64,000 nt of DNA from an uncultured virus (IMG/VR IMGVR_UViG_3300047480_000789) (IMGVR_UViG_3300047480_000789); one strand, 5' to 3'; counted from the first letter of the stretch, positions 1 to 64,000 are shown. Numbers and translations: made by a program. The notes: generated from the sequence alone by a model not told the origin.

Positions 1-975
1 TGGTGTAGCAGTTGGTGTTGGGGTCGGTGTATCTGTTGGTATTGGTGTAGCAGTTGGTGTTGGAGTCGGTGTATCTGTTGGTATTGGTGTAGCAGTTGGT
101 GTTGGAGTTGGTGTATCTGTTGGTATTGGTGTAGGTGTAGGTGTATCGGCAAATATTATATAACCCAAGTCACAAGATGGATTTGGATTTAATGTTGCGG
201 TTGGAGTAGGGGTTGGGGTATCTGTTGGTATTGGTGTAGGTGTAGGTGTATCGGCAAATATTATATAACCCAAGTCACAAGATGGATTTGGTATCGGTGT
301 GACTGTTGGAGTCGGTGTATCTGTTGGTACAGGTGTAGGTGTAGGTGTATTGGTTAAAACATTATAACCCAAGTCACAAGATGGATTTGGTATCGGAGTA
401 CTTGTAGGTGTAGCAGTTGATGGTACCGGTGTACTAGTTGGTGTTGGTGTACTAGTTGGTGTTGGTGTTGGTGTATCTGTTGGTGTTGGTGTACTAGTTG
501 GTGTGTTAGATGGTGGTAAAACAACAATATTAAATGTTATCGGTTCTACAGTATTGAAACTACCTGTGGAGGATGTTACGATTGTGATTGATCCAGCAAT
601 ACTGACTCCTTCAACAAAATCGGAAACAAATTGACCTGAATTATATGTAAATGCGTTCTCATTACAATCTAAAACAATAAAATTGGAACCTTGGGTTAAT
701 GTTAATCTAGTGTGATTCCCAACTAATTGTTGTAAATATGTTGAGTAGTCGATTGATTCTGAATCTAACTCGTTAATGTATATTTGTGTTAAAGTTTCAC
801 CTGTTGTTTGACCAATTTCATTTGGATTTAATGACCCAACACTATTGTTGTGATTGGGAAACGTAATTGAACCCGGAATTTGTGCGGGTGAATATTGTTC
901 GTAAAGATAATAACTACCTAATCCATTATGTACATTAGGGACTATTCTTAGTCCCCCTATAAATTGTATACCCAT
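1..975 (-). CDS. Pro/Thr-rich putative virion protein (partial, runs off the left edge; not in ORF track)
   Basis: ATG at 975 ([15 protein letters not shown]...), frame open to base 1; PT repeats with three PNPSCDLGY units; TATTTATA motif 7 nt upstream. Confidence 0.8.
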
Positions 976-1011
976 CGTACTCTATAAATAGTTTGATTTC
1001 TCAATAAGAAT

Positions 1012-1042
1012 AAAAAAGGAGGATTTTTTAGGTCCTCCTTTT
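1012..1042 (-). terminator. Intrinsic terminator (probably bidirectional)
   Basis: AAAAGGAGGA...TCCTCCTTTT inverted repeat with A/T tails just after the 1689 aa gene. Confidence 0.75.
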
Positions 1043-1059
1043 ATCTTTTTATTTATCGT

Positions 1060-4000
1060 TTAGAATGTTCCACCATCGATGATGTTGGAGAAGACTAATT
1101 GACCATCACTTTGTCTGTAACCTAATACTGTTGAGACTACATCAGTGGTATCTGTGGTTGCAACTTCTCCAAATACGTTGTCGGCGTTTTTGAATGTTAC
1201 ATTAGACCTTGTACTACTTACCAAGTCACTTCCGTTTGTAGATACAGTTAACGTACCCGCAATCACAGTATTACCTGATTCCGATTCAACTGTGAACTTA
1301 TCTGTGTTGAATTGTAATGTCGTTCCACTATAAGTTAATAAACTATCACCAATCGTATTATCCGAAGATGCAATTGGGAAAGTACCCGAAGTTAAACTTG
1401 TTTCACTTCCTAAAGTACCTGCAGTCGTTCCAATTACTTTACTTGAGTTATTAGAACCGTCAACCGCTAACCAATTATCATTTTGTGAATCCCATAACAT
1501 TGAACCCGATAATCCAATTGACCCTGAGTCATATCCTGTGATACCTGCGTATCTTTGGAATGGTGAGTAAGCATTTACTAAAATTATGTTATCACCAATT
1601 TCAACTGTACTTGCTTGAATAGTAACATTCGTTGCTGAACCTAAAACTTGTAAGTTACCTGACACATACAAATCACCACCCAACATTGTGTTTCCACTGA
1701 CAGTTAAGTCTGAACTAACTATAGTCGAACCCGATACGTTTAATGATGTTCCATCATATGTTAACCCACTTTCACCTTGAATTAATCCGTCGGTTCCGGT
1801 TGCTGTTAAAATATAACTTCCTGTGTTATAGTTAATGGTTGCCGCTCCCGATGTACCTGAAGTACCCGCAGTTCCTGAAGAACCAGAAGTACCACTTGAA
1901 CCACTAGAACCTGAAGTACCACTTGAACCACTAGAACCTGAAGTACCACTTGAACCTGAAGTTCCACTAGAACCTGAAGTACCCGATGAACCTGAACTAC
2001 CAGAAGTACCTGATGAACCATCCGAACCGCTAGAACCTGAAGTTCCTGAAGTTCCTGAAGAACCCGAACTACCTGAAGTTCCTGAAGTTCCCGATGAACC
2101 TGAACTACCTGAAGTACCGCTCGTTCCACTTGAACCACTAGAACCTGATGTACCTGAACTACCTGAAGAACCTGATGAACCGTCAGAACCACTAGAACCT
2201 GATGTACCTGAAGTACCCGCAGTTCCTGAAGAACCTGATGTGCCAGATGAACCATCCGAACCACTAGAACCTGAAGTTCCACTTGTTCCTGAAGTACCAG
2301 CGGTTCCTGAAGAACCTGATGAACCTGAAGTACCACTTGAACCTGAAGTTCCACTAGAACCTGAAGTACCCGATGAACCTGAACTACCTGAAGTACCCGA
2401 TGAACCGTCAGAACCACTAGAACCTGATGTACCTGAAGTACCGGCAGTTCCTGAAGAACCTGAAGTACCACTTGAACCACTAGAACCTGAAGTTCCACTA
2501 GAACCTGAAGTACCACTTGTACCACTAGAACCAGAAGTTCCTGAAGTTCCTGAAGTACCTGAAGTAGCAGCATTATATGATGTACCATTGATAATCAAGT
2601 CTCCGCCGACAATTTCTAATACAGAACCTGTAATAAATAATGAACCAGTGAATTGATGTGTATCATCTTGTGTATCACCAAATTTAGTTGAACCTGATTC
2701 GTATAGAACTGAAGACGAAACTAATGTTACGTTGTATTCTTTAGCTGTGATGACACCGTCAACGTAAAGGTCTCTATTAACATATAAACCTGAATCACTA
2801 ATCGATGCACTTGCATTTCCACTTACTATTTTATTTAGTTCTAATCCCGTAACTCCACTTGCTGGAATATTGTAAAGACCTGCACCATCACCAACAAATG
2901 AAGATGAGATTACTGATGCGGTCATTGGGCCATTGAAGTTAACATTATATGTTGTTTCCCAAACTGACCCTGTTAAAGCGAATAAACTATCTCCCGAAGT
3001 TCCAGATGTACCACTTGTTCCTGACGTACCTGCAGTTCCTGAAGAACCTGATGAACCTGAACTACCTGAAGTACCTGATGAACCGTCAGAACCACTAGAC
3101 CCTGAAGTTCCTGAAGTACCTGAAGTACCTGCAGTTCCTGATGAACCTGAACTACCTGAAGTACCGCTCGAACCTGAAGTTCCACTAGAACCTGAAGTAC
3201 CTGCTGTTCCTGAAGAACCTGATGTGCCAGATGAACCATCCGAACCACTAGACCCTGAAGTTCCTGAAGTACCTGCTGTTCCTGAACTACCTGAAGTTCC
3301 TGAAGAACCATCCGAACCACTAGACCCTGAAGTTCCTGAAGTACCTGAAGTACCTGATGAACCACTTGAACCTGATGTTCCTGATGAACCTGAACTACCT
3401 GAACTACCTGAGGTGCCAGCAGTTCCTGATGAACCTGAAGTTCCTGATGAACCGTTACCACCGACAGTCGCAATAACCGTACCCGATTGTGCCGAGTTAA
3501 AGTAAACTTTTAAATTATTACTATCTTCAACAACAATATTCGAAGGAATAATTACATATCCGTTATCATCAAAAACGTTAATTGCTGGATATTTGTAACC
3601 TAAATTGTGTACAAATGACCAAGTTGTTGATGCTGACGTCACATTTAACGTTTTAGTTTGACCTGAAACTATAACAGCATTTTCCGCATACACCGCATAC
3701 GACGCAGAAACCGCATTTGATGAGGTACCTGAGAAAGTAGAGGAGATTGATGAAGTATATTCGTTAAAGTCGAGTGTGTTTAATTTACCCGTTCCAACAA
3801 CTTCACCATTTAGGTATAATGAACCCGATATATCAACTGAACCAGTAAACGAATGAACGTCATCTAAAGTATCACCAAAATTAGTTGATCCTGATTGGTA
3901 AAGTACTGAAGAAGTAACATAATCGATATGTAATTCCTTTGCCGTCAATATACCATCAATGTATGTGTCACCATTTACTCTGAATGTTCCGTCAGATTGG

Positions 4001-6129
4001 ATAGAAGCACTTACCGAACCACTTACTATTTTATTTAGTTCTAATCCCGTAACTCCACTTGCTGGAATATTGTAAAGACCTGCACCATCACCAACAAATG
4101 AACCCGAAATATTACCCGAACTAACATTAAACGCTCCTGTCACTGAAGTTTCACCTTCAACGTGAATACCATTTTCATCTAACCAAAAATAATGTGCAGT
4201 AACTCCGTCATTATATTGTAATTGAGCGTAATCTCTTGAAGATAAAACTAATGCTCCACTACCTTCTCCTTCAATGTTATTTGTGAATATGTTATTAGTT
4301 ACAACTAAATCACCTGTTACTGTTAATGTATTACCGTCAAATGTTAAATTAGCCTCACCTTCAACTAAACCGTCAGTTCCTGTTGCTGTTAATAAATAAT
4401 TATCTACGTTATTATTGATGGTTGCGGCACCTGATGTACCTGAAGTACCTGCCGTTCCTGAAGAACCTGAAGTTCCTGATGAACCGCTAGAACCTGAAGT
4501 TCCTGAAGAACCGTCCGAACCGCTAGAACCTGAAGTTCCTGAAGTACCTGATGTTCCTGATGAACCTGATGTGCCAGATGAACCATCCGAACCACTAGAA
4601 CCTGATGTTCCTGAAGTACCTGATGTTCCTGATGAACCTGACGACCCGTCACTACCACTAGAACCTGATGTGCCCGAAGAACCCGATGTACCTGAAGTAC
4701 CAGCAGTTCCTGAACTACCTGAAGTACCACTTGTCCCTGCCGTTCCTGAAGAACCTGATGTTCCTGATGAACCGTCAGAACCACTAGAACCTGAAGTTCC
4801 ACTTGTTCCTGACGTTGCTGCGTTATATGATGTACCATTAATGATTAAATCACCACCAACAATTTCCAACGCTGATCCTGTGATATAAACCGATCCTGTG
4901 AATTGATGAGTGTCATCTTGCGTATCACCAAATTTAGTTGAACCTGATTGGTAAAGTACTGATGATGAAACTAATAGAATATTTAATTCTCTTGCGGATA
5001 ATGTACCCTGAATTGTAACGTCACTCGTGATGTTAACCACTGAACCGTCATCTGTAATATTTGAATCTACTAAGGTTGGGTCCCCTTCACCTGTTAGGAA
5101 TTTTCCAATTGTGTTATTTGTACCCGATACTGTTACCGATGTACCACTTGTACCACTAGTTCCTGAACTACCTGATGTTCCTGCTGTTCCTGATGTACCA
5201 CTAGAACCTGAAGTACCTGAAGTTCCACTAGAACCTGAAGTACCTGAAGTTCCGTCAGAACCACTAGAACCTGATGTTCCACTAGAACCTGAAGTACCTG
5301 AAGTTCCACTAGAACCCGACGAACCTGAAGTACCTGATGAACCATCCGAACCACTAGAACCTGAAGTTCCCGAAGTACCCGCAGTTCCTGAAGAACCTGA
5401 AGTACCTGAAGAACCATCACTACCAGATGAACCCGACGTTCCACTAGTCCCTGCAGTTCCTGATGAACCTGAAGTACCTGATGAACCATCTGAACCACTA
5501 GAACCTGAAGTTCCAGCCGTTCCTGATGAACCACTAGAACCTGAAGTACCTGATGTTCCCGATGAACCACTAGAACCTGAAGTACCCGCAGTTCCTGAAG
5601 AACCTGAACTACCTGAAGTACCTGAAGTTCCCGAAGTACCACTTGTTCCTGAGGTATTTGCGGTATATTCAAAACCGTTTAACCAAAAACTACCAGTTAT
5701 GTTCATAGAACCACTGATATTAACTTGGTCGCTAAACGTTGCAGTCGTACCACTTAAATTTGTAATTGTTACACCACTGATAGTATGCCCTTCAATGTTA
5801 CCAACTAAATTTAAATCACTGTTACCAACGTTATCGTTGTTTAATATGTATAATTTATTTTCAGAACTAGCATAGAATGGAGTACCATCTAAACCTGAAC
5901 CATAAGTTCCCGCCGATATTGTCGGCGCATTTGCTCCTTGATAAATTTTTGATACGGCGTTGAATGCTCCCGCAACTCCTTCGTCACTTAATACCGGTGA
6001 ACCGATAAAGATGAAAGGACCTTGTAAGTTACCAATCGAACCGGTGGCTATGATTAATTCACCGTTTCTCGCCGTTGTGTTTTTGAGGGTTGCCAGCGAA
6101 CCCCTTCTGTGTTTAATGATTTGTGCCAT
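1060..6129 (-). CDS. Giant tail-fibre-like protein with Gly-X-X (GTS/GSS) tracts
   Basis: N-terminus IIKHRRGS...NGELI resembles fibre attachment domains; four Gly-every-third tracts; three SGSTKFGD-type modules; C-terminal IDGGTF. Confidence 0.7.
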   Translation of the reverse strand: MAQIIKHRRGSLATLKNTTARNGELIIATGSIGNLQGPFIFIGSPVLSDEGVAGAFNAVSKIYQGANAPTISAGTYGSGLDGTPFYASSENKLYILNNDNVGNSDLNLVGNIEGHTISGVTITNLSGTTATFSDQVNISGSMNITGSFWLNGFEYTANTSGTSGTSGTSGTSGSSGSSGTAGTSGSSGSSGTSGTSGSSGSSGTAGTSGSSGSDGSSGTSGSSGTAGTSGTSGSSGSDGSSGTSGSSGTAGTSGTSGSSGSDGSSGTSGSSGSSGTSGTSGSSGTSGSSGSDGTSGTSGSSGTSGTSGSSGTSGTAGTSGSSGTSGTSGTSVTVSGTNNTIGKFLTGEGDPTLVDSNITDDGSVVNITSDVTIQGTLSARELNILLVSSSVLYQSGSTKFGDTQDDTHQFTGSVYITGSALEIVGGDLIINGTSYNAATSGTSGTSGSSGSDGSSGTSGSSGTAGTSGTSGSSGTAGTSGTSGSSGTSGSSGSDGSSGSSGTSGTSGTSGSSGSDGSSGTSGSSGTSGTSGTSGSSGSDGSSGTSGSSGSSGTSGSSGTAGTSGTSGAATINNNVDNYLLTATGTDGLVEGEANLTFDGNTLTVTGDLVVTNNIFTNNIEGEGSGALVLSSRDYAQLQYNDGVTAHYFWLDENGIHVEGETSVTGAFNVSSGNISGSFVGDGAGLYNIPASGVTGLELNKIVSGSVSASIQSDGTFRVNGDTYIDGILTAKELHIDYVTSSVLYQSGSTNFGDTLDDVHSFTGSVDISGSLYLNGEVVGTGKLNTLDFNEYTSSISSTFSGTSSNAVSASYAVYAENAVIVSGQTKTLNVTSASTTWSFVHNLGYKYPAINVFDDNGYVIIPSNIVVEDSNNLKVYFNSAQSGTVIATVGGNGSSGTSGSSGTAGTSGSSGSSGSSGTSGSSGSSGTSGTSGTSGSSGSDGSSGTSGSSGTAGTSGTSGSSGSDGSSGTSGSSGTAGTSGSSGTSGSSGTSGSSGSSGTAGTSGTSGTSGSSGSDGSSGTSGSSGSSGSSGTAGTSGTSGTSGTSGDSLFALTGSVWETTYNVNFNGPMTASVISSSFVGDGAGLYNIPASGVTGLELNKIVSGNASASISDSGLYVNRDLYVDGVITAKEYNVTLVSSSVLYESGSTKFGDTQDDTHQFTGSLFITGSVLEIVGGDLIINGTSYNAATSGTSGTSGTSGSSGTSGTSGSSGTSGSSGSSGTSGSSGTAGTSGTSGSSGSDGSSGTSGSSGSSGTSGSSGTSGSSGTSGSSGSSGTAGTSGTSGTSGSSGSDGSSGTSGSSGTAGTSGTSGSSGSDGSSGSSGSSGTSGSSGSSGTSGTSGSSGSSGTSGTSGSSGSSGTSGTSGSSGSDGSSGTSGSSGSSGTSGSSGTSGSSGTSGSSGSSGTSGSSGSSGTSGSSGTAGTSGTSGAATINYNTGSYILTATGTDGLIQGESGLTYDGTSLNVSGSTIVSSDLTVSGNTMLGGDLYVSGNLQVLGSATNVTIQASTVEIGDNIILVNAYSPFQRYAGITGYDSGSIGLSGSMLWDSQNDNWLAVDGSNNSSKVIGTTAGTLGSETSLTSGTFPIASSDNTIGDSLLTYSGTTLQFNTDKFTVESESGNTVIAGTLTVSTNGSDLVSSTRSNVTFKNADNVFGEVATTDTTDVVSTVLGYRQSDGQLVFSNIIDGGTF
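2819..4102. repeat. 84 bp perfect direct repeat (2819-2902 and 4019-4102)
   Basis: Identical sequence ccacttactattttatttag...ccaacaaatgaa, 1200 bp apart, in non-low-complexity coding DNA. Confidence 0.9.
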
Positions 6130-6200
6130 CTACGTGTGTTTGTTTAGTTTATAAATACTTTATTTTTAATCATCCTCGAGTTATTTCTATTTTTTTTTTA

Positions 6201-9200
6201 TTAAAATCCTCCTAAATCCATAACAATGTTATTTTGATCCTGTAATAAAACCGTCTGACTACCCATTGATATGGATGCTGACACAATTTGTGATTGAATT
6301 TGAGCATAAACCATAGCTAAAGCTCCCGATATAATCAACGAATCTCTTAGTGGATCTGTAGTTCTTAATATTGTTGTACCATTAACAATTAAATCTCCAT
6401 CAATCGTAACCGAACCAGTCGTATATAACGAACCTGTAATTTGGTGAGTATCATCTAAAGTATCGCCGAATTTAGTTGAACCTGATTGATATAAAATAGA
6501 AGATGTTACATAATCAATATGTAATTCCTTTGCGGTTAATATACCATCAATGTTGACATTAGTATTGATATCAAGTGTTCCGTTTTCTAACGATGCACTT
6601 ACGTCATTACTAACAATTCTATCTAATTGTAGTCCGGTAATACCAGTGTATGGAATGTTATATAAACCAGCACCATCACCAACAAATGACCCACTGATTG
6701 TTCCGTTATTAACAGTTAAATTACCCGTATTAATTGTTAAATCGGTATTCGTTAAATCGGCTTGTCCATTGAGTATATATAAATTGGAACCACTTGTTAA
6801 ATAAAGTGATGAACTATCGGTTACAATTACATTCGAATCGATAATACCTAATTGAGATGTAATATCTAATGAACCGGTAATTTGAACATTGTTCGTTGTG
6901 TTCCAATGTGATCCTGTTAATGCAAATAAACTATCCCCTGAAGTACCACTAGTTCCGGATGTTCCACTTGTCCCTGAAGAACCTGATGAACCATTTGTAC
7001 CGTCTACACCTGAAATACCTGAAGAACCCGACGTTCCACTAGAACCACTTGTTCCTGACGTTCCACTAACACCATCAACACCACTAGTACCTGAAGAACC
7101 GCTAGTTCCGGACGTACCTGAAGTTCCACTAACCTGTGATATAGTAAGAAATACTTCGTGATCATTACTAAAGTTAGTCGTACCCGTACCACCCGATTCA
7201 ACAAGTGTAACGGGGATTGTCCAATAATTTGGTACATCAATAATCTGTGTTAGTGTACCATTAACTTGCCATATTTGATAATTATTAGACTCGTTTCTAT
7301 CTTGGATTGTTATAAACTGATTTTCAGATATTAATTTTAAAAATATATCAATATCTGTTTGATCATCTGTAATGTGACTAACATTAATTTGATTGGAATT
7401 GATTTGTGTGGAATCTGTATAATTTAAATGGAATCCACCAGGGTTACCACCAAATGTTGTCGTTTTTACTTTATAAAAGAAGTAACTTGTTGATGCACCG
7501 CTCGATCCTGACGAGCCTGATGTTCCTGATGTACCTGCACCTCCGACAGAAGCAACAACGTGGCCCGTTTCGGGTGTGTTAAAATAAACTTCAATCGTAT
7601 CTTGATTGATACTTCTAATACTTTCGGGTACAACGATGTAACCGTTACTGTCAAATACATTTATTACCGGATATCTTTCGTGTAAATTATGTGTAAATGA
7701 CCAAGTATTTGATGGTGAGGAAACGTGTAGCTGTTTATTTGCTCCTGATACTATTACAGCATTCTCAGCCCATATAGCATATGACGACGTACCCGCAAAT
7801 TGTGATGTTGAGCTTGATACATAATTATTAAACCAAGATTCATCCAATTTCCCAACACCTACGGGTTGTCCATTTAAATATAATGAACCCGTGATATCAA
7901 CTGACCCCGTAATTTGGTGAGTATCGTCTAAAGTATCACCGAATTTAGTACTACCGCTTTGATAAAGGACTGAAGATGTTACATAATCAATATGTAATTC
8001 CTTTGCAGTTAATATACCATCGATATAAACATCCCTATTAACATAAAGTCCTGTTTCTTCTATTGATGCACTCGCATTTCCGCTAACTATTTTATTTAAT
8101 TCTAATCCCGTAACCCCACTTGCTGGAATATTAATTAAATTAGAACCGTCACCATAAATGTAGGCCCCACTAATAATTCCTCCGTCGACATATATATTAC
8201 TTCCACTTGTTAAATAAAGTGAAGAACTATCTGTCATTATTATATTTGAATCTGTTACCCCTAACTGTGAGGTTATCGATAATGATCCCGTAATTTCAAT
8301 GTCGTTTGTTGTTGCCCAAACAGAACCTGTAAGTGCAAATAAACTATCTCCCGATGTTCCACTAGAACCACTTGTTCCTGACGTACCACTCGTTCCACTA
8401 ACACCATCAACACCACTAGTACCTGAAGAACCACTTGTCCCATCCGAACCCGAAGTACCTGAAGTACCACTAGTACCTGAAACTCCGTCAACTCCAGATG
8501 TACCTGAAGTACCACTTGAACCTGAAGACCCATCTGAACCTGAAGTACCACTAGATCCTGACGTTCCATCAATACCACTAGTACCTGAAGTACCAGAAGA
8601 ACCATTTGTTCCATCCACACCTGAGATACCCGAAGAACCAGATGTACCACTTGTTCCTGATGTTCCACTAACACCATCAACACCACTGGTACCTGATGAA
8701 CCACTAGTTCCATCTGAACCTGAAGTACCACTAGTACCCGAAACTCCGTCAACTCCCGATGTTCCACTAGAACCACTTGTTCCTGATGTACCCGATGTCA
8801 TTGCCGAGAATGGGACACCATTAATTAATAAATCACCTTCGTTAATATTAATGGAACCACTTATAAACAATGAACCAGTAAATTCGTGAATGTCATCTGT
8901 CGTATCCCCAAATTTAGTCGAACCTGATTGATATAAAATAGAAGATGTTACATAATCAATATGTAATTCCTTTGCGGTAATTATTCCGTCAACATACAAT
9001 GCTCCGGTAATTGACGTGGGTACATTTATTTGTAATCCATCAGGTGTAATAGATGCAGTAGCGTCTCCATTTGTAATTTGATTAAGTTGTAATCCTGTAA
9101 CACCACTTGCCGGAATATTAATTAAATTAGAACCATCACCGTAGATATATGCACCACTAATAATTCCTCCGTCGACATAGATATTCGACCCACTCGTCAT

Positions 9201-10043
9201 ATATAATGATGAACTATCAGTCATCACTATATTAGCATCAACCACTCCTAATTGTGATGTGATACTTAAACTACCCGTAATTTCAATGTCGTTTGTTGTT
9301 GCCCAAACAGAACCTGTAAGTGCAAATAAACTATCTCCCGATGTTCCACTAGAACCACTTGTTCCCGAAGAACCCGATGTACCATCTACACCCGATATTC
9401 CAGAAGACCCACTTGTTCCTGATGTGCCGTCAACACCACTCGTACCCGAAGAACCCGATGTACCACTCGTACCACTAACACCATCAACACCTGAAGTGCC
9501 TGACGTACCGGCGGTACCCGCAGAACCCGATCCACCATTTGCGGCCAAATATGATGTGGCAACACCGTGTAAATCATCAATCCAATAACTATCAATAGGA
9601 AACGCCGAGGTGAAATTAGATAAATTTGCAATTTGTGGTACTCCATTAACTAACGGAAATAAAATACCATAATTACCCTCAGTCGGGCCATTATTTGGTG
9701 GGTCGTTGTTTGAATCGGTCGTTAAAACTCGTAAATCGGTGTCAGTAATTTGTAAAACAATTTCATTATCTCCATTTGTTGATACCACATTTGTGATGTC
9801 ATACCATTTACCATTTGGTAAGAGAAATTGCCAACCTACTTGGACATCATTAACATTGTATAAATTAGGATTGTTGTAGTATCCTGGATAACCGGCACTA
9901 TATGATGGAACTTCAAATGTTGCGGTATACGATAATGGAGCCCCATCATACGGACTAGTGTTATCACTATAGAATCCCGAAACAAATGTTGTTCCAAATT
10001 TTATTTTACCAACCAATATTTTCTCAGGTACGTGTATTCCCAT
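6201..10043 (-). CDS. Tail-fibre-like protein with Gly-X-X tracts, paralogue of 1060..6129
   Basis: Shares AKELHIDYVTSS..YQSGSTKFGD, GDG..L.NIP, GDSLFALTGS and TWSF.HNL...YP modules; ends MDLGGF. Confidence 0.7.
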   Translation of the reverse strand: MGIHVPEKILVGKIKFGTTFVSGFYSDNTSPYDGAPLSYTATFEVPSYSAGYPGYYNNPNLYNVNDVQVGWQFLLPNGKWYDITNVVSTNGDNEIVLQITDTDLRVLTTDSNNDPPNNGPTEGNYGILFPLVNGVPQIANLSNFTSAFPIDSYWIDDLHGVATSYLAANGGSGSAGTAGTSGTSGVDGVSGTSGTSGSSGTSGVDGTSGTSGSSGISGVDGTSGSSGTSGSSGTSGDSLFALTGSVWATTNDIEITGSLSITSQLGVVDANIVMTDSSSLYMTSGSNIYVDGGIISGAYIYGDGSNLINIPASGVTGLQLNQITNGDATASITPDGLQINVPTSITGALYVDGIITAKELHIDYVTSSILYQSGSTKFGDTTDDIHEFTGSLFISGSININEGDLLINGVPFSAMTSGTSGTSGSSGTSGVDGVSGTSGTSGSDGTSGSSGTSGVDGVSGTSGTSGTSGSSGISGVDGTNGSSGTSGTSGIDGTSGSSGTSGSDGSSGSSGTSGTSGVDGVSGTSGTSGTSGSDGTSGSSGTSGVDGVSGTSGTSGTSGSSGTSGDSLFALTGSVWATTNDIEITGSLSITSQLGVTDSNIIMTDSSSLYLTSGSNIYVDGGIISGAYIYGDGSNLINIPASGVTGLELNKIVSGNASASIEETGLYVNRDVYIDGILTAKELHIDYVTSSVLYQSGSTKFGDTLDDTHQITGSVDITGSLYLNGQPVGVGKLDESWFNNYVSSSTSQFAGTSSYAIWAENAVIVSGANKQLHVSSPSNTWSFTHNLHERYPVINVFDSNGYIVVPESIRSINQDTIEVYFNTPETGHVVASVGGAGTSGTSGSSGSSGASTSYFFYKVKTTTFGGNPGGFHLNYTDSTQINSNQINVSHITDDQTDIDIFLKLISENQFITIQDRNESNNYQIWQVNGTLTQIIDVPNYWTIPVTLVESGGTGTTNFSNDHEVFLTISQVSGTSGTSGTSGSSGTSGVDGVSGTSGTSGSSGTSGSSGISGVDGTNGSSGSSGTSGTSGTSGTSGDSLFALTGSHWNTTNNVQITGSLDITSQLGIIDSNVIVTDSSSLYLTSGSNLYILNGQADLTNTDLTINTGNLTVNNGTISGSFVGDGAGLYNIPYTGITGLQLDRIVSNDVSASLENGTLDINTNVNIDGILTAKELHIDYVTSSILYQSGSTKFGDTLDDTHQITGSLYTTGSVTIDGDLIVNGTTILRTTDPLRDSLIISGALAMVYAQIQSQIVSASISMGSQTVLLQDQNNIVMDLGGF
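8287..9365. repeat. 92 bp perfect direct repeat (8287-8378 and 9274-9365)
   Basis: Identical sequence cccgtaatttcaatgtc...ccacttgttcc. Confidence 0.9.
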
Positions 10044-10058
10044 TTCTATAAATTACTT

Positions 10059-12200
10059 TTACGATATCAAACCAAATGTTATTATTAAATTCGTAGCACC
10101 AGAGCTAACTAAACCTGTATTAGTTGAGTTCAAACCGTATATTTTTAATGTTGTAAATAAACCTCCACTATATGTTTGTTCCGCAGCATAACCCGTACTT
10201 GCAACTGCAGTCGGTGATTTAGTCCACACCACACTACCATTAATACCGTGTGTTGTGACATTAACTAATGGTTGTGATTGTAAACCGATAGGTCTACTTA
10301 TACTTAGTGTTGTTCCATCAACTCGACTAAAGACCCATCCCGCACTTTGTAATGTACTTACGTTTTCACCATTTGGACCTGTAACACTTACCAAACCATT
10401 AGGGAACGTGTCCATAACATTTGAACTATATGATAATACAATTTGATAAACTTTAACGGCACCCCCTGAATTACCTGAAGAACCACTTGTTCCTGATGTA
10501 CCATCTGAACCATCAATCCCCGATGTACCCGATGTTCCGTCTACACCCGAAGTACCTGAAGTACCATCAATACCTGAAGTTCCCGATGAACCCGACGTTC
10601 CAGAACTACCATCAAAACCACTAGAACCCGATGTTCCTGATGTTCCTGACGAAAAACCTGCGGGTGACGTACCTGAAGAACCTGAAGTACCTGCAGTACC
10701 CGATGTTCCGTGTGAACCGTCCATACCTGAAGTACCTGAAGTACCATCAATACCTGAAGTTCCCGACGATCCATCTGAACCCGATGTTCCTGAAGAACCA
10801 TTAGTTCCATCAATACCACTTGTACCTGAAGAACCATTAGTTCCATCAATACCACTTGTACCTGAAGAACCGTCAATACCTGAAGTACCTGAAGATCCAT
10901 CTGAACCTGAAATACCTGAAGTACCTGAAGTACCTGAAGTACCTGAAGATCCATCTGAACCTGAAATACCTGAAGTACCTGAAGATCCATCTGAACCTGA
11001 AATACCTGAAGTACCTGATGTTCCATCAGTTCCTACACCTCCACCACCAACAACGGTAACCGTTACATCACCATTACCATTGTTAATTACAGTTGCCCCG
11101 TCAAATGTAATCTGGTCAACACCGTTAACCGTTGTTAAACCATCTGTTACTCTGAGAGTAGATGGACTTCCACTACCACTACCAATCGCACTATATAAGT
11201 TGATTGACCAAGAGTCGTGAGAACTACCTCCACCAAAATCTGTTATTAATAAGTCTAATCGACCTGTATTTTTATTATAAAGTGAAACTCTACCAATTAA
11301 GTAATCTTGAACGTCGTAAGCTGCAATTACCAATTGACCGATACTATATGATAAGTTCGTATCAACAATAAATGTTTGTGTGGTACCAACCAATTCGTCT
11401 ACGTCACCAATTAAAGTAGTAGACGATGTTTGATAGACATTACCTGATGTTCCTGACGAACCTGACGAACCTCTCGCACCCGATGTTCCTGATGAACCTG
11501 ACGTACCGTGATTACCAGAAATACCTGAAGTACCCGAAGTACCACTTGACCCGTTAGTACCATTTATACCGTTCACACCATCAAGACCATTGCGACCCGA
11601 TGTTCCTGACGAACCTGAAGTACCAGCAGTACCTGATGTTCCGTGTGAACCATTCACACCCGATGTACCTGATGTACCGGCAGAACCCGAAGAACCTGAT
11701 GTTCCCGAAGAACCATCAAGACCATTTGTACCACTCGTACCTGAAGAACCCGAAGCACCAGAAGCACCACGAGCACCCGATGTACCCGATGTACCCGATG
11801 TACCGTTACCCGATGTACCTGATGAACCTGAAACACCTGAAGTTCCTGATGAACCTGACGTACCATTATTACCGTCAACACCACTAGTACCCGATGTTCC
11901 ACTAGTACCGTGTCCTGAAGTTCCTGATGAACCTGACGTACCTGAAGCACCACGAGCACCCGATGTACCTGATGTACCGGCAGAACCCGAAGAACCTGAT
12001 GTTCCGTCCGAACCTGATGTACCTGATGTACCGTCAGACCCGTTACCACCACCTAAGCTGTTTATACTTGTGCCAGATATGTAAATGTTATTTGCGTATA
12101 CCGCATTTAACGGGGTAGATTCAGACCCGAGGTCAATAACTGAACCTATTGTTACGTTTTCGGTATTGACCTGTTCCCAATTTATTCGTTGTAATGCCAT
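10059..12200 (-). CDS. Gly-X-X repeat virion/fibre protein
   Basis: Two long GTS/GSS/GID tracts flanking a globular beta-rich domain. Confidence 0.65.
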   Translation of the reverse strand: MALQRINWEQVNTENVTIGSVIDLGSESTPLNAVYANNIYISGTSINSLGGGNGSDGTSGTSGSDGTSGSSGSAGTSGTSGARGASGTSGSSGTSGHGTSGTSGTSGVDGNNGTSGSSGTSGVSGSSGTSGNGTSGTSGTSGARGASGASGSSGTSGTNGLDGSSGTSGSSGSAGTSGTSGVNGSHGTSGTAGTSGSSGTSGRNGLDGVNGINGTNGSSGTSGTSGISGNHGTSGSSGTSGARGSSGSSGTSGNVYQTSSTTLIGDVDELVGTTQTFIVDTNLSYSIGQLVIAAYDVQDYLIGRVSLYNKNTGRLDLLITDFGGGSSHDSWSINLYSAIGSGSGSPSTLRVTDGLTTVNGVDQITFDGATVINNGNGDVTVTVVGGGGVGTDGTSGTSGISGSDGSSGTSGISGSDGSSGTSGTSGTSGISGSDGSSGTSGIDGSSGTSGIDGTNGSSGTSGIDGTNGSSGTSGSDGSSGTSGIDGTSGTSGMDGSHGTSGTAGTSGSSGTSPAGFSSGTSGTSGSSGFDGSSGTSGSSGTSGIDGTSGTSGVDGTSGTSGIDGSDGTSGTSGSSGNSGGAVKVYQIVLSYSSNVMDTFPNGLVSVTGPNGENVSTLQSAGWVFSRVDGTTLSISRPIGLQSQPLVNVTTHGINGSVVWTKSPTAVASTGYAAEQTYSGGLFTTLKIYGLNSTNTGLVSSGATNLIITFGLIS

Positions 12201-12249
12201 TTAAAAGTAAAGTCTTTTACATAAATACTTTTATTATGTTATTACGCAT

Positions 12250-12279
12250 AAAAAAAAGGGGTAAACCCCCTTTTTTTTT
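12250..12279. terminator. Intrinsic terminator
   Basis: A-run, GGGG, TAAA, CCCCC, T-run immediately after the glutaredoxin stop. Confidence 0.75.
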
Positions 12280-12552
12280 CTATATGAATGTTTTTATGAT
12301 TTCAACTATTTCATTTTCATTCTTAAAATCAACTCCAGGTATATAAATTGGTCCTTCGTTTGAATTATTTTTATTAATATAGACAGTTGGTAAAACGTTA
12401 TGTCCTGTTTGTTTTACGACCGAATCCCATATCTCTTTATTTATTGAAATTTCAATATCATTGAATGGTATTTCAAGTTCTGTTAATTTATTTTTTAAAT
12501 CGTAACAATACTTGCATCCATTTAACGTGAATACAACAATTGTATGTTTCAT
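12280..12552 (-). CDS. Glutaredoxin
   Basis: CKYC active site, TGHNVLPTVYIN cis-Pro motif, 90 aa. Confidence 0.85.
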   Translation of the reverse strand: MKHTIVVFTLNGCKYCYDLKNKLTELEIPFNDIEISINKEIWDSVVKQTGHNVLPTVYINKNNSNEGPIYIPGVDFKNENEIVEIIKTFI

Positions 12553-12857
12553 TATAAACTATCTAAAATCTTTATATAAACTGAATCAACGTTTGCACCT
12601 GTTGAACGATTAACTAATTCTTCACCGTTGTAAATCATAACAGTAGGTACTGAACGAATTCCTAATTCTACACAACCTTCTTTATTATCATCAACATCGA
12701 TTGCAACAAATTCAATATCATTGTAATTCGACGACATTTTATCCAATCTAGTTAATAAATGACCACAGGGTACACACCATTTAGCTTTGAAGTCAGCCAA
12801 TATTTTTTTACCTTCTAATTGTAATTGTTTTAGTTCATCAATAGTAATTTCTCTCAT
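12552..12857 (-). CDS. trxA: Thioredoxin
   Basis: DFKAKWCVPC and GIRSVPT motifs. Confidence 0.85.
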   Translation of the reverse strand: MREITIDELKQLQLEGKKILADFKAKWCVPCGHLLTRLDKMSSNYNDIEFVAIDVDDNKEGCVELGIRSVPTVMIYNGEELVNRSTGANVDSVYIKILDSL

Positions 12858-12868
12858 AATTTTTTAAT

Positions 12869-13528
12869 TTAAATATCTAACCACCTTCTACCGTTTTTTA
12901 ATTCGTAAAAAAAACCTTTTCGAATATTTGGGTATAATTGGGTTAGTTCTTTTATTTTTACTCCTAATTTTAATTTATCTTTTATTTCTTTTATTAGGTC
13001 CAATGAATAAATAGATTTATTTCTTTTTGATTCTTTTATTTTTTCTATTCTTTTACTTCTTTCTTCGTTTGTTAATTTATCCCAATGTTTTTTAACTGAA
13101 TCTTTTCTTTTTTCTTTTTGATTTTCACAATTTTTACCATATATTTCTATATAAGTTTTCCCTCTGTGTGATTTTCCTTCTTTTATCTTATTAGAAATTT
13201 TAGCCCTTACTTCATCCGAATGTACATAACCCAAACAACCTTCACCACCCAACGTATTATTTAGTCCGTTTTTGAAAGAATCATATTTTTCAATATATTT
13301 TTTTTCAATTTCATATATAATACTGACATCACATTCTTCTATTAATTCAATAGTAAAATTTTCTTCACCGTATTTTTTTATAGAATTGTAAAGTTTACTT
13401 TTATAATCATTTTTAAAACACCTATAAAGGTGTTCATAATAACGAGTTTCTAAAGTTTTTACTGTGCAACCAATATAAATTTTTTTATTTATTTTATTCG
13501 TTATTTTGTAAATTTTTCCTTTGTCCAT
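12869..13528 (-). CDS. Free-standing GIY-YIG homing endonuclease (Seg-like)
   Basis: GKIYKITN...IYIG, conserved Arg/Glu, GLNNTLGGEG, NUMOD3-like HSDEVRAKIS. Confidence 0.85.
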   Translation of the reverse strand: MDKGKIYKITNKINKKIYIGCTVKTLETRYYEHLYRCFKNDYKSKLYNSIKKYGEENFTIELIEECDVSIIYEIEKKYIEKYDSFKNGLNNTLGGEGCLGYVHSDEVRAKISNKIKEGKSHRGKTYIEIYGKNCENQKEKRKDSVKKHWDKLTNEERSKRIEKIKESKRNKSIYSLDLIKEIKDKLKLGVKIKELTQLYPNIRKGFFYELKNGRRWLDI

Positions 13529-13558
13529 ATGGTGTTTTATAAATAAATACCACCATAT
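13527..13558 (-). promoter_or_regulatory. Hairpin covering the GIY-YIG start codon, with the TATTTATA motif in its loop
   Basis: ATATGGTG (13527-13534) and CACCATAT (13551-13558) form an 8 bp inverted repeat. Confidence 0.7.
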
Positions 13559-13561
13559 TGA

Positions 13562-14632
13562 CTAAAATCCTATTTTACTTTTATTTGACGTTTTTATTAA
13601 TTCTACGTCTATGTTATAAATATCAGCCAAAGTCATTCCTTCCGTCACTTCGTGATCTTTTTCGATATGTTTTAATAATTTATTCGTTTCTTCCACATTT
13701 AATTTACTGAATTTATGTTCAGCAATTAAACGACCCTTTCTAAGTAATGCTTGGTCTATCTTCTCTCGTTTCATATTGAAGGTTGCAACAATTTGAATAC
13801 TTAGACAATCACCCAAAATACCGTCAGTTAAATTAAGAATATTAGACACTCCCGCCGGTGAACCATTACCCTCTCTATCCGAAATAACTCGTTCAGCATC
13901 CTCAATGATGAGGATTGAATTTTTGTGGTCCATCAAAAATGGTATGATTGAAGGTTCGGATAACATCTCAGCCATCGATGGTGGGATGAACAATATGTCT
14001 TTATCTGTGATTAATGAAGTCAAGTGTTTGATGTACGATGTTTTACCAGTACCAGGGTCACCGTGTAATAAAATAATTCCCTTACCGTTATTTTCATTTA
14101 ACTTATCAACAATTACTTTATGTACCTTACTAAATTCGGTGCCATAATTTAATTCTAAATCCATTTGTGGTACAGCTAAGTCATATTCCTCAGTATCCAT
14201 ATGACCCATTTCACTTTTGACCAATTGAATGTTTGATTTTTTTCTTTTTCTTTCAAAAGTTTTAATTTCGTCCATTGGTAATTGTTTTTCCAAATTACCT
14301 TTTTTAAAATCATAAGCAATATCAAGTTGAACTAATGGATCCTTATCTTTAATAACATTTCCCGTAAGTCTAATCATCATTTGTTTTTCGTCATTAACAT
14401 ATAATGATTGTGACGATAAGTCGTAACGCCTATTTGATGAAAATATATTAATATCTTGTTTAAACCCTAATTTATCTACAAGATAATCTATAATTTTTGG
14501 ATCATAAGATAAACTATTAACGAACTTTGAGGGTAATTTATCATAACAAATAACAAAATATTGTTCAATAGGGATTTCGGTACCGTAAACCGTATCATAT
14601 AAAGGATAATCCTTTGGTAGTTTTGTTGACAT
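13562..14632 (-). CDS. AAA+ ATPase (classic AAA clade)
   Basis: Walker A GDPGTGKT, Walker B LIIEDAE, SRH DQALLRKGR. Confidence 0.85.
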   Translation of the reverse strand: MSTKLPKDYPLYDTVYGTEIPIEQYFVICYDKLPSKFVNSLSYDPKIIDYLVDKLGFKQDINIFSSNRRYDLSSQSLYVNDEKQMMIRLTGNVIKDKDPLVQLDIAYDFKKGNLEKQLPMDEIKTFERKRKKSNIQLVKSEMGHMDTEEYDLAVPQMDLELNYGTEFSKVHKVIVDKLNENNGKGIILLHGDPGTGKTSYIKHLTSLITDKDILFIPPSMAEMLSEPSIIPFLMDHKNSILIIEDAERVISDREGNGSPAGVSNILNLTDGILGDCLSIQIVATFNMKREKIDQALLRKGRLIAEHKFSKLNVEETNKLLKHIEKDHEVTEGMTLADIYNIDVELIKTSNKSKIGF

Positions 14633-14652
14633 ATTATATTTTAATTTATTTT

Positions 14653-14970
14653 TTAGTTAAGACATATTTTACCAAAATCACCTAAATCAAAAAATACATT
14701 TTTTTCGATATCTTTTTTTGGTTGTTCAGAGATGTCTTTTTTTGCAATTATCACCGCCTTAACGGTTGTTCTTAATAACTCAAATTGTTCTTTATCTAAC
14801 ATCACTTCACCGTTTTTTTTGTAATTTTTTTGTGAGATTTCACATAAGTGTTTATAGAACAACTCTTCATCTGAATCACCTAAAAAATATTCTTTTGCTT
14901 CAATATTTGTCTTGAGATAATTTTTTACTGTTTGTAAATAAATTAAAACTTCAGGTGAAAATTCTTCCAT
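14653..14970 (-). CDS. Hypothetical protein
   Basis: 105 aa, ATG overlaps the nusG stop. Confidence 0.65.
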   Translation of the reverse strand: MEEFSPEVLIYLQTVKNYLKTNIEAKEYFLGDSDEELFYKHLCEISQKNYKKNGEVMLDKEQFELLRTTVKAVIIAKKDISEQPKKDIEKNVFFDLGDFGKICLN

Positions 14971-15494
14971 TATATTTTTGCAATTTGGTTAAGTGTTAAC
15001 TCAACAGCAGTATTTCTTCCAAAAATTTTAATTTCGAGTTCAACTTTATCTCCTTTCATTTCTGAAATTATACCTTCAAATGTGTTGAATGGTCCCTCAA
15101 TAACGGTAACTTGTTCACCAATAACATATTTTAAACGTTTTGAATCTTCGTGAATTTCCAAAACATCATCCTTTAAAATTCTTTTCACATCACTCTCACG
15201 TAATTCAATAGGAATTCTATTACCACCCATTCCCATTATATTAGGAAATAATGAAATAGTTTTTAATTCATCCTCATTTAATGGTTTAGGTGATTCAAAA
15301 TAAAGATAACCACTATACAAGACCTTTTCTCTAATTGCTTTTTTATTACGTACCACAACCACCTGTTTCTCCGTTGGGCAAACAAATCTCGTAACACTCT
15401 TTATTTTACCCTGAGAGATATTTTTATTAAATTCTTCCGCCAAGGACCTTTCTTTTCCAGGTAATACTTTAACCAAGTACCAATTTGTTTCCAT
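14970..15494 (-). CDS. nusG: NusG-family transcription elongation/antitermination factor
   Basis: NGN motifs WYLVKV..GKE and LYSGYLY; KOW GEQVTVIEGPFNTFEG; IFGRNTAVEL. Confidence 0.9.
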   Translation of the reverse strand: METNWYLVKVLPGKERSLAEEFNKNISQGKIKSVTRFVCPTEKQVVVVRNKKAIREKVLYSGYLYFESPKPLNEDELKTISLFPNIMGMGGNRIPIELRESDVKRILKDDVLEIHEDSKRLKYVIGEQVTVIEGPFNTFEGIISEMKGDKVELEIKIFGRNTAVELTLNQIAKI

Positions 15495-15501
15495 ATAAAT
15501 T

Positions 15502-16344
15502 TTAATAATTTTTAATTAATAGTTCGGTACCCATATTTTGTTTACCGTCCTTCTTCGCAGCCGCAGCCTTTGCAAAATCTTTTTGTTCCCATTTATATTG
15601 ATCTTTAGGAAACCATTCAGATAACTTTGGAAAATCATAATACGATAAACTGAATTTACCTTTAATATTTTTAATACATTCAGCTAAACGTGTGTGGTCA
15701 TTAACATCAAAATCGTGATTCGAATAATAATTTTCAGTCTTCCAATATGGTGGGTCCATATAGAAATATGTTGTTGGCGAATCGTATTTCTCTACCACTT
15801 TTTGGAAATCCAAATTTTCTACAAAAGTTATTTTATCAAAGTGTTGACGGAATTTAGGGTTTTTTAACTTATCCATAAAAATAAGAACTTTGCAACGATA
15901 TTTTCCTTTATAATCCGTATATGCTGCAGTTTCGGGTTTTGAACCTGAAAATATTTGACATAACACGTATACATATTTACCCACAATTTCTAAACTATTT
16001 TCGTCGGTGATAACCAATTCAGGGTCAAATACTTCTTTTTGATATTGATTAAACATTTCAGCATATTCTGGTGGTGTATCAACGACCCCCAATTGTTGGC
16101 AAGGGTATTTAGATAATTCATCCCATAACACATCATATTGTTTAGACCACTTCATAAGATGAGCATTTAAACGATTGTAATCATTATAAACTACCGTTTT
16201 TAAATTTGGAAATTTGGTTAAGTCCATATTAAAAAATACCCAAAACATACCTGAGAAACCTTCAACATATGTCTCAATGTCTGTTGGAATTTGTGGGACA
16301 ATCCATTTACCGATACGAGCCTTACCTCCGATGTAACTAATCAT
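15502..16344 (-). CDS. DNA adenine methyltransferase (Dam/D12 class)
   Basis: YIGGKA, YVEGFSG, VYNDYN and YMDPPY motifs. Confidence 0.85.
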   Translation of the reverse strand: MISYIGGKARIGKWIVPQIPTDIETYVEGFSGMFWVFFNMDLTKFPNLKTVVYNDYNRLNAHLMKWSKQYDVLWDELSKYPCQQLGVVDTPPEYAEMFNQYQKEVFDPELVITDENSLEIVGKYVYVLCQIFSGSKPETAAYTDYKGKYRCKVLIFMDKLKNPKFRQHFDKITFVENLDFQKVVEKYDSPTTYFYMDPPYWKTENYYSNHDFDVNDHTRLAECIKNIKGKFSLSYYDFPKLSEWFPKDQYKWEQKDFAKAAAAKKDGKQNMGTELLIKNY

Positions 16345-16421
16345 TTATTTGTTATTTAATGTTCTATTAAAAATATAGTCAAAAAATTTTAAAAAAAGAA
16401 ATTAATAGTATATATTTTATT

Positions 16422-16577
16422 ATGGGTTGTAAGAATTGTAAGAAGAATAGTAATGAATCATATAAAGACGTATATGAAAAAACTAATGGGTTTCCTAAAG
16501 GAATTGTGTTATTTACTATTCTTTGGACATTGTTAGCAATGTATGGGTTATATTCATTAATAACAAAGTTTATATGA
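16422..16577 (+). CDS. Small CxxC membrane protein, 51 aa (not in ORF track)
   Basis: MGCKNCKK...GIVLFTILWTLLAMYGLYSLITKFI; ATGA overlap with the next gene. Confidence 0.7.
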   Translation: MGCKNCKKNSNESYKDVYEKTNGFPKGIVLFTILWTLLAMYGLYSLITKFI

Positions 16578-17212
16578 AAAATGGAAAGTATTTCATAGTT
16601 CTATTCTGTAACAAGAAAAGAATTAAAATATTCTATAAGTGTATGAAACGTACATCCGTCTATGACTATTGGAGAGAGTATAAGACAGAAAAAAAGCCGC
16701 CATTTGTGAAACAACAAGGTGGTAAAAGAAATCAGGAGCTGGTTTTTGAATTGGCGTTAGTTTTTCCAAATAATCGTTGGGCCACCACAACTTGGGTAAG
16801 GGATAGTTTAGGTAGAAACGAACCGGCACTAATCGAAGGAAATAAATTTCGAATAAAGGAGATAATACCTTATTGGCAAGAAGAATTGATTTATGATTTT
16901 CAAACTAAAAAGAGAATTCGTTATCACGAATTAATCAATCAAATTGTACCAATAAAAGAAATCGCCCAAATATTCATCTTAAATAAAAATCTATTTATAC
17001 AGATTGAAAACGACGTAAAAATGTTTGGTAATAAGAATCTTGAAGATTCGAATCGTTTATTTGAAATAGTTAAAGAGGATTTGGTGAAAAGAAAAATGGG
17101 TAATCTCTTTTTTGTGAAAGATGTAACTACCCATCAACGAACTTTATTGTATAACTTACTTGAGAGTAAGGGTTTCAATAGAAGAGAATTATTTAGACAT
17201 TATTCTTATTAA
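16574..17212 (+). CDS. Hypothetical basic protein (start revised to ATG 16574)
   Basis: MKNGKYFIVLF...; translationally coupled to the upstream small ORF. Confidence 0.7.
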   Translation: MKNGKYFIVLFCNKKRIKIFYKCMKRTSVYDYWREYKTEKKPPFVKQQGGKRNQELVFELALVFPNNRWATTTWVRDSLGRNEPALIEGNKFRIKEIIPYWQEELIYDFQTKKRIRYHELINQIVPIKEIAQIFILNKNLFIQIENDVKMFGNKNLEDSNRLFEIVKEDLVKRKMGNLFFVKDVTTHQRTLLYNLLESKGFNRRELFRHYSY

Positions 17213-17426
17213 ATACTATATCAACCATTCCAATATTAATAGTAAACGTGTCTTCTGGTTTTTCCATTTTTCTACCGTATTTTTTCTGAATAGTATCAAA
17301 TGATTTTTCAAAATCATCATCAGACATTTCTAAAACTATTGTGACAGATTCAGTTTTTGTATTTATTTTTTCCAATAAATCACTGATAATTGCCAATTGA
17401 TTTAATAAATCACCTTTTTTTTCCAT
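17193..17426 (-). CDS. Hypothetical protein
   Basis: 77 aa ORF within the operon. Confidence 0.6.
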   Translation of the reverse strand: MEKKGDLLNQLAIISDLLEKINTKTESVTIVLEMSDDDFEKSFDTIQKKYGRKMEKPEDTFTINIGMVDIVFNKNNV

Positions 17427-17613
17427 ATCCTAATATCTTTAATATCTTATCAATTATAGATATTTTATTTTTTGGTTTTTCTTCGAACATTTTTTTTCTG
17501 TCCAACTTTTTTATATCTTCAATCATCTGTTTCTTGTGGTTCAGAATCTCCATCTGATCCTTCTCCATCTCTTTCTTCAGAAACTCCGTCGCCTGTTGTA
17601 ATCTCTTGTCCAT
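17410..17613 (-). CDS. Hypothetical coiled-coil protein
   Basis: 67 aa, overlaps both neighbours. Confidence 0.55.
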   Translation of the reverse strand: MDKRLQQATEFLKKEMEKDQMEILNHKKQMIEDIKKLDRKKMFEEKPKNKISIIDKILKILGYGKKR

Positions 17614-17974
17614 AATCCTCTAATAGGTTTATATCTTTTAACTTATCTAACGATTCTTTTTTAAATAATTCCTGTAGTTCTTTTACTTTTTGTTGGAATA
17701 ATTTTTGTTTCTCCTCTTCATCTTTATTAATTTGTAATATCTCTAAAGCACAGGCAAAAACAACATCATATCCATCTTGAATTGCGGTTGATACTAAAGA
17801 TAACAAAGTGAATTTTTCGTTCTTATCTTGAACCTTAATTTTAATGGACCTATAAGGTTTAACGATATCTTCGTATCTCCAACTCAATGGTAATTTTATA
17901 TCTAAACTTACATTATTTTCAATCTCTCTTAAAGAATGAAAATGAGGTCTCAATGATTTTATACTTTCAAACAC
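17519..17974 (-). CDS. Hypothetical protein
   Basis: 151 aa, GTG start. Confidence 0.65.
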   Translation of the reverse strand: MFESIKSLRPHFHSLREIENNVSLDIKLPLSWRYEDIVKPYRSIKIKVQDKNEKFTLLSLVSTAIQDGYDVVFACALEILQINKDEEEKQKLFQQKVKELQELFKKESLDKLKDINLLEDYGQEITTGDGVSEERDGEGSDGDSEPQETDD

Positions 17975-17978
17975 GTTG

Positions 17979-18155
17979 TTAAATTAAAATATATGTTATT
18001 ATGTATGATAGTGAAATTATTTGTAAAGTCTGTTCTAACTTTGTTAATTTCATTGGTTCTGGATTTTCTTGTGTAAGTTTCATACTGAACTCAACAATAA
18101 TTCGTAATGAGTATACTATACTTAATACGAAAAAAAATAATTTAATCTGTTCCAT
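17979..18155 (-). CDS. Small two-TM membrane protein, 58 aa (not in ORF track)
   Basis: MEQIKLFFFVLSIVYSLRII...QIISLSYIITYILI; fills the gap in the operon. Confidence 0.6.
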   Translation of the reverse strand: MEQIKLFFFVLSIVYSLRIIVEFSMKLTQENPEPMKLTKLEQTLQIISLSYIITYILI

Positions 18156-18330
18156 CGTGTCTTTTCATTTCTTCCAATATATCCTTACGATACACCGCAA
18201 TTAGTAATTTAATTTCCTGAGCATATTTTCTTGCTCGGATTGATGCGCTACGATTACCCCTATCATAAACTTTTTGAGTATCGACCGACATCTTTTCTAC
18301 TAATTCCTTGATTTGTTTTAAGGTTTCCAT
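18142..18330 (-). CDS. Histone H1-like protein Hc1 family
   Basis: GNRSASIRARKYAQEIK matches the Hc1 signature GNKAA..RARK; 62 aa like Bacteroidetes members. Confidence 0.75.
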   Translation of the reverse strand: METLKQIKELVEKMSVDTQKVYDRGNRSASIRARKYAQEIKLLIAVYRKDILEEMKRHDGTD

Positions 18331-18370
18331 ATTTTTATTCGGTTTTTAATATGAATATATGGAAAAAATT

Positions 18371-18826
18371 TTACTTTTTCAAGTTTTGTTCGAGTAATTT
18401 ATAGATTTCACTTAACATATCTAGTTCCGACCTAGATTTACGATGTTTAAAACTGAATAACACATAGAAATAATCACTAATTCGTATTACGTTATTGTCC
18501 ATTTGATTGTAATAAAACGCCTCAATAAAAAAATTGAGGAAGTATTGGTAAGCACTATCGTGTTCTTTAAAGTGAATTTTTTCTTTACTGAAATTTTCAA
18601 TTGTCTTATCCCAACACCAAGTAAAATGATTTTTTTGATCTTCGTAACTTATCAACACATCCGAACCTAAATATGTGGTATCAATTAACTCATATAATGA
18701 AATAAGAAAGTCGTAGAAGAGATTAATCTTCTCACGACTTATATTATATGCTCGGTACCAAATATCGATTTGTTGTTTGTAACTTTCAGATATTGACAAC
18801 TCTAAATAACTCTCTCTCTCTTCCAT
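18371..18826 (-). CDS. Hypothetical protein
   Basis: 151 aa ORF. Confidence 0.65.
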   Translation of the reverse strand: MEERESYLELSISESYKQQIDIWYRAYNISREKINLFYDFLISLYELIDTTYLGSDVLISYEDQKNHFTWCWDKTIENFSKEKIHFKEHDSAYQYFLNFFIEAFYYNQMDNNVIRISDYFYVLFSFKHRKSRSELDMLSEIYKLLEQNLKK

Positions 18827-18873
18827 ATTCTTTATAATGTAATATAAGTAGAAATGAAAATAAAAAAAAGATA

Positions 18874-20133
18874 TTATTGAGTTTTTTCGTTATAGTTAAA
18901 CATTCTTTTCATTTTCTCAACTTCTTCGTTGATATTTTTTGTTTTAACAGGAACGGATTGTTTTGGATATAACTCTCTATTATCCTTATCTTCTTTTCTA
19001 TCTATTGCTTGTTTTTCTAATTTTTTAGCAGTGTCGGTTTTAATAGTATTACCCGATTTTTCTTCTGACTCTTTACCTTTATCGGCACCATTTGTAGGTT
19101 CAATTGATGGTTTCTCAGTTGTTGAGGCGTTACCCATAATAGTATCTCCCTCTAATGCCATTTTTAACCTTTTCTTAAATTGATCAGATGGTTCAATATC
19201 GTAATCTAAATTTTGTAAACCGGCAAAATTCTTTGCCACTTCATCGTCCTGCTCTTTAGTATTTTGTCTTGCAACTTTTTCGCCTTTACCTATTGCCTTC
19301 GGGAATTCAGGATTATCATTACCGTCAAAACTCATTGACGTTGAGATTTTTTTCTCAACTGCGGATAAATTTTCTTTATTTTCTTTACCACTTTCGACGT
19401 GTGATTTTTTTGCGGCATCTAAACCGGGTATCGATTCATTAACCATTCTACCGATTAGTGCAATTAATTCAGATTCTTTTAAACGTAACGTTTTCTTTTT
19501 ACTTTCGTTCATTGTACTATTACATTCACAAACGTCTTTACCACATTTTTCACAAGTTTCTTCTTTCATTTCACTATTCCCACACTCATTACACTCTTCC
19601 TCTTCTTTTGGTTCTTCTTTTTGACCTTTCAAAATTTTAAAATCTTGTCCGTCTATTTTACCGTTATGGTTTTTGTCTAACTTCTTTTGTCCACCAATTA
19701 ACTCCTCGTCCATTTGTTTAGTCCAACATTCTTCCACATCATATTCTTTACCTCCTACCGAAAACGTTTTTTCGCCAGCATCTTTAGCCGCCTTAAGGGC
19801 TCCTGAGAACTCATTACCTTCCATTGGTTGTGTATTTTCCATATTGTCTGTTTCTTCTAATTGGTCATTCATTTCGTCAAGTTTATCTAACATATCTTCG
19901 TGAGATTCGTAAACACCCTTCTCAATGATTAATTCTTTACCTGGATGCATTTCTTTAAATTTATCCATATCATTTTCAGCATCTTCCTGAGTTTCATAAG
20001 TACCTAATGGCACACCTTCACATTTTATGTGATAAACCTCTTTCTGTGTGTTTTCCGACTCACTGATTATGGTTTTCTTAACCTCATCTGAAACGATGTT
20101 TTCTATAATTTGTCTTAATTCACTTACTTTCAT
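18874..20133 (-). CDS. Acidic putative internal head protein
   Basis: EF-hand-like DKNHNGKIDGQDF, CxxC motifs, LRLKESELIALIGRMVNE; late-type motif upstream. Confidence 0.5.
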   Translation of the reverse strand: MKVSELRQIIENIVSDEVKKTIISESENTQKEVYHIKCEGVPLGTYETQEDAENDMDKFKEMHPGKELIIEKGVYESHEDMLDKLDEMNDQLEETDNMENTQPMEGNEFSGALKAAKDAGEKTFSVGGKEYDVEECWTKQMDEELIGGQKKLDKNHNGKIDGQDFKILKGQKEEPKEEEECNECGNSEMKEETCEKCGKDVCECNSTMNESKKKTLRLKESELIALIGRMVNESIPGLDAAKKSHVESGKENKENLSAVEKKISTSMSFDGNDNPEFPKAIGKGEKVARQNTKEQDDEVAKNFAGLQNLDYDIEPSDQFKKRLKMALEGDTIMGNASTTEKPSIEPTNGADKGKESEEKSGNTIKTDTAKKLEKQAIDRKEDKDNRELYPKQSVPVKTKNINEEVEKMKRMFNYNEKTQ

Positions 20134-20135
20134 AT

Positions 20136-20972
20136 CTAAATAAATATCTTGTTAATATCATTTAATACAATTTTTTCAATTTCTTTATATGAAATTCCGT
20201 ATTTCTTTGATATCTCATTAATTGTATCCTTTATTTCTTTATTTTCACTCACGAATTCAATTGCACCGGTATTCCCCTGATTACAATAAGGATATTTTTT
20301 ACACTTTTCTTTAACCTTCACAAAAACACTGTCAGGACCTCCCCATTTAGGAAAATTCTTATCTTTTACCGCCCTACCTTTATATATACTATCAGGACCA
20401 TCGATTTTTAATGGATTTTTACGACCTTTTGACGTTGTTCCAAATGCTGGAACATCATACGAACCCGAAGAACTCGCGTCGGTTACTTCATCCAAATCCA
20501 TATTTGGGATTGATGTTATTTTCTTCCTAATAATTTGTTGATTCCCACCTCCCATTAACGGTCCTTCGAAAGACCCCGATGACCCACTGTCGGTCTCATC
20601 AACTTCCATAGGTTTGTTTTTCTCAGTTAAATCAACAACCCACAATTTCGGATTTATCCCTTTTAGTAACAAACCTGACAACCTCGTATTACCCCCTAAT
20701 AAATCATAATCAGTGTCACTAAATTTAACTACTATCGGTATTTCAACTTCACCTTTTTCAAATGCCTCTTCAAATCTTTTTTTCTTATCGTCTTCTAAAT
20801 TTTCAAAATCTAAATCAATATTACTTAAAACACCTTTGATGTTGTCGTAATTACTAATTTCAAAATTATTTTGTGCAACTTCTAACCACCCTTTTTTACC
20901 CATTTTTTCAAATTCACGATAACGTAAGGCCTCAGACCACTCTTCATTAAAATTAGGTTTCGTATATTTCAT
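20136..20972 (-). CDS. Protein with ParB/Srx-like N-terminal domain
   Basis: EIPIVVK...YDLLGGNTRL resembles the ParB GxxR motif. Confidence 0.5.
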   Translation of the reverse strand: MKYTKPNFNEEWSEALRYREFEKMGKKGWLEVAQNNFEISNYDNIKGVLSNIDLDFENLEDDKKKRFEEAFEKGEVEIPIVVKFSDTDYDLLGGNTRLSGLLLKGINPKLWVVDLTEKNKPMEVDETDSGSSGSFEGPLMGGGNQQIIRKKITSIPNMDLDEVTDASSSGSYDVPAFGTTSKGRKNPLKIDGPDSIYKGRAVKDKNFPKWGGPDSVFVKVKEKCKKYPYCNQGNTGAIEFVSENKEIKDTINEISKKYGISYKEIEKIVLNDINKIFI

Positions 20973-21211
20973 TATTTAACTGATTTTAATGCACTTTCCC
21001 AAAATGATTTTCTTTGCCAAAGTGTTTTAAATAATTCAACGACGACTTTGGTCGATAAATCAACTATTTTATCATCAATCTTTTTTGTTCCCAACTCTTG
21101 TTGTACTTGTTTAATAACAATCTTATGAGCCTGAGTCGAATCCATAAAATCCTTGATTTCCTTTCTAGTGATTCTTTCTATTTCTTTTTTATCTACGTCA
21201 GTAAGTGCCAT
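20972..21211 (-). CDS. Hypothetical protein
   Basis: 79 aa, coupled to the next gene. Confidence 0.65.
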   Translation of the reverse strand: MALTDVDKKEIERITRKEIKDFMDSTQAHKIVIKQVQQELGTKKIDDKIVDLSTKVVVELFKTLWQRKSFWESALKSVK

Positions 21212-21741
21212 TAGTTATTATTTCTATTTTGAATTAATGGTTCTAATGAAGTTTTAAAAGTCTCTTCAAATTTTACCAATTTTTCTAACATTAACCCAAC
21301 GTTATTTTCTAATTTTAACATTTCCGCATTAATGAATGTACCACTATCCTCACCAGCAATTAAAACAAAACTAATGTCTTCGTCAGTTAACTTACCGTCT
21401 AATCTAATTTGATTTGAATTAATGGTCATACCAGGTTGAAAATCGACAATTTGTGACACTTGTTGTTTGAAATTATCAATTAACCCAGAAATTGATTCTT
21501 TTTGTTCATCTGTTAATTCCATATCTGCCTCATCAGATGATAACATTTTCACCTCAACGTCGTTAATTACAACAAACCCTCTTTCCTGTTGTTTTGGTTC
21601 GTTATTTTCCGAATCTATCGGTTCTTGTGTATTCACTTGTTCTGATAAAGTACGATATGAAAATTTTGATTCATTAAGATTTCTTAATGTATTCAACATT
21701 TTCTTTGTTTGATCATACGTCGATGGTTGTTTCTTTTGCAT
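21211..21741 (-). CDS. Hypothetical protein (possibly virion-associated)
   Basis: 176 aa; TATTTATA at 21784-21791. Confidence 0.65.
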   Translation of the reverse strand: MQKKQPSTYDQTKKMLNTLRNLNESKFSYRTLSEQVNTQEPIDSENNEPKQQERGFVVINDVEVKMLSSDEADMELTDEQKESISGLIDNFKQQVSQIVDFQPGMTINSNQIRLDGKLTDEDISFVLIAGEDSGTFINAEMLKLENNVGLMLEKLVKFEETFKTSLEPLIQNRNNN

Positions 21742-22333
21742 TGTTAAAAAATATTCTAAAATTAAATGATGGGTTTATATCTGTATAAATAGTTGAAAAA
21801 TTAGATTTACATACAATTCCTTTGAAATTAGATACGTTTTCTAAATATCCCTGAGATGGGACCACTTGTTTAAAGATATTATGTTTATCACATAAAAATT
21901 CACATAACTCAGAAATAGATGAAAGTTGGGTTTCTCCATATTTATCCCAAAAATAATGACCTCTCCAATTACGGATATATGGTTCAGACCTATACGGGTC
22001 ACCAATCCAATTATTAAGAACTCCTGTGATAGTGTTTTTATTTAACCAACCTAAGTTCTCAATTGCAATTTTAATTATCTTCTTATCATCATTAGGTTCC
22101 CCAAATGTAACGGAACTATAATCAGTGTCAAATAATTGATAAACCATACCTAGCTTAGAAACAACAAAATGGGGTACGTCTTCGTACAACCCATTCTTTC
22201 TGTACTTTATCATATTGATAAAATCGTCAGATCTTCTTTGTGTATCGTATAGGAAAATTTGAGTTTTCTTAGATTTCTTACGAATTATGTTTAATTTATC
22301 GCTATCTAAAACTTCTACGTCGTGAACTAACAT
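21713..22333 (-). CDS. N-acetylmuramoyl-L-alanine amidase-like protein, apparently degenerate
   Basis: PHFVVSKLGMVYQL, IAIENLG, ETQLSSISELC and DINPSFNF follow the Amidase_2 layout. Confidence 0.6.
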   Translation of the reverse strand: MLVHDVEVLDSDKLNIIRKKSKKTQIFLYDTQRRSDDFINMIKYRKNGLYEDVPHFVVSKLGMVYQLFDTDYSSVTFGEPNDDKKIIKIAIENLGWLNKNTITGVLNNWIGDPYRSEPYIRNWRGHYFWDKYGETQLSSISELCEFLCDKHNIFKQVVPSQGYLENVSNFKGIVCKSNFSTIYTDINPSFNFRIFFNNAKETTIDV

Positions 22334-22577
22334 TTCTTGATATTACTTTTTTTACCGGCTCAGGTGTAACCGTTATTTCATCCTCCGATGTTGGTATAAT
22401 GACTTCGTTATTCTCAATGTCATAAATGACTTGATTTGGGTTAACGTCATCGGATACTTCCCAATAAAGATTTTCACTCTCCTCTTTAGAGTCTTGAAAT
22501 TCTAACGTTGGGGTTATTATATCTCCTATTGATATCGGTAAAATTTCCAATTCCAATGTTTCCGTTTGGGACTCTAG
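22302..22577 (-). CDS. Probable -1 frameshift extension of 22574..24229
   Basis: Frame opens just before the A10 run, contains no ATG, and is acidic like the upstream C-terminus. Confidence 0.6.
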   Translation of the reverse strand, partial: LESQTETLELEILPISIGDIITPTLEFQDSKEESENLYWEVSDDVNPNQVIYDIENNEVIIPTSEDEITVTPEPVKKVISRNVSSRRRSFR

Positions 22578-24229
22578 TTTTTTTTTTCGTCATCCTCTTC
22601 AGGTGACGTTTGGGGTTCTTCCTCGACATCTTTATCAATGACATTATTGACAATATCCAACATTTGGTCAATTTCTTTTGTTTCCGATTGATAGGTCGGT
22701 TCATCTATTAAAGATTCACTATTAAATTCATCAATTGCCTCAGATATAAAATCGTCATTGAATGTTAATTCGGGTTCATCATTGATTGATTCATCTATTG
22801 AGGTGATGGATTCGTCATTACCTTGGAAATTATTTTCCAAAATTGGTTCCATTGTGGAAAAATTTTGATTTTCTTCCTCAACTGTTAATTCTTCGTGGAA
22901 AATATTTTGTAATTCTTCATCAGTTAAAAACGATTCTTCATCTTCCAACCCATCCATTAATGTGACGTCCCAAATAGAATCTTCCTCATTGAAATTATTT
23001 TGAATTTGTTCCGTCATTTCAAATGCATTATTAGGTTCTACCGTAAAATCATCACTAACAATTGGTCCCGCATAAGGTTCCTCATCTCTTTCAAATTCTT
23101 CACGTTCTAATTTTTCTCTAATTCCACTATTGGCTAAAGCTCCTATTGGTTCATCTTCAGGTAAAATAGGTCCGTGTAACGATTCCCTATATTTCTCAAT
23201 CTGTTCCATTCTTTCAAATGTTTTTTTCATTTGAATTTCTTGTGCTCTTTTTAGAATTTCCTCGTCACTTATAAAGTTCTCAATATGAGTGTGTTTTTCT
23301 CTAACTTCGTCACTATATCTTTGTGCCGCCTCTTTTAATTTTTCGTTGGGTACTGATGGATTTAGTAGGATAGATTCAAGTTTATTCAAGTCCTCTTGTG
23401 ATAATTTAATTCTTGCGGTCTCATCAACGAATTCTTTTAAATCTTCAGGGTTTGATAATAGTTCTGAAATCGGTTTAATCTCGTCTTCTTTTCGTTTACC
23501 ACCAATTGATAATTGGTTGAACGAAATAATAAGCGCAACCGCCAATGGGTCAAACACAACAACAATTAGTATGATAAAAAATTTAACAACTGAATTTAAT
23601 TCAACACCAAATGCGTCGGCAACAAACCTGAAACCACCAACTTCCCTCTCAATTTCAATGTTATTATTTTTAATTTCATTTATCTTGCCATTATATACAA
23701 CGATAGAATCCTGAAGTACATTTATTTTATTAGAAATTTTTGTTGATTGTCTATCTCTATTATCTGCGGATCGTATTAAACGACTATTAACATTACCTTT
23801 CGTAATTAAAGTGTTTTGAGTGTTTGACAAATCCTTTTGTTGACCTTGTAATGTGACAATTTGGTCATTAGTTAATTTAATTTTATTATTCCAAACGTCA
23901 ATTTCACGTTGTACTTGTTCTAACTTTAAATTTTGTTGTTGAAACGCATTTGATAGATAACCAAAAATGCCTGCGGAAGTTATTAACATTAAAATAACCA
24001 CGGCAGATGTTAAATACCATTTATTCAAACCTCTAATTTGGTCCCACTCTTGTTTAAGATAGGTGGCCGTTACTAACTTAGCAAATTCCAATGAACTCGC
24101 CATTACCATAACCGCAATCGCTGCACCACTAAATAGTACACCTAAACCCGTCACAGAGAAATAAGCGGCACTACCAGCAATTAAAATCGCAGCAAGGGCC
24201 ACTAAAGTTTTTAACCAATTATTATTCAT
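22574..24229 (-). CDS. Multi-pass membrane protein with coiled coil and acidic tail
   Basis: Three N-terminal TM helices, coiled coil, fourth TM (FDPLAVALIIS), acidic tail ending EKKN. Confidence 0.75.
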   Translation of the reverse strand: MNNNWLKTLVALAAILIAGSAAYFSVTGLGVLFSGAAIAVMVMASSLEFAKLVTATYLKQEWDQIRGLNKWYLTSAVVILMLITSAGIFGYLSNAFQQQNLKLEQVQREIDVWNNKIKLTNDQIVTLQGQQKDLSNTQNTLITKGNVNSRLIRSADNRDRQSTKISNKINVLQDSIVVYNGKINEIKNNNIEIEREVGGFRFVADAFGVELNSVVKFFIILIVVVFDPLAVALIISFNQLSIGGKRKEDEIKPISELLSNPEDLKEFVDETARIKLSQEDLNKLESILLNPSVPNEKLKEAAQRYSDEVREKHTHIENFISDEEILKRAQEIQMKKTFERMEQIEKYRESLHGPILPEDEPIGALANSGIREKLEREEFERDEEPYAGPIVSDDFTVEPNNAFEMTEQIQNNFNEEDSIWDVTLMDGLEDEESFLTDEELQNIFHEELTVEEENQNFSTMEPILENNFQGNDESITSIDESINDEPELTFNDDFISEAIDEFNSESLIDEPTYQSETKEIDQMLDIVNNVIDKDVEEEPQTSPEEDDEKKN

Positions 24230-24232
24230 ACA

Positions 24233-25042
24233 TTATAAATAGTTTAAGAGACCGAAACTCTCATTTCTTAGTTTCTTAATTGCCTTATCACGTAATTGTC
24301 TAATACGTTCTTTTGTACAACCAAACTCTTCACCTAAATCTTCTAAATTAGACTCTACACCGGTTAATCCATAGTATCTTTCAATAATCGTTTTCTCTCT
24401 TTCATCTAATACACTCAACATTGCTGCCACTTTTTTCTTAATCTCTTCAGGAGAATTTACCATTGCGTCGGGTCTTTCTGCGTCAACATTAGGAATCACA
24501 TCAATTAATTGGTCACCTTCTTCATTAATTTCTTTATATAACCCCACACAATACGGTAAATTACTTGAGGTGGGTTCGTCACTATTATTAATGTGGAATT
24601 TATCTTCCTCGTTTGTTTCTTCTTTTTTCGCCTTCTGAGCCTCTTGTACTAAATTAGACGGTAGTCGAATAGTTCTTGCATTCTCATTTAGTGATGCCAT
24701 AATTGATTGTCTAACCCACCAAACAGCATATGAAATAAATTTCAAACCGCTCGTTGGGTCAAATCTATCCGCCGCCTTCATCAAACCAATATTACCTTCA
24801 GATATTAAATCCATAATATCCATACCTTGGTTTTGATACATTTTTGCAACCGAAATGACAAATCGTAAATTACCTTTTACCAATTCATCATTTAATAACT
24901 TTCTAGTTGTCTTATCCGTTTTTTTATCGTTTAACGCCTCAAAAATTTCTTCTTGTCTAAGATGTGAAATAACCGGAATTTTACGAATATCCTTAATGTA
25001 TTGTTGGATTTCGTCGGTGTTGGTAATAGTAGATTTGGCCAT
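24233..25042 (-). CDS. RNA polymerase sigma-70 factor, Bacteroidetes primary-sigma type (no region 1.1)
   Basis: NLRFVISVAK.YQNQG, DLISEGNIGL, KFISYAVWWVRQSI and TKERIRQ. Confidence 0.9.
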   Translation of the reverse strand: MAKSTITNTDEIQQYIKDIRKIPVISHLRQEEIFEALNDKKTDKTTRKLLNDELVKGNLRFVISVAKMYQNQGMDIMDLISEGNIGLMKAADRFDPTSGLKFISYAVWWVRQSIMASLNENARTIRLPSNLVQEAQKAKKEETNEEDKFHINNSDEPTSSNLPYCVGLYKEINEEGDQLIDVIPNVDAERPDAMVNSPEEIKKKVAAMLSVLDEREKTIIERYYGLTGVESNLEDLGEEFGCTKERIRQLRDKAIKKLRNESFGLLNYL

Positions 25043-25083
25043 AGTTGTGGTGTGGTTTAATAATTAAAAATACAAAAAAAGAA

Positions 25084-25536
25084 TTACTTTGCAAAATTAT
25101 CGAGAAATTTTTTTTCTGAAGGTGTTAAACTTTCAACACCATATTCCTCGATTTTTTCTAAAATGGAGTCCAAATCAAATATTTGTGGTTCCTCACTATA
25201 TTTTGTATATTGAATTTTCATCATTAATGGGTCCATTGATGATGGTTTAAAAATGAAATCATTGACGGTGTCAGGTAGGAACACACTAACTAATGAATTC
25301 TTTTCAAATAGGAAATAAAATTTAACACTGTCATTTTTTGTTAATTCGTGAATTTCTTCGGATAACTTACCGTGGTCTACGTTTGAATCAAAAATTACTA
25401 TCACGTTTTGATTGTTTTCAATAACATAACGAACCGAATTTATTGATTGTGCTTGTCCCAAAACATCTAAACAAAAAAATTCAACGTCTCCGTGATCTTC
25501 AAATACCCCAAATAGGAATAATAAATATGTTCTCAT
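25084..25536 (-). CDS. Hypothetical protein with DUF6576-like C-terminal motif
   Basis: LDSILEKIEEYGVESLTPSEKKFL. Confidence 0.55.
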   Translation of the reverse strand: MRTYLLFLFGVFEDHGDVEFFCLDVLGQAQSINSVRYVIENNQNVIVIFDSNVDHGKLSEEIHELTKNDSVKFYFLFEKNSLVSVFLPDTVNDFIFKPSSMDPLMMKIQYTKYSEEPQIFDLDSILEKIEEYGVESLTPSEKKFLDNFAK

Positions 25537-25555
25537 ACTAAGATTTAGTATATTG

Positions 25556-26188
25556 TTATTTTAATTTTATTTTCCAATAAACACCTCCACCAATATAAGG
25601 TGTAAATGTTCCGTTAACACCGTCTGTAGTTCTATTTGCCACACCTAAATCCACGTGAAATATTTTATCCTCTTTTGTTTTAAACAACACCCCCGTACTT
25701 ATATGTGAAACTAAGTCAGGACTACTAAACCCACCATTGAATCCAAAAAATACTTGACTCTTTTTAGGTTCTTTAGTGTAGATGGTATCCTTAACTATCA
25801 TTCTCTTTATATCACTAATAAATTTACGATTAACCACTGAATTTTTAGATAACGTATCAATAATTGTTACTGTACCTTGATTATTGGGTAATACTAATAC
25901 TTCTTTATGTGGTACTTTTGTGAAGTATATTTTTAGTATTTCGTTAGTGTCGACAGGTTGGACAATAGGTACCTCTACTTTCCTCTCAACTTCAACAGGT
26001 ACTTCCACCTCAACTTCCACCTCAACTAAACTATCAACAGGTATTGTGTCGTGTACAGCATATGGGATTGAGTCAATCTTTAAAATTGTTCTATGTGGCA
26101 TAAATCCTTTAGGATTCATCAATTCCACGATTGCAATTAAAATCAGAATAACAATAATAAGATGTCTGACATCTAAAAGTTTCTTCAT
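25556..26188 (-). CDS. Envelope protein, spanin-like candidate
   Basis: N-terminal TM and C-terminal amphipathic beta-strands ending PYIGGGVYWKIKLK. Confidence 0.5.
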   Translation of the reverse strand: MKKLLDVRHLIIVILILIAIVELMNPKGFMPHRTILKIDSIPYAVHDTIPVDSLVEVEVEVEVPVEVERKVEVPIVQPVDTNEILKIYFTKVPHKEVLVLPNNQGTVTIIDTLSKNSVVNRKFISDIKRMIVKDTIYTKEPKKSQVFFGFNGGFSSPDLVSHISTGVLFKTKEDKIFHVDLGVANRTTDGVNGTFTPYIGGGVYWKIKLK

Positions 26189-26610
26189 TACTTAACAAGA
26201 TATAACGTCGTAGTTATTATTGCAACCGCAATGCCAACAAATGACCCCGCCTTATAAAATTTAGTCTTCAACTGTTGTACTTTGAGTTCCTTTTCCAAAC
26301 TCTTAGACATATCAATCGCCAAATCTCTTTGTTGAGTTGTTTTATCGATTATAGTATTAAGATTAAGAATTTTTTGATCTTTAAGTGAATCTTTTTGACT
26401 ATATAAAGTTATTTGACCTTTTTGTAAATCGATAACTTTATTGGCCTCTAATAATTCTTGCTTGGCACCATCCCCTTGTAATAAATCCTTAATTACTAAC
26501 TTTGCTATCGGTACCTTTAAGGGTACTATCGAGTCCGTTTTCGTAACGGTCTGAGAAAAACTTGATAAGGTCGTGAATAGTATAATCGTTAACAGCTGTA
26601 ACTTTTTCAT
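26188..26610 (-). CDS. Exported coiled-coil protein with C-terminal TM (spanin-like candidate)
   Basis: Signal peptide ending SSFS|Q, coiled coil, C-terminal hydrophobic anchor. Confidence 0.5.
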   Translation of the reverse strand: MKKLQLLTIILFTTLSSFSQTVTKTDSIVPLKVPIAKLVIKDLLQGDGAKQELLEANKVIDLQKGQITLYSQKDSLKDQKILNLNTIIDKTTQQRDLAIDMSKSLEKELKVQQLKTKFYKAGSFVGIAVAIITTTLYLVK

Positions 26611-26872
26611 TTGTTTGATTTTTGATAATTGTTATGTTTTTATTTACGTTAGTAATGTCACCTTCAATTTTAGTAATTTCATTATCTACCGTAGCAATGT
26701 GATTGTCAATAAGTTTGTTTGCGTTTTCAACCGAATCAATCTCGTTTTGTAGTGAGTCTATTTTACGATAGTACCCTTCTACATCTGTCTTAATTGAGTT
26801 AGATTGGAACAAACTGTATAAAGCAATTGCACCAACAATTAATACGAGAATTAGAGTTTTATTTATCTTCAT
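26489..26872 (-). CDS. N-terminal TM coiled-coil protein (i-spanin-like candidate)
   Basis: TM followed by heptad repeats; overlaps the next gene by 122 bp; late-type motif upstream. Confidence 0.5.
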   Translation of the reverse strand: MKINKTLILVLIVGAIALYSLFQSNSIKTDVEGYYRKIDSLQNEIDSVENANKLIDNHIATVDNEITKIEGDITNVNKNITIIKNQTNEKVTAVNDYTIHDLIKFFSDRYENGLDSTLKGTDSKVSN

Positions 26873-26895
26873 AATTACTTTTATATATAAATACG

Positions 26896-26921
26896 AAGAA
26901 AGAGGACTTTCGTCCTCTTTT
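26896..26921 (-). terminator. Intrinsic terminator after clpP
   Basis: AAAGAGGAC-GAAA-GTCCTCTTT followed by T-rich tail on the minus strand. Confidence 0.75.
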
Positions 26922-26924
26922 GTA

Positions 26925-27599
26925 CTAATTCTTCTTTTTAACTATCTCATCAATAATTCCGTAGGATAGTGCCTCTTCAGCACCTAACCATAAATCTCGA
27001 GATGCGTCACCCTTAACTTGTTCCGCCGATTTTCCACAATATCCACCTAATAATTCAAAAAGGGTATCATTAATCTTTTCCCATTCTTGGAATGTGATAC
27101 GTGCATCTTGAATATTACCCCCTGCACCTCCTGATGATTGGTGTAACATTGTACGTGAGAATCTTAAGGACCCTCGTTTACCTTTAGTTCCTGCACCTAA
27201 TAGAACTGAACCCATAGATGCTGCCATTCCCGTATTAATTGTACGGATATCCGAACGAATATAATCCATCACATCAACCATTGATAAACCAGACTTAACT
27301 GAACCACCCGGACTATCAATGTGCATTGTGATATCGTTTGTGTCTAAACTATCTAAGAACATTAGTTGTGCCTGTGTCACTACGGACATATGGTCGTTAA
27401 CCTCACCAGCCACCCAAATAATACGTTCCATCATTAGACGTGAAAATACGTCCATAACGGTCACATTCATTTGTCTTTCCTCCAAAATATATGGGGTTAA
27501 ACTACTTTCAATTCTCTGATTGTATCTGTGTAAGTCTAATGAACTGATACCGTGGTCTTTACTATAAAGACCAAAATCTTTTAATTCTTTTGGTGTCAT
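26925..27599 (-). CDS. clpP: ATP-dependent Clp protease proteolytic subunit
   Basis: DVFSRLMMERII, DSPGGSV, GMAASMG, MLHQ and RDLWLGAEEALSYGIID. Confidence 0.95.
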   Translation of the reverse strand: MTPKELKDFGLYSKDHGISSLDLHRYNQRIESSLTPYILEERQMNVTVMDVFSRLMMERIIWVAGEVNDHMSVVTQAQLMFLDSLDTNDITMHIDSPGGSVKSGLSMVDVMDYIRSDIRTINTGMAASMGSVLLGAGTKGKRGSLRFSRTMLHQSSGGAGGNIQDARITFQEWEKINDTLFELLGGYCGKSAEQVKGDASRDLWLGAEEALSYGIIDEIVKKKN

Positions 27600-27620
27600 A
27601 AGTTAGTTTTTGTTATAGGA

Positions 27621-27628
27621 CAAATATA
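27621..27628 (-). promoter_or_regulatory. Bacteroidetes-type -7 promoter element (TATATTTG) upstream of clpP
   Basis: Exact match to TAnnTTTG, 21 nt upstream of the ATG. Confidence 0.55.
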
Positions 27629-27644
27629 GGTTTTTTATTTTTAA

Positions 27645-29987
27645 TTAAGAAATTTTTGTTGTGATAAAATCTATTGATGATACGTTCTCTTCTTTTTTAA
27701 TCATAATTAGATTATCCGACCAATTACGTATTAAAGAATTATGTGATATGACAAAAATATGTTCAAAATAATTCTTAATCTTTTTAAAGAACTCACCGAC
27801 CATTTCCAAATTCTCATCGGCCACTTTACCAAACACCTCATCCATAACAACAATATTGGGTTTTGGTAATGAGGATATTTTAGTTAATACACTACGAAGT
27901 GCTAATGATGAAATTGTTCTTTCATACCCCGAACCCGCATTAAGAGGTTTAACAACACGAGTCTCGGAATCAATCATAACAAACTCAACTTCATTTTTAT
28001 CGTTAATGTTCATTTCCAAAATAAAGTGACAACTGTCAACTAACAAACGATATAACTCTACGTTAATTAATGGAACCATATTCTTTAAGATGACTTTTGA
28101 AATTCCATTCTTACCGTACACGGTTAAATATATTTTGAACACCCCTAACAACTCTTCTTCAGATTTAATTTTAGTGATTAAATCATTATTGATTCCAATC
28201 TTTTCTATTAAGTTGGTAACGTTGTTTTTATGTTTTTCAATATTCGTACCGGTAACACGAATGTCACCATTAGCGGTTTCTATTTTAGTCCTTAAAGAAA
28301 TCACCTCGGAATCAATTTTTTGATTTTCCTCAAGTTTCTTTTTGTTATCTTCGTATCTATCTAATCGTAGTTGTTTAGAATCAATTTCAAGTTGTTTTTG
28401 TTCAACTTCTAATTCATAACGAGCCTTACGTAATTTATTTTTTTCGTACGTTTCAAATTCAGTTTTTAAATTATTAAACGTATCCGATTCAGATTTTAAT
28501 TTTTCAATTTCTTTATCGTTAGTCTCTCTGTCTTTATCAATCTCACTTATTTTCTTTTTTGTTTCCTCAATTTCATCTGTATGGTCAACCTCATCTAATG
28601 GGCGGTTACACTTAGGGCAAATTTTTCCCTCTTCCAATAATTTAATATGTCTTTCTTTCTCACTTTTTTCTCGTTCACCTATACGATTTTCAACATCCAA
28701 CTGATTTATTTTTTCTCTCAATTGTCTATGTTCTTCCTCGTCATAATATTTTTTAGGTTCGACCACTTCAACATTACTTGCATTTAAAAAACTTATATTT
28801 TTTTGTGTTTTTAAGTCATTAATTTCCCTTTCAAGTAGGATTGGGTTAGTGTTGATTAACTCTCGGTCAACATCGTTATTTCTAAGTGTTAAAACTTCGT
28901 CACGTCTACTTTCTAACCTTACTAATTCGTTTTGAAAACCTTCCAAATCGTTTTGTAATTTAAGTATTTGGTCTTTGGATTCGTTGATGCTCCCATTATA
29001 TGACTCGTTATCACTTTCTAATTGAACAATGTTAAATGTGTTTGAGATTAGTTTTTTTGACCACTCGTTATACATCTCCTTTGCAATCTCTTCCTTAGTT
29101 TTTAAACTTTCTAAACCCATAAACTTGGTTAGAATTTGTCCTCGAGCCGTTGGTTTGGATTCGATTAACTCTTCTAAGTTATAACCGGTAGTTAGAATTG
29201 TCGATAAGAAGTCTTCTTGTGTTCCGATAGCTGACGCTATAAATGCTTCAGTTTCTCTTCTCTGTTCTCCAGATAGATTCACTATCGTACCATCTTCTGC
29301 CTTTTTAAAGAATTCTAATTCATTCTTGACAGTATAATCACCTGACTTACTCATCTTACGTAATGTTTTACGTTCTATGACATAATCTTCACCATCAATA
29401 GTAATCTCACCACGAACACTAACTTCATTTTTATCAGTGAATCTGTTAAAAATTTCACCATTAGTTTTAGTTTTTGTTGTAGTGTTAAAAAATAAAAACA
29501 TTAACAAATCAACTGACGACGTAGATTTACCACCAAAGTTCTTAGGGTTTGATTCAATCACAGTGATTCCGTCAAGATTAGTAAAATCAATAACATTGTT
29601 GTCACCAAACGAAAGAAAGTTAGAAAATTCAACCTTCTTTATAAACCATTTATTATATCTAACTTTATTTTCATTTAACTTATCAATCTGTGCGTTGACT
29701 TTGTTGTCTAATCTCTCAACCAATTCCCACTTAACATTAATTTTATTATCATTAATAAAATCTTTCATTAATCTTTTCTGATACTCTTGATCTAAGATAT
29801 TGTCCGACGCCTCTAACGATTCTAATCTTGTTTGGGTGACATTTGTTAGATTTTTTGTAATGACCTGAATGGACTTAGAACCGTATTTTTTTTCAAAATA
29901 CGATTTTACTCTTCTAATTTTCTCAGGTGTAAAATTTTCAGGAACATCTTCCCAAGTTACTTTAATAAATGGATTATCGTTTGCCAT
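27645..29987 (-). CDS. sbcC: SbcC/Rad50/gp46-like ATPase
   Basis: NFLSFG, NFGGKST, CPKC zinc hook, GSGYE signature, VVMDEVFG, VISH. Confidence 0.9.
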   Translation of the reverse strand: MANDNPFIKVTWEDVPENFTPEKIRRVKSYFEKKYGSKSIQVITKNLTNVTQTRLESLEASDNILDQEYQKRLMKDFINDNKINVKWELVERLDNKVNAQIDKLNENKVRYNKWFIKKVEFSNFLSFGDNNVIDFTNLDGITVIESNPKNFGGKSTSSVDLLMFLFFNTTTKTKTNGEIFNRFTDKNEVSVRGEITIDGEDYVIERKTLRKMSKSGDYTVKNELEFFKKAEDGTIVNLSGEQRRETEAFIASAIGTQEDFLSTILTTGYNLEELIESKPTARGQILTKFMGLESLKTKEEIAKEMYNEWSKKLISNTFNIVQLESDNESYNGSINESKDQILKLQNDLEGFQNELVRLESRRDEVLTLRNNDVDRELINTNPILLEREINDLKTQKNISFLNASNVEVVEPKKYYDEEEHRQLREKINQLDVENRIGEREKSEKERHIKLLEEGKICPKCNRPLDEVDHTDEIEETKKKISEIDKDRETNDKEIEKLKSESDTFNNLKTEFETYEKNKLRKARYELEVEQKQLEIDSKQLRLDRYEDNKKKLEENQKIDSEVISLRTKIETANGDIRVTGTNIEKHKNNVTNLIEKIGINNDLITKIKSEEELLGVFKIYLTVYGKNGISKVILKNMVPLINVELYRLLVDSCHFILEMNINDKNEVEFVMIDSETRVVKPLNAGSGYERTISSLALRSVLTKISSLPKPNIVVMDEVFGKVADENLEMVGEFFKKIKNYFEHIFVISHNSLIRNWSDNLIMIKKEENVSSIDFITTKIS

Positions 29988-30535
29988 AGTTTTTCTTTGA
30001 AACTTAATTTTTGTGTTTGTTGTAAAACGTATTCACCATATAAAAAATCATAGGTTTCCACGTTTTCATTTCTAAATGATAACCAATCTTCGACTTCGTC
30101 ACTATTGTTAGGTTGAAAGCTTGTTCTAATTAATTTCTTAGAATCCCTGATTGTTTCAGGTCTAATAACAATAAACTGTGTAAAATCTTTATTGGTCCTT
30201 ACAAATATATTTTTTTTACTACTCGGATTGTCAACTTGTTTACCATAATATGAATTAACATCTTTCCAATATTTTTCTTTTCTTCCTGGTATATTAATTG
30301 TTCGATAATTTAATCCCGTCAAATTTAACGAATATGAATCAACATTCCAAAAGTCACCATTCCATTTACCGTGTTCAACCTCAACGCCTAATAAATTATC
30401 GTCAACACCTAACAAGTCAATCTTTTTTTCAACTTCATTTGATTTTAATTCTATATTAAATCTTTTTCTAAAAAATTCAATCACTGCGTTTCGTACTAAT
30501 GAATCATCGAAACTGGCACCTCTTAATTTGGCCAT
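29957..30535 (-). CDS. Putative PD-(D/E)XK-like endonuclease
   Basis: KIDLLG...GVEVEH resembles a restriction-type core; overlaps the sbcC start. Confidence 0.4.
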   Translation of the reverse strand: MAKLRGASFDDSLVRNAVIEFFRKRFNIELKSNEVEKKIDLLGVDDNLLGVEVEHGKWNGDFWNVDSYSLNLTGLNYRTINIPGRKEKYWKDVNSYYGKQVDNPSSKKNIFVRTNKDFTQFIVIRPETIRDSKKLIRTSFQPNNSDEVEDWLSFRNENVETYDFLYGEYVLQQTQKLSFKEKLWQTIIHLLK

Positions 30536-30541
30536 TTAATT

Positions 30542-30856
30542 TTATTTAATTCTGCTTTCCTCGAAAAATTCGATAATTGCATTTATTGCCCAAACGGCTC
30601 CTGCGGTTACCATACCATCAAAAAACAGATAGGTAAACCAATATTGTCCAACTAAGAATTTATTTGTCAAACCACCTAACGCTATTGACATAAAAAATCC
30701 AACCCAAGTTGCTGTACATAATGTGCAACTAATTAAATCCCCGAAGAATTTAGAATACTTCTTAATAAATGTTCTTGTACTTTCAAAAATAGAACCCCAC
30801 ACTAAAATTGATGTCATACCGTATGCTGCGAGTATCCAAATAAATAAAATTTCCAT
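30542..30856 (-). CDS. DUF1360-like membrane protein
   Basis: Three TM segments with GDLISCTLCTATWVG. Confidence 0.6.
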   Translation of the reverse strand: MEILFIWILAAYGMTSILVWGSIFESTRTFIKKYSKFFGDLISCTLCTATWVGFFMSIALGGLTNKFLVGQYWFTYLFFDGMVTAGAVWAINAIIEFFEESRIK

Positions 30857-30901
30857 AATGATGTTTTTTATAATATACTTAATTTAATTGATAAAACGAA
30901 A

Positions 30902-31501
30902 TTATTCATCGTATAATGAATTGAGATTGCTATTTTTCATAAAACGACCTTTACCTATGTTGTCAAGTGATGATGTGATTTTTTCAAGGTCAGATTTTAG
31001 TTTTTCATTTTCTTCTTTTAATTTTTCAATCTCTTCGTTATTAAAAACTTCCTTCGTCACTTCAACGATTTTTTCAATCGGTACTTCTTTAATAATTTCC
31101 TTAATGACTTCAACGGGCACTTCTTTGACTACTGTTTTAGTTTTTGTTTTAACTTTACCTTCAATCGGTACCTCTTTAATCACTTCAAAAGGTACTTCTT
31201 TTATAACTTCCCTAACCACCTCAAATGGTACTTCTTTAATAATTTCCTTAATAACTTCAACCGGAACTTCGACAATTTTCTCAATCACCCTATCCACAAT
31301 TACTTCTCTAATGACTTCAATCTCCACCGGTACTTCGACTGTTTCTGTTACTCGTTTACCAAAAGGTGTTTCACCATATTTTAACAAAGAAAACCCTCGT
31401 GTGAAGGTTTCCTTTGCTAACTTGTCGACATTTTCAATCTTATTTAACTCACAATACTGTATGAATTCCCTATCCAAGGTTAACGTGTACTTCTTTTCCA
31501 T
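30902..31501 (-). CDS. EVP-repeat protein (start revised to ATG 31501)
   Basis: Tandem EVP(V/F/I)EVIKE repeats and C-terminal coiled coil. Confidence 0.7.
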   Translation of the reverse strand: MEKKYTLTLDREFIQYCELNKIENVDKLAKETFTRGFSLLKYGETPFGKRVTETVEVPVEIEVIREVIVDRVIEKIVEVPVEVIKEIIKEVPFEVVREVIKEVPFEVIKEVPIEGKVKTKTKTVVKEVPVEVIKEIIKEVPIEKIVEVTKEVFNNEEIEKLKEENEKLKSDLEKITSSLDNIGKGRFMKNSNLNSLYDE

Positions 31502-32294
31502 CCTCAATATCTTTAATGTCTTTTATTGTGAAATGAAGAAACGGCTGTTCGTTTGGTAAGTCGTGAAATGTATATTCGTCAGTTTCAACATTATATATAC
31601 CATAACCGTGATGTTTCACCGTTTCACCAAAGTTTTGTTGAATAAGGCTACCAACCATCACCGCCTTCCCTCCACTTGGTAACTCCCATTGTTGTCTTTT
31701 GTGTATATCACCACACAGTAATAAATCTAAACCAACAAAGTTTAATCTATCGTAGGCATCTTCAAATTCAAACCCCAAGTCAGTTGATAGTCCTTGAATT
31801 GGTCCGTGAAATAAACCGACAGTTAGTAAACCCTCTTGTTTAGTAAAATCAGGCCTAACATTGTGTTGATATAACGAATAAACAATCCATTGAATGTTAC
31901 CGTCTACATCAACATAATCACCACTATCTTTTAGATATGTGATATTATCGTTATCCAACAATTCAACAACTGGTGTTATACTATCTAATCTTTGTACGTT
32001 ATTTTCTAAGAAATCGTGATTACCTGGAATAATAACAACTTTACCATAATTTGTTAATTCTCTTAAAAACCAACTTGTTAAAAGTAATTGTTCATTTGAT
32101 ATATTAATTTTTTGATGTGCGATGTCACCCGCAATAACAATTCTAATTTCGTTATGCGATATATTTTCATTTGACCATTCTAAAATTTTAATATTAATTT
32201 CTTCTAATAAGAGTTCAAATTGTTTTTTGTACAATTCGTGCATTTGTATCGTTCTGATATGTAAATCAGCGATGTGTATAATTCTTTTTACCAT
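31470..32294 (-). CDS. sbcD: SbcD/Mre11/gp47-like metallophosphoesterase nuclease
   Basis: ADLHI, AGDI, PGNHD, LFHG and GDIHK motifs. Confidence 0.85.
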   Translation of the reverse strand: MVKRIIHIADLHIRTIQMHELYKKQFELLLEEINIKILEWSNENISHNEIRIVIAGDIAHQKINISNEQLLLTSWFLRELTNYGKVVIIPGNHDFLENNVQRLDSITPVVELLDNDNITYLKDSGDYVDVDGNIQWIVYSLYQHNVRPDFTKQEGLLTVGLFHGPIQGLSTDLGFEFEDAYDRLNFVGLDLLLCGDIHKRQQWELPSGGKAVMVGSLIQQNFGETVKHHGYGIYNVETDEYTFHDLPNEQPFLHFTIKDIKDIEDGKEVHVNLG

Positions 32295-33148
32295 CTTTTA
32301 ATGTATTTTGTTAAGTCCATTGATAAAATTGCTGTATTGATTTGTGGAGGAACTTTATATTCAACGAATGTCCCATCTTCTTTTAATAACACGACAACAT
32401 TTCCCAATAGTTTTGTATCATTGTACTTTGTACCTTTCAACATCTTACGTAATAATCGACCATATAATGGAAGTTGTAAGTAATAATGACCCAAAGCATT
32501 GTCGTGAAAATTATTGAATGGTGGGTATAATTTGCCTGTGTAATGTTGTACTTCAAAGTTTTTTGGTTGGTTAGTTTTCCAATCTGTAATAACAAAACCA
32601 AAATCATCTTTAGCCTTATTTTCCATTAACCATACCTTATCGGGTTGTCCAGTATATTGCTCTTCGGGGTCCCCCAATACTATTTCAGTATCTAATAAGA
32701 CCCCACCTCTTTCTAACATTAAATCAAGAAATTCTTTTCCTGCCTTAATCATATTATCACTCTTACGTTGTTGTTCTTCATTAATTTCAAATATAGGTTG
32801 TCTAACTTCTTTATAGTTATCAAATCTACCAATCAAATCAGATTCCAATTCAAAATGAACACGACTACCCATATTAGTTGACAAGTCACCGGCCATTTTC
32901 CATTCGGCAAGTAACTGAGCCTGCCCTTCAGGGTCACCTTTGGACATCTTCAACGCCATCCCTTCAGCATCAAATGGTTTGTGGAACTTTTTTATAATTT
33001 TAGAAACCGATGGAAAATTTCTTTTAATTTGACCATCTAAATCTTTCATATAGTATATGTGTTCCTCCTCAATGAAAGTCAATTCTAATTGTCTCCTTCT
33101 CTCCTCTAATAAATCTTTTATCTCTAATGAGATGTCAGTTAAATTCAT
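32288..33148 (-). CDS. PD-(D/E)XK exonuclease (Cas4/RecB-like)
   Basis: PSVS, GSRVH, GQPD, TDWKT and YYLQLPLY. Confidence 0.8.
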   Translation of the reverse strand: MNLTDISLEIKDLLEERRRQLELTFIEEEHIYYMKDLDGQIKRNFPSVSKIIKKFHKPFDAEGMALKMSKGDPEGQAQLLAEWKMAGDLSTNMGSRVHFELESDLIGRFDNYKEVRQPIFEINEEQQRKSDNMIKAGKEFLDLMLERGGVLLDTEIVLGDPEEQYTGQPDKVWLMENKAKDDFGFVITDWKTNQPKNFEVQHYTGKLYPPFNNFHDNALGHYYLQLPLYGRLLRKMLKGTKYNDTKLLGNVVVLLKEDGTFVEYKVPPQINTAILSMDLTKYIKRW

Positions 33149-33149
33149 A

Positions 33150-34091
33150 TTAATCTATTTGTTTTATTTTATACCCACTTAAATCACCCTTTAAATCGGC
33201 AATATCTTTGTCACCTTCTAATTTCACAATCCAAACTTTACCCATTAACTTACCACAATTAATTCTATGATATAACCGTTCAGCATCTTCCCAAGCATCA
33301 GGGTCTAACACTATGACAATTTTTTTTGCATTTTCGTATAGTTTCTTAAACAAGTAATCACTCATAAACTTACCCAACATAGGTATTGCATTTGGTATGA
33401 ATATACTATCGAAAGCCCCTTCAACAATATAAATCGTTTCATTCCAATCGATAAGTTTTTCATTGAATATTATAATTTCTTTTTGTGCTTCTGGATTTTT
33501 ATATTTCATCTTCGTATTATTCAAATACGAACGAGCAATAAAATAATTAATTCTACTATCCTCATCGTATGAAGGAATTATGATTCTATTTTCGTAGATT
33601 CCTTTATAACAAAATCCAATATTATAAATTTGTAACATTAAATCTGTTACATTACGTTTCTTGATATAATTATAGGCTTGTTTATAATATGGTGTCATCT
33701 TTAAACCCATACTAGCATCTTTGAATGAAATAAATTCATCGGGTAATTTAACGGGTTTAAAAACACGATTACTACCATCTTCGGTTTGTTCGGGACGAAG
33801 TAACTCGTAATTTTTTAAATGTTTTTTATTACCAAATCTTTTAATTAATTTATAAATTGATCCGTGGGTTCCGTGAGTCTCAGCACATACCCAACATTTA
33901 TAAACATTATACTTGTAATTAACTTCTAAGTTACCCTTACCATCTCCGTGTTCTAAACCTTTTATTTCGTGTGAGCACACGGGGCAATCAAAACTCACCT
34001 GACATCTATAGTCATTGTGGTTTTTGTAATCACCAAATATATCTTCAAGGATTTCAAAGATTGGTGTATAATCTACTTCTTGATTGCTCAT
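33150..34091 (-). CDS. DNA primase (start revised to ATG 34091)
   Basis: Zinc finger CPVC...CWVC, RIIIP, KYKNP, TOPRIM VEGAFD and LDPD. Confidence 0.85.
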   Translation of the reverse strand: MSNQEVDYTPIFEILEDIFGDYKNHNDYRCQVSFDCPVCSHEIKGLEHGDGKGNLEVNYKYNVYKCWVCAETHGTHGSIYKLIKRFGNKKHLKNYELLRPEQTEDGSNRVFKPVKLPDEFISFKDASMGLKMTPYYKQAYNYIKKRNVTDLMLQIYNIGFCYKGIYENRIIIPSYDEDSRINYFIARSYLNNTKMKYKNPEAQKEIIIFNEKLIDWNETIYIVEGAFDSIFIPNAIPMLGKFMSDYLFKKLYENAKKIVIVLDPDAWEDAERLYHRINCGKLMGKVWIVKLEGDKDIADLKGDLSGYKIKQID

Positions 34092-34137
34092 ATAGTAGAA
34101 TGATAAATAAAAAAAACGATAAAAAAAAATAACGAGC

Positions 34138-34208
34138 AAAAAAATGGGGAACCCACACCACCGAGTTCCCCTACCAACTAAACTTGTATTTCTACAAGTC
34201 CCGTCCTT
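34138..34208 (-). ncRNA. Candidate small structured RNA (two hairpins, the second a terminator)
   Basis: TATTTATT at 34211-34218, GACTTGTA-GAAA-TACAAGTT, GGGGAACTC/GGGTTCCCC followed by T7. Confidence 0.45.
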
Positions 34209-34261
34209 TTAATAAATATAACATAAACATTTAACAAAGTAAAATATTAATCAAATATTTT

Positions 34262-34867
34262 TTAGCGTTGTTTATTCATATTGACATAACCGATAACACA
34301 ACAAGCGGCATCTGCCATATCATAATTTTCTTTTTTTAAATTTCCCGTTTTTCCGTATAACCATTCGATATCGGGACACACACTATTAACGTGTTCCCAA
34401 ATTACGTGTTTCTTATCAATATCTTTAGGGTAACCACCAAATAATACATTACGACCCTTATCATTTGGGCCAACTAAATCAGGAAACGCAAATTTTCTTG
34501 AGTTATATGTTGATATGAATGTCGGTAACACTCCCAAAACATCGTAACAATTCTTTAAAATTAAAGTATTATATCGTAATAAAGTCCCAATCGTATAAAT
34601 GTTGTTTGATTGTAATAAAGGTTCTTCAATAATGACACGAGTAATTCCTATATCCTTATAACCTTCTAAGTGCTTCTTAAATGCGTCCGCTTTTTTTATT
34701 AACTCCTCAATCTTATCTTCGGGTTGAGGTTTAATTTTTGGGGAAAAATGACTTAATTCTAATAACTTAGAACCTGATATGTCAAATAACGCCCATCCAA
34801 TAGTTTTGGTTGAAATATCTAATCCCAAAATTTTTGGCTTGTTCTTAAATTTTACATCTATACTCAT
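34262..34867 (-). CDS. RuvC-like Holliday junction resolvase
   Basis: ILGLDISTKTIGWA, IIEEP and DMADA RNase H-fold motifs. Confidence 0.8.
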   Translation of the reverse strand: MSIDVKFKNKPKILGLDISTKTIGWALFDISGSKLLELSHFSPKIKPQPEDKIEELIKKADAFKKHLEGYKDIGITRVIIEEPLLQSNNIYTIGTLLRYNTLILKNCYDVLGVLPTFISTYNSRKFAFPDLVGPNDKGRNVLFGGYPKDIDKKHVIWEHVNSVCPDIEWLYGKTGNLKKENYDMADAACCVIGYVNMNKQR

Positions 34868-34906
34868 ATTAACAATATATAGACAATAAATGTGAAAATG
34901 TAAAGC

Positions 34907-37033
34907 TTAGAAATCTAATTTAATTGCCAATACCTGAGCACCGTTTCTTTTAATTGGTGTGGAAGTTTTTGCAACTACTAATGATTCTTTATTAGAATTG
35001 AGTAACGCCACTTCAGTTATATACGTTGAGGTTGTACCCGTTATTGGATGTGTTGGATTTTGTGAAAACCCATTATCACTATTAGGGATATCCCCAAAAG
35101 TCCCCTCAGGTAAGTTAATCAGAAAATTCATTTGTTCAATATCCGTAGCCCTAACTAATTTAATGCTGCCAGGAAACGGTTGTTCGTCACCAAATTGTGG
35201 TTCGGTAGTACTATTTGTATCTCCTAAATAATTTGTTGTTAATCCTGAGAAATGATTTTCTAAATCAAACTTGTTTGAAGATGATGCGTCATACTGCGTT
35301 TTAGTTATTGTAAATGTTTTACCACTAAAATTGGTAACATTAATTAAAGATGAACCATCTCCACCAACTTCTGATGTTAAATCAATTTTTCTCCATTCGC
35401 TTGATATTGGTGTTCCAGTTGCACTATTTACAATTTGAACTAAAGCGGTGAATTTATTAGCAACAAATCCTTCATTTAATGACGACGTATTAGTCTTTAA
35501 AAAATTTAATTCTGAAACTACACCATCGCCAAATTTAAACGAAATGTTTGATGGTGTTGATGATGTACAACCATCGGTTGCACTACCTAATCTTACTTTA
35601 TTAAAATAATTACAAGGTAATGAGTTTAATTTAGTATCCCCCGTATATTCAAACATATATGTAACCCAAACGGTTTGACCTGTTGTACCTGTCAGCATAG
35701 AATTTGCTGCGGTGCTATTTGTTGGTGTTGCGTAAACTCTTGGTGAAGGTAATGTATATTTTCGGTTACTTCTGTAATCTAAAACCGCAACCAGTTCTTG
35801 ATCATCAATCACAATTATTTTGTTGTTTACAAATACTTTACCAACTCTATAATTATTTTCATCTAATAGATAACGATATTCTAATGCTTGTTTAGTTGTC
35901 GTTATATTCGATTTAATATAATATGGTGTAGAATCCATTTTAAATTTAGCTCCGATTGTATTCGGTTTTCTATGGTATAATATAAATGGAATAAAAACCT
36001 CAAAATAGTTTAAATCACTACTATCGTCCGGTGTTACCGTTGAACCTGTTGATGTTGATGAACTAATATAGTCGTCATATTTAAAAAATCTTTCTGGGTC
36101 TACGTCAATATCACCTAATTCGGAATAATGAATTATTGCAATTGTTCTTTGTTCTTCAGGTGTTACCATTATGATATCATCGCCATCCGTTGAACCTGTT
36201 GACATTGAGTTAGCAAATGACGTACCCGTGATTGTAAATCCTGTTGATGATAGTCCTTGTGCACTTACAAATGTTTGTCCATTTGATTTTGTGTATCCTA
36301 AAAATTGTTTGGTTGACTGATACACATTACTTGTGTAACCAGTTAAAGACTCATCGTCTGAAGTTGTACCAATTACATTTCTATCCCAAACAATATTCAT
36401 TGTCCAAGGATTTAATTGTGTGTCATCAATCAATTCGGGTTGGCATTTATTACAAACAACTTCAACATTTCCTAACAAACTTGATAAGTTCGGTAATGCT
36501 CTGTCTAAAGTCAGTGTATTACCACTAATACTTAAAACTTTATAAACTAAACTGTTTGTATTTCCTGTGATTGTATTTGTCAAACCTGAAAATGGTTTAA
36601 ATGCTACGGTAATATATTCAGTTGTTTGATATGTATTTCCTGTTAATACCACTAAACTAGTTGACCCACTAATATGTGTAAATGGTATTTTTTGTGTTAA
36701 ACATTCTATTGTTTTATTACTTGAACTTGATACGAATCCCGCAGGACTCATATCGTTTCTTAAAGGTATGGGTGCTAAGTAATTTGATATTGGTGTACCA
36801 TATGTTGTTAAATCAGTATCCCCATTTTTATATAAAAATGGATATTTAACACCACCTTCTTTATCTAATGAAGAAAAAACTTTCTGATTAGTTAATGATG
36901 TTGAATAGTCGAATTCAGAATCACCAATTTGGAAATATTCAATTTTAAAGTCTCCTTTAGCAATCGCCATTCTTCCTTTTTGGGTTATTCTAGCCGATAA
37001 AAATTCTGCGTTGTTACTATTTAAAAAACTCAT
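34907..37033 (-). CDS. Baseplate/tail-fibre attachment protein
   Basis: N-terminal ITQKGR..IA..IGD and C-terminal ITEVALLN..LVVAK resemble the tail-collar fibre (DUF3751-like) domain. Confidence 0.55.
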   Translation of the reverse strand: MSFLNSNNAEFLSARITQKGRMAIAKGDFKIEYFQIGDSEFDYSTSLTNQKVFSSLDKEGGVKYPFLYKNGDTDLTTYGTPISNYLAPIPLRNDMSPAGFVSSSSNKTIECLTQKIPFTHISGSTSLVVLTGNTYQTTEYITVAFKPFSGLTNTITGNTNSLVYKVLSISGNTLTLDRALPNLSSLLGNVEVVCNKCQPELIDDTQLNPWTMNIVWDRNVIGTTSDDESLTGYTSNVYQSTKQFLGYTKSNGQTFVSAQGLSSTGFTITGTSFANSMSTGSTDGDDIIMVTPEEQRTIAIIHYSELGDIDVDPERFFKYDDYISSSTSTGSTVTPDDSSDLNYFEVFIPFILYHRKPNTIGAKFKMDSTPYYIKSNITTTKQALEYRYLLDENNYRVGKVFVNNKIIVIDDQELVAVLDYRSNRKYTLPSPRVYATPTNSTAANSMLTGTTGQTVWVTYMFEYTGDTKLNSLPCNYFNKVRLGSATDGCTSSTPSNISFKFGDGVVSELNFLKTNTSSLNEGFVANKFTALVQIVNSATGTPISSEWRKIDLTSEVGGDGSSLINVTNFSGKTFTITKTQYDASSSNKFDLENHFSGLTTNYLGDTNSTTEPQFGDEQPFPGSIKLVRATDIEQMNFLINLPEGTFGDIPNSDNGFSQNPTHPITGTTSTYITEVALLNSNKESLVVAKTSTPIKRNGAQVLAIKLDF

Positions 37034-37037
37034 ATGT

Positions 37038-37045
37038 TATAAATA
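37038..37045 (-). promoter_or_regulatory. Representative TATTTATA putative late promoter
   Basis: Recurs upstream of about 14 genes (see findings). Confidence 0.65.
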
Positions 37046-37054
37046 TCCATTTGA

Positions 37055-38299
37055 TTAAAATCCTGTTATTATTGTTTGACAACCACCTGCCGATTGAAAA
37101 TAATCAGCATTAGACGGATGAAAAACTTGTCTTGTCTGACCTTCGTAACATAACCAATAATTATTTCCAGTTGCAAGTCCGGTTAATCCTAATGCTGTAA
37201 ATGTAGTGGCGGTACAGAATGTTGCCGACGGGCTACCTAAATCAAAAGTATATAATAACGTTCCCGAATCCACTTGTCCAGACGTTGGTTGTGTTGATTG
37301 TATGATTAACTTAGCTGCTGCGGTATTATTAGGTGCCGAAGCACAACTAAAATCTTGAGTTAATACTACATTGTCACTAGGTGTGTCGTTACTATCATAA
37401 ACTGTAAATGCGTATGTATTACCAACATAGTTATCTAAACTATCATATGAATATGGTAAATTATGTGGAGTATTATTTCCCGAAGGTGAAGTCATCACAA
37501 CATAATACCCCGTACCTGAACCTCCAGACGCACCGCTAATCGTAATTGTCACACCTGTTGGTGCGTATCCCACACAACTTGGAACCGCACTAAAGGTAAT
37601 TGGTGTTGGTCCTGTTATAGATTCACAATCCTCACAAGTTGAATGTTCCGATGATACGGTAATTGGTGTACTCATAGAATAACCAGTTACTGCAATTGTA
37701 TAACACAAACCATTTGATCCTTTTATAATTTCACCACCAACATAATTCGAACTATATTCGATAACCTGAGTTGCAGCATTGGTTGTACCACAAGGGTAAT
37801 ATAAATTCCAAACCATTATTTGAGATGGTGTTGCGGTCGGTGTTACTGTAGGAGTTGGGGTTAGTGTAAACGTTGGTTCAGGCGTAATAGTTGGGGTTGG
37901 GGTCGGCGTATCTGTCGGTACTGGTGTCGCAGTTGGTGTAGGTGTTGGAGTTGGTGTACTCGTCACCGTAGGAGTTGGAGTTATAGTCGGTGTAGGTGTT
38001 GGGGTTACCGGTGTATTGATTTTTATGTAATTAAAATCTGTTCCCAATACACAACCTCCATCATTTAAATTTGTGGGAACAACTTTAATTGTTTTAATTC
38101 CATCAGGAACAACAATATATCTACCATTTATTTGTGCTCTTGGTATGTTTGTTTGACCCGTAATTAAAAAGTAATCAGTTAAATCGTTTATTGTTTGTCC
38201 AGTACATTGTAAAATACTTCCAGTACATCCATATAAATCAACATTTAAAATTGATGCACCTAAATTTGTAAAACCTGTTAATTGTATTGTGAATGACAT
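37055..38299 (-). CDS. Cys-containing virion protein with PT linker
   Basis: PT tract, late-type motif upstream, within the structural cluster. Confidence 0.6.
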
Positions 38300-38331
38300 A
38301 TCCTATAAATAGTATTATCTATAAATTAAAT

Positions 38332-38359
38332 AAAAAACCCCTTAAAATAAAGGGGTTTT
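38332..38359. terminator. Intrinsic terminator
   Basis: AAAACCCCTT...AAGGGGTTTT inverted repeat. Confidence 0.7.
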
Positions 38360-38382
38360 AAAAATCTTTATGTGTTGTAATC

Positions 38383-38910
38383 TTAACAAGGTTGTGACCC
38401 TGCCGGATTACCAATAACCGCGGTTGATGGACTTATCGAATAAACTTCTGATAAACCTCCCAAATATCCTTCAACATAAACGAAATTATAACCAGTGTAT
38501 AATATCGATAATTGTTCATCTTGATATAATGTTATAAGTTTAACTGCACTTGCCGTATAACGATTATCATAATCAAATTGTGACATATAAACAGCATTAT
38601 ATACGTTAGTCCCTGGACACGTAGATGATTCGGTCAAACCAAGAATAAAAGAATTGTCTACTAAAACCCCTAACGATGATGTTGGTGTAACTGACCAATT
38701 TGTTGTCGTACTACAAGTCCCCGTACTCGCAATTGTACCTCCCGTAATGGCGTCATTAACACTATTAATCGTATAACCAGTTAGTAATTGACTTTTAGTG
38801 ATTCCTGTCGCAAGTTGTGAAGTTACATCTCCACTTGTTGTTCCCGAAATATTAAATGGCCCTGCCGCTGTTGATGCCGAACCTCCTGTTAACGTAAATG
38901 TTACATTCAT
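38383..38910 (-). CDS. Putative virion protein
   Basis: Thr/Gly/Ser-rich 175 aa; late-type motif upstream. Confidence 0.6.
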   Translation of the reverse strand: MNVTFTLTGGSASTAAGPFNISGTTSGDVTSQLATGITKSQLLTGYTINSVNDAITGGTIASTGTCSTTTNWSVTPTSSLGVLVDNSFILGLTESSTCPGTNVYNAVYMSQFDYDNRYTASAVKLITLYQDEQLSILYTGYNFVYVEGYLGGLSEVYSISPSTAVIGNPAGSQPC

Positions 38911-38952
38911 ATTTTTTTAATTCTTTTTATAAATATCTAATTATTTTTATTT

Positions 38953-41900
38953 TTATATACAATTTGGACAACTTCCCTCGTTATTGTATGACACAAACGC
39001 TTCAACAAATTCACCGATACTAGCGTCTTGTGGATTTGAGAAATTACCGTCAGCGTAAACACAGTCATTACCATATTCAGGTAATGTTAAATATCCGAGG
39101 ACAGGTAACAACGTTCCATAACTGTAGTAGTATTTCTTACCGGTTGTACAACTTGTGAATACCGTATATAATGTTGGTTCAGGATTTGGTGTTGCTGTCG
39201 GTGTAGGAGTTGGGGTAGCCGCTGGTGGTGTATATCCACAACTTACCGAATTACTTTCAATAAATGCGTTGTACGTACCACAATTACCATCGGCATATGT
39301 ACCATATAAATCAAAAGTATCACAATATGTATTTAACAATGTTCCTTCGGATGGGCAAGGTGTTGGAGTAATTGTTGGTGTTGGAGTTGGGGTTGGTGGA
39401 TTATCATTACAAGCTTGACAAGATTGTGAACGAGTTGCAACATCACCACTCATATGGAATATTTGTACATAGTTACCTTCATAAGATAACCAATATGTGG
39501 TTGTCCCTAACAATGTAAAGTAACTAGATGTAAATGTAGTTACAGAACAGAAATTAGAATTATTACCATATACGGTTATTGTTGTACCATTATTACATTC
39601 ACCGTAACCTGAAGGTTGTAAGTTATTTAATTTAACATTAAACGCAGGTTGTGGTGTTGGTGTTGGTGTTGGGGTATCTGTTGGTACCGGTGTTGCGGTT
39701 GGTGTTGGTGTTGGTGTTTCGGTTGGTGGTATCGGTGTACTAGTTGGTGTTGGGGTCGGCGTATCTGTCGGTACTGGTGTTGCAGTTGGTGTAGGTGTTG
39801 GAGTTGGTGGTACTGGTGTACTAGTTGGTGTTGGAGTAGGTGTTGGAGTGCTAGATACTATGATAACCTCAACATCAAAATTACAATCTATAAAAGGTGT
39901 TGCGGTAGGTGTAGGTGTGGCAGTCGGTGTTGGGGTTGGTGTACTAGTCACTACAATTGTATTCACGTCAAAGTTACAATCGGGAGTTGGGGTAGGTGTA
40001 ACAGTCGCTGTCGGTGTTGGGGTAGGTGTACTTGTTATTACCTCAATGTTTACATCAAAATCACAAGTTGGAGTTGCGGTAGGAGTCGGTGTTGGTGTAC
40101 CAGTCACAAAACTAACCTCCACATCAAAGTTACAATCGGGAGTTGCGGTAGGTGTTGGAGTAACTGTTATTGTTGGTGTAGGTGTTGGTGTACCTGTCAC
40201 GGTTGGTGTAGGTGTTGGTGTGAACGTTGGTTCAGGTGTAGATGTAGGTGTAACTGTTGGGGTCGATGTAGGTGTAACTGTTGGCGTAGCGGTTGGCGTC
40301 CCTGTAGGTGTAACTGTTGGGGTAGGTGTTATTGTTGGAGTTGGGGTTGGGGTCGGTGGTATTTCGACATAAGACGCACCTTCATTACCACTACCAAATC
40401 TACAATCTTTTATATCATTATTACCAATTGCCGTTAATCCAAAATTTAAATAATTTTTTACCGTGCAATTATTTGGACCGTATTTAAAAGATTTAAATTT
40501 AATTCTTTCATCTCCTTTTTCGTCAACATATATATCATATGAGATTAATGGTGCAATTTCAGTTGTACCCGTGATTCCCGAATAACCAATGGAAGTTCCA
40601 TATAAATTATTATCACCAACTTTATCTCTGGTGTAACCCGAATATGTATTAATATAGTTAATAGACCCTAATATGGCTCTTTTCCATAATGACATTATTT
40701 CGTCATAATCTGGATTTAAAGTATTATTGATTGTTTGCCCTGTATATTCCGTATCAGAAGTGTAAGTATAAAGTCTTGCACTTACATTATGTACTGTAGT
40801 GTCTCCCGAAACTAAAACATATGAATCAATAGACGCTCCAGAATAAACAACCCCATCAATTTCAAATGTTGGGTAAAATTTAATATATCCGTCGTGTTCA
40901 AATTCGCCAATTTCGTCAATTTCGATTGATAATCCAAGTTCACTATCCATCCATTTAATTTCATCTTCAAAAAATCGTGTTGATGTTTGTCCTGTAATTT
41001 CCGGATAAACGTAATCGACAATTGTCACTGGTTGACATCCATATTGATATTTGTATTTTGATCTACCAAAAATAGTATTTTCAATTAAATTACCTCCTGT
41101 CCATAATGTTGTGGCAGGTATAATTTGTTCCAAGACTTTCGTCCAATTTGGACTCATTTTATTTACAAATTCGTTTACATCTATAAAGTTGTAAGGTGTG
41201 AATCCCGTGTGTGTAATGTAATCTCTGAATATATCTTCTAATTGAGTGTAATTCTTTTTATATTTTATTAAATTAGAATTTTTAATTTGTTGGTTTAATA
41301 AATTGTCAACATATTCAGCGAACGATACGCTATTTTGTGGCTCTAAACTATTTGTACCAAATGTTAAATTTAAATCTCTCGATTTACGATATATGTCATA
41401 ATCGATTGCCTGAGATGATGAAATGTAAACATTTAAATTTTTTCTATTAAGAATCAGGTTTGAGTCGTCATTTAATATTTCACCTTTAACGTTATCAACA
41501 ACACTAATTAAACCATAACCTGTATCTAAACCAGGTAATGTTCTATACATATCAAAATAATCTTCACCATACGTGAATGGACTATTCTTTGTTACTATAG
41601 TTTTAGTTCTACCGGTCAATATCGATTTTTCATCATCCAATATTAATAATGATTTGTGATCTATGGTATTATCGTACCAACCTGATCCTTTTTGAAAAAA
41701 TATATCCCCTGTAACTCCACTAATTGATTGTGGATAAAATGATAATTCCTGAACGGGATATCCATCTCTATTTAACGACGTTGTACCGGTTGTTATTAAT
41801 GGGTAATACGTGTAACCAGAATATGTTACATCGTTAATTGTCCCACCAGTAGGTAAAAAACCGACACTTATATGTTTCTTATTACCACTAATAACATCAT

Positions 41901-43383
41901 AAATTTCATCTTCCAAATCATATGATATTGGAAATGATTCAACCTTATAAACATACTGTTCAATTTTAATCATTGGTTCGGGAGCACCTAAGAATCTTAA
42001 AAAGAATTCAATAGATTTTCTTGTACCTTTTGATTTATATATGTGTGCAAGATTGACCAATAATCTTCTGTAAAATTCGTATTCGGCCTCAACTAATGAA
42101 ATACCACTTGGTTTGCCGGGATATTGTACTGTTTTAGTGTAAAGTAAATCATCAAAACTATTTTCATTTATTAAATTAACCGTGTCTAAACCTAAAGTAT
42201 TTGATAGGTTTTTCAATAATATATCAGGTAAATTATTAACACCGTCATAACTTACGTTTCTCATAAACGCAATATTATCGATGTATTTTTTTACCTTATC
42301 AAAACTTTGACCATATAATTGAAAAACCGCTTCTGCCTTTTTTCCATCGGTATCGAATTCAAATAGTTGTGGTGAACTTAAAAATCTTAAAAGTAAATTA
42401 GATTTATAATCATCAATCTCATCAGCAATATCACTTAGATTTCTAAGATAGTTATCATATTCGATACCAACAATTAATAAATTCCAATTATCTTTCGTTG
42501 AAACGGGCCAAGAATAATTAACTGTGGTTAATTCTGTTTTTGTTTCGTCGAAACTATCTCTCGGTACTTTGAAACTTGCGGTATACTTTGGTGATGTTTC
42601 TCTATTTAATAAACTTCCTTCTAAGTCATCTAAACTTAAAAAAAATTCTTCACTCACACCATCGTTTGGTCTAATTAAAATATTTTCACTATAAGTTGCG
42701 TTACCATTAAACGGGTTACCACTGACTTTTAGAGTGATAATGTTAGATGAATTTGGTTCAGTATACGTTAAAATATTATACGTAACCCCACTAAGTTCAA
42801 TGACATATTTTTTATATGATGAATAGAAATCTCTTACGGGATTAACACTTGATACCGTTGTATTACTTTTTGGTCTTTTAAAAATAACATCAAAAGGATT
42901 ATATAACATACCAACCTCAATATTAAACGTGGTAGTTTTTGTTTTTGTGTTATAACTCGAATTAAACGCAGTAAACCCACTTACACTAACGTAACTGTTT
43001 TTATCAACTAAAACTCCCGCTGGAAATTTTTTAATGATATTAATTAATGTAACCGATAGTCTGTTTTTTAATGAACCAAATAACGATTTACCTGAGTCAT
43101 TTTTCGACCCATTAAATTTAATTTCTTTTTTTGTTGACTTAACGGATTTACCATTAATGGTTGTACCGCTTACGTTTTCTTCTTTTAAATCATCTAATGT
43201 TAAAAAATCAGAAAAAGGATTTGTTTTAAAATTCTTAGTATCTCTTTGGACAATTCCACTGTCAAGTGCGAAGTTAGTGTTGGTCAATTGACTAGTGCCC
43301 TTGGTGATTTGACCACCAACTAAATTATCACTGAATGTATCGGCACCACTGCCCGCTTGACTTGGAACTTTATATTTTACCAT
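38953..43383 (-). CDS. Large baseplate wedge protein (P2 gpI/T4 gp7-like core) with PT-rich tail
   Basis: [12 protein letters not shown] and [28 protein letters not shown]. Confidence 0.65.
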
Positions 43384-44303
43384 TAGATATTAGTAATTGT
43401 ATCGAAATTTAATGTTTCATCAATATCTGTGCGATTCTCTCTAACTTCGTATAGAGTTTCTTGAATATCATCTTTAATTTCATAAAGATTGTATTGTCTA
43501 TAGATATTGTTTTCTTTATCGTAGATTGTGTAGATACCTTCACTAACCGCCTTAGTTTGATTACCGTAAAGTGCGTTTGCTAAAGTAGAGGCATCGTGTT
43601 CGACCATATCAATCTCAATAGTTGTTGGATTAAAATATGTATTCGTTAAGATAATTTTTTGTCCAGGTAAACCAATGAATGGGACGGTATTTGGTTTATT
43701 TGATGGTGCGGATGATGGTGTTATAGTTAAAAATAAAAAATTAGTTGCACCTTCACTATATTGATATCTAACCGATTTTTGTGTTGAGCTATTTAAATTG
43801 GCGGTAACAGGTGTACAATAAAACGAAGAGGTCACCACTTTATAGAAGTTGGTTACTTTCTTATTATCTGACGAATTAATGTATTCAATTCTATAACCCA
43901 CCAATCCTTGTGGTGTAAATTTATTTTTGTCGGCAGATGTCACATTACTAATATCAATAATTAAACCTCTAACCGATGGTAGTGACGCCAAAACACCACA
44001 ATCCATAATTGAAGTTCTAATTTGTTTTGGTCTCAAATGAAGTGTATAAATCCCTAAATCAGTAAAATCATCCGCATTTAATTTTAAATTATATAAACCA
44101 CCCAAAACCTCAACATTTTGTGCTAAGGTGTCGGTTGTTGTTCCTGAAGTTTGGTAAATAGGTGTTAAAACTTGATTCGCAGTTAATTTTTTTAATGTAA
44201 CTGTTGAGGTTGATAACCTATTTGGTACGTAATGATATAGTATCTCAACGTCATCCGGTGACACATCTGCGGGTCTAACTACTCCATATGATCCTACTGC
44301 CAT
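43383..44303 (-). CDS. Putative structural protein
   Basis: 306 aa, late-type motif upstream, coupled to the wedge gene. Confidence 0.6.
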
Positions 44304-44328
44304 AATCTTTTAATTATAAATATAATTT

Positions 44329-45279
44329 TTATTGTTTTTTAACATTAAAATATCCATTTCCATAGACATCTAATTCACTCATATTATCAATTTCACCAAG
44401 TCTTAGGTTATTTTCCATTACACCTTGTCTACCTCTTTCAACAAAAATGTCCGAATAAATCGTTGGGTCATCAATAAAACCTAAGAAATGTTCATTTCGG
44501 GTTATCATATTATTGAAGACTTCTTCTTGTGTAAAACCAGTTGTTGTTCCCGTAATCATTGTATAATTGTCAGGAAAGTCTCTATAATATAAACCATCTA
44601 TTGTATAACCCGACCAAATTGAACCGTCGGTAGTACCTGTTGACATTCCGGGTATTGTGGATGAACCATATTGTTTTAATTCATTTATTCTACTTTTACC
44701 TAATGCCATATAGGTAAAACCACTAACAGTATGACCCGTATTATTTGTGTAATCTAAATTATTAAGATAATTCTGTGTCCTACCCGATTGTAAATAATAC
44801 GTAGTATTATTCAAATACGGTAGACTTGTACCAGTATAAGTGTAAGTTCCTAATGAATCTGCTACAGTTATGTTTTGTGGTACGGTTATTTTTTTAGATA
44901 TTTTTTCTTTAGTCCAAGGTGAGTCTAACGTTAAAGTAATTATATATTCCGTATTTCCCGTATATGTATGTGTTTTCGATGGCATTCCTTGTCCAACAAT
45001 ACCACTATTAACCGTTAAACCTGATGTGTTTCCGTCACCCCAATTTATTGTATATGTCTGTTCAACAATTTTCCTAAGTTTATCAGGATTAACTGTGTTA
45101 AAAACCGTAATAGTTGATCCTGTTTGTGTATATGAAAAATTACATAATTGTTCAACTTGCTCCACTCCACCATCAAATGATACCAATACACCCATTTCAT
45201 CTACCGTACTTTCTAAAAATATTGGTAAATTAATACTAACTCCCGTCTGTCTTAATAATGTATGTTCTATTTTTTTCAT
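44329..45279 (-). CDS. Putative structural protein with PKD-like domain
   Basis: YTINWGDG...THTY...YIITLT. Confidence 0.6.
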   Translation of the reverse strand: MKKIEHTLLRQTGVSINLPIFLESTVDEMGVLVSFDGGVEQVEQLCNFSYTQTGSTITVFNTVNPDKLRKIVEQTYTINWGDGNTSGLTVNSGIVGQGMPSKTHTYTGNTEYIITLTLDSPWTKEKISKKITVPQNITVADSLGTYTYTGTSLPYLNNTTYYLQSGRTQNYLNNLDYTNNTGHTVSGFTYMALGKSRINELKQYGSSTIPGMSTGTTDGSIWSGYTIDGLYYRDFPDNYTMITGTTTGFTQEEVFNNMITRNEHFLGFIDDPTIYSDIFVERGRQGVMENNLRLGEIDNMSELDVYGNGYFNVKKQ

Positions 45280-45290
45280 TTTATTTTTTA

Positions 45291-47000
45291 TTAATTTATA
45301 CCGCCAGTTCCTCCACCATCACAATTATATGATAAATTCGATATTATATATCCATCGTTATCAACTTGAATTACCGAGAATTGTCCACCTGTTAATGTAT
45401 TAAATTGTGAGTCTTGTGTTACCGCATAGTATTGATTATTACCATAAAATGTTCCATAACTAGCATCCGCATAAATCCTCGTTCCAATAATAGCATTTGC
45501 AAATGTATTTCCCTGACTCCACCATTCCCCACTTGTTACATAACCTACTTGATTTGTACAGAAATCACTCGTAGACGATAATCCTGAACTTCTATAATAC
45601 GCATATAATGCTGGTGGCGCTGTAGTTGGTGTAACCGTTGGTGTTGCCGTCGGTGTGGGTGTGGGTGTTAAAGAAGTACCGCCAGCAGTTGCCGTGGGTG
45701 TTGGTGTTGGAGTACTTGTCGCAGTAGGTGTAGGTGTAATGGATGTTCCACCAACCGTCGCAGTTGGTGTTGGGGTTGGTGTAAATGTTGGTCCACCTGT
45801 TGGTGTTACCGTTGGTGTTGATGTGGGTGTTGGGCTTGGTGTGGGTGTCGATGTCGATTCAGGTAAACCTGTAGGTGTTGGGGTGGGTGTTCTTGTTGGT
45901 GGTATTGGTGTAGGTGTTGCAGTTGGTCCCCCTAATGTAGGTGTAGGTGTAGGTGTTGGTGTCGGTGGTGTTTCAATTAATGTTCCCCCACCAAATTCGT
46001 AAAATTTTATAGTATCACTTATTCCATCACCAATTCTATTTCCTTTAGTACCACCACTATATGTGTAAATTTGATACTCTCTTTTAAAATTATTGAAATC
46101 GACTTGGAAATACATATCATCTTGTTCAACAACTTTATGTGATGTACTAAAAATGTTATTATTAAAATTTAATATTGATCCGTCTTTAGCATTAAAGAAT
46201 CTAGCAGTCATAAAGAACGTATTCATCCCTTCAACCACATTTCTTTCATAGGTTATATTGACTTTTGGTATATCAAAAGTTTGACCCGTCATACCGTACA
46301 ATATTGTGGTACCAGTTGGTAAAACAACATTATTGGTATTTTTTTGTGTATCTAAAAATAAAAATTGTGTTTGGGTCGTTCCTGTGTTATTGAACGTGTA
46401 CCTATCTAAAGTTGGTACTCCCCACAAATCGGTCTCCTCTAATGCGGTTTCGTCGTCAAACCAAAACAAATACATATTCTCCTTATTCCTATAATTTGAA
46501 CCCATAAAGACAGGTAAATGTATATAATAACCAAATGTATTGCCTTTGTAAAAATATTTTTCACCTAATGGTAATGAAAGATTTTTTGAAAAAACCATTC
46601 TCCTATTTTGTCTTGTTGGTGGTTCACAAATTAATGTTGTTCCCGAAATAATAGACGGTGTTTTATAAAATTCTAACCTAAAAAAACTTTCTGTTGATTG
46701 TCTCAACATAAATTCATTTTCCGTTGTGGTTATACCGACCGCCTCATATTCTTGAACATATGTTGAACCACTTGAGAAATAAAATTGATACCATATATCC
46801 GTTTGTTCAATACCTAATGCTGACGTATATGGTTTATGAATATATCTAACCGTTTCATAATTCTGTGCCGGATTAATTATATCCTTTAATATCTCATCTT
46901 CAAATTGTGCAAGATTTTCTTGCCAACCTAAGTCAGTTTTAAAATCTTGTTCAGTATTGAGTACGATATTTAAATCGTTTGTGTTAGTTAATATTTTCAT
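45291..47000 (-). CDS. Putative structural protein with PT linker (start revised to ATG 47000)
   Basis: TAATG overlap with the upstream gene; long PT tract. Confidence 0.65.
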
Positions 47001-48772
47001 TAACAAATAATTTGATTATTAAATCCGGTTAATCCGTCAGTTTTATTGTTATATCCTTGTTCGTTTCTTAAATAAAAATTTATATCTGTTGCCACATAAT
47101 GCATATCATTTATATATGGAAATTTAGTTCCATTACCTTCTTGATCAACAAAACCGTGGTCGTACACATCTCTCCATTTCCAAACCTTATTTTCACTATC
47201 AAATATTGTGTTCTCAGGCAGATTTATTAATTCTTCTCTTTTTAATTTTGACGTTTCTAAATAAGGTGATAATTGCCTTAATTTAATTCTGTGATGTGGT
47301 TGATAATAATAACCAACCGGATTACTCATATCTTGTCCGTGGTCAAAAAATGGTATTGTACCATCTAAAGTTTCCCTATGTGAAAATCTATGAAATGCCT
47401 CACTAACAATTCTTTCTTTTAATTCCTTTTCGTTGTACTCAACAAATGCACCAGTTAATACAGTACCTAATGGTAATGTTGTTCCACCAGTAAATGTTAT
47501 TCCCGAATACGATGATGTATTTGAATTAAATGTAGTTGTACTAATAGATGTTTCAATGGCGGTGGTACCACTAAATTGATTATCGAGCCAATCATTGTGA
47601 AAATTAAATTTATAACCGACTTTTGGTGGATATGTAAAATACCCATTCCCATTTCTCAAAATCATCGTAGCATAAACTTCAGTGGGTGTGTATTTTAAAT
47701 TATTAGTGATACCCGATAAAACAAATGTCTTTTTAAAATCAAATAAAACCGATTCAGGTCTATTTCTTTCAACTAACACGTCGTTTTCTTTTAATGCACT
47801 TTCAAATAAAATTTTTCTTTCATTTTCCCAAATTGGTGATTCAAAACCAACTTTATCTAATATATAATCTTCTTCAGTTGTTAATGTCTTATGTTTATGT
47901 ACATAATAAGATGAGGTGCTACCCGTTATATTATTTAAATCTAAACACCTTTTACCTAGTGCAAATATTGTACCACTTAGATTATAATTTGTTTCAAATT
48001 CACTTTTTAAAATGTTTATAACATAATTTTTTGAATTATATATTTCATTACCTACGTTATCAATATAAAATGTTCTACCACTAACCGCAACTGAATTTGT
48101 TAATGTACCACCCGATAAAATGATATATTCACCAGATTTCATACCGTGTTCAATTGGTGATGTTAATGTATAATAATTACCATTATCTTCTACCCTAAAT
48201 GGTATACCGTCACCGGCCGTAAATGAATATGTTGTTCCACCTGAAAACGTATATTTCATTGGAAAAGTAGAATCTTGGTCATTAACATATGTTAAATAAA
48301 GATTCCAATTTTTATATGGTGCTTGGATTGGTGTGATAGATGTGTGACCCGTATAACGTCCTCCTGTAAGTTGGACTTGTGGAACGAACGTACCTAATGT
48401 GGTACCTGTTACTGTAATGTTTTCTTCTCTTAATACGTCATTTCTAAGTAATGCAAATTCATTATAAGGAACAAAACCTTTTTTATTGGTACTATTGCCA
48501 TCGTCAGTTAAATAAAAATTCTTTAATAGTGGTGTATACTCAGTTGTACCCGAATACATATTTCTAAAAATCATTTTTATTTTACCAAATATTTTATAAC
48601 GTTTACTTTCATTTCTTTCATCATCGAATAAAGTTGGTAAATCCAAAAGGATGTCTCTCTCACCTTGTCTCATTAACACACTATCACCCTCTAATTTTAC
48701 ATTAAGTGTTAAATCTTCTTCTCTCGCCTTAAAGTACCTTTTACTTGGTAATAGTATTTCTTTTTTTTCCAT
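47000..48772 (-). CDS. Putative structural protein
   Basis: 590 aa in the baseplate cluster. Confidence 0.6.
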
Positions 48773-51700
48773 TATTCAGATGATTTAAACGCCCCTTTTG
48801 GTCCGTAATATTTTATTAATAAGTCTACCGCGGAATTTTGAGGTCTTAATCCGAAGTAAAATAAAAATGGTGTTGATAAAACTTGTTTATTCCCCATATA
48901 ATTTAATTTTGTTTGGAATATGAAAGATTCTCGGTAATCTTTTACGTAACTATCACTTTGTGCGGTCCATACTTGTTTTGTTCCGTTCCACAAAACCACA
49001 TATGTTGTCCCACTTAGTGGGTCTTTAGTTGTTCCTGATTGTACGTGTAACCATAAATCACCCTCAACATAACCCGTAGCCACATTAGAATCGAATAAAC
49101 CTTCAATTGTGTTGGTCGGAGCACTTAAACTAACAACTTCAAATCTTTCTAACGCATTTGTCGTGTTACCCGTAAATGAAAATGTATTATGATTAATTGT
49201 AATTGGTTTTAACAAATACTCTTCTTCACCATCTTTCATAACGTAGTTGGTTGTGGTACTTGACTTATCACCAATAGAAAATAATCTTTGTAATTTCATC
49301 GATGCAATTTCTTTTCTATCCCAACGTTGATTATCATCATTTGAATTATATGGACCAAAACCTTCTCCACCTTTGTCCCATAAAAAGAATGGAACTTTTT
49401 GTGAATAATCACCCAACCTGAAATTCAAACATTGTCTTATAAATGCACCATTAATATCTAATTTTAAATCAATAGGTGTTGCACCATAATTTCCATTGAT
49501 GTCCTTAAAATATGTTGCAAAATATGGGTCTTCTGGATCCATTAATTCACCATTATAAAGAAAATATTGTGGACTATCTAAATCAAATGCCTCTATACCT
49601 ACCTCACAATTTATTGACATTAATTGTGTTATGTCCCCATCGATAATTCCGATATTATCACCTAAACCTTCTCCAGTGAAGAAATCGCCCACATCGAAAT
49701 TACCGTTAGCGGTATCCATTCTATAATTAATTGCGTGTTCAACAATATTTGCCGGATCTTGATATGACGTTGCCGTAATATCTCGTATCACCGAACAAGT
49801 TGGGTCGATTCTTGGGTCTTGACAAATTTCATATAAAAACTCATCTCTTACTCCAACATCATAAAACGTAGTAGGGTGTAAAATTTCTTTATACTTTACT
49901 GTATTGTCGTTATTCCTATATACTTGTCCTAAAAAACCCGCATCAGGATTATATGGTGTCGTTCTATAATAAAACGTTTCATCCAATACATTAAAGAAAA
50001 CTAATTCTCTTGGGAATTTAGAACCTCTTTGACTTAAATCACGAATTGTTCTGTTATCCCATTTTATTTTTTTATCAAACTTAAAGAAATAAAGCATTCC
50101 GTGTAACCAATTGTCGATAAACGAATAATTTGTTACTCCTCCACAAAAATTAATTCCTACCCTTTTTCTTCTATACCATTCTTTTAAAATTGTCCAATTA
50201 CGATTTTTCCCATCAATAACAGGAACAATAATAACAACACCATCTCTTATTTCTGATAAACCTGATTTTGTTTTTTTGTTAAAGGTTAACAAATCACCAC
50301 CATCAATTCTACATCTTTCAGGTAATCTTAGTGTATCTAAATCACCACCAACTGAAGACGCTAATGTCCATTGTGGACCTGGAGATGTAAGTGATTCTGT
50401 ATATGGTGAACCTGTATAGTATGGTTTACCCTTTTTAAAATTAGGTCGATAATTTGCACCCCAATCTTTAAGTATGTCTAAATCTTGACCACCAGCATAA
50501 TTTGATGGTGTTAGTGGTGAACCGTACCCCGTACCTCCACTTATCCAAATGTAGGTATGTGTGTTATTCGGTTCATCATAAAATTTGTCATATTTTGCAC
50601 ACCCCTGTTCGACGTTAAACGAATTACTAACAACGGGTGTACCAGTATCGGGATCTGTTGTACATTCTTCACAATCGGGATATGTTGTTAATGGTAAAAT
50701 CATTTGGCCCGCTTCCATCATACGTAATCCGGGTCTCGATAACGAATCTCTACCAAAATCGGCTAATGCGTGTCCAACAAATGGTAAATCAATTTGTCTT
50801 AGTGACCTACCCGCAAACCACAATGCCGATCCAACCGATTCATAAACAAATAAAGAAACGACCGCAAATATATATTGAATAAATGTGATAATTTCAGATA
50901 AGATTAACCCAAATTTAATTCTATTTCTAAATGCGAAATTTGTTGGTATATAATTAGCATTACCAGTACAGTCATCTTCGGCATTTGGTCTAATTTCTTT
51001 TATACCCAAGAACGCGTCTCTTCTTGATAACCCTAAAAAACTTTCGACCGCAGATACTTCATAGTGTGAACCTTGAAATGATGAGGGGGTATAAACTTTA
51101 CCAAAAATAAATTTATAGAAAACATCTTCAGGTATACCATTATTGTTAGTACCCAACATTAAATCTAATTTGTGTTTTCTCCAAGCAATCGCAGTTGGTG
51201 TATTTTGATTTGTACCGCTATTACCCATTGCTTGGAATGTCATCCCACTTTGAGGTGCAATTTTTAAATAGTCTTCAAACACATTTGAAAATTGGTAGGT
51301 GGTTAAAAATGATTCCTCATATTCACCATAATAATTACCTCCATTAATTAAATCATCATTAAATTCTCTGATTTGTGGGACTAAGTATTTCGCTGTTCCT
51401 GTTTTTACATTATCAGCATCTAAACTAAATCTAAATCTGGCAATTGCCGTTGTTGGTATACCTTTATTGTGGTCGTTTGTTAATTCTTGTTCACCAAATT
51501 GATTAGTGTAAACATATTCCAAATTCATCGGTAGTACAATCATTGAGGTACCGTTCTCGTCAATTGTTTCTGTAATATTGTAGTATTGTAATTCAGGATA
51601 AAGAGTTACACCGTCCGAACCATATACTTTTCTACCTGTTTGTCTAACACATTCAATTTTACCAGTAGTTGTTTGTAAATTACATTTATAACCACTTTTT

Positions 51701-52527
51701 CTTCTAATAACACCCGTTCTTTTTATCGCGTCTTCGTCATCGTCAGTAATTGATGAGGCTAATATTAAAGATATCGGTTCAATTTTGATACCTGTTTCCG
51801 ACATATCAAAATCACTTCTTGTAATTCCAATTTCACACATTTCCTCATTACCCCAAAATGGGTAAACTTGAATGGTCTTATCGTATGATATTATTTGTGG
51901 TAAACCATCAATATCCGTACTTGATTTAAATTTATAATATCTATCAAAATCATCAGCACCCCTACCTTTTTTAATAAAGTCGTATGGTCTTAATGAAAAA
52001 CAACCTATATCTGATAAATCAATATCTACGTGTAATGTTTGTTCACCAGTAGGTACTCCCCAAATCATAAAGTCACCAGACTCATTTGTTTTAACCGTAA
52101 ATCTATAATAACTCTCATAGACCTCTAATACTTCTTCTCTTGTTAAAATGTCAGATTGGTCAGGAAAAGTACCAACGGGGGTATGTCCACCGTGTTGTTG
52201 TCTTTTTGGTAATAAATTATAACGAATGTTATCATCATTTCTCATAGTTGTGTCCGTATATGGATACAATTTAGAAATAACCGGGTCATCTACGTCACTA
52301 TCTTTTTGTTTAACGAATATCGAAACTCTTACGTTTGGGATACCGAAACCGTCGTTAGCAGTAATTCTACCACAAACAACTCCATAATCAGAACACATCG
52401 ACGTATATATGTCTTGTTGTGAAAACTTTAAAGACAAAATTTCCAATACATCGAAATCTTGTTTCAATTCTACCGTAATCTTTTGGTCTTTACCAATATT
52501 TGTTGAAATTCTGTGTTTTTGAATCAT
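48772..52527 (-). CDS. Large putative structural protein with carboxypeptidase-regulatory-like domain and hydrophobic segment
   Basis: VVCGRIT...GIPNVRVSI...TNESGDFMIWGVPTG; hydrophobic LILSEIITFIQYIFAVVSLFVY. Confidence 0.55.
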   Translation of the reverse strand: MIQKHRISTNIGKDQKITVELKQDFDVLEILSLKFSQQDIYTSMCSDYGVVCGRITANDGFGIPNVRVSIFVKQKDSDVDDPVISKLYPYTDTTMRNDDNIRYNLLPKRQQHGGHTPVGTFPDQSDILTREEVLEVYESYYRFTVKTNESGDFMIWGVPTGEQTLHVDIDLSDIGCFSLRPYDFIKKGRGADDFDRYYKFKSSTDIDGLPQIISYDKTIQVYPFWGNEEMCEIGITRSDFDMSETGIKIEPISLILASSITDDDEDAIKRTGVIRRKSGYKCNLQTTTGKIECVRQTGRKVYGSDGVTLYPELQYYNITETIDENGTSMIVLPMNLEYVYTNQFGEQELTNDHNKGIPTTAIARFRFSLDADNVKTGTAKYLVPQIREFNDDLINGGNYYGEYEESFLTTYQFSNVFEDYLKIAPQSGMTFQAMGNSGTNQNTPTAIAWRKHKLDLMLGTNNNGIPEDVFYKFIFGKVYTPSSFQGSHYEVSAVESFLGLSRRDAFLGIKEIRPNAEDDCTGNANYIPTNFAFRNRIKFGLILSEIITFIQYIFAVVSLFVYESVGSALWFAGRSLRQIDLPFVGHALADFGRDSLSRPGLRMMEAGQMILPLTTYPDCEECTTDPDTGTPVVSNSFNVEQGCAKYDKFYDEPNNTHTYIWISGGTGYGSPLTPSNYAGGQDLDILKDWGANYRPNFKKGKPYYTGSPYTESLTSPGPQWTLASSVGGDLDTLRLPERCRIDGGDLLTFNKKTKSGLSEIRDGVVIIVPVIDGKNRNWTILKEWYRRKRVGINFCGGVTNYSFIDNWLHGMLYFFKFDKKIKWDNRTIRDLSQRGSKFPRELVFFNVLDETFYYRTTPYNPDAGFLGQVYRNNDNTVKYKEILHPTTFYDVGVRDEFLYEICQDPRIDPTCSVIRDITATSYQDPANIVEHAINYRMDTANGNFDVGDFFTGEGLGDNIGIIDGDITQLMSINCEVGIEAFDLDSPQYFLYNGELMDPEDPYFATYFKDINGNYGATPIDLKLDINGAFIRQCLNFRLGDYSQKVPFFLWDKGGEGFGPYNSNDDNQRWDRKEIASMKLQRLFSIGDKSSTTTNYVMKDGEEEYLLKPITINHNTFSFTGNTTNALERFEVVSLSAPTNTIEGLFDSNVATGYVEGDLWLHVQSGTTKDPLSGTTYVVLWNGTKQVWTAQSDSYVKDYRESFIFQTKLNYMGNKQVLSTPFLFYFGLRPQNSAVDLLIKYYGPKGAFKSSE

Positions 52528-52594
52528 TCTTATAATAAATAGAAACTAAGCGATTTTCTATTATTATAACTAAAAAACATTTTAAAATGTAGGG

Positions 52595-54427
52595 TTAAAA
52601 AGTACTACCGCCTAAAGTTTTAACTCTTATTTTAATGTCTTTATTTGGGTATCTAATTTGAAATATTTGATTGGATTTCATAAATACTACACTTTCAGAC
52701 TGTCTTATTTGTTTCGTGGTATTATCGATATAAGTTTGTGAGACTTCAGCAGATGAATAACCACTACCTGTTTTATTGAAAACTCTAATATCAATAACAT
52801 TCTCGACACCAGAAACAGTGCCAATTATTTTATTTAACGCACCCACAAATAACGGGTCACCCATTTTTCTCTTCTCAATTGCAAAGAAGTTAACCACATC
52901 TTCAATCACCGTCTTGATGATATCTGTTTGACTTTCATTTTTATTGATTGTCAAATCAATTTCCAATCCTAAATCAATAACCTCACCAGTAACGACGTCG
53001 ATATAATCATTAATCATTCTATATTCTGAAAGATAATTTAATATGTTATTTTTCAATGTGTTAGACACGACGTCGGTTAAATTACCACTTTCATCATATG
53101 ACAATAATTTAATACGAATCTTATTATCTTCTTCCATCACGTTAACTTTCGCAGGTGCACCATACGTTGATGGCATAGTTTCAATCAACGTTTTATAGTC
53201 ATTTAACGTAACTGCTCTATTTTGTGCCGAAAAATTATAAGAAACCATATTACGTATTTCTTCTATTGTTGGTTGGTCTGCCCCGCCAACTGCCGGTGTA
53301 ATATTAGTGACTCTTAATGAGTTCACTACTTGTGTATTTGTGGTTGAATTGGGTCCTGTTACATTAAATTCCACATCATCGACTGTTTGAATGACGTTTA
53401 CACCTAAATTCGAATCTTTACCACCACCAACACGATATTTGACAAATAATGTGGTATTTGTTTTTGGTATCGCACCCAATGACATATTATTTAAATAACT
53501 AGCAAGGTTTACTTTCATATCACCACTCATATAGTTATCTAAATTATCCAAAGGATTAACCGTTCCCGAACCGAATGTGATTGAAAAATAACTCTCAGGT
53601 GTATATTCTGTAACAAATTTATTATTAACATTTAAATAGGTTCCCGATTTAAAATTAGGTCTATCTTGTTCACCTGTTGGGTCGGGTATAAACACTTTAT
53701 CTTCAATTAAAGATTTAACTTCGTACCACTTATTAGTTGACGACGCAAATTCGTTACTTGTTGGGTTACCGGCAAACGTTGTACCATCTTTATGTATTAT
53801 ACTTGTCACACCTAAAACGTTTTGTTCGGGTAGGTAAAGTTTTAAAAATGGTTTTTGATCCACTTGATTTATTACTCTTCTGAAAATTTTAGTTGTTCCG
53901 TTAACCACCGCCTCTCTTTTAGTTATGGTATAGGATAACAATCTATTGTTACTATCAAAATTCGGTATTTTTAACCTATTCGTCTCACCTTTACTATTGT
54001 ACGGTAATGAGAAATCAATATCTTCAATCGTTTCAAATACTTGACCTCCGCCAGAAACTTGTGCACCTGCTTTTAATATACCTAAATAACGTAAATCCTC
54101 TTTATCACCACTAACAGGTACATTTATTGAGAAGTCACATAGTGCTACTGACGGTCTAACTCCTGGTAATCTAATACCGTAAGTTTTTGCAATATGAAAT
54201 AATGATTGTCTTTGTTGTGCAAAATCCAACATAGTCTCTTGCCAAACTCTATCGATATGAAAGTGTAAGTTATCAGCAACCGCAGCATTAATATCTAATA
54301 AGACTGAATAGATTGATGCGTCGTTAAAATTTTTAACCAAATCAGGATAATAATCCTTAGTTAAGTTAACTAATTCGTTTCTTAATCCCGCAAAATCTCT
54401 GGTTGCGTATGATATTTTCTTACTCAT
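52595..54427 (-). CDS. Baseplate wedge protein (T4 gp6 / baseplate J-like)
   Basis: RDFAGLRNEL, FHIAKTYG, ITFGSG, YRVGGG, GGAD and QNRAVTLNDY. Confidence 0.85.
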   Translation of the reverse strand: MSKKISYATRDFAGLRNELVNLTKDYYPDLVKNFNDASIYSVLLDINAAVADNLHFHIDRVWQETMLDFAQQRQSLFHIAKTYGIRLPGVRPSVALCDFSINVPVSGDKEDLRYLGILKAGAQVSGGGQVFETIEDIDFSLPYNSKGETNRLKIPNFDSNNRLLSYTITKREAVVNGTTKIFRRVINQVDQKPFLKLYLPEQNVLGVTSIIHKDGTTFAGNPTSNEFASSTNKWYEVKSLIEDKVFIPDPTGEQDRPNFKSGTYLNVNNKFVTEYTPESYFSITFGSGTVNPLDNLDNYMSGDMKVNLASYLNNMSLGAIPKTNTTLFVKYRVGGGKDSNLGVNVIQTVDDVEFNVTGPNSTTNTQVVNSLRVTNITPAVGGADQPTIEEIRNMVSYNFSAQNRAVTLNDYKTLIETMPSTYGAPAKVNVMEEDNKIRIKLLSYDESGNLTDVVSNTLKNNILNYLSEYRMINDYIDVVTGEVIDLGLEIDLTINKNESQTDIIKTVIEDVVNFFAIEKRKMGDPLFVGALNKIIGTVSGVENVIDIRVFNKTGSGYSSAEVSQTYIDNTTKQIRQSESVVFMKSNQIFQIRYPNKDIKIRVKTLGGSTF

Positions 54428-54428
54428 A

Positions 54429-54878
54429 TTATATGTTTATAATTACAAAATCGGATGATGAAAAGGCTCCGTTATTTACCGTATAATTTATTCTTACTTT
54501 AGCAGTATATGGTTTAGTTGAGTAGTCGGAGACCCTAAATAATCTCTCATCTTCCATTTGACTTATTGTTACATCTTGATTCGGGTCCTCTTCTGCTGAG
54601 ACAATATCTATAGAATTAATTTCTAAATTTGGTATGTATTTTTTCACACCTTCTCTTATCTCGTCCTCAATTAAACTAAAGGTCACCATATCGTTTTGGT
54701 CAAAAATATACTCATATATTCTGGTACCGAAATCGGGTAAAAAATATCTACTTCCTTTTTTTGTTAATAAAAGATGTATCAAATTAGCCCTAACTTCTCT
54801 TTCAGGTGTTTCAGTTAAACTAAGGTAGTCACCTTTTAAACTATCTCTAAATGGAAAATCTATACCATATGTTGTCAT
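54429..54878 (-). CDS. Baseplate gp25-like protein
   Basis: GIDFPF and NLIHLLLTKKGSRYFLPDFGT. Confidence 0.85.
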   Translation of the reverse strand: MTTYGIDFPFRDSLKGDYLSLTETPEREVRANLIHLLLTKKGSRYFLPDFGTRIYEYIFDQNDMVTFSLIEDEIREGVKKYIPNLEINSIDIVSAEEDPNQDVTISQMEDERLFRVSDYSTKPYTAKVRINYTVNNGAFSSSDFVIINI

Positions 54879-54916
54879 ACTCTATAAATATAAACTATTA
54901 TAAAATGGTAATAAAT

Positions 54917-54942
54917 AAAAAATCCCGACCAAAGTCAGGATT
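54917..54942 (-). terminator. Intrinsic terminator downstream of nrdA
   Basis: AATCCTGAC-TTTG-GTCGGGATT followed by T-run. Confidence 0.7.
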
Positions 54943-55040
54943 AATTAGTGTCTTGATATTCACCTCCTTTATTCTCGAGACCTGGAATCTAAAAGTACCA
55001 CTATCATAGGGATGTACTTTTAGGAGATCTTCCATTATTT

Positions 55041-57473
55041 TTATGAACCACAACCCTCACATTCGAATGGTGAATCTGTCGGTCTATCAGATGTCATCAC
55101 CAATTCTGGAGTTTGTTCACTTATTAAAGTATTATTTGTAGGTACTTCTACATTATTAACTGAAGATGTAATTTCGATAGGTTTAGTTGATGATGTGTCA
55201 ACACCTAACCCTTTCAACGCGTCAACAGCTGCTCTCGTTCTTAAATAATACATACCCGTTTTTAAACCTAACTTCCAACCAAATAAATGTGCGGCTAATA
55301 ATTTTGCCTTAGTTGCGTCAGCTATGAATAAATTCAACGACTGTGATTGATCAATAAAAATACTTCTATTTGCCGCCATTTGTAAAATTCTTTTTTGTGA
55401 CATTTCCCAAACAGTTTTATAGACCTCTTTTAATTGGGTAGGGATTTCAGGGATATTTTGGACTGATCCGTTTTCCATTATTAATTTCTTTTTAATGTCT
55501 TCGTTCCACATCCCAAGATTTAATAAATCATTAACTAAGTGTTTATTAATCATAATAAACTCACCACTCAAAGTACGACGAGAATATAAATTGGTAGTAA
55601 ATGGCTCAAATGCTTCGTTGTTACCTAAAATTTGAGCGGTGGATGCGGTGGGCATTGGTGCAACTAATAATGAATTTCTGATACCATAATCCTTTACTTC
55701 ATTTCTCAAAGTTTCCCAATCCCAACGACCAGATAAATCTGAATCTTTTTTACCCCACATTTCAAATTGAAAAATCCCTTTTTCAATTGGTGATCCGACA
55801 ATTGTTTCATACGGACCAACTTCTTTCGATAAATCTTTTGACGACGTTAATGCCGCAAAATAAATTGTCTCGAAAATATCGGTTTGTAATTTATCCGCTT
55901 CATCCGATTCAAATGGTAAACCTAATAAACAGAAAACATCCGCCAAACCTTGAATACCTAAACCAACTGGTCTGTGTTTGAAGTTTGAACGTTTTGTTTC
56001 TTCTGTTGGGTAGAAATTTAAATCAATAACATTATTTAAGTTTCTCACCACTTGGTATACTGAACTATATAATACGTCGTGTGAAAATTCTCCGTTTATA
56101 ATATATTTTGGTAACGCTAATGATGCTAAATTACAAACCGCTTGTTCGGTTGGTGAACTATATTCAATAATTTCAGTACATAAGTTTGATGACTTAATAG
56201 TACCTAAGTTTTTTTGATTTGATTTATAATTCGCAGGGTCTTTATATAACATATAAGGTGTACCTGTTTCAATTTGAGCTGTCAAAATGGCGTCCATTAA
56301 TTTTCTCGCTTTAACAACTTTTCTACCTAAACCTTGTTGTTCGTATGATTCATATAAACGAGTGAAGGCCTTATCTTCGGGACTGTCATATGCATCTGAT
56401 AAACCAGGCGCTTCATCCGGTGAGAATAATGTCCAATCACCATCTTGTTCAACTCGTTGCATAAACAAATCTGGAGTCCACATTGCTAAAAATAAATCTC
56501 GAGCCCTCATTTCTTCCTTACCGTGATTTTTTCTCAAATCAATAAAGTCATAAACATCAGCGTGCCACGGTTCAAGATAAATTGCAAATGAACCTTTTCG
56601 TTTACCTCCTTGATTAATCCAACGCGCAACTTCGTTATATGTTTTTAACATTGGTAACAAACCGTCAGATTCTCCACCTGTTCCCTTAATATAGGAACCT
56701 TTAGCACGAACATCGTGTACGTGTAATCCAATACCACCAGCCCATTTAGAAATCTTCGCAACATCACCAATTGTATCGAACAACCCTTCAATATCATCAC
56801 CTTTATTTCCAATTAAAAAACAAGATGACATTTGTGGTCTCTTAGTCCCCGCATTAAATAAAGTGGGTGTTGCGTGTGTATAAAAATGTTGTGATAAATC
56901 GTCATAAATTCTTAATGCCATCTCAACATCTCCTTTACAGATACCGACAGCAACCCTCATATAAAGATATTGTGGTCTTTCCACTATACGATTACCTATT
57001 TTCAATAAGTAAGAACGTTCTAACGTTTTAATACCGAAATAATCAAAATCTAAGTCTCTTTCTTGGTGTATTGCACCATCTAAGGCCTCTTTATTTGACA
57101 TTACAAAATTGTAGATTGACTCATCAATCAACGACGACTCTTTATTTGTTTTTGGTTCAATAAAAGAATAAAGTTCTTTAATCGATTGTGAAAACTTTTT
57201 TGGTGTCGTTTTATGTAAATTAGATACCGCTAATCTACCCGCTAATTTTGCGTAGTCAGGATGTGTTGTTACCATAGACGCCGCCGTTTCTGCAGCTAAA
57301 ACATCCAATTCAGTTGTTGTAATACCATCGTATATACCCTGTGTTACCTTCAAGGTAACATACGTAGGGTCAATATACTCCATATTTAAATCGTGACAAA
57401 GAACACTAATACGTTTAGTGATTTTATCATATCTCATTTCCTCAAGGGAACCATCTCTCTTTTTTACTTTCAT
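55041..57473 (-). CDS. nrdA: Ribonucleotide reductase class Ia alpha subunit with ATP cone
   Basis: VKKRDG, ATPTLFN, SSCF, SNLCTEI, TGMYYLR and C-terminal CEGC. Confidence 0.95.
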   Translation of the reverse strand: MKVKKRDGSLEEMRYDKITKRISVLCHDLNMEYIDPTYVTLKVTQGIYDGITTTELDVLAAETAASMVTTHPDYAKLAGRLAVSNLHKTTPKKFSQSIKELYSFIEPKTNKESSLIDESIYNFVMSNKEALDGAIHQERDLDFDYFGIKTLERSYLLKIGNRIVERPQYLYMRVAVGICKGDVEMALRIYDDLSQHFYTHATPTLFNAGTKRPQMSSCFLIGNKGDDIEGLFDTIGDVAKISKWAGGIGLHVHDVRAKGSYIKGTGGESDGLLPMLKTYNEVARWINQGGKRKGSFAIYLEPWHADVYDFIDLRKNHGKEEMRARDLFLAMWTPDLFMQRVEQDGDWTLFSPDEAPGLSDAYDSPEDKAFTRLYESYEQQGLGRKVVKARKLMDAILTAQIETGTPYMLYKDPANYKSNQKNLGTIKSSNLCTEIIEYSSPTEQAVCNLASLALPKYIINGEFSHDVLYSSVYQVVRNLNNVIDLNFYPTEETKRSNFKHRPVGLGIQGLADVFCLLGLPFESDEADKLQTDIFETIYFAALTSSKDLSKEVGPYETIVGSPIEKGIFQFEMWGKKDSDLSGRWDWETLRNEVKDYGIRNSLLVAPMPTASTAQILGNNEAFEPFTTNLYSRRTLSGEFIMINKHLVNDLLNLGMWNEDIKKKLIMENGSVQNIPEIPTQLKEVYKTVWEMSQKRILQMAANRSIFIDQSQSLNLFIADATKAKLLAAHLFGWKLGLKTGMYYLRTRAAVDALKGLGVDTSSTKPIEITSSVNNVEVPTNNTLISEQTPELVMTSDRPTDSPFECEGCGS

Positions 57474-57489
57474 TTTCTATTTTCTAATT

Positions 57490-58458
57490 TTAAAAATCTA
57501 CGTCACCAAATGCGGAATCTAAATCTTCAGATGCATTATTAACTCCGGCTTTTTGATATTCGGCAACTCTCTTTTCGAAGAAGTTTGTTTTACCTTGTAA
57601 TGCGATGTTTTGCATAAAGTCAAATGGGTTTTCTGAATTATACACTTTAGAACAACCCAAAGCAACTAATAATCTATCTGTGACGAATTCAAGATATTGT
57701 GCCATTAAATCTGAGTTCATACCAATTAAACGAACAGGTAACGCTTCAAGAATAAATTCTTTTTCAATTTCCAACGCCCCGCAGATAATTTCTTTAATTT
57801 TACTTTCACTTATCTTACCTTCAATATGGTTATTATAAATGTGACAAGCATAATCACAGTGCATCCCTTCGTCACGTGAAATTAATTCATTTGAAAATGT
57901 TAATCCCGGCATAAGACCTCTTTTCTTTAACCAAAAAATTGAACAGAATGAACCTGAGAAGAAAATACCTTCTACAGCAGCAAACGCTAATAAACGTTCA
58001 ACAAATGACTCTGAACCAATCCATTTTAATGCCCATTCGGCTTTCTTTTTAATAGCAGGAATCGTATCAATCGCATTAAACAGATGTGTTTGTTCTTCTC
58101 TATCCTTAACTAATGTATCGATTAATAATGAATACGTTTCACTGTGAATGTTTTCCATCATTATTTGAAATCCGTAAAAAAACTTGGCCTCGGTATATTG
58201 AACTTCATTTACGAAATTCATTGCTAAATTTTCATTTACAATTCCATCCGATGCGGCAAAGAACGCTAACACATTTTTAATGAAATGTTGTTCATCAGCA
58301 TTAAGTTTATTATCCCAATCGGAAATATCTTGACTTAAGTCAATTTCTTCCGCCGTCCAAAACGACGCCTCTGATTGTTTATAGAACTTCCACAAGTCGT
58401 GGTGTTCGATAGGGAATAGGACGAACCTATTAGGATTGTCTTGTAAAATTTTTTCCAT
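57490..58458 (-). CDS. nrdB: Ribonucleotide reductase class Ia beta subunit
   Basis: [30 protein letters not shown] and RDEGMH. Confidence 0.95.
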
Positions 58459-58464
58459 TGTTTT

Positions 58465-59847
58465 TTATTGATTTTTGTTTGCTAATTCTTGTCTCTTTTT
58501 AAATGCTTCGGCCGCCCTATTAGCATTATTTTGTGTTCTTTGTTCTTCGTGACCTAATAACGTATTTTGAGATTCTGTGTCGATATTAAGAAGTCGATTA
58601 TCAAACTTACAGTTTTGCCAAATAATACCGTCTCTACCAATACGTGACTTAAGTAGTGTTAATGTTGCTAAGTTATGCTCTTTTTGTTCTAAAGTCTTAC
58701 CAATCGATAAAATAACGTGAGCAATTTGTGCCTTTTTAATCGATCCTCCCATTTGGTCTCCCGTTACAACCTCAGATGAGATTGATTCACGATTACCTTG
58801 TGTTGCGGTCCATATTGCCATATTAAACTCACTTGTCATTGATTCTAAGCTTCTCATAACTGAACCTTCACCTTTCCACTCTTCACCATTTGTTGATTTA
58901 TCAGATGATATACAATCAACATAATCCAACACTAATAAGTCAACTTTATACCCATTTTCTGAATTCATTTTTCTTAACTTATTTTTGATTTCAGAAACAG
59001 TTACGTTATCACTTGCTAGTTTTAAAAGTTTAATACTACCTGTTGATCTTTCCTGAGCCTCCATTACTTTTTTTGTAACCTCTTCTTTATGTTCAGGTTG
59101 ATCATCGGGTGCAATATCCGTCCAAATTGTAAAGTGTTTTCTTTTAATATTACCCGGATTATCTTCGAAGAAAATCTGAACAACATTGTACCCTAAATTA
59201 TATGCCGTATTTGCAAACTTTGTTAATAACGTAGTTTTACCAGTACCTGTTGGTGCTAAGACAATACCTAACTCACCAATACCTAATCCACCTTTTAATA
59301 CCTCATCAACCCCAACGATACCCGTTGCAATTGGTAATCTAAAATCTTTTTCTAAAGCCCCTTCGATATCGTGAAACACGTCAGTTGCCTCATCGTTTGA
59401 GATTCCAACTTGTAACGCCTTTTGAATGATTTCCTCAATTTTATTGTATGCTTCGAACTCACCGCTTTCAATAATACTATTCACATTCTTTAACTCTCTT
59501 TTTAAATTCTGTTGTTTACAGAAATTAAGTGCAGTATCTTTTACATATTCAGTTTGTGATTCGTTATCTTTAATTGCCTCTAAGGTATCTACGTGGACTT
59601 TGGAAGAATCTTTATTACCTCCCTCGGCCATAATTTTCTGTGCCAAGGTATTATAATCAGGTATTTTACTATAATTTTTGTAAAGTTCTTTAATGTTCTC
59701 CATAATAAATCTAAACGAATTATTTTCGAAAAACTTACTTTCCAATACATCGATGATAGTCTCACCGTACTTCTTGTCCTCAATAATCGCTTTAATAAGT
59801 GATTGTTGAAACGAAAACCCCAAATACCCAAAATTCCTTTCTTCCAT
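58465..59847 (-). CDS. Replicative DNA helicase (DnaB/gp41-like)
   Basis: APTGTGKT, LVLDYVD, WTATQGNR and LKSRIG. Confidence 0.9.
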   Translation of the reverse strand: MEERNFGYLGFSFQQSLIKAIIEDKKYGETIIDVLESKFFENNSFRFIMENIKELYKNYSKIPDYNTLAQKIMAEGGNKDSSKVHVDTLEAIKDNESQTEYVKDTALNFCKQQNLKRELKNVNSIIESGEFEAYNKIEEIIQKALQVGISNDEATDVFHDIEGALEKDFRLPIATGIVGVDEVLKGGLGIGELGIVLAPTGTGKTTLLTKFANTAYNLGYNVVQIFFEDNPGNIKRKHFTIWTDIAPDDQPEHKEEVTKKVMEAQERSTGSIKLLKLASDNVTVSEIKNKLRKMNSENGYKVDLLVLDYVDCISSDKSTNGEEWKGEGSVMRSLESMTSEFNMAIWTATQGNRESISSEVVTGDQMGGSIKKAQIAHVILSIGKTLEQKEHNLATLTLLKSRIGRDGIIWQNCKFDNRLLNIDTESQNTLLGHEEQRTQNNANRAAEAFKKRQELANKNQ

Positions 59848-59872
59848 TTTTATTTTTTAATATGTGTTAAAA

Positions 59873-60328
59873 TTACAATTCGTAGTTGAGATATGTTGTC
59901 TCTAACTCTTCTGAAGACAAAATGTCTGTTAAATCTGACAAAATTCTCTTCAACTTTGGACGAATATCGACCGTATATCTAACCTTTGGATGGTAGTAAT
60001 ATGCTGGAAATATCCTTTGAATAAATACGTCGTCGCCGAACTTAATTTCTAATAAAAAATGTTCTTTTAACTTATCATCTTCATCATCCACATTCTCGGT
60101 AGATAGAATATAATTTTGATTTTCACACAAATAGTTGGAACTTTTTATTTTCAAATCTTCACTAAGATCTTCACAAATATTTTTTAAATAATAGTGTAGA
60201 TCCATAGAACGACGTGCTTGTGGTACGTGGTCTCTAACATTAAAAAATCTTTGACATACGATGTGACCCTCTAATGATAATAGAAACTCAAACTTTGTGA
60301 TGTTGTCCTGGTTTTGGTAATTACTCAT
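59873..60328 (-). CDS. Hypothetical protein
   Basis: 151 aa in the replication operon. Confidence 0.7.
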   Translation of the reverse strand: MSNYQNQDNITKFEFLLSLEGHIVCQRFFNVRDHVPQARRSMDLHYYLKNICEDLSEDLKIKSSNYLCENQNYILSTENVDDEDDKLKEHFLLEIKFGDDVFIQRIFPAYYYHPKVRYTVDIRPKLKRILSDLTDILSSEELETTYLNYEL

Positions 60329-61343
60329 TGCTTTTAATTTTGATTGTTTTTGTTTTATTTTTTTCTTTTCTTGTTAATCTAAGGAATGGATTTAGGAACA
60401 TTGTCCAACGGTCGTCCGATTTTGGTAACGCCGTGAAGATTCCGTCCTCCATCATCATTCTCATAGTATTTTTATATGACCTACCTTCGGGGTCTAAATT
60501 TTCGTTGATTAATAAATCAATCCCTTCCTTTGCTTCGTCAGTTAAAAATGGATTATCTAAACTCACGATACGATTATTTACATCAAAAAATTCCTCACCA
60601 AATACACCGTGTTTTGTTACACCTGTAAGTAAATTAGCAATTAATTTGTTATGTTTGTCTTGTTCAAATAAAATATTACATTTGTCTTTAACTTGTTCAA
60701 TCGTAAGTTGTTGAGTTCTTAGTTCAGGAAATAACGATAAAAATCTTTTTACTCCCATTCCTCTTATACCGGCAATATTATCTGAAGAATCTCCACACAT
60801 CATCTTAACTAATCGAACATTCTCGATTAAGATTTCTTCGTGGTCATACACAATCGTATCGTTTTGTTTATATAGTTTTTGGTGTGAGGGATTAAAAATT
60901 TGAGTTGTCTCTGAAACAAGCTGAGTTAAATCACCGTCTGAAGAGTAAACTATTTTTCTTTCGTTTGGTGAATTCTGAGTATAGTAAGCGATGTTATCAT
61001 CAGTCTCACAATACTCATATTCCCCCTGTCTTACAAATAATTCCTCAAGATATTGTTTTATTCTATCTCTTTGATAGTTGTACGAATTTAATTCTTCTTC
61101 AGTTCTAATTCTTTGTTTTCTGTTTTCTTTATAATGTATATAAATTTTCTTTCTGGTTTGTGAACCTTCAAGACCATCCCAAAAAACAACAATCTTATCT
61201 AATTGGTAAGTCTCAAATGCCCTTCTAAGAGTATTAAGAAAATGATATATTCCTCCAATATGTTGCCCTCTATAGAACATATTCTTGACACCATAGAAAC
61301 CAATAGTAAGTAAATTATCACCATCAACAAGTAATACAGACAT
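60321..61343 (-). CDS. 5'-3' exonuclease / flap endonuclease (T4 RNase H-like)
   Basis: LLVDGDN, ETDD, SSDGDL and GDSSDNIAGIRGMGVK. Confidence 0.9.
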   Translation of the reverse strand: MSVLLVDGDNLLTIGFYGVKNMFYRGQHIGGIYHFLNTLRRAFETYQLDKIVVFWDGLEGSQTRKKIYIHYKENRKQRIRTEEELNSYNYQRDRIKQYLEELFVRQGEYEYCETDDNIAYYTQNSPNERKIVYSSDGDLTQLVSETTQIFNPSHQKLYKQNDTIVYDHEEILIENVRLVKMMCGDSSDNIAGIRGMGVKRFLSLFPELRTQQLTIEQVKDKCNILFEQDKHNKLIANLLTGVTKHGVFGEEFFDVNNRIVSLDNPFLTDEAKEGIDLLINENLDPEGRSYKNTMRMMMEDGIFTALPKSDDRWTMFLNPFLRLTRKEKNKTKTIKIKSNE

Positions 61344-61352
61344 TAAATTATA

Positions 61353-62333
61353 TTATAGATCACTCTCTTCTGTTACAACTTGTGTATCTGCGATGTCTGT
61401 AACATTAACACCTAATTGTCTACCAATATACTCACCGTTATCACGTTTGTACTCTTCAATAGAACGTTTTTCTTCAGTATCATCTTTACCGTGCATAAAC
61501 CCTTGTGGAGTTACCAAAATACGTCCATCCTCATATCCACCACCATTAATGTGATTTTTACTGATTGAGATTTTAGTTCGTGTTGCGATTCTGATTTTTC
61601 TCTTATCTTTAGTAATTGAAATTTTAGTAGTTCCCGCACCTTTTTGGTTTCCAAATAAGAATACTAATGATGAGTTTAACCATATGGCTTCACCACCCTT
61701 AGCTTTAATTTTTGGTTGACCAAAAGGATTATCAGGTAATTCCACCCAAGGTTGGTTAACAATAACCAAACTGTTCGTATATGTTTTATCCGTTCTTCTT
61801 GAACCTGAAATACGTTGATTAATACCCATTCCGATTTTGTCCGCCAAAACCGATGCATTATGTTGTTTACCACCTTTACCGTCGTAAGTCATTTTACAAG
61901 GAACCGAACCAACTGAATCCCAAAGGAATAATAAATCGTAAGGAATATCACCCTTTTCTTGAGCATCCATTAATTCATTGATATAATCTGTAATTTGTTC
62001 AATGTATTCAAAGTCACTATTAAAAAGGTATTCCCCATCTTTATCAAACCCCATTAACTCAGCGTGTTCCCAACTCCATTTTTGTTCAGTAATAATGAAC
62101 ACAGGGAGAATACCTTTCTTTTGTGCATCAACCGCCGTTTTTACTAACGCAGTGGTTTTACCCGTATCACTATGTCCCAATAACATATTGATGTGACCCA
62201 TAGCCGGTCCGGGAATTCCTGTTGCTTCATTAAACGCATCTCCTAAGTCGAAGAAACGATCGGCCTTATATTCGGCCTCTTTAGAGAATTTCTTCTTGAT
62301 TGCTGAGAAATCTGTTTTTTTAATACCTGCCAT
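61353..62333 (-). CDS. RecA/UvsX-like recombinase
   Basis: GHSDTGKTT, WDSVGS, IVNQ and KGGEAI. Confidence 0.85.
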   Translation of the reverse strand: MAGIKKTDFSAIKKKFSKEAEYKADRFFDLGDAFNEATGIPGPAMGHINMLLGHSDTGKTTALVKTAVDAQKKGILPVFIITEQKWSWEHAELMGFDKDGEYLFNSDFEYIEQITDYINELMDAQEKGDIPYDLLFLWDSVGSVPCKMTYDGKGGKQHNASVLADKIGMGINQRISGSRRTDKTYTNSLVIVNQPWVELPDNPFGQPKIKAKGGEAIWLNSSLVFLFGNQKGAGTTKISITKDKRKIRIATRTKISISKNHINGGGYEDGRILVTPQGFMHGKDDTEEKRSIEEYKRDNGEYIGRQLGVNVTDIADTQVVTEESDL

Positions 62334-62345
62334 TGTTTTGTTTTT

Positions 62346-62374
62346 AAAAATGGGGTGGGTATTTCACCACCCCG
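62346..62374 (-). terminator. Intrinsic terminator after SSB
   Basis: GGGGTGG/CCACCCC stem followed by T-run. Confidence 0.6.
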
Positions 62375-62403
62375 TGAATAATTAGAACGATAAGTTAACC
62401 ATC

Positions 62404-63246
62404 TTAAAATGGTAAGTCCTCGTCCGCTTCATCATCTAATTGTGGGTCAACCACAGGTGTTGATGATTTTGGTGCTGCGATTACCTCTTCAGCGGTTGAG
62501 TTTGAAACCCATTTGTTACTTGTAGTATCCCAACGTGGAACCTCACCTTTAGCGACCATCTCTAAGTAGTCTTCACCTTTCTTAGAATAAACATCAGACC
62601 ACGTTGTTTCGTCGTCTAACCACGTCTTAGCAACGTTTGCGTCTATATGTAATGCAGTTGGGTCATCATTCAAAACTGAATTGATTACTGTGTATTCTTT
62701 ACCTGTCCCTGCTTTAGTTAATGTCAATGATAAAATTAAATCACGACCGTTTTCTGGATTTGTAATATCACCTTTATTACGAAAGATTGGAAAGATTTTA
62801 TCGATAACACCATCACCTTTTGCGTTGTGTTTAAATCTCCAAAATTTAGGTCCGTCTTGTTCGTGATCTCGGTCAATAACTTTTACGATATAAAACTTAC
62901 GAGAACGATAGTTACGAGCCAATTCTTTATCAGAATCAACACCAGTCATCATTAATCCTTCGTAAACTTCATTTAATGGGGAACGTTTACCTTCTTGTGC
63001 TGGGTCATATAATTTTACCCATTTTCCGTCCACCTGTACTTCGTGAAATTTAACTTCTACGAATGGAGAACTACCATCTTTAGTAGGTAGGATACGGATA
63101 CGTCTTTCTTCACCCTTAGAACCCTTAGGTAATACGGTGGTAAAATAACGTTTCATACGGTCCTCTGAGGACATTTTGTTAGAGTTGCCACTTGTGGCGT
63201 TCTTGTTCTTCTCGTACTGTGCCAGTACGGCATCAAATGTTGACAT
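62404..63246 (-). CDS. Single-stranded DNA-binding protein (T4 gp32-like)
   Basis: RIRILP...SPF, FYIVKVIDR, DITNPENGRD and acidic tail ending DEDLPF. Confidence 0.8.
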   Translation of the reverse strand: MSTFDAVLAQYEKNKNATSGNSNKMSSEDRMKRYFTTVLPKGSKGEERRIRILPTKDGSSPFVEVKFHEVQVDGKWVKLYDPAQEGKRSPLNEVYEGLMMTGVDSDKELARNYRSRKFYIVKVIDRDHEQDGPKFWRFKHNAKGDGVIDKIFPIFRNKGDITNPENGRDLILSLTLTKAGTGKEYTVINSVLNDDPTALHIDANVAKTWLDDETTWSDVYSKKGEDYLEMVAKGEVPRWDTTSNKWVSNSTAEEVIAAPKSSTPVVDPQLDDEADEDLPF

Positions 63247-63290
63247 AATAAGAAATTTAAGTTATAAAATGTTTATAGTAAAATATAGAC

Positions 63291-63317
63291 AAAAAAAACC
63301 GGATTAGGAAATCCGGT
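63291..63317 (-). terminator. Intrinsic terminator
   Basis: ACCGGATT/AATCCGGT stem followed by T-run. Confidence 0.7.
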
Positions 63318-63357
63318 CTAATAATTTTTAAAACTATTTTTTAATCAATAATGTCGA

Positions 63358-63729
63358 TTATTCTTGTGTTAAAAGATACGATAATTTGTAAGTAACACCT
63401 AAAATTTCGTCTCTTAAATTTAATAAGTTTGTGTCGATTGGTTCAAATTCATCTGTAAATTGATTAAGAGCCTCCACAATCGTGTTAACCATACCTTTTA
63501 CACTTAATTCTGATAAGTTTTGTAATTGTAATGTTTTTGTGTCGTCTTCCAATACAAATCTACCATATTTACCCATCGCTTGTTCCACAAACTCATCAAT
63601 TAAGTCATTTAACTCGCCGTGAATCATACCAAACGCATTGTGTCTTGAGTAACCTTTGGTTTGCCAATGCATTATTTTAAATTGTACCTGTGTTTCTAAA
63701 AGAAACTTTACTTTAGAACCTATATTCAT
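63358..63729 (-). CDS. Dps/ferritin-like protein (DUF5856-like)
   Basis: HWQTKGYSRH...LIDEFVE four-helix motif. Confidence 0.7.
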   Translation of the reverse strand: MNIGSKVKFLLETQVQFKIMHWQTKGYSRHNAFGMIHGELNDLIDEFVEQAMGKYGRFVLEDDTKTLQLQNLSELSVKGMVNTIVEALNQFTDEFEPIDTNLLNLRDEILGVTYKLSYLLTQE

Positions 63730-64000
63730 TTTGTGTCTCCTCCTCAGGGTTAAAAGATTGTTTTATGGTATCGGTTGGATAATTTGTTACTTCGTCTTTA
63801 GTTAAAACGTATTCATTTTTACCACTAGCTCTCATTTCACCTTGTTTGTGGGCAAAAAACTCTTGTGGTTTTTCATTAAACGGATACGAATCTAAAGAAC
63901 GCATTTCTAATTTTTCAACTTCAGTCTTAGGTCTCATTTGTTCAACCTTAGAACCTAATTGGTCGATTTTAGACATAACAGCATCCATCTGAGCTAATTT
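63713..64000 (-). CDS. Hypothetical protein (partial; frame open to the window edge)
   Basis: No stop between 63988 and 64000. Confidence 0.65.
   Translation of the reverse strand, partial: KLAQMDAVMSKIDQLGSKVEQMRPKTEVEKLEMRSLDSYPFNEKPQEFFAHKQGEMRASGKNEYVLTKDEVTNYPTDTIKQSFNPEEETQNEYRF

What the first reader, a model, noticed from the sequence alone, without database searches (positions are those of the whole stretch)
34907..52527. Virion-specific [S/T]-G-x-T motif: a candidate sequon for phage-directed protein modification
Seen: in non-repetitive structural proteins most SG/TG dipeptides are followed by x-Thr. My hand counts are 15 of 17 in 34907..37033 (SGST, TGNT, SGLT, TGYT, TGFT, TGQT, TGDT, SGKT...), 10 of 13 in 44329..45279 and 11 of 16 in 47000..48772. 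The motif is also common in 38953..43383 and 48772..52527. In NrdA it is 0 of 5. These proteins are not paralogues and the codons differ, so DNA duplication does not explain it. Inference: selection has placed one short Ser/Thr motif across unrelated virion proteins, as expected of a recognition signal for a modifying enzyme (e.g. an O-glycosyltransferase giving a glycan coat) or of a docking site for a decoration protein. The fibre genes at 1-10 kb additionally favour [S/T]-G-S and SAS.
Basis: partly seen in the sequence, partly recalled or inferred. Interest (0 to 1): 0.8.

Follow-up and report, generated by a model that had tools for sequence, protein, structure and literature searches.

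The report
Ser/Thr-Gly-x-Thr motif on phage tail
The outer tail proteins of this uncultured giant phage and its relatives carry about ten times too many copies of the short motif Ser/Thr-Gly-x-Thr, which may mark where the phage's own enzymes attach sugars, though no chemistry has been done.

Summary
In nine consecutive proteins after the gp25/gp6-like baseplate genes, 72 of 137 Ser/Thr-Gly dipeptides are followed by x-Thr (background Thr 12.8%). No shuffle reached this count, and controls sat at expectation.

The signal is a coupled four-residue unit with hydrophobic flanks, almost no Pro at x and few charges nearby. Codons differ and no paralogy was detected.

The motif runs through a large clade of uncultured aquatic giant phages. 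It marks outer virion parts only: tail module and outer sheath domains (47 of 87), not sheath core (2 of 22), gp6-like wedge (0 of 164) or replication enzymes. T4 (17 of 159) and two cultured relatives lack it.

Sites turn over while density is kept, and whole subclades of one family have lost it, so the fold does not need it.

The window's contig encodes a conserved family-2 glycosyltransferase and two further glycosyltransferase-like genes outside the window.

Leading reading: a recognition motif for a phage-encoded modifying enzyme, probably O-glycosylation (about 0.4). A clade-specific turn idiom (about 0.33) is not excluded. Nothing links enzyme to motif. The fibre "[S/T]-G-S" is collagen-like repeats; "SAS" is rare.

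The parts
34907..37033 (-). 708-aa tail-module protein with no known family; the richest case. Its residues 107-199 form a small beta-barrel domain with 5 motif sites.
   Evidence: 15 of 17. Shuffles 0 of 10,000. No Pfam or PHROG family. AF2 pLDDT 67, pTM 0.68. Weak fold matches to phage tail domains, Z<=8. The family has 666 representatives.
37055..38299 (-). 414-aa tail-module protein, moderately enriched.
   Evidence: 5 of 16. Shuffles 300 of 10,000. phrog_15511, unknown function.
38383..38910 (-). 175-aa tail-module protein.
   Evidence: 4 of 8. Shuffles 55 of 10,000.
38953..43383 (-). 1476-aa tail-module protein with Pro-Thr linkers and a C-terminal phrog_15511 part.
   Evidence: 15 of 33. 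Shuffles 0 of 10,000. phrog_15511 at residues 1176-1355.
43383..44303 (-). 306-aa protein inside the module with few Ser/Thr-Gly dipeptides.
   Evidence: 1 of 1. Its family in relatives: 30 of 63.
44329..45279 (-). 316-aa tail-module protein with the highest site density, 3.2 per 100 aa.
   Evidence: 10 of 13. Shuffles 0 of 10,000. Density. AF2 model poor, pLDDT 49.
45291..47006 (-). 571-aa tail-module protein.
   Evidence: 6 of 12. Shuffles 124 of 10,000.
47000..48772 (-). 590-aa tail-module protein.
   Evidence: 11 of 16. Shuffles 0 of 10,000. Family in relatives: 481 of 665.
48772..52527 (-). 1251-aa protein directly after the gp6-like gene, weakly enriched.
   Evidence: 5 of 21. Shuffles 55 of 10,000. 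Family in relatives: 227 of 838.
52595..54427 (-). gp6 / Baseplate-J-like wedge protein. Serves as an internal negative control.
   Evidence: 0 of 12. 0 of 164 in 30 relatives. phrog_6 and phrog_219.
54429..54878 (-). gp25-like baseplate wedge protein. Marks the start of the module.
   Evidence: PF04965, E 2.7e-11. No Ser/Thr-Gly dipeptide at all.
55041..57473 (-).
   Evidence: 0 of 5. PF02867, E 5.5e-199.
1060..12200 (-). Three collagen-like fibre proteins. They are the source of the '[S/T]-G-S' remark and are not part of the motif.
   Evidence: Pfam Collagen, E 3e-92, 1e-35 and 3e-50. 233, 101 and 130 G-X-Y triplets, mostly GTS and GSS. [ST]G.T 13, 8 and 1.

Best explanation
Phi-[S/T]-G-x-T-Phi is a short linear motif. 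Phi is a hydrophobic residue, x is almost never Pro and rarely Asp, Glu or Lys, and charged residues are rare around it.

This clade of uncultured aquatic giant phages keeps the motif at high density on the outward-facing parts of the virion: the proteins distal to the baseplate, the tail proteins and the outer sheath domains.

The motif most likely serves as the recognition site of a phage-encoded trans-acting enzyme. O-glycosylation of Ser or Thr in the host cytoplasm before or during assembly is the most plausible case. The result would be many interchangeable modified sites, a coat, and not a few critical ones.

Shown: the enrichment; the coupling of the two halves; the protein-level origin; the clade-wide spread; the restriction to outer virion parts; site turnover; dispensability for the fold; and glycosyltransferase genes on the same contig.

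Inferred: that an enzyme reads the motif; which enzyme; which residue is modified; and that any modification exists.
For: 1. Coupled four-residue unit. Thr follows [ST]-G-x in 53% of cases, but follows G-x in only 12% when no S/T precedes (background 12.8%). Odds ratio 8.3, p 5e-19.
2. Sharp specificity across 392 clade proteins and 3,406 motifs. At position 0, Asn and Asp are depleted to 0.42-0.47 times background, although they are the usual structural stand-ins for Ser/Thr in turns. Ser is not enriched at +3 (0.9x). Pro at x is 0.05x. Glu, Asp and Arg at -1 are about 0.1x.
3. Trait of outer virion parts only. In complete relative G002 the enrichment sits in the tail module, the sheath, a 519-aa protein and a 1947-aa protein. 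The other 310 ORFs have 54 of 663. G004 shows the same pattern. Six sheaths: N-terminal and inserted part 47 of 87, conserved C-terminal core 2 of 22. gp6-like wedge 0 of 164.
4. Not a general property of such proteins. T4 structural proteins 17 of 159. Flavobacterium phage immuto 22 of 153 and Microcystis phage Mel-JY01 7 of 121.
5. Turnover with maintained density. In 60 homologues of the 708-aa protein, 98 alignment columns carry a motif and only 6 do so in at least half the sequences. In 46 homologues of the 316-aa protein the figures are 44 columns and 7. Every homologue still has 5 to 22 sites.
6. Motif residues are no better conserved than other T, G or S/T in the same proteins. This fits many weakly selected, interchangeable sites.
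7. Dispensable for the fold. Two well-supported subclades of the 708-aa family are at background: 5 of 59 and 0 of 10, against 44 of 84 and 66 of 100 in their sister groups.
8. Varies by lineage across several tail proteins at once. Locus L279: 9 of 54. Locus L222: 67 of 113.
9. Enzymes exist. The window's contig carries a 259-aa family-2 glycosyltransferase (PF00535, 23.8 bits, cut-off 23.3) about 39 kb beyond the window. It is 64-100% identical across the 80 loci kept, of the 208 viral-contig stretches that encode a relative. Beside it lie a 408-aa glycosyltransferase (phrog_7162, 1.9e-39) and a weak 354-aa one.
10. Four of four relatives searched have 4-6 family-2 hits.
11. Precedents for multi-site cytoplasmic O-glycosylation of Ser/Thr next to Gly. 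TibC/Aah modifies Ser in loops such as N-S-G-G (PMC4358343, passages read). SgtA modifies Thr in G-P-T (PMC7157674, passages read).
Against: - No link between any transferase and the motif was found.
- The conserved family-2 enzyme could act on DNA, lipid or polysaccharide. It sits near dUTPase and PhoH genes.
- The Aah/TibC-type enzyme (TIGR04414) is present in G002, G003 and G006, and truncated at a contig end in G007. It is absent from G004 (93% complete) and G005 (86%), which are still motif-rich. It was not seen on the window's contig among the 73 loci listed.
- Non-virion proteins do not avoid the motif: window 5 of 72 at Thr 5.5%; G002 rest 54 of 663 at 6.0%. A promiscuous cytoplasmic enzyme might be expected to cause avoidance.
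- Hydrophobic residues at -1 and +4 and the position just before a strand suit a structural turn as well.
- Motif ratios of the 708-aa family and of neighbouring tail proteins correlate only weakly across loci: rho 0.10, n=65; rho 0.24, p 0.086, n=52.
- No motif-poor lineage could be checked for loss of a transferase.
- Exposure rests on secondary-structure strings of two medium or poor models and on analogy with T4 gp18 (recalled), not on coordinates.
Confidence: 0.4

Rival explanations
1. A purely structural idiom. In this clade [S/T]-G-x-T is the preferred way to build a tight turn or strand start in the all-beta decoration domains of outer virion proteins. One possible form is a hairpin closed by a Ser/Thr-Thr cross-strand pair with Gly in the turn. 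No modification is involved.
For: - Among 16 sites in model blocks with pLDDT of at least 65, the Gly is in coil in 12.
- A strand begins at the Thr or within two residues after it in 9 of these 16.
- Three of the 16 show the strand, two-residue turn, strand pattern (S170-G-N-T and S596-G-L-T of the 708-aa protein, T53-G-S-T of the 316-aa protein).
- Hydrophobic residues are enriched about twofold at -1 and +4.
- Sites are mildly clustered at spacings of 8-14 residues, as hairpins would be.
- When a site is lost, substitutions are conservative: Thr to Ser, Asn or Val; Gly to Ser, Asn or Ala.
- Outer decoration domains are beta-rich, which would also explain the restriction to outer parts.
Against: - Asn and Asp at position 0 are depleted, not enriched.
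- Asp, Lys and Glu, common in exposed turns, are depleted at x, while Tyr, Phe and His are enriched.
- Secondary-structure contexts are mixed: after helices, before 3-10 turns, inside strands.
- The same family folds without the motif in two subclades.
- T4, immuto and Mel-JY01 tail proteins do not use it.
- Motif residues are not better conserved than other residues of the same type.
- A clade-wide preference across undetectably related proteins needs a common cause that this reading does not supply.
Confidence: 0.33
2. A direct binding motif without covalent modification. It could be many weak Thr-lined contact sites for host polysaccharide, or a docking site for a shared assembly chaperone or decoration protein.
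For: - Restriction to outer virion parts.
- Many interchangeable sites, fitting multivalent weak binding.
- Loss at the level of whole lineages.
- Aromatic residues enriched at x.
Against: - No candidate partner was identified.
- The sheath and baseplate-proximal proteins are unlikely receptor binders.
- A four-residue motif is short for protein docking.
Confidence: 0.15
3. An artefact of composition, of low-complexity repeats, of hidden paralogy or of a DNA-level signal.
For: - These proteins are Thr-rich (12.8% against 5.5%) and contain Pro-Thr linkers.
- In the window, the position-0 codon ends in G more often in motifs (24 of 72) than in other Ser/Thr-Gly (9 of 65).
Against: - Local block shuffles and masking of linkers leave the signal intact.
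- The reverse motif and near-miss motifs sit at expectation.
- No periodicity in site spacing.
- No blastp similarity among the nine proteins.
- Ser is encoded by both AGY and TCN codons.
- The codon-ending bias is not reproduced in 497 clade proteins: TCG 0.09 against 0.11, ACG 0.16 against 0.19.
Confidence: 0.02

Closest known systems
Bacterial autotransporter heptosyltransferases (Aah/TibC, TIGR04414) acting on AIDA-I and TibA
   Same: - A cytoplasmic enzyme puts sugars on many hydroxyl residues next to Gly, in short loops between beta-strands of a surface protein.
- TibC sites include Ser-313 in ...Q-N-S-G-G-A-V... (PMC4358343, passages).
- Relatives of this phage encode a full-length member fused behind about 360 extra residues. 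G002 scores 281.9 bits against a cut-off of 200. G003 and G006 also exceed the cut-off.
   Different: - TibC modifies Ser and not Thr (same passage). Here position 0 is Ser or Thr and +3 is strictly Thr.
- The substrates here are not beta-helical autotransporters.
- The enzyme is absent from motif-rich G004 and G005 and was not seen in the window or on its contig.
- In G002 it lies next to a collagen-like fibre gene, which is its more likely substrate.
SgtA and BclA3 of Clostridioides difficile (O-GlcNAc on Thr of collagen-like G-P-T repeats)
   Same: A GT-A type transferase glycosylates Thr two residues after Gly on a surface protein (PMC7157674, passages). The window's contig has a GT-A type (family 2) enzyme, and the phage has collagen-like fibres.
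   Different: - SgtA has a TPR tail. The 259-aa enzyme here has none by Pfam.
- The motif lies outside the collagen runs, whose triplets are GTS and GSS.
- G-x-T without a preceding Ser/Thr is not enriched: 36 observed against 44.7 expected.
Virion O-glycosylation of mycobacteriophages (Freeman et al. 2023)
   Same: Phage-encoded glycosyltransferases decorate the phage's own structural proteins. I know this only through the sentence citing it in PMC12619734; the paper itself is not held.
   Different: There the glycans sit at the C-termini of capsid and tail-tube subunits (as quoted). Here the candidate sites are a defined four-residue motif scattered through tail, baseplate-distal and sheath proteins. 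No chemistry exists for this clade.
Asn-x-Ser/Thr N-glycosylation sequon and glycan shields of enveloped viruses (recalled)
   Same: A short sequon with Pro excluded at x and a hydroxyl residue downstream. Sites turn over while their number is kept.
   Different: N-x-[ST] itself is not enriched here: 69 against 80.3 expected. The chemistry would be O-linked, and the phage assembles in the cytoplasm.

Membership tests
Enzyme-plus-sequon protein glycosylation system (generic) | Acceptor motif over-represented beyond composition in the substrate set only | tested here: met
   72 against 13.2 (sd 3.4), 0 of 2,000 local shuffles. Other window proteins 5 of 72. G002 rest 54 of 663.
Enzyme-plus-sequon protein glycosylation system (generic) | A transferase encoded by the same genome | tested here: met
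   None in the window. On the same contig there is a 259-aa PF00535 protein, a 408-aa phrog_7162 glycosyltransferase and a weak 354-aa one. Their substrate is unknown.
Enzyme-plus-sequon protein glycosylation system (generic) | Motif and enzyme gained and lost together across lineages | tested here: inconclusive
   The 259-aa enzyme is in 4 of 5 relatives searched; the miss is 63% complete. It has no homologue in 50,697 cultured-phage records, which also lack the tail proteins. Genomes of motif-poor lineages could not be reached.
Enzyme-plus-sequon protein glycosylation system (generic) | Covalent sugar on the motif residue | not testable with these tools
   Needs mass spectrometry of virions or of co-expressed proteins.
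Aah/TibC autotransporter heptosyltransferase system | TIGR04414-family enzyme present | tested here: inconclusive
   Above cut-off in G002, G003 and G006 and truncated in G007. No PF01075 hit among 51 window proteins. The window's contig is not among the 73 loci listed of 91 matches. The contig's completeness is unknown.
Aah/TibC autotransporter heptosyltransferase system | Enzyme co-occurs with its substrate motif | tested here: not met
   G004 (93% complete) and G005 have no match. G004 is still motif-rich: for example 14 of 26, 11 of 15, sheath 11 of 23.
Aah/TibC autotransporter heptosyltransferase system | Acceptor is Ser, not Thr, in a strand-loop-strand | tested here: inconclusive
   Position 0 is Ser in 33 and Thr in 39 of 72 motifs. 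The strand, two-residue turn, strand pattern appears at 3 of 16 confident sites.
SgtA/BclA3-type collagen Thr glycosylation | GT-A domain followed by TPR repeats | tested here: not met
   The 259-aa protein matches PF00535 only. No TPR in it or in G002's family-2 proteins at E<=0.001.
SgtA/BclA3-type collagen Thr glycosylation | Acceptor Thr in G-x-T collagen triplets | tested here: not met
   The motif lies in non-collagen proteins. Collagen runs here are GTS and GSS. G-x-T without Ser/Thr in front is at or below expectation.
Bacteroidota general O-glycosylation, D-[ST]-[AILVMT] (sequon recalled) | That sequon enriched in the substrates | tested here: not met
   14 observed against 25.4 expected; 10 of 2,000 shuffles are as low.
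Asx/ST-turn or two-residue beta-hairpin motif | Asn/Asp interchangeable with Ser/Thr at position 0; one uniform turn geometry; required by the fold | tested here: not met
   Asn 0.42x and Asp 0.47x at position 0. Mixed secondary-structure contexts. Subclades at background: 5 of 59 and 0 of 10. Geometry could not be measured because no coordinates were available.

The most novel reading that the evidence does not exclude
A whole clade of aquatic giant phages uses a defined O-glycosylation sequon, Phi-[S/T]-G-x-T-Phi. A conserved phage transferase reads it in the host cytoplasm and coats the outer tail, baseplate periphery and sheath with glycans. Sites turn over like the glycan shield of enveloped viruses, and lineages that lose the enzyme let the motif decay. 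This would be the first defined sequon for phage virion glycosylation.
Probability: 0.33. Interest if true: 0.8.

Novelty: new variant of a known kind. Interest (0 to 1): 0.6.

Why it matters
If the motif is a sequon, the surfaces of phage particles in lakes and oceans may be chemically different from what their gene sequences suggest. That would bear on host recognition, stickiness to polysaccharides, resistance to proteases and antigenicity.

It would also give a sequence rule for predicting modified sites in thousands of uncultured phage genomes. It would supply a compact tag-and-enzyme pair for protein engineering.

If the motif is structural, it is still a clean case of a clade-specific four-residue building block kept by selection across undetectably related proteins. 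That is unusual and can be tested by structure determination.

Three literature searches found no description of the motif. This scan's own earlier notes list similar Ser/Thr-Gly or Gly-x-Thr excesses in other uncultured phages. The phenomenon may therefore be broad.

Tried and rejected
Homology and fold searches that gave nothing useful:
- Cultured-phage relatives of the 316-aa and 708-aa proteins: no tblastn match.
- Solved structures by sequence for the 708-aa family profile, the 590-aa and the 1251-aa proteins: nothing meaningful.
- Foldseek against PDB with the 708-aa model: no match at E<=0.001.
- VIA-align wide: only the small domain 107-199 matches phage tail domains, at Z<=8. The tool's own note places that in the common range.
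- ESM Atlas: only unnamed viral clusters.
- AF2 of the 316-aa protein gave pLDDT 49 and is usable only for residues about 45-135 and 210-245.

Access limits:
- The window's genome is not held.
- The nearest held record, G001, is a 55-kb fragment without family-2 hits.

Attempts to reach motif-poor lineages:
- Viral contigs with P0121: no relative.
- Viral contigs with the profile of the second poor clade: only motif-rich relatives at 41% identity or less.
- Metagenome contigs: one 54%-identical contig, with the gene at its end and no upstream tail genes.

Readings tested and dropped:
- DNA-level signal: rejected clade-wide.
- Periodic repeat: rejected.
- N-x-S/T and D-[ST]-[AILVMT] sequons: not enriched.
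- G-x-T alone or [ST]-G alone as the unit: rejected, because each half is at background without the other.
- The Aah/TibC-type enzyme as the reader of the motif: rejected as a general explanation.

The first tree run did not finish. It was repeated with FastTree.

Full report
**Setting.** All genes in the window lie on the - strand. Read in the direction of transcription, the order is as follows.
- A T4-like replication block comes first: gp32-like, UvsX-like, exonuclease, DnaB-like, NrdB and NrdA.
- A gp25-like wedge protein follows at 54429..54878, then a gp6/Baseplate-J-like wedge protein at 52595..54427.
- Nine proteins with no known family follow, from 48772..52527 down to 34907..37033.
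- After these come a RuvC-like resolvase and a primase.

The nine are therefore the baseplate-distal or tail-fibre module. Tool tables name the window's record as a 213,706-base viral contig.

**The observation.**
- Pooled over the nine proteins, 72 of 137 Ser/Thr-Gly dipeptides are followed by x-Thr, against a Thr content of 12.8%.
- Ser at that position is not enriched (12 of 137).
- Whole-protein shuffles never reach the observed count in four proteins, 0 of 10,000 each.
- Shuffles within 20-residue blocks, which keep local composition, give 13.2 (sd 3.4) against 72 observed, 0 of 2,000.
- The reverse motif and four of five near-miss motifs sit at expectation; [ST]A.T is below it.
- An unbiased scan of 12 gapped shapes, after masking 461 residues of Pro-Thr linker, puts TG.T and SG.T far ahead of everything else.

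**The unit is four residues.**
- When Ser/Thr precedes Gly, Thr follows two residues after the Gly in 53% of cases. Without Ser/Thr in front it is 12%.
- When Thr follows, Ser/Thr precedes in 67% of cases. Otherwise it is 19%.
- Both lower values equal background. The odds ratio is 8.3, p 5e-19.
- So neither 'G-x-T' nor '[ST]-G' is enriched on its own.

**Protein level, not DNA and not duplication.**
- Ser uses both AGY and TCN codons, and Thr uses all four of its codons.
- In the window, the position-0 codon ends in G more often within motifs (24 of 72 against 9 of 65).
- That bias disappears in 497 clade proteins.
- blastp finds no similarity among the nine proteins and no internal repeats.
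- Two of them share phrog_15511.
- Spacing between sites shows no period, only mild clustering at 3-4 and 8-14 residues.

**Extended logo** (392 clade proteins, 3,406 motifs, redundancy not removed).
- Ile, Leu, Tyr and Phe are about twofold enriched at -1. Ile and Phe are enriched at +4.
- Glu, Asp and Arg at -1 are about 0.1 times background.
- Pro at x is 0.05 times background. Glu, Lys and Asp at x are 0.26-0.49 times.
- His, Thr, Tyr, Gln and Phe are enriched at x.
- Asn and Asp at position 0 are 0.42-0.47 times background.

**Spread.**
- Homologues of the 316-aa and 708-aa proteins in 145 viral-contig loci all carry the motif. In one search I dropped duplicates and rows shorter than 80% of the query.
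- By family over 1,188 ORFs of those loci, the tail-module families run from 0.27 to 0.72.
- In the same loci the gp6-like wedge has 0 of 164, ClpP 0 of 118, SbcC-like 2 of 205 and RuvC-like 0 of 73. These rows are homologous to one another and not independent.
- A profile of the 708-aa family finds 666 representatives. The top 150 run at 0.33-0.58 per block of ten.
- Eighty metagenome loci, some from marine surveys, show the same enrichment.

**Not a general property of such proteins.**
- T4 structural proteins: 17 of 159.
- The nearest cultured relatives by the gp6-like protein share the gp25-gp6-large-proteins-primase gene order.
- Flavobacterium phage immuto has 22 of 153 and Microcystis phage Mel-JY01 has 7 of 121.
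- Their downstream proteins are not detectably homologous to the nine. This control therefore speaks to protein class, not to the same folds.

**Where on the virion.** I read two near-complete relatives in full: G002 (335,630 bases, 100% complete by CheckV) and G004 (310,691 bases, 93%).
- In G002 the enrichment is confined to a short list:
  - the tail module;
  - the tail sheath (7 of 17);
  - a 519-aa unknown protein (8 of 11);
  - a 1947-aa unknown protein (10 of 24);
  - mildly, the major head protein (3 of 7).
- The remaining 310 ORFs have 54 of 663, at Thr 6.0%.
- G004 shows the same picture.
- In six sheath proteins the N-terminal and inserted part has 47 of 87. The C-terminal core that matches sheath profiles has 2 of 22.
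- By analogy with T4 gp18 (recalled), the inserted domains face outward and the C-terminal domain forms the inner sheath.
- The gp6-like and gp25-like inner wedge proteins have no motif.

**Dynamics.**
- In 60 homologues of the 708-aa protein, 98 alignment columns carry a motif in at least one sequence. Only 6 columns do so in half or more.
- In 46 homologues of the 316-aa protein the figures are 44 and 7. Alignment error in variable regions inflates these counts somewhat.
- Each homologue still keeps 5 to 22 sites.
- Motif Thr, Gly and Ser/Thr are no better conserved than the same residues elsewhere in the same proteins.
- Among 110 of the 150 representatives with at least 8 Ser/Thr-Gly, the ratio is overdispersed (chi-square 192.6 on 109 df).
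- On a FastTree of the 94 representatives of 600-820 aa, motif-poor members fall in small supported clades.
- Two such clades have 5 of 59 and 0 of 10. Their sisters have 44 of 84 and 66 of 100. No replacement motif appears.
- So the fold does not need the motif.
- Across loci, several tail proteins can be low together (L279, 9 of 54) or high together (L222, 67 of 113).
- The overall correlation between the 708-aa family and its neighbours is weak, however.

**Structure.**
- The 708-aa model has pLDDT 67 and pTM 0.68. The 316-aa model has pLDDT 49.
- Among 16 sites in blocks with pLDDT of at least 65, the Gly is in coil in 12.
- A strand starts at the Thr or within two residues after it in 9 of these 16.
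- Three sites show a strand, two-residue turn, strand pattern, and three lie inside strands.
- Only secondary-structure strings were available, so exposure was not measured.
- Residues 107-199 of the 708-aa protein form a small beta-barrel with five sites. It weakly resembles domains of other phage tail proteins (Z<=8).

**Enzymes.**
- No glycosyltransferase lies in the window.
- Four of four relatives searched carry 4-6 family-2 matches.
- One is a 259-aa protein that lies among head and tail genes in G002.
  - It is 69-80% identical in G004 to G007.
  - 208 viral-contig stretches encode a relative of it.
  - One of these contigs is the window's own, about 39 kb beyond the window (L353:6001-6777, 74% identity).
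- Beside it on that contig lie three further genes:
  - a 408-aa glycosyltransferase (phrog_7162);
  - a weak 354-aa one;
  - a late-sigma-like gene.
- The 259-aa protein has no tblastn match in 50,697 cultured-phage records.
- G002 also encodes a 707-aa protein whose C-terminal 340 residues match TIGR04414. This family is the Aah/TibC 'autotransporter strand-loop-strand O-heptosyltransferase'. The score is 281.9 bits against a cut-off of 200.
- G003 and G006 have this enzyme too, and G007 has it truncated at a contig end.
- G004 and G005 do not have it and are still motif-rich.
- This enzyme therefore cannot be the general reader of the motif. In G002 it sits next to a collagen-like fibre gene with a Peptidase_S74 chaperone domain, a more natural substrate.

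**Reading.** Several facts fit a recognition site for a clade-specific trans-acting factor better than a fold requirement.
- The two halves of the motif are coupled.
- A hydroxyl residue is demanded at position 0, and Asn and Asp are excluded there.
- Thr at +3 is specific.
- Pro is excluded at x.
- The motif is restricted to outer virion parts.
- Sites turn over while their density is kept.
- Whole subclades have lost the motif.

Glycosyltransferases are the obvious candidates, with precedents in TibC/Aah and SgtA. The link is circumstantial, however, and a structural idiom is not excluded. I put the sequon reading at about 0.4, the structural reading at about 0.33, direct binding at about 0.15, and artefact at about 0.02.

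**Literature.**
- Searches found no description of this motif.
- PMC12619734 (passages read) describes aquatic giant phages predicted to infect Bacteroidota, with four core glycosyltransferase groups. I did not test whether this phage belongs to that lineage.
- Supplements were not consulted.

**Earlier notes of this scan** (unchecked AI notes). They report similar Ser/Thr-Gly, Gly-x-Thr or [S/T]-G-x-[S/T] excesses on outer virion proteins of other uncultured phages. I tested two of their leads here.
- The SgtA-type lead: not met.
- The Aah/TibC lead: the enzyme is present in some relatives but does not co-occur with the motif.

Noticed in passing
window 1060-12200 (- strand): Three fibre proteins of 1689, 1280 and 713 aa carry long collagen-like runs, 233, 101 and 130 G-X-Y triplets, almost all G-T-S or G-S-S. 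Ser/Thr-rich collagen of this kind is itself a classic glycosylation substrate, as in BclA-type proteins.
   Followed up: partly
L314:11982-14102 (G002 291982-294102); also G003, G006, G007: Giant-phage relatives encode a full-length Aah/TibC-family protein O-heptosyltransferase (TIGR04414, 281.9 bits, cut-off 200) fused behind about 360 extra residues. It lies next to a collagen-like fibre gene with a Peptidase_S74 chaperone domain. 91 viral-contig stretches encode a relative.
   Followed up: partly
L353:931-7475 (window's own contig, about 98-105 kb): A gene cluster outside the window: a 408-aa glycosyltransferase, dUTPase, PhoH, a weak 354-aa glycosyltransferase, a conserved 259-aa family-2 glycosyltransferase and a late-sigma-like gene.
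   Followed up: partly
window 38953-43383 and neighbours: Pro-Thr linker stretches (461 residues masked over the nine proteins) dominate the raw residue-pair statistics. A related note of this scan describes Cys-rich modules on Pro-Thr stalks in a look-alike phage.
   Followed up: partly
window 34907-52527: The Bacteroidota O-glycosylation sequon D-[ST]-[AILVMT] (recalled) is under-represented in the nine proteins: 14 against 25.4 expected, and 10 of 2,000 shuffles are as low.
   Followed up: no
window 12869-13528: A GIY-YIG homing-endonuclease gene sits between the thioredoxin/glutaredoxin genes and an AAA ATPase gene.
   Followed up: no
window 14970-16344, 24233-25042, 26925-27599: The phage carries a NusG-like antiterminator, a D12-class adenine DNA methyltransferase, a sigma-70-family factor and a ClpP protease.
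   Followed up: no
L304:15010-17616 (G002 95010-97619): An 869-aa protein of a relative combines LCCL, C-type lectin and cohesin-like domains and has 5 of 19 motif sites. It is a possible adhesin.
   Followed up: no
window 52595-54427 and 30 relatives: The gp6-like wedge protein has 0 of 164 Ser/Thr-Gly followed by x-Thr across relatives, below the roughly 12 expected from its Thr content. The rows are homologous to one another, so this may reflect a few conserved columns.
   Followed up: no
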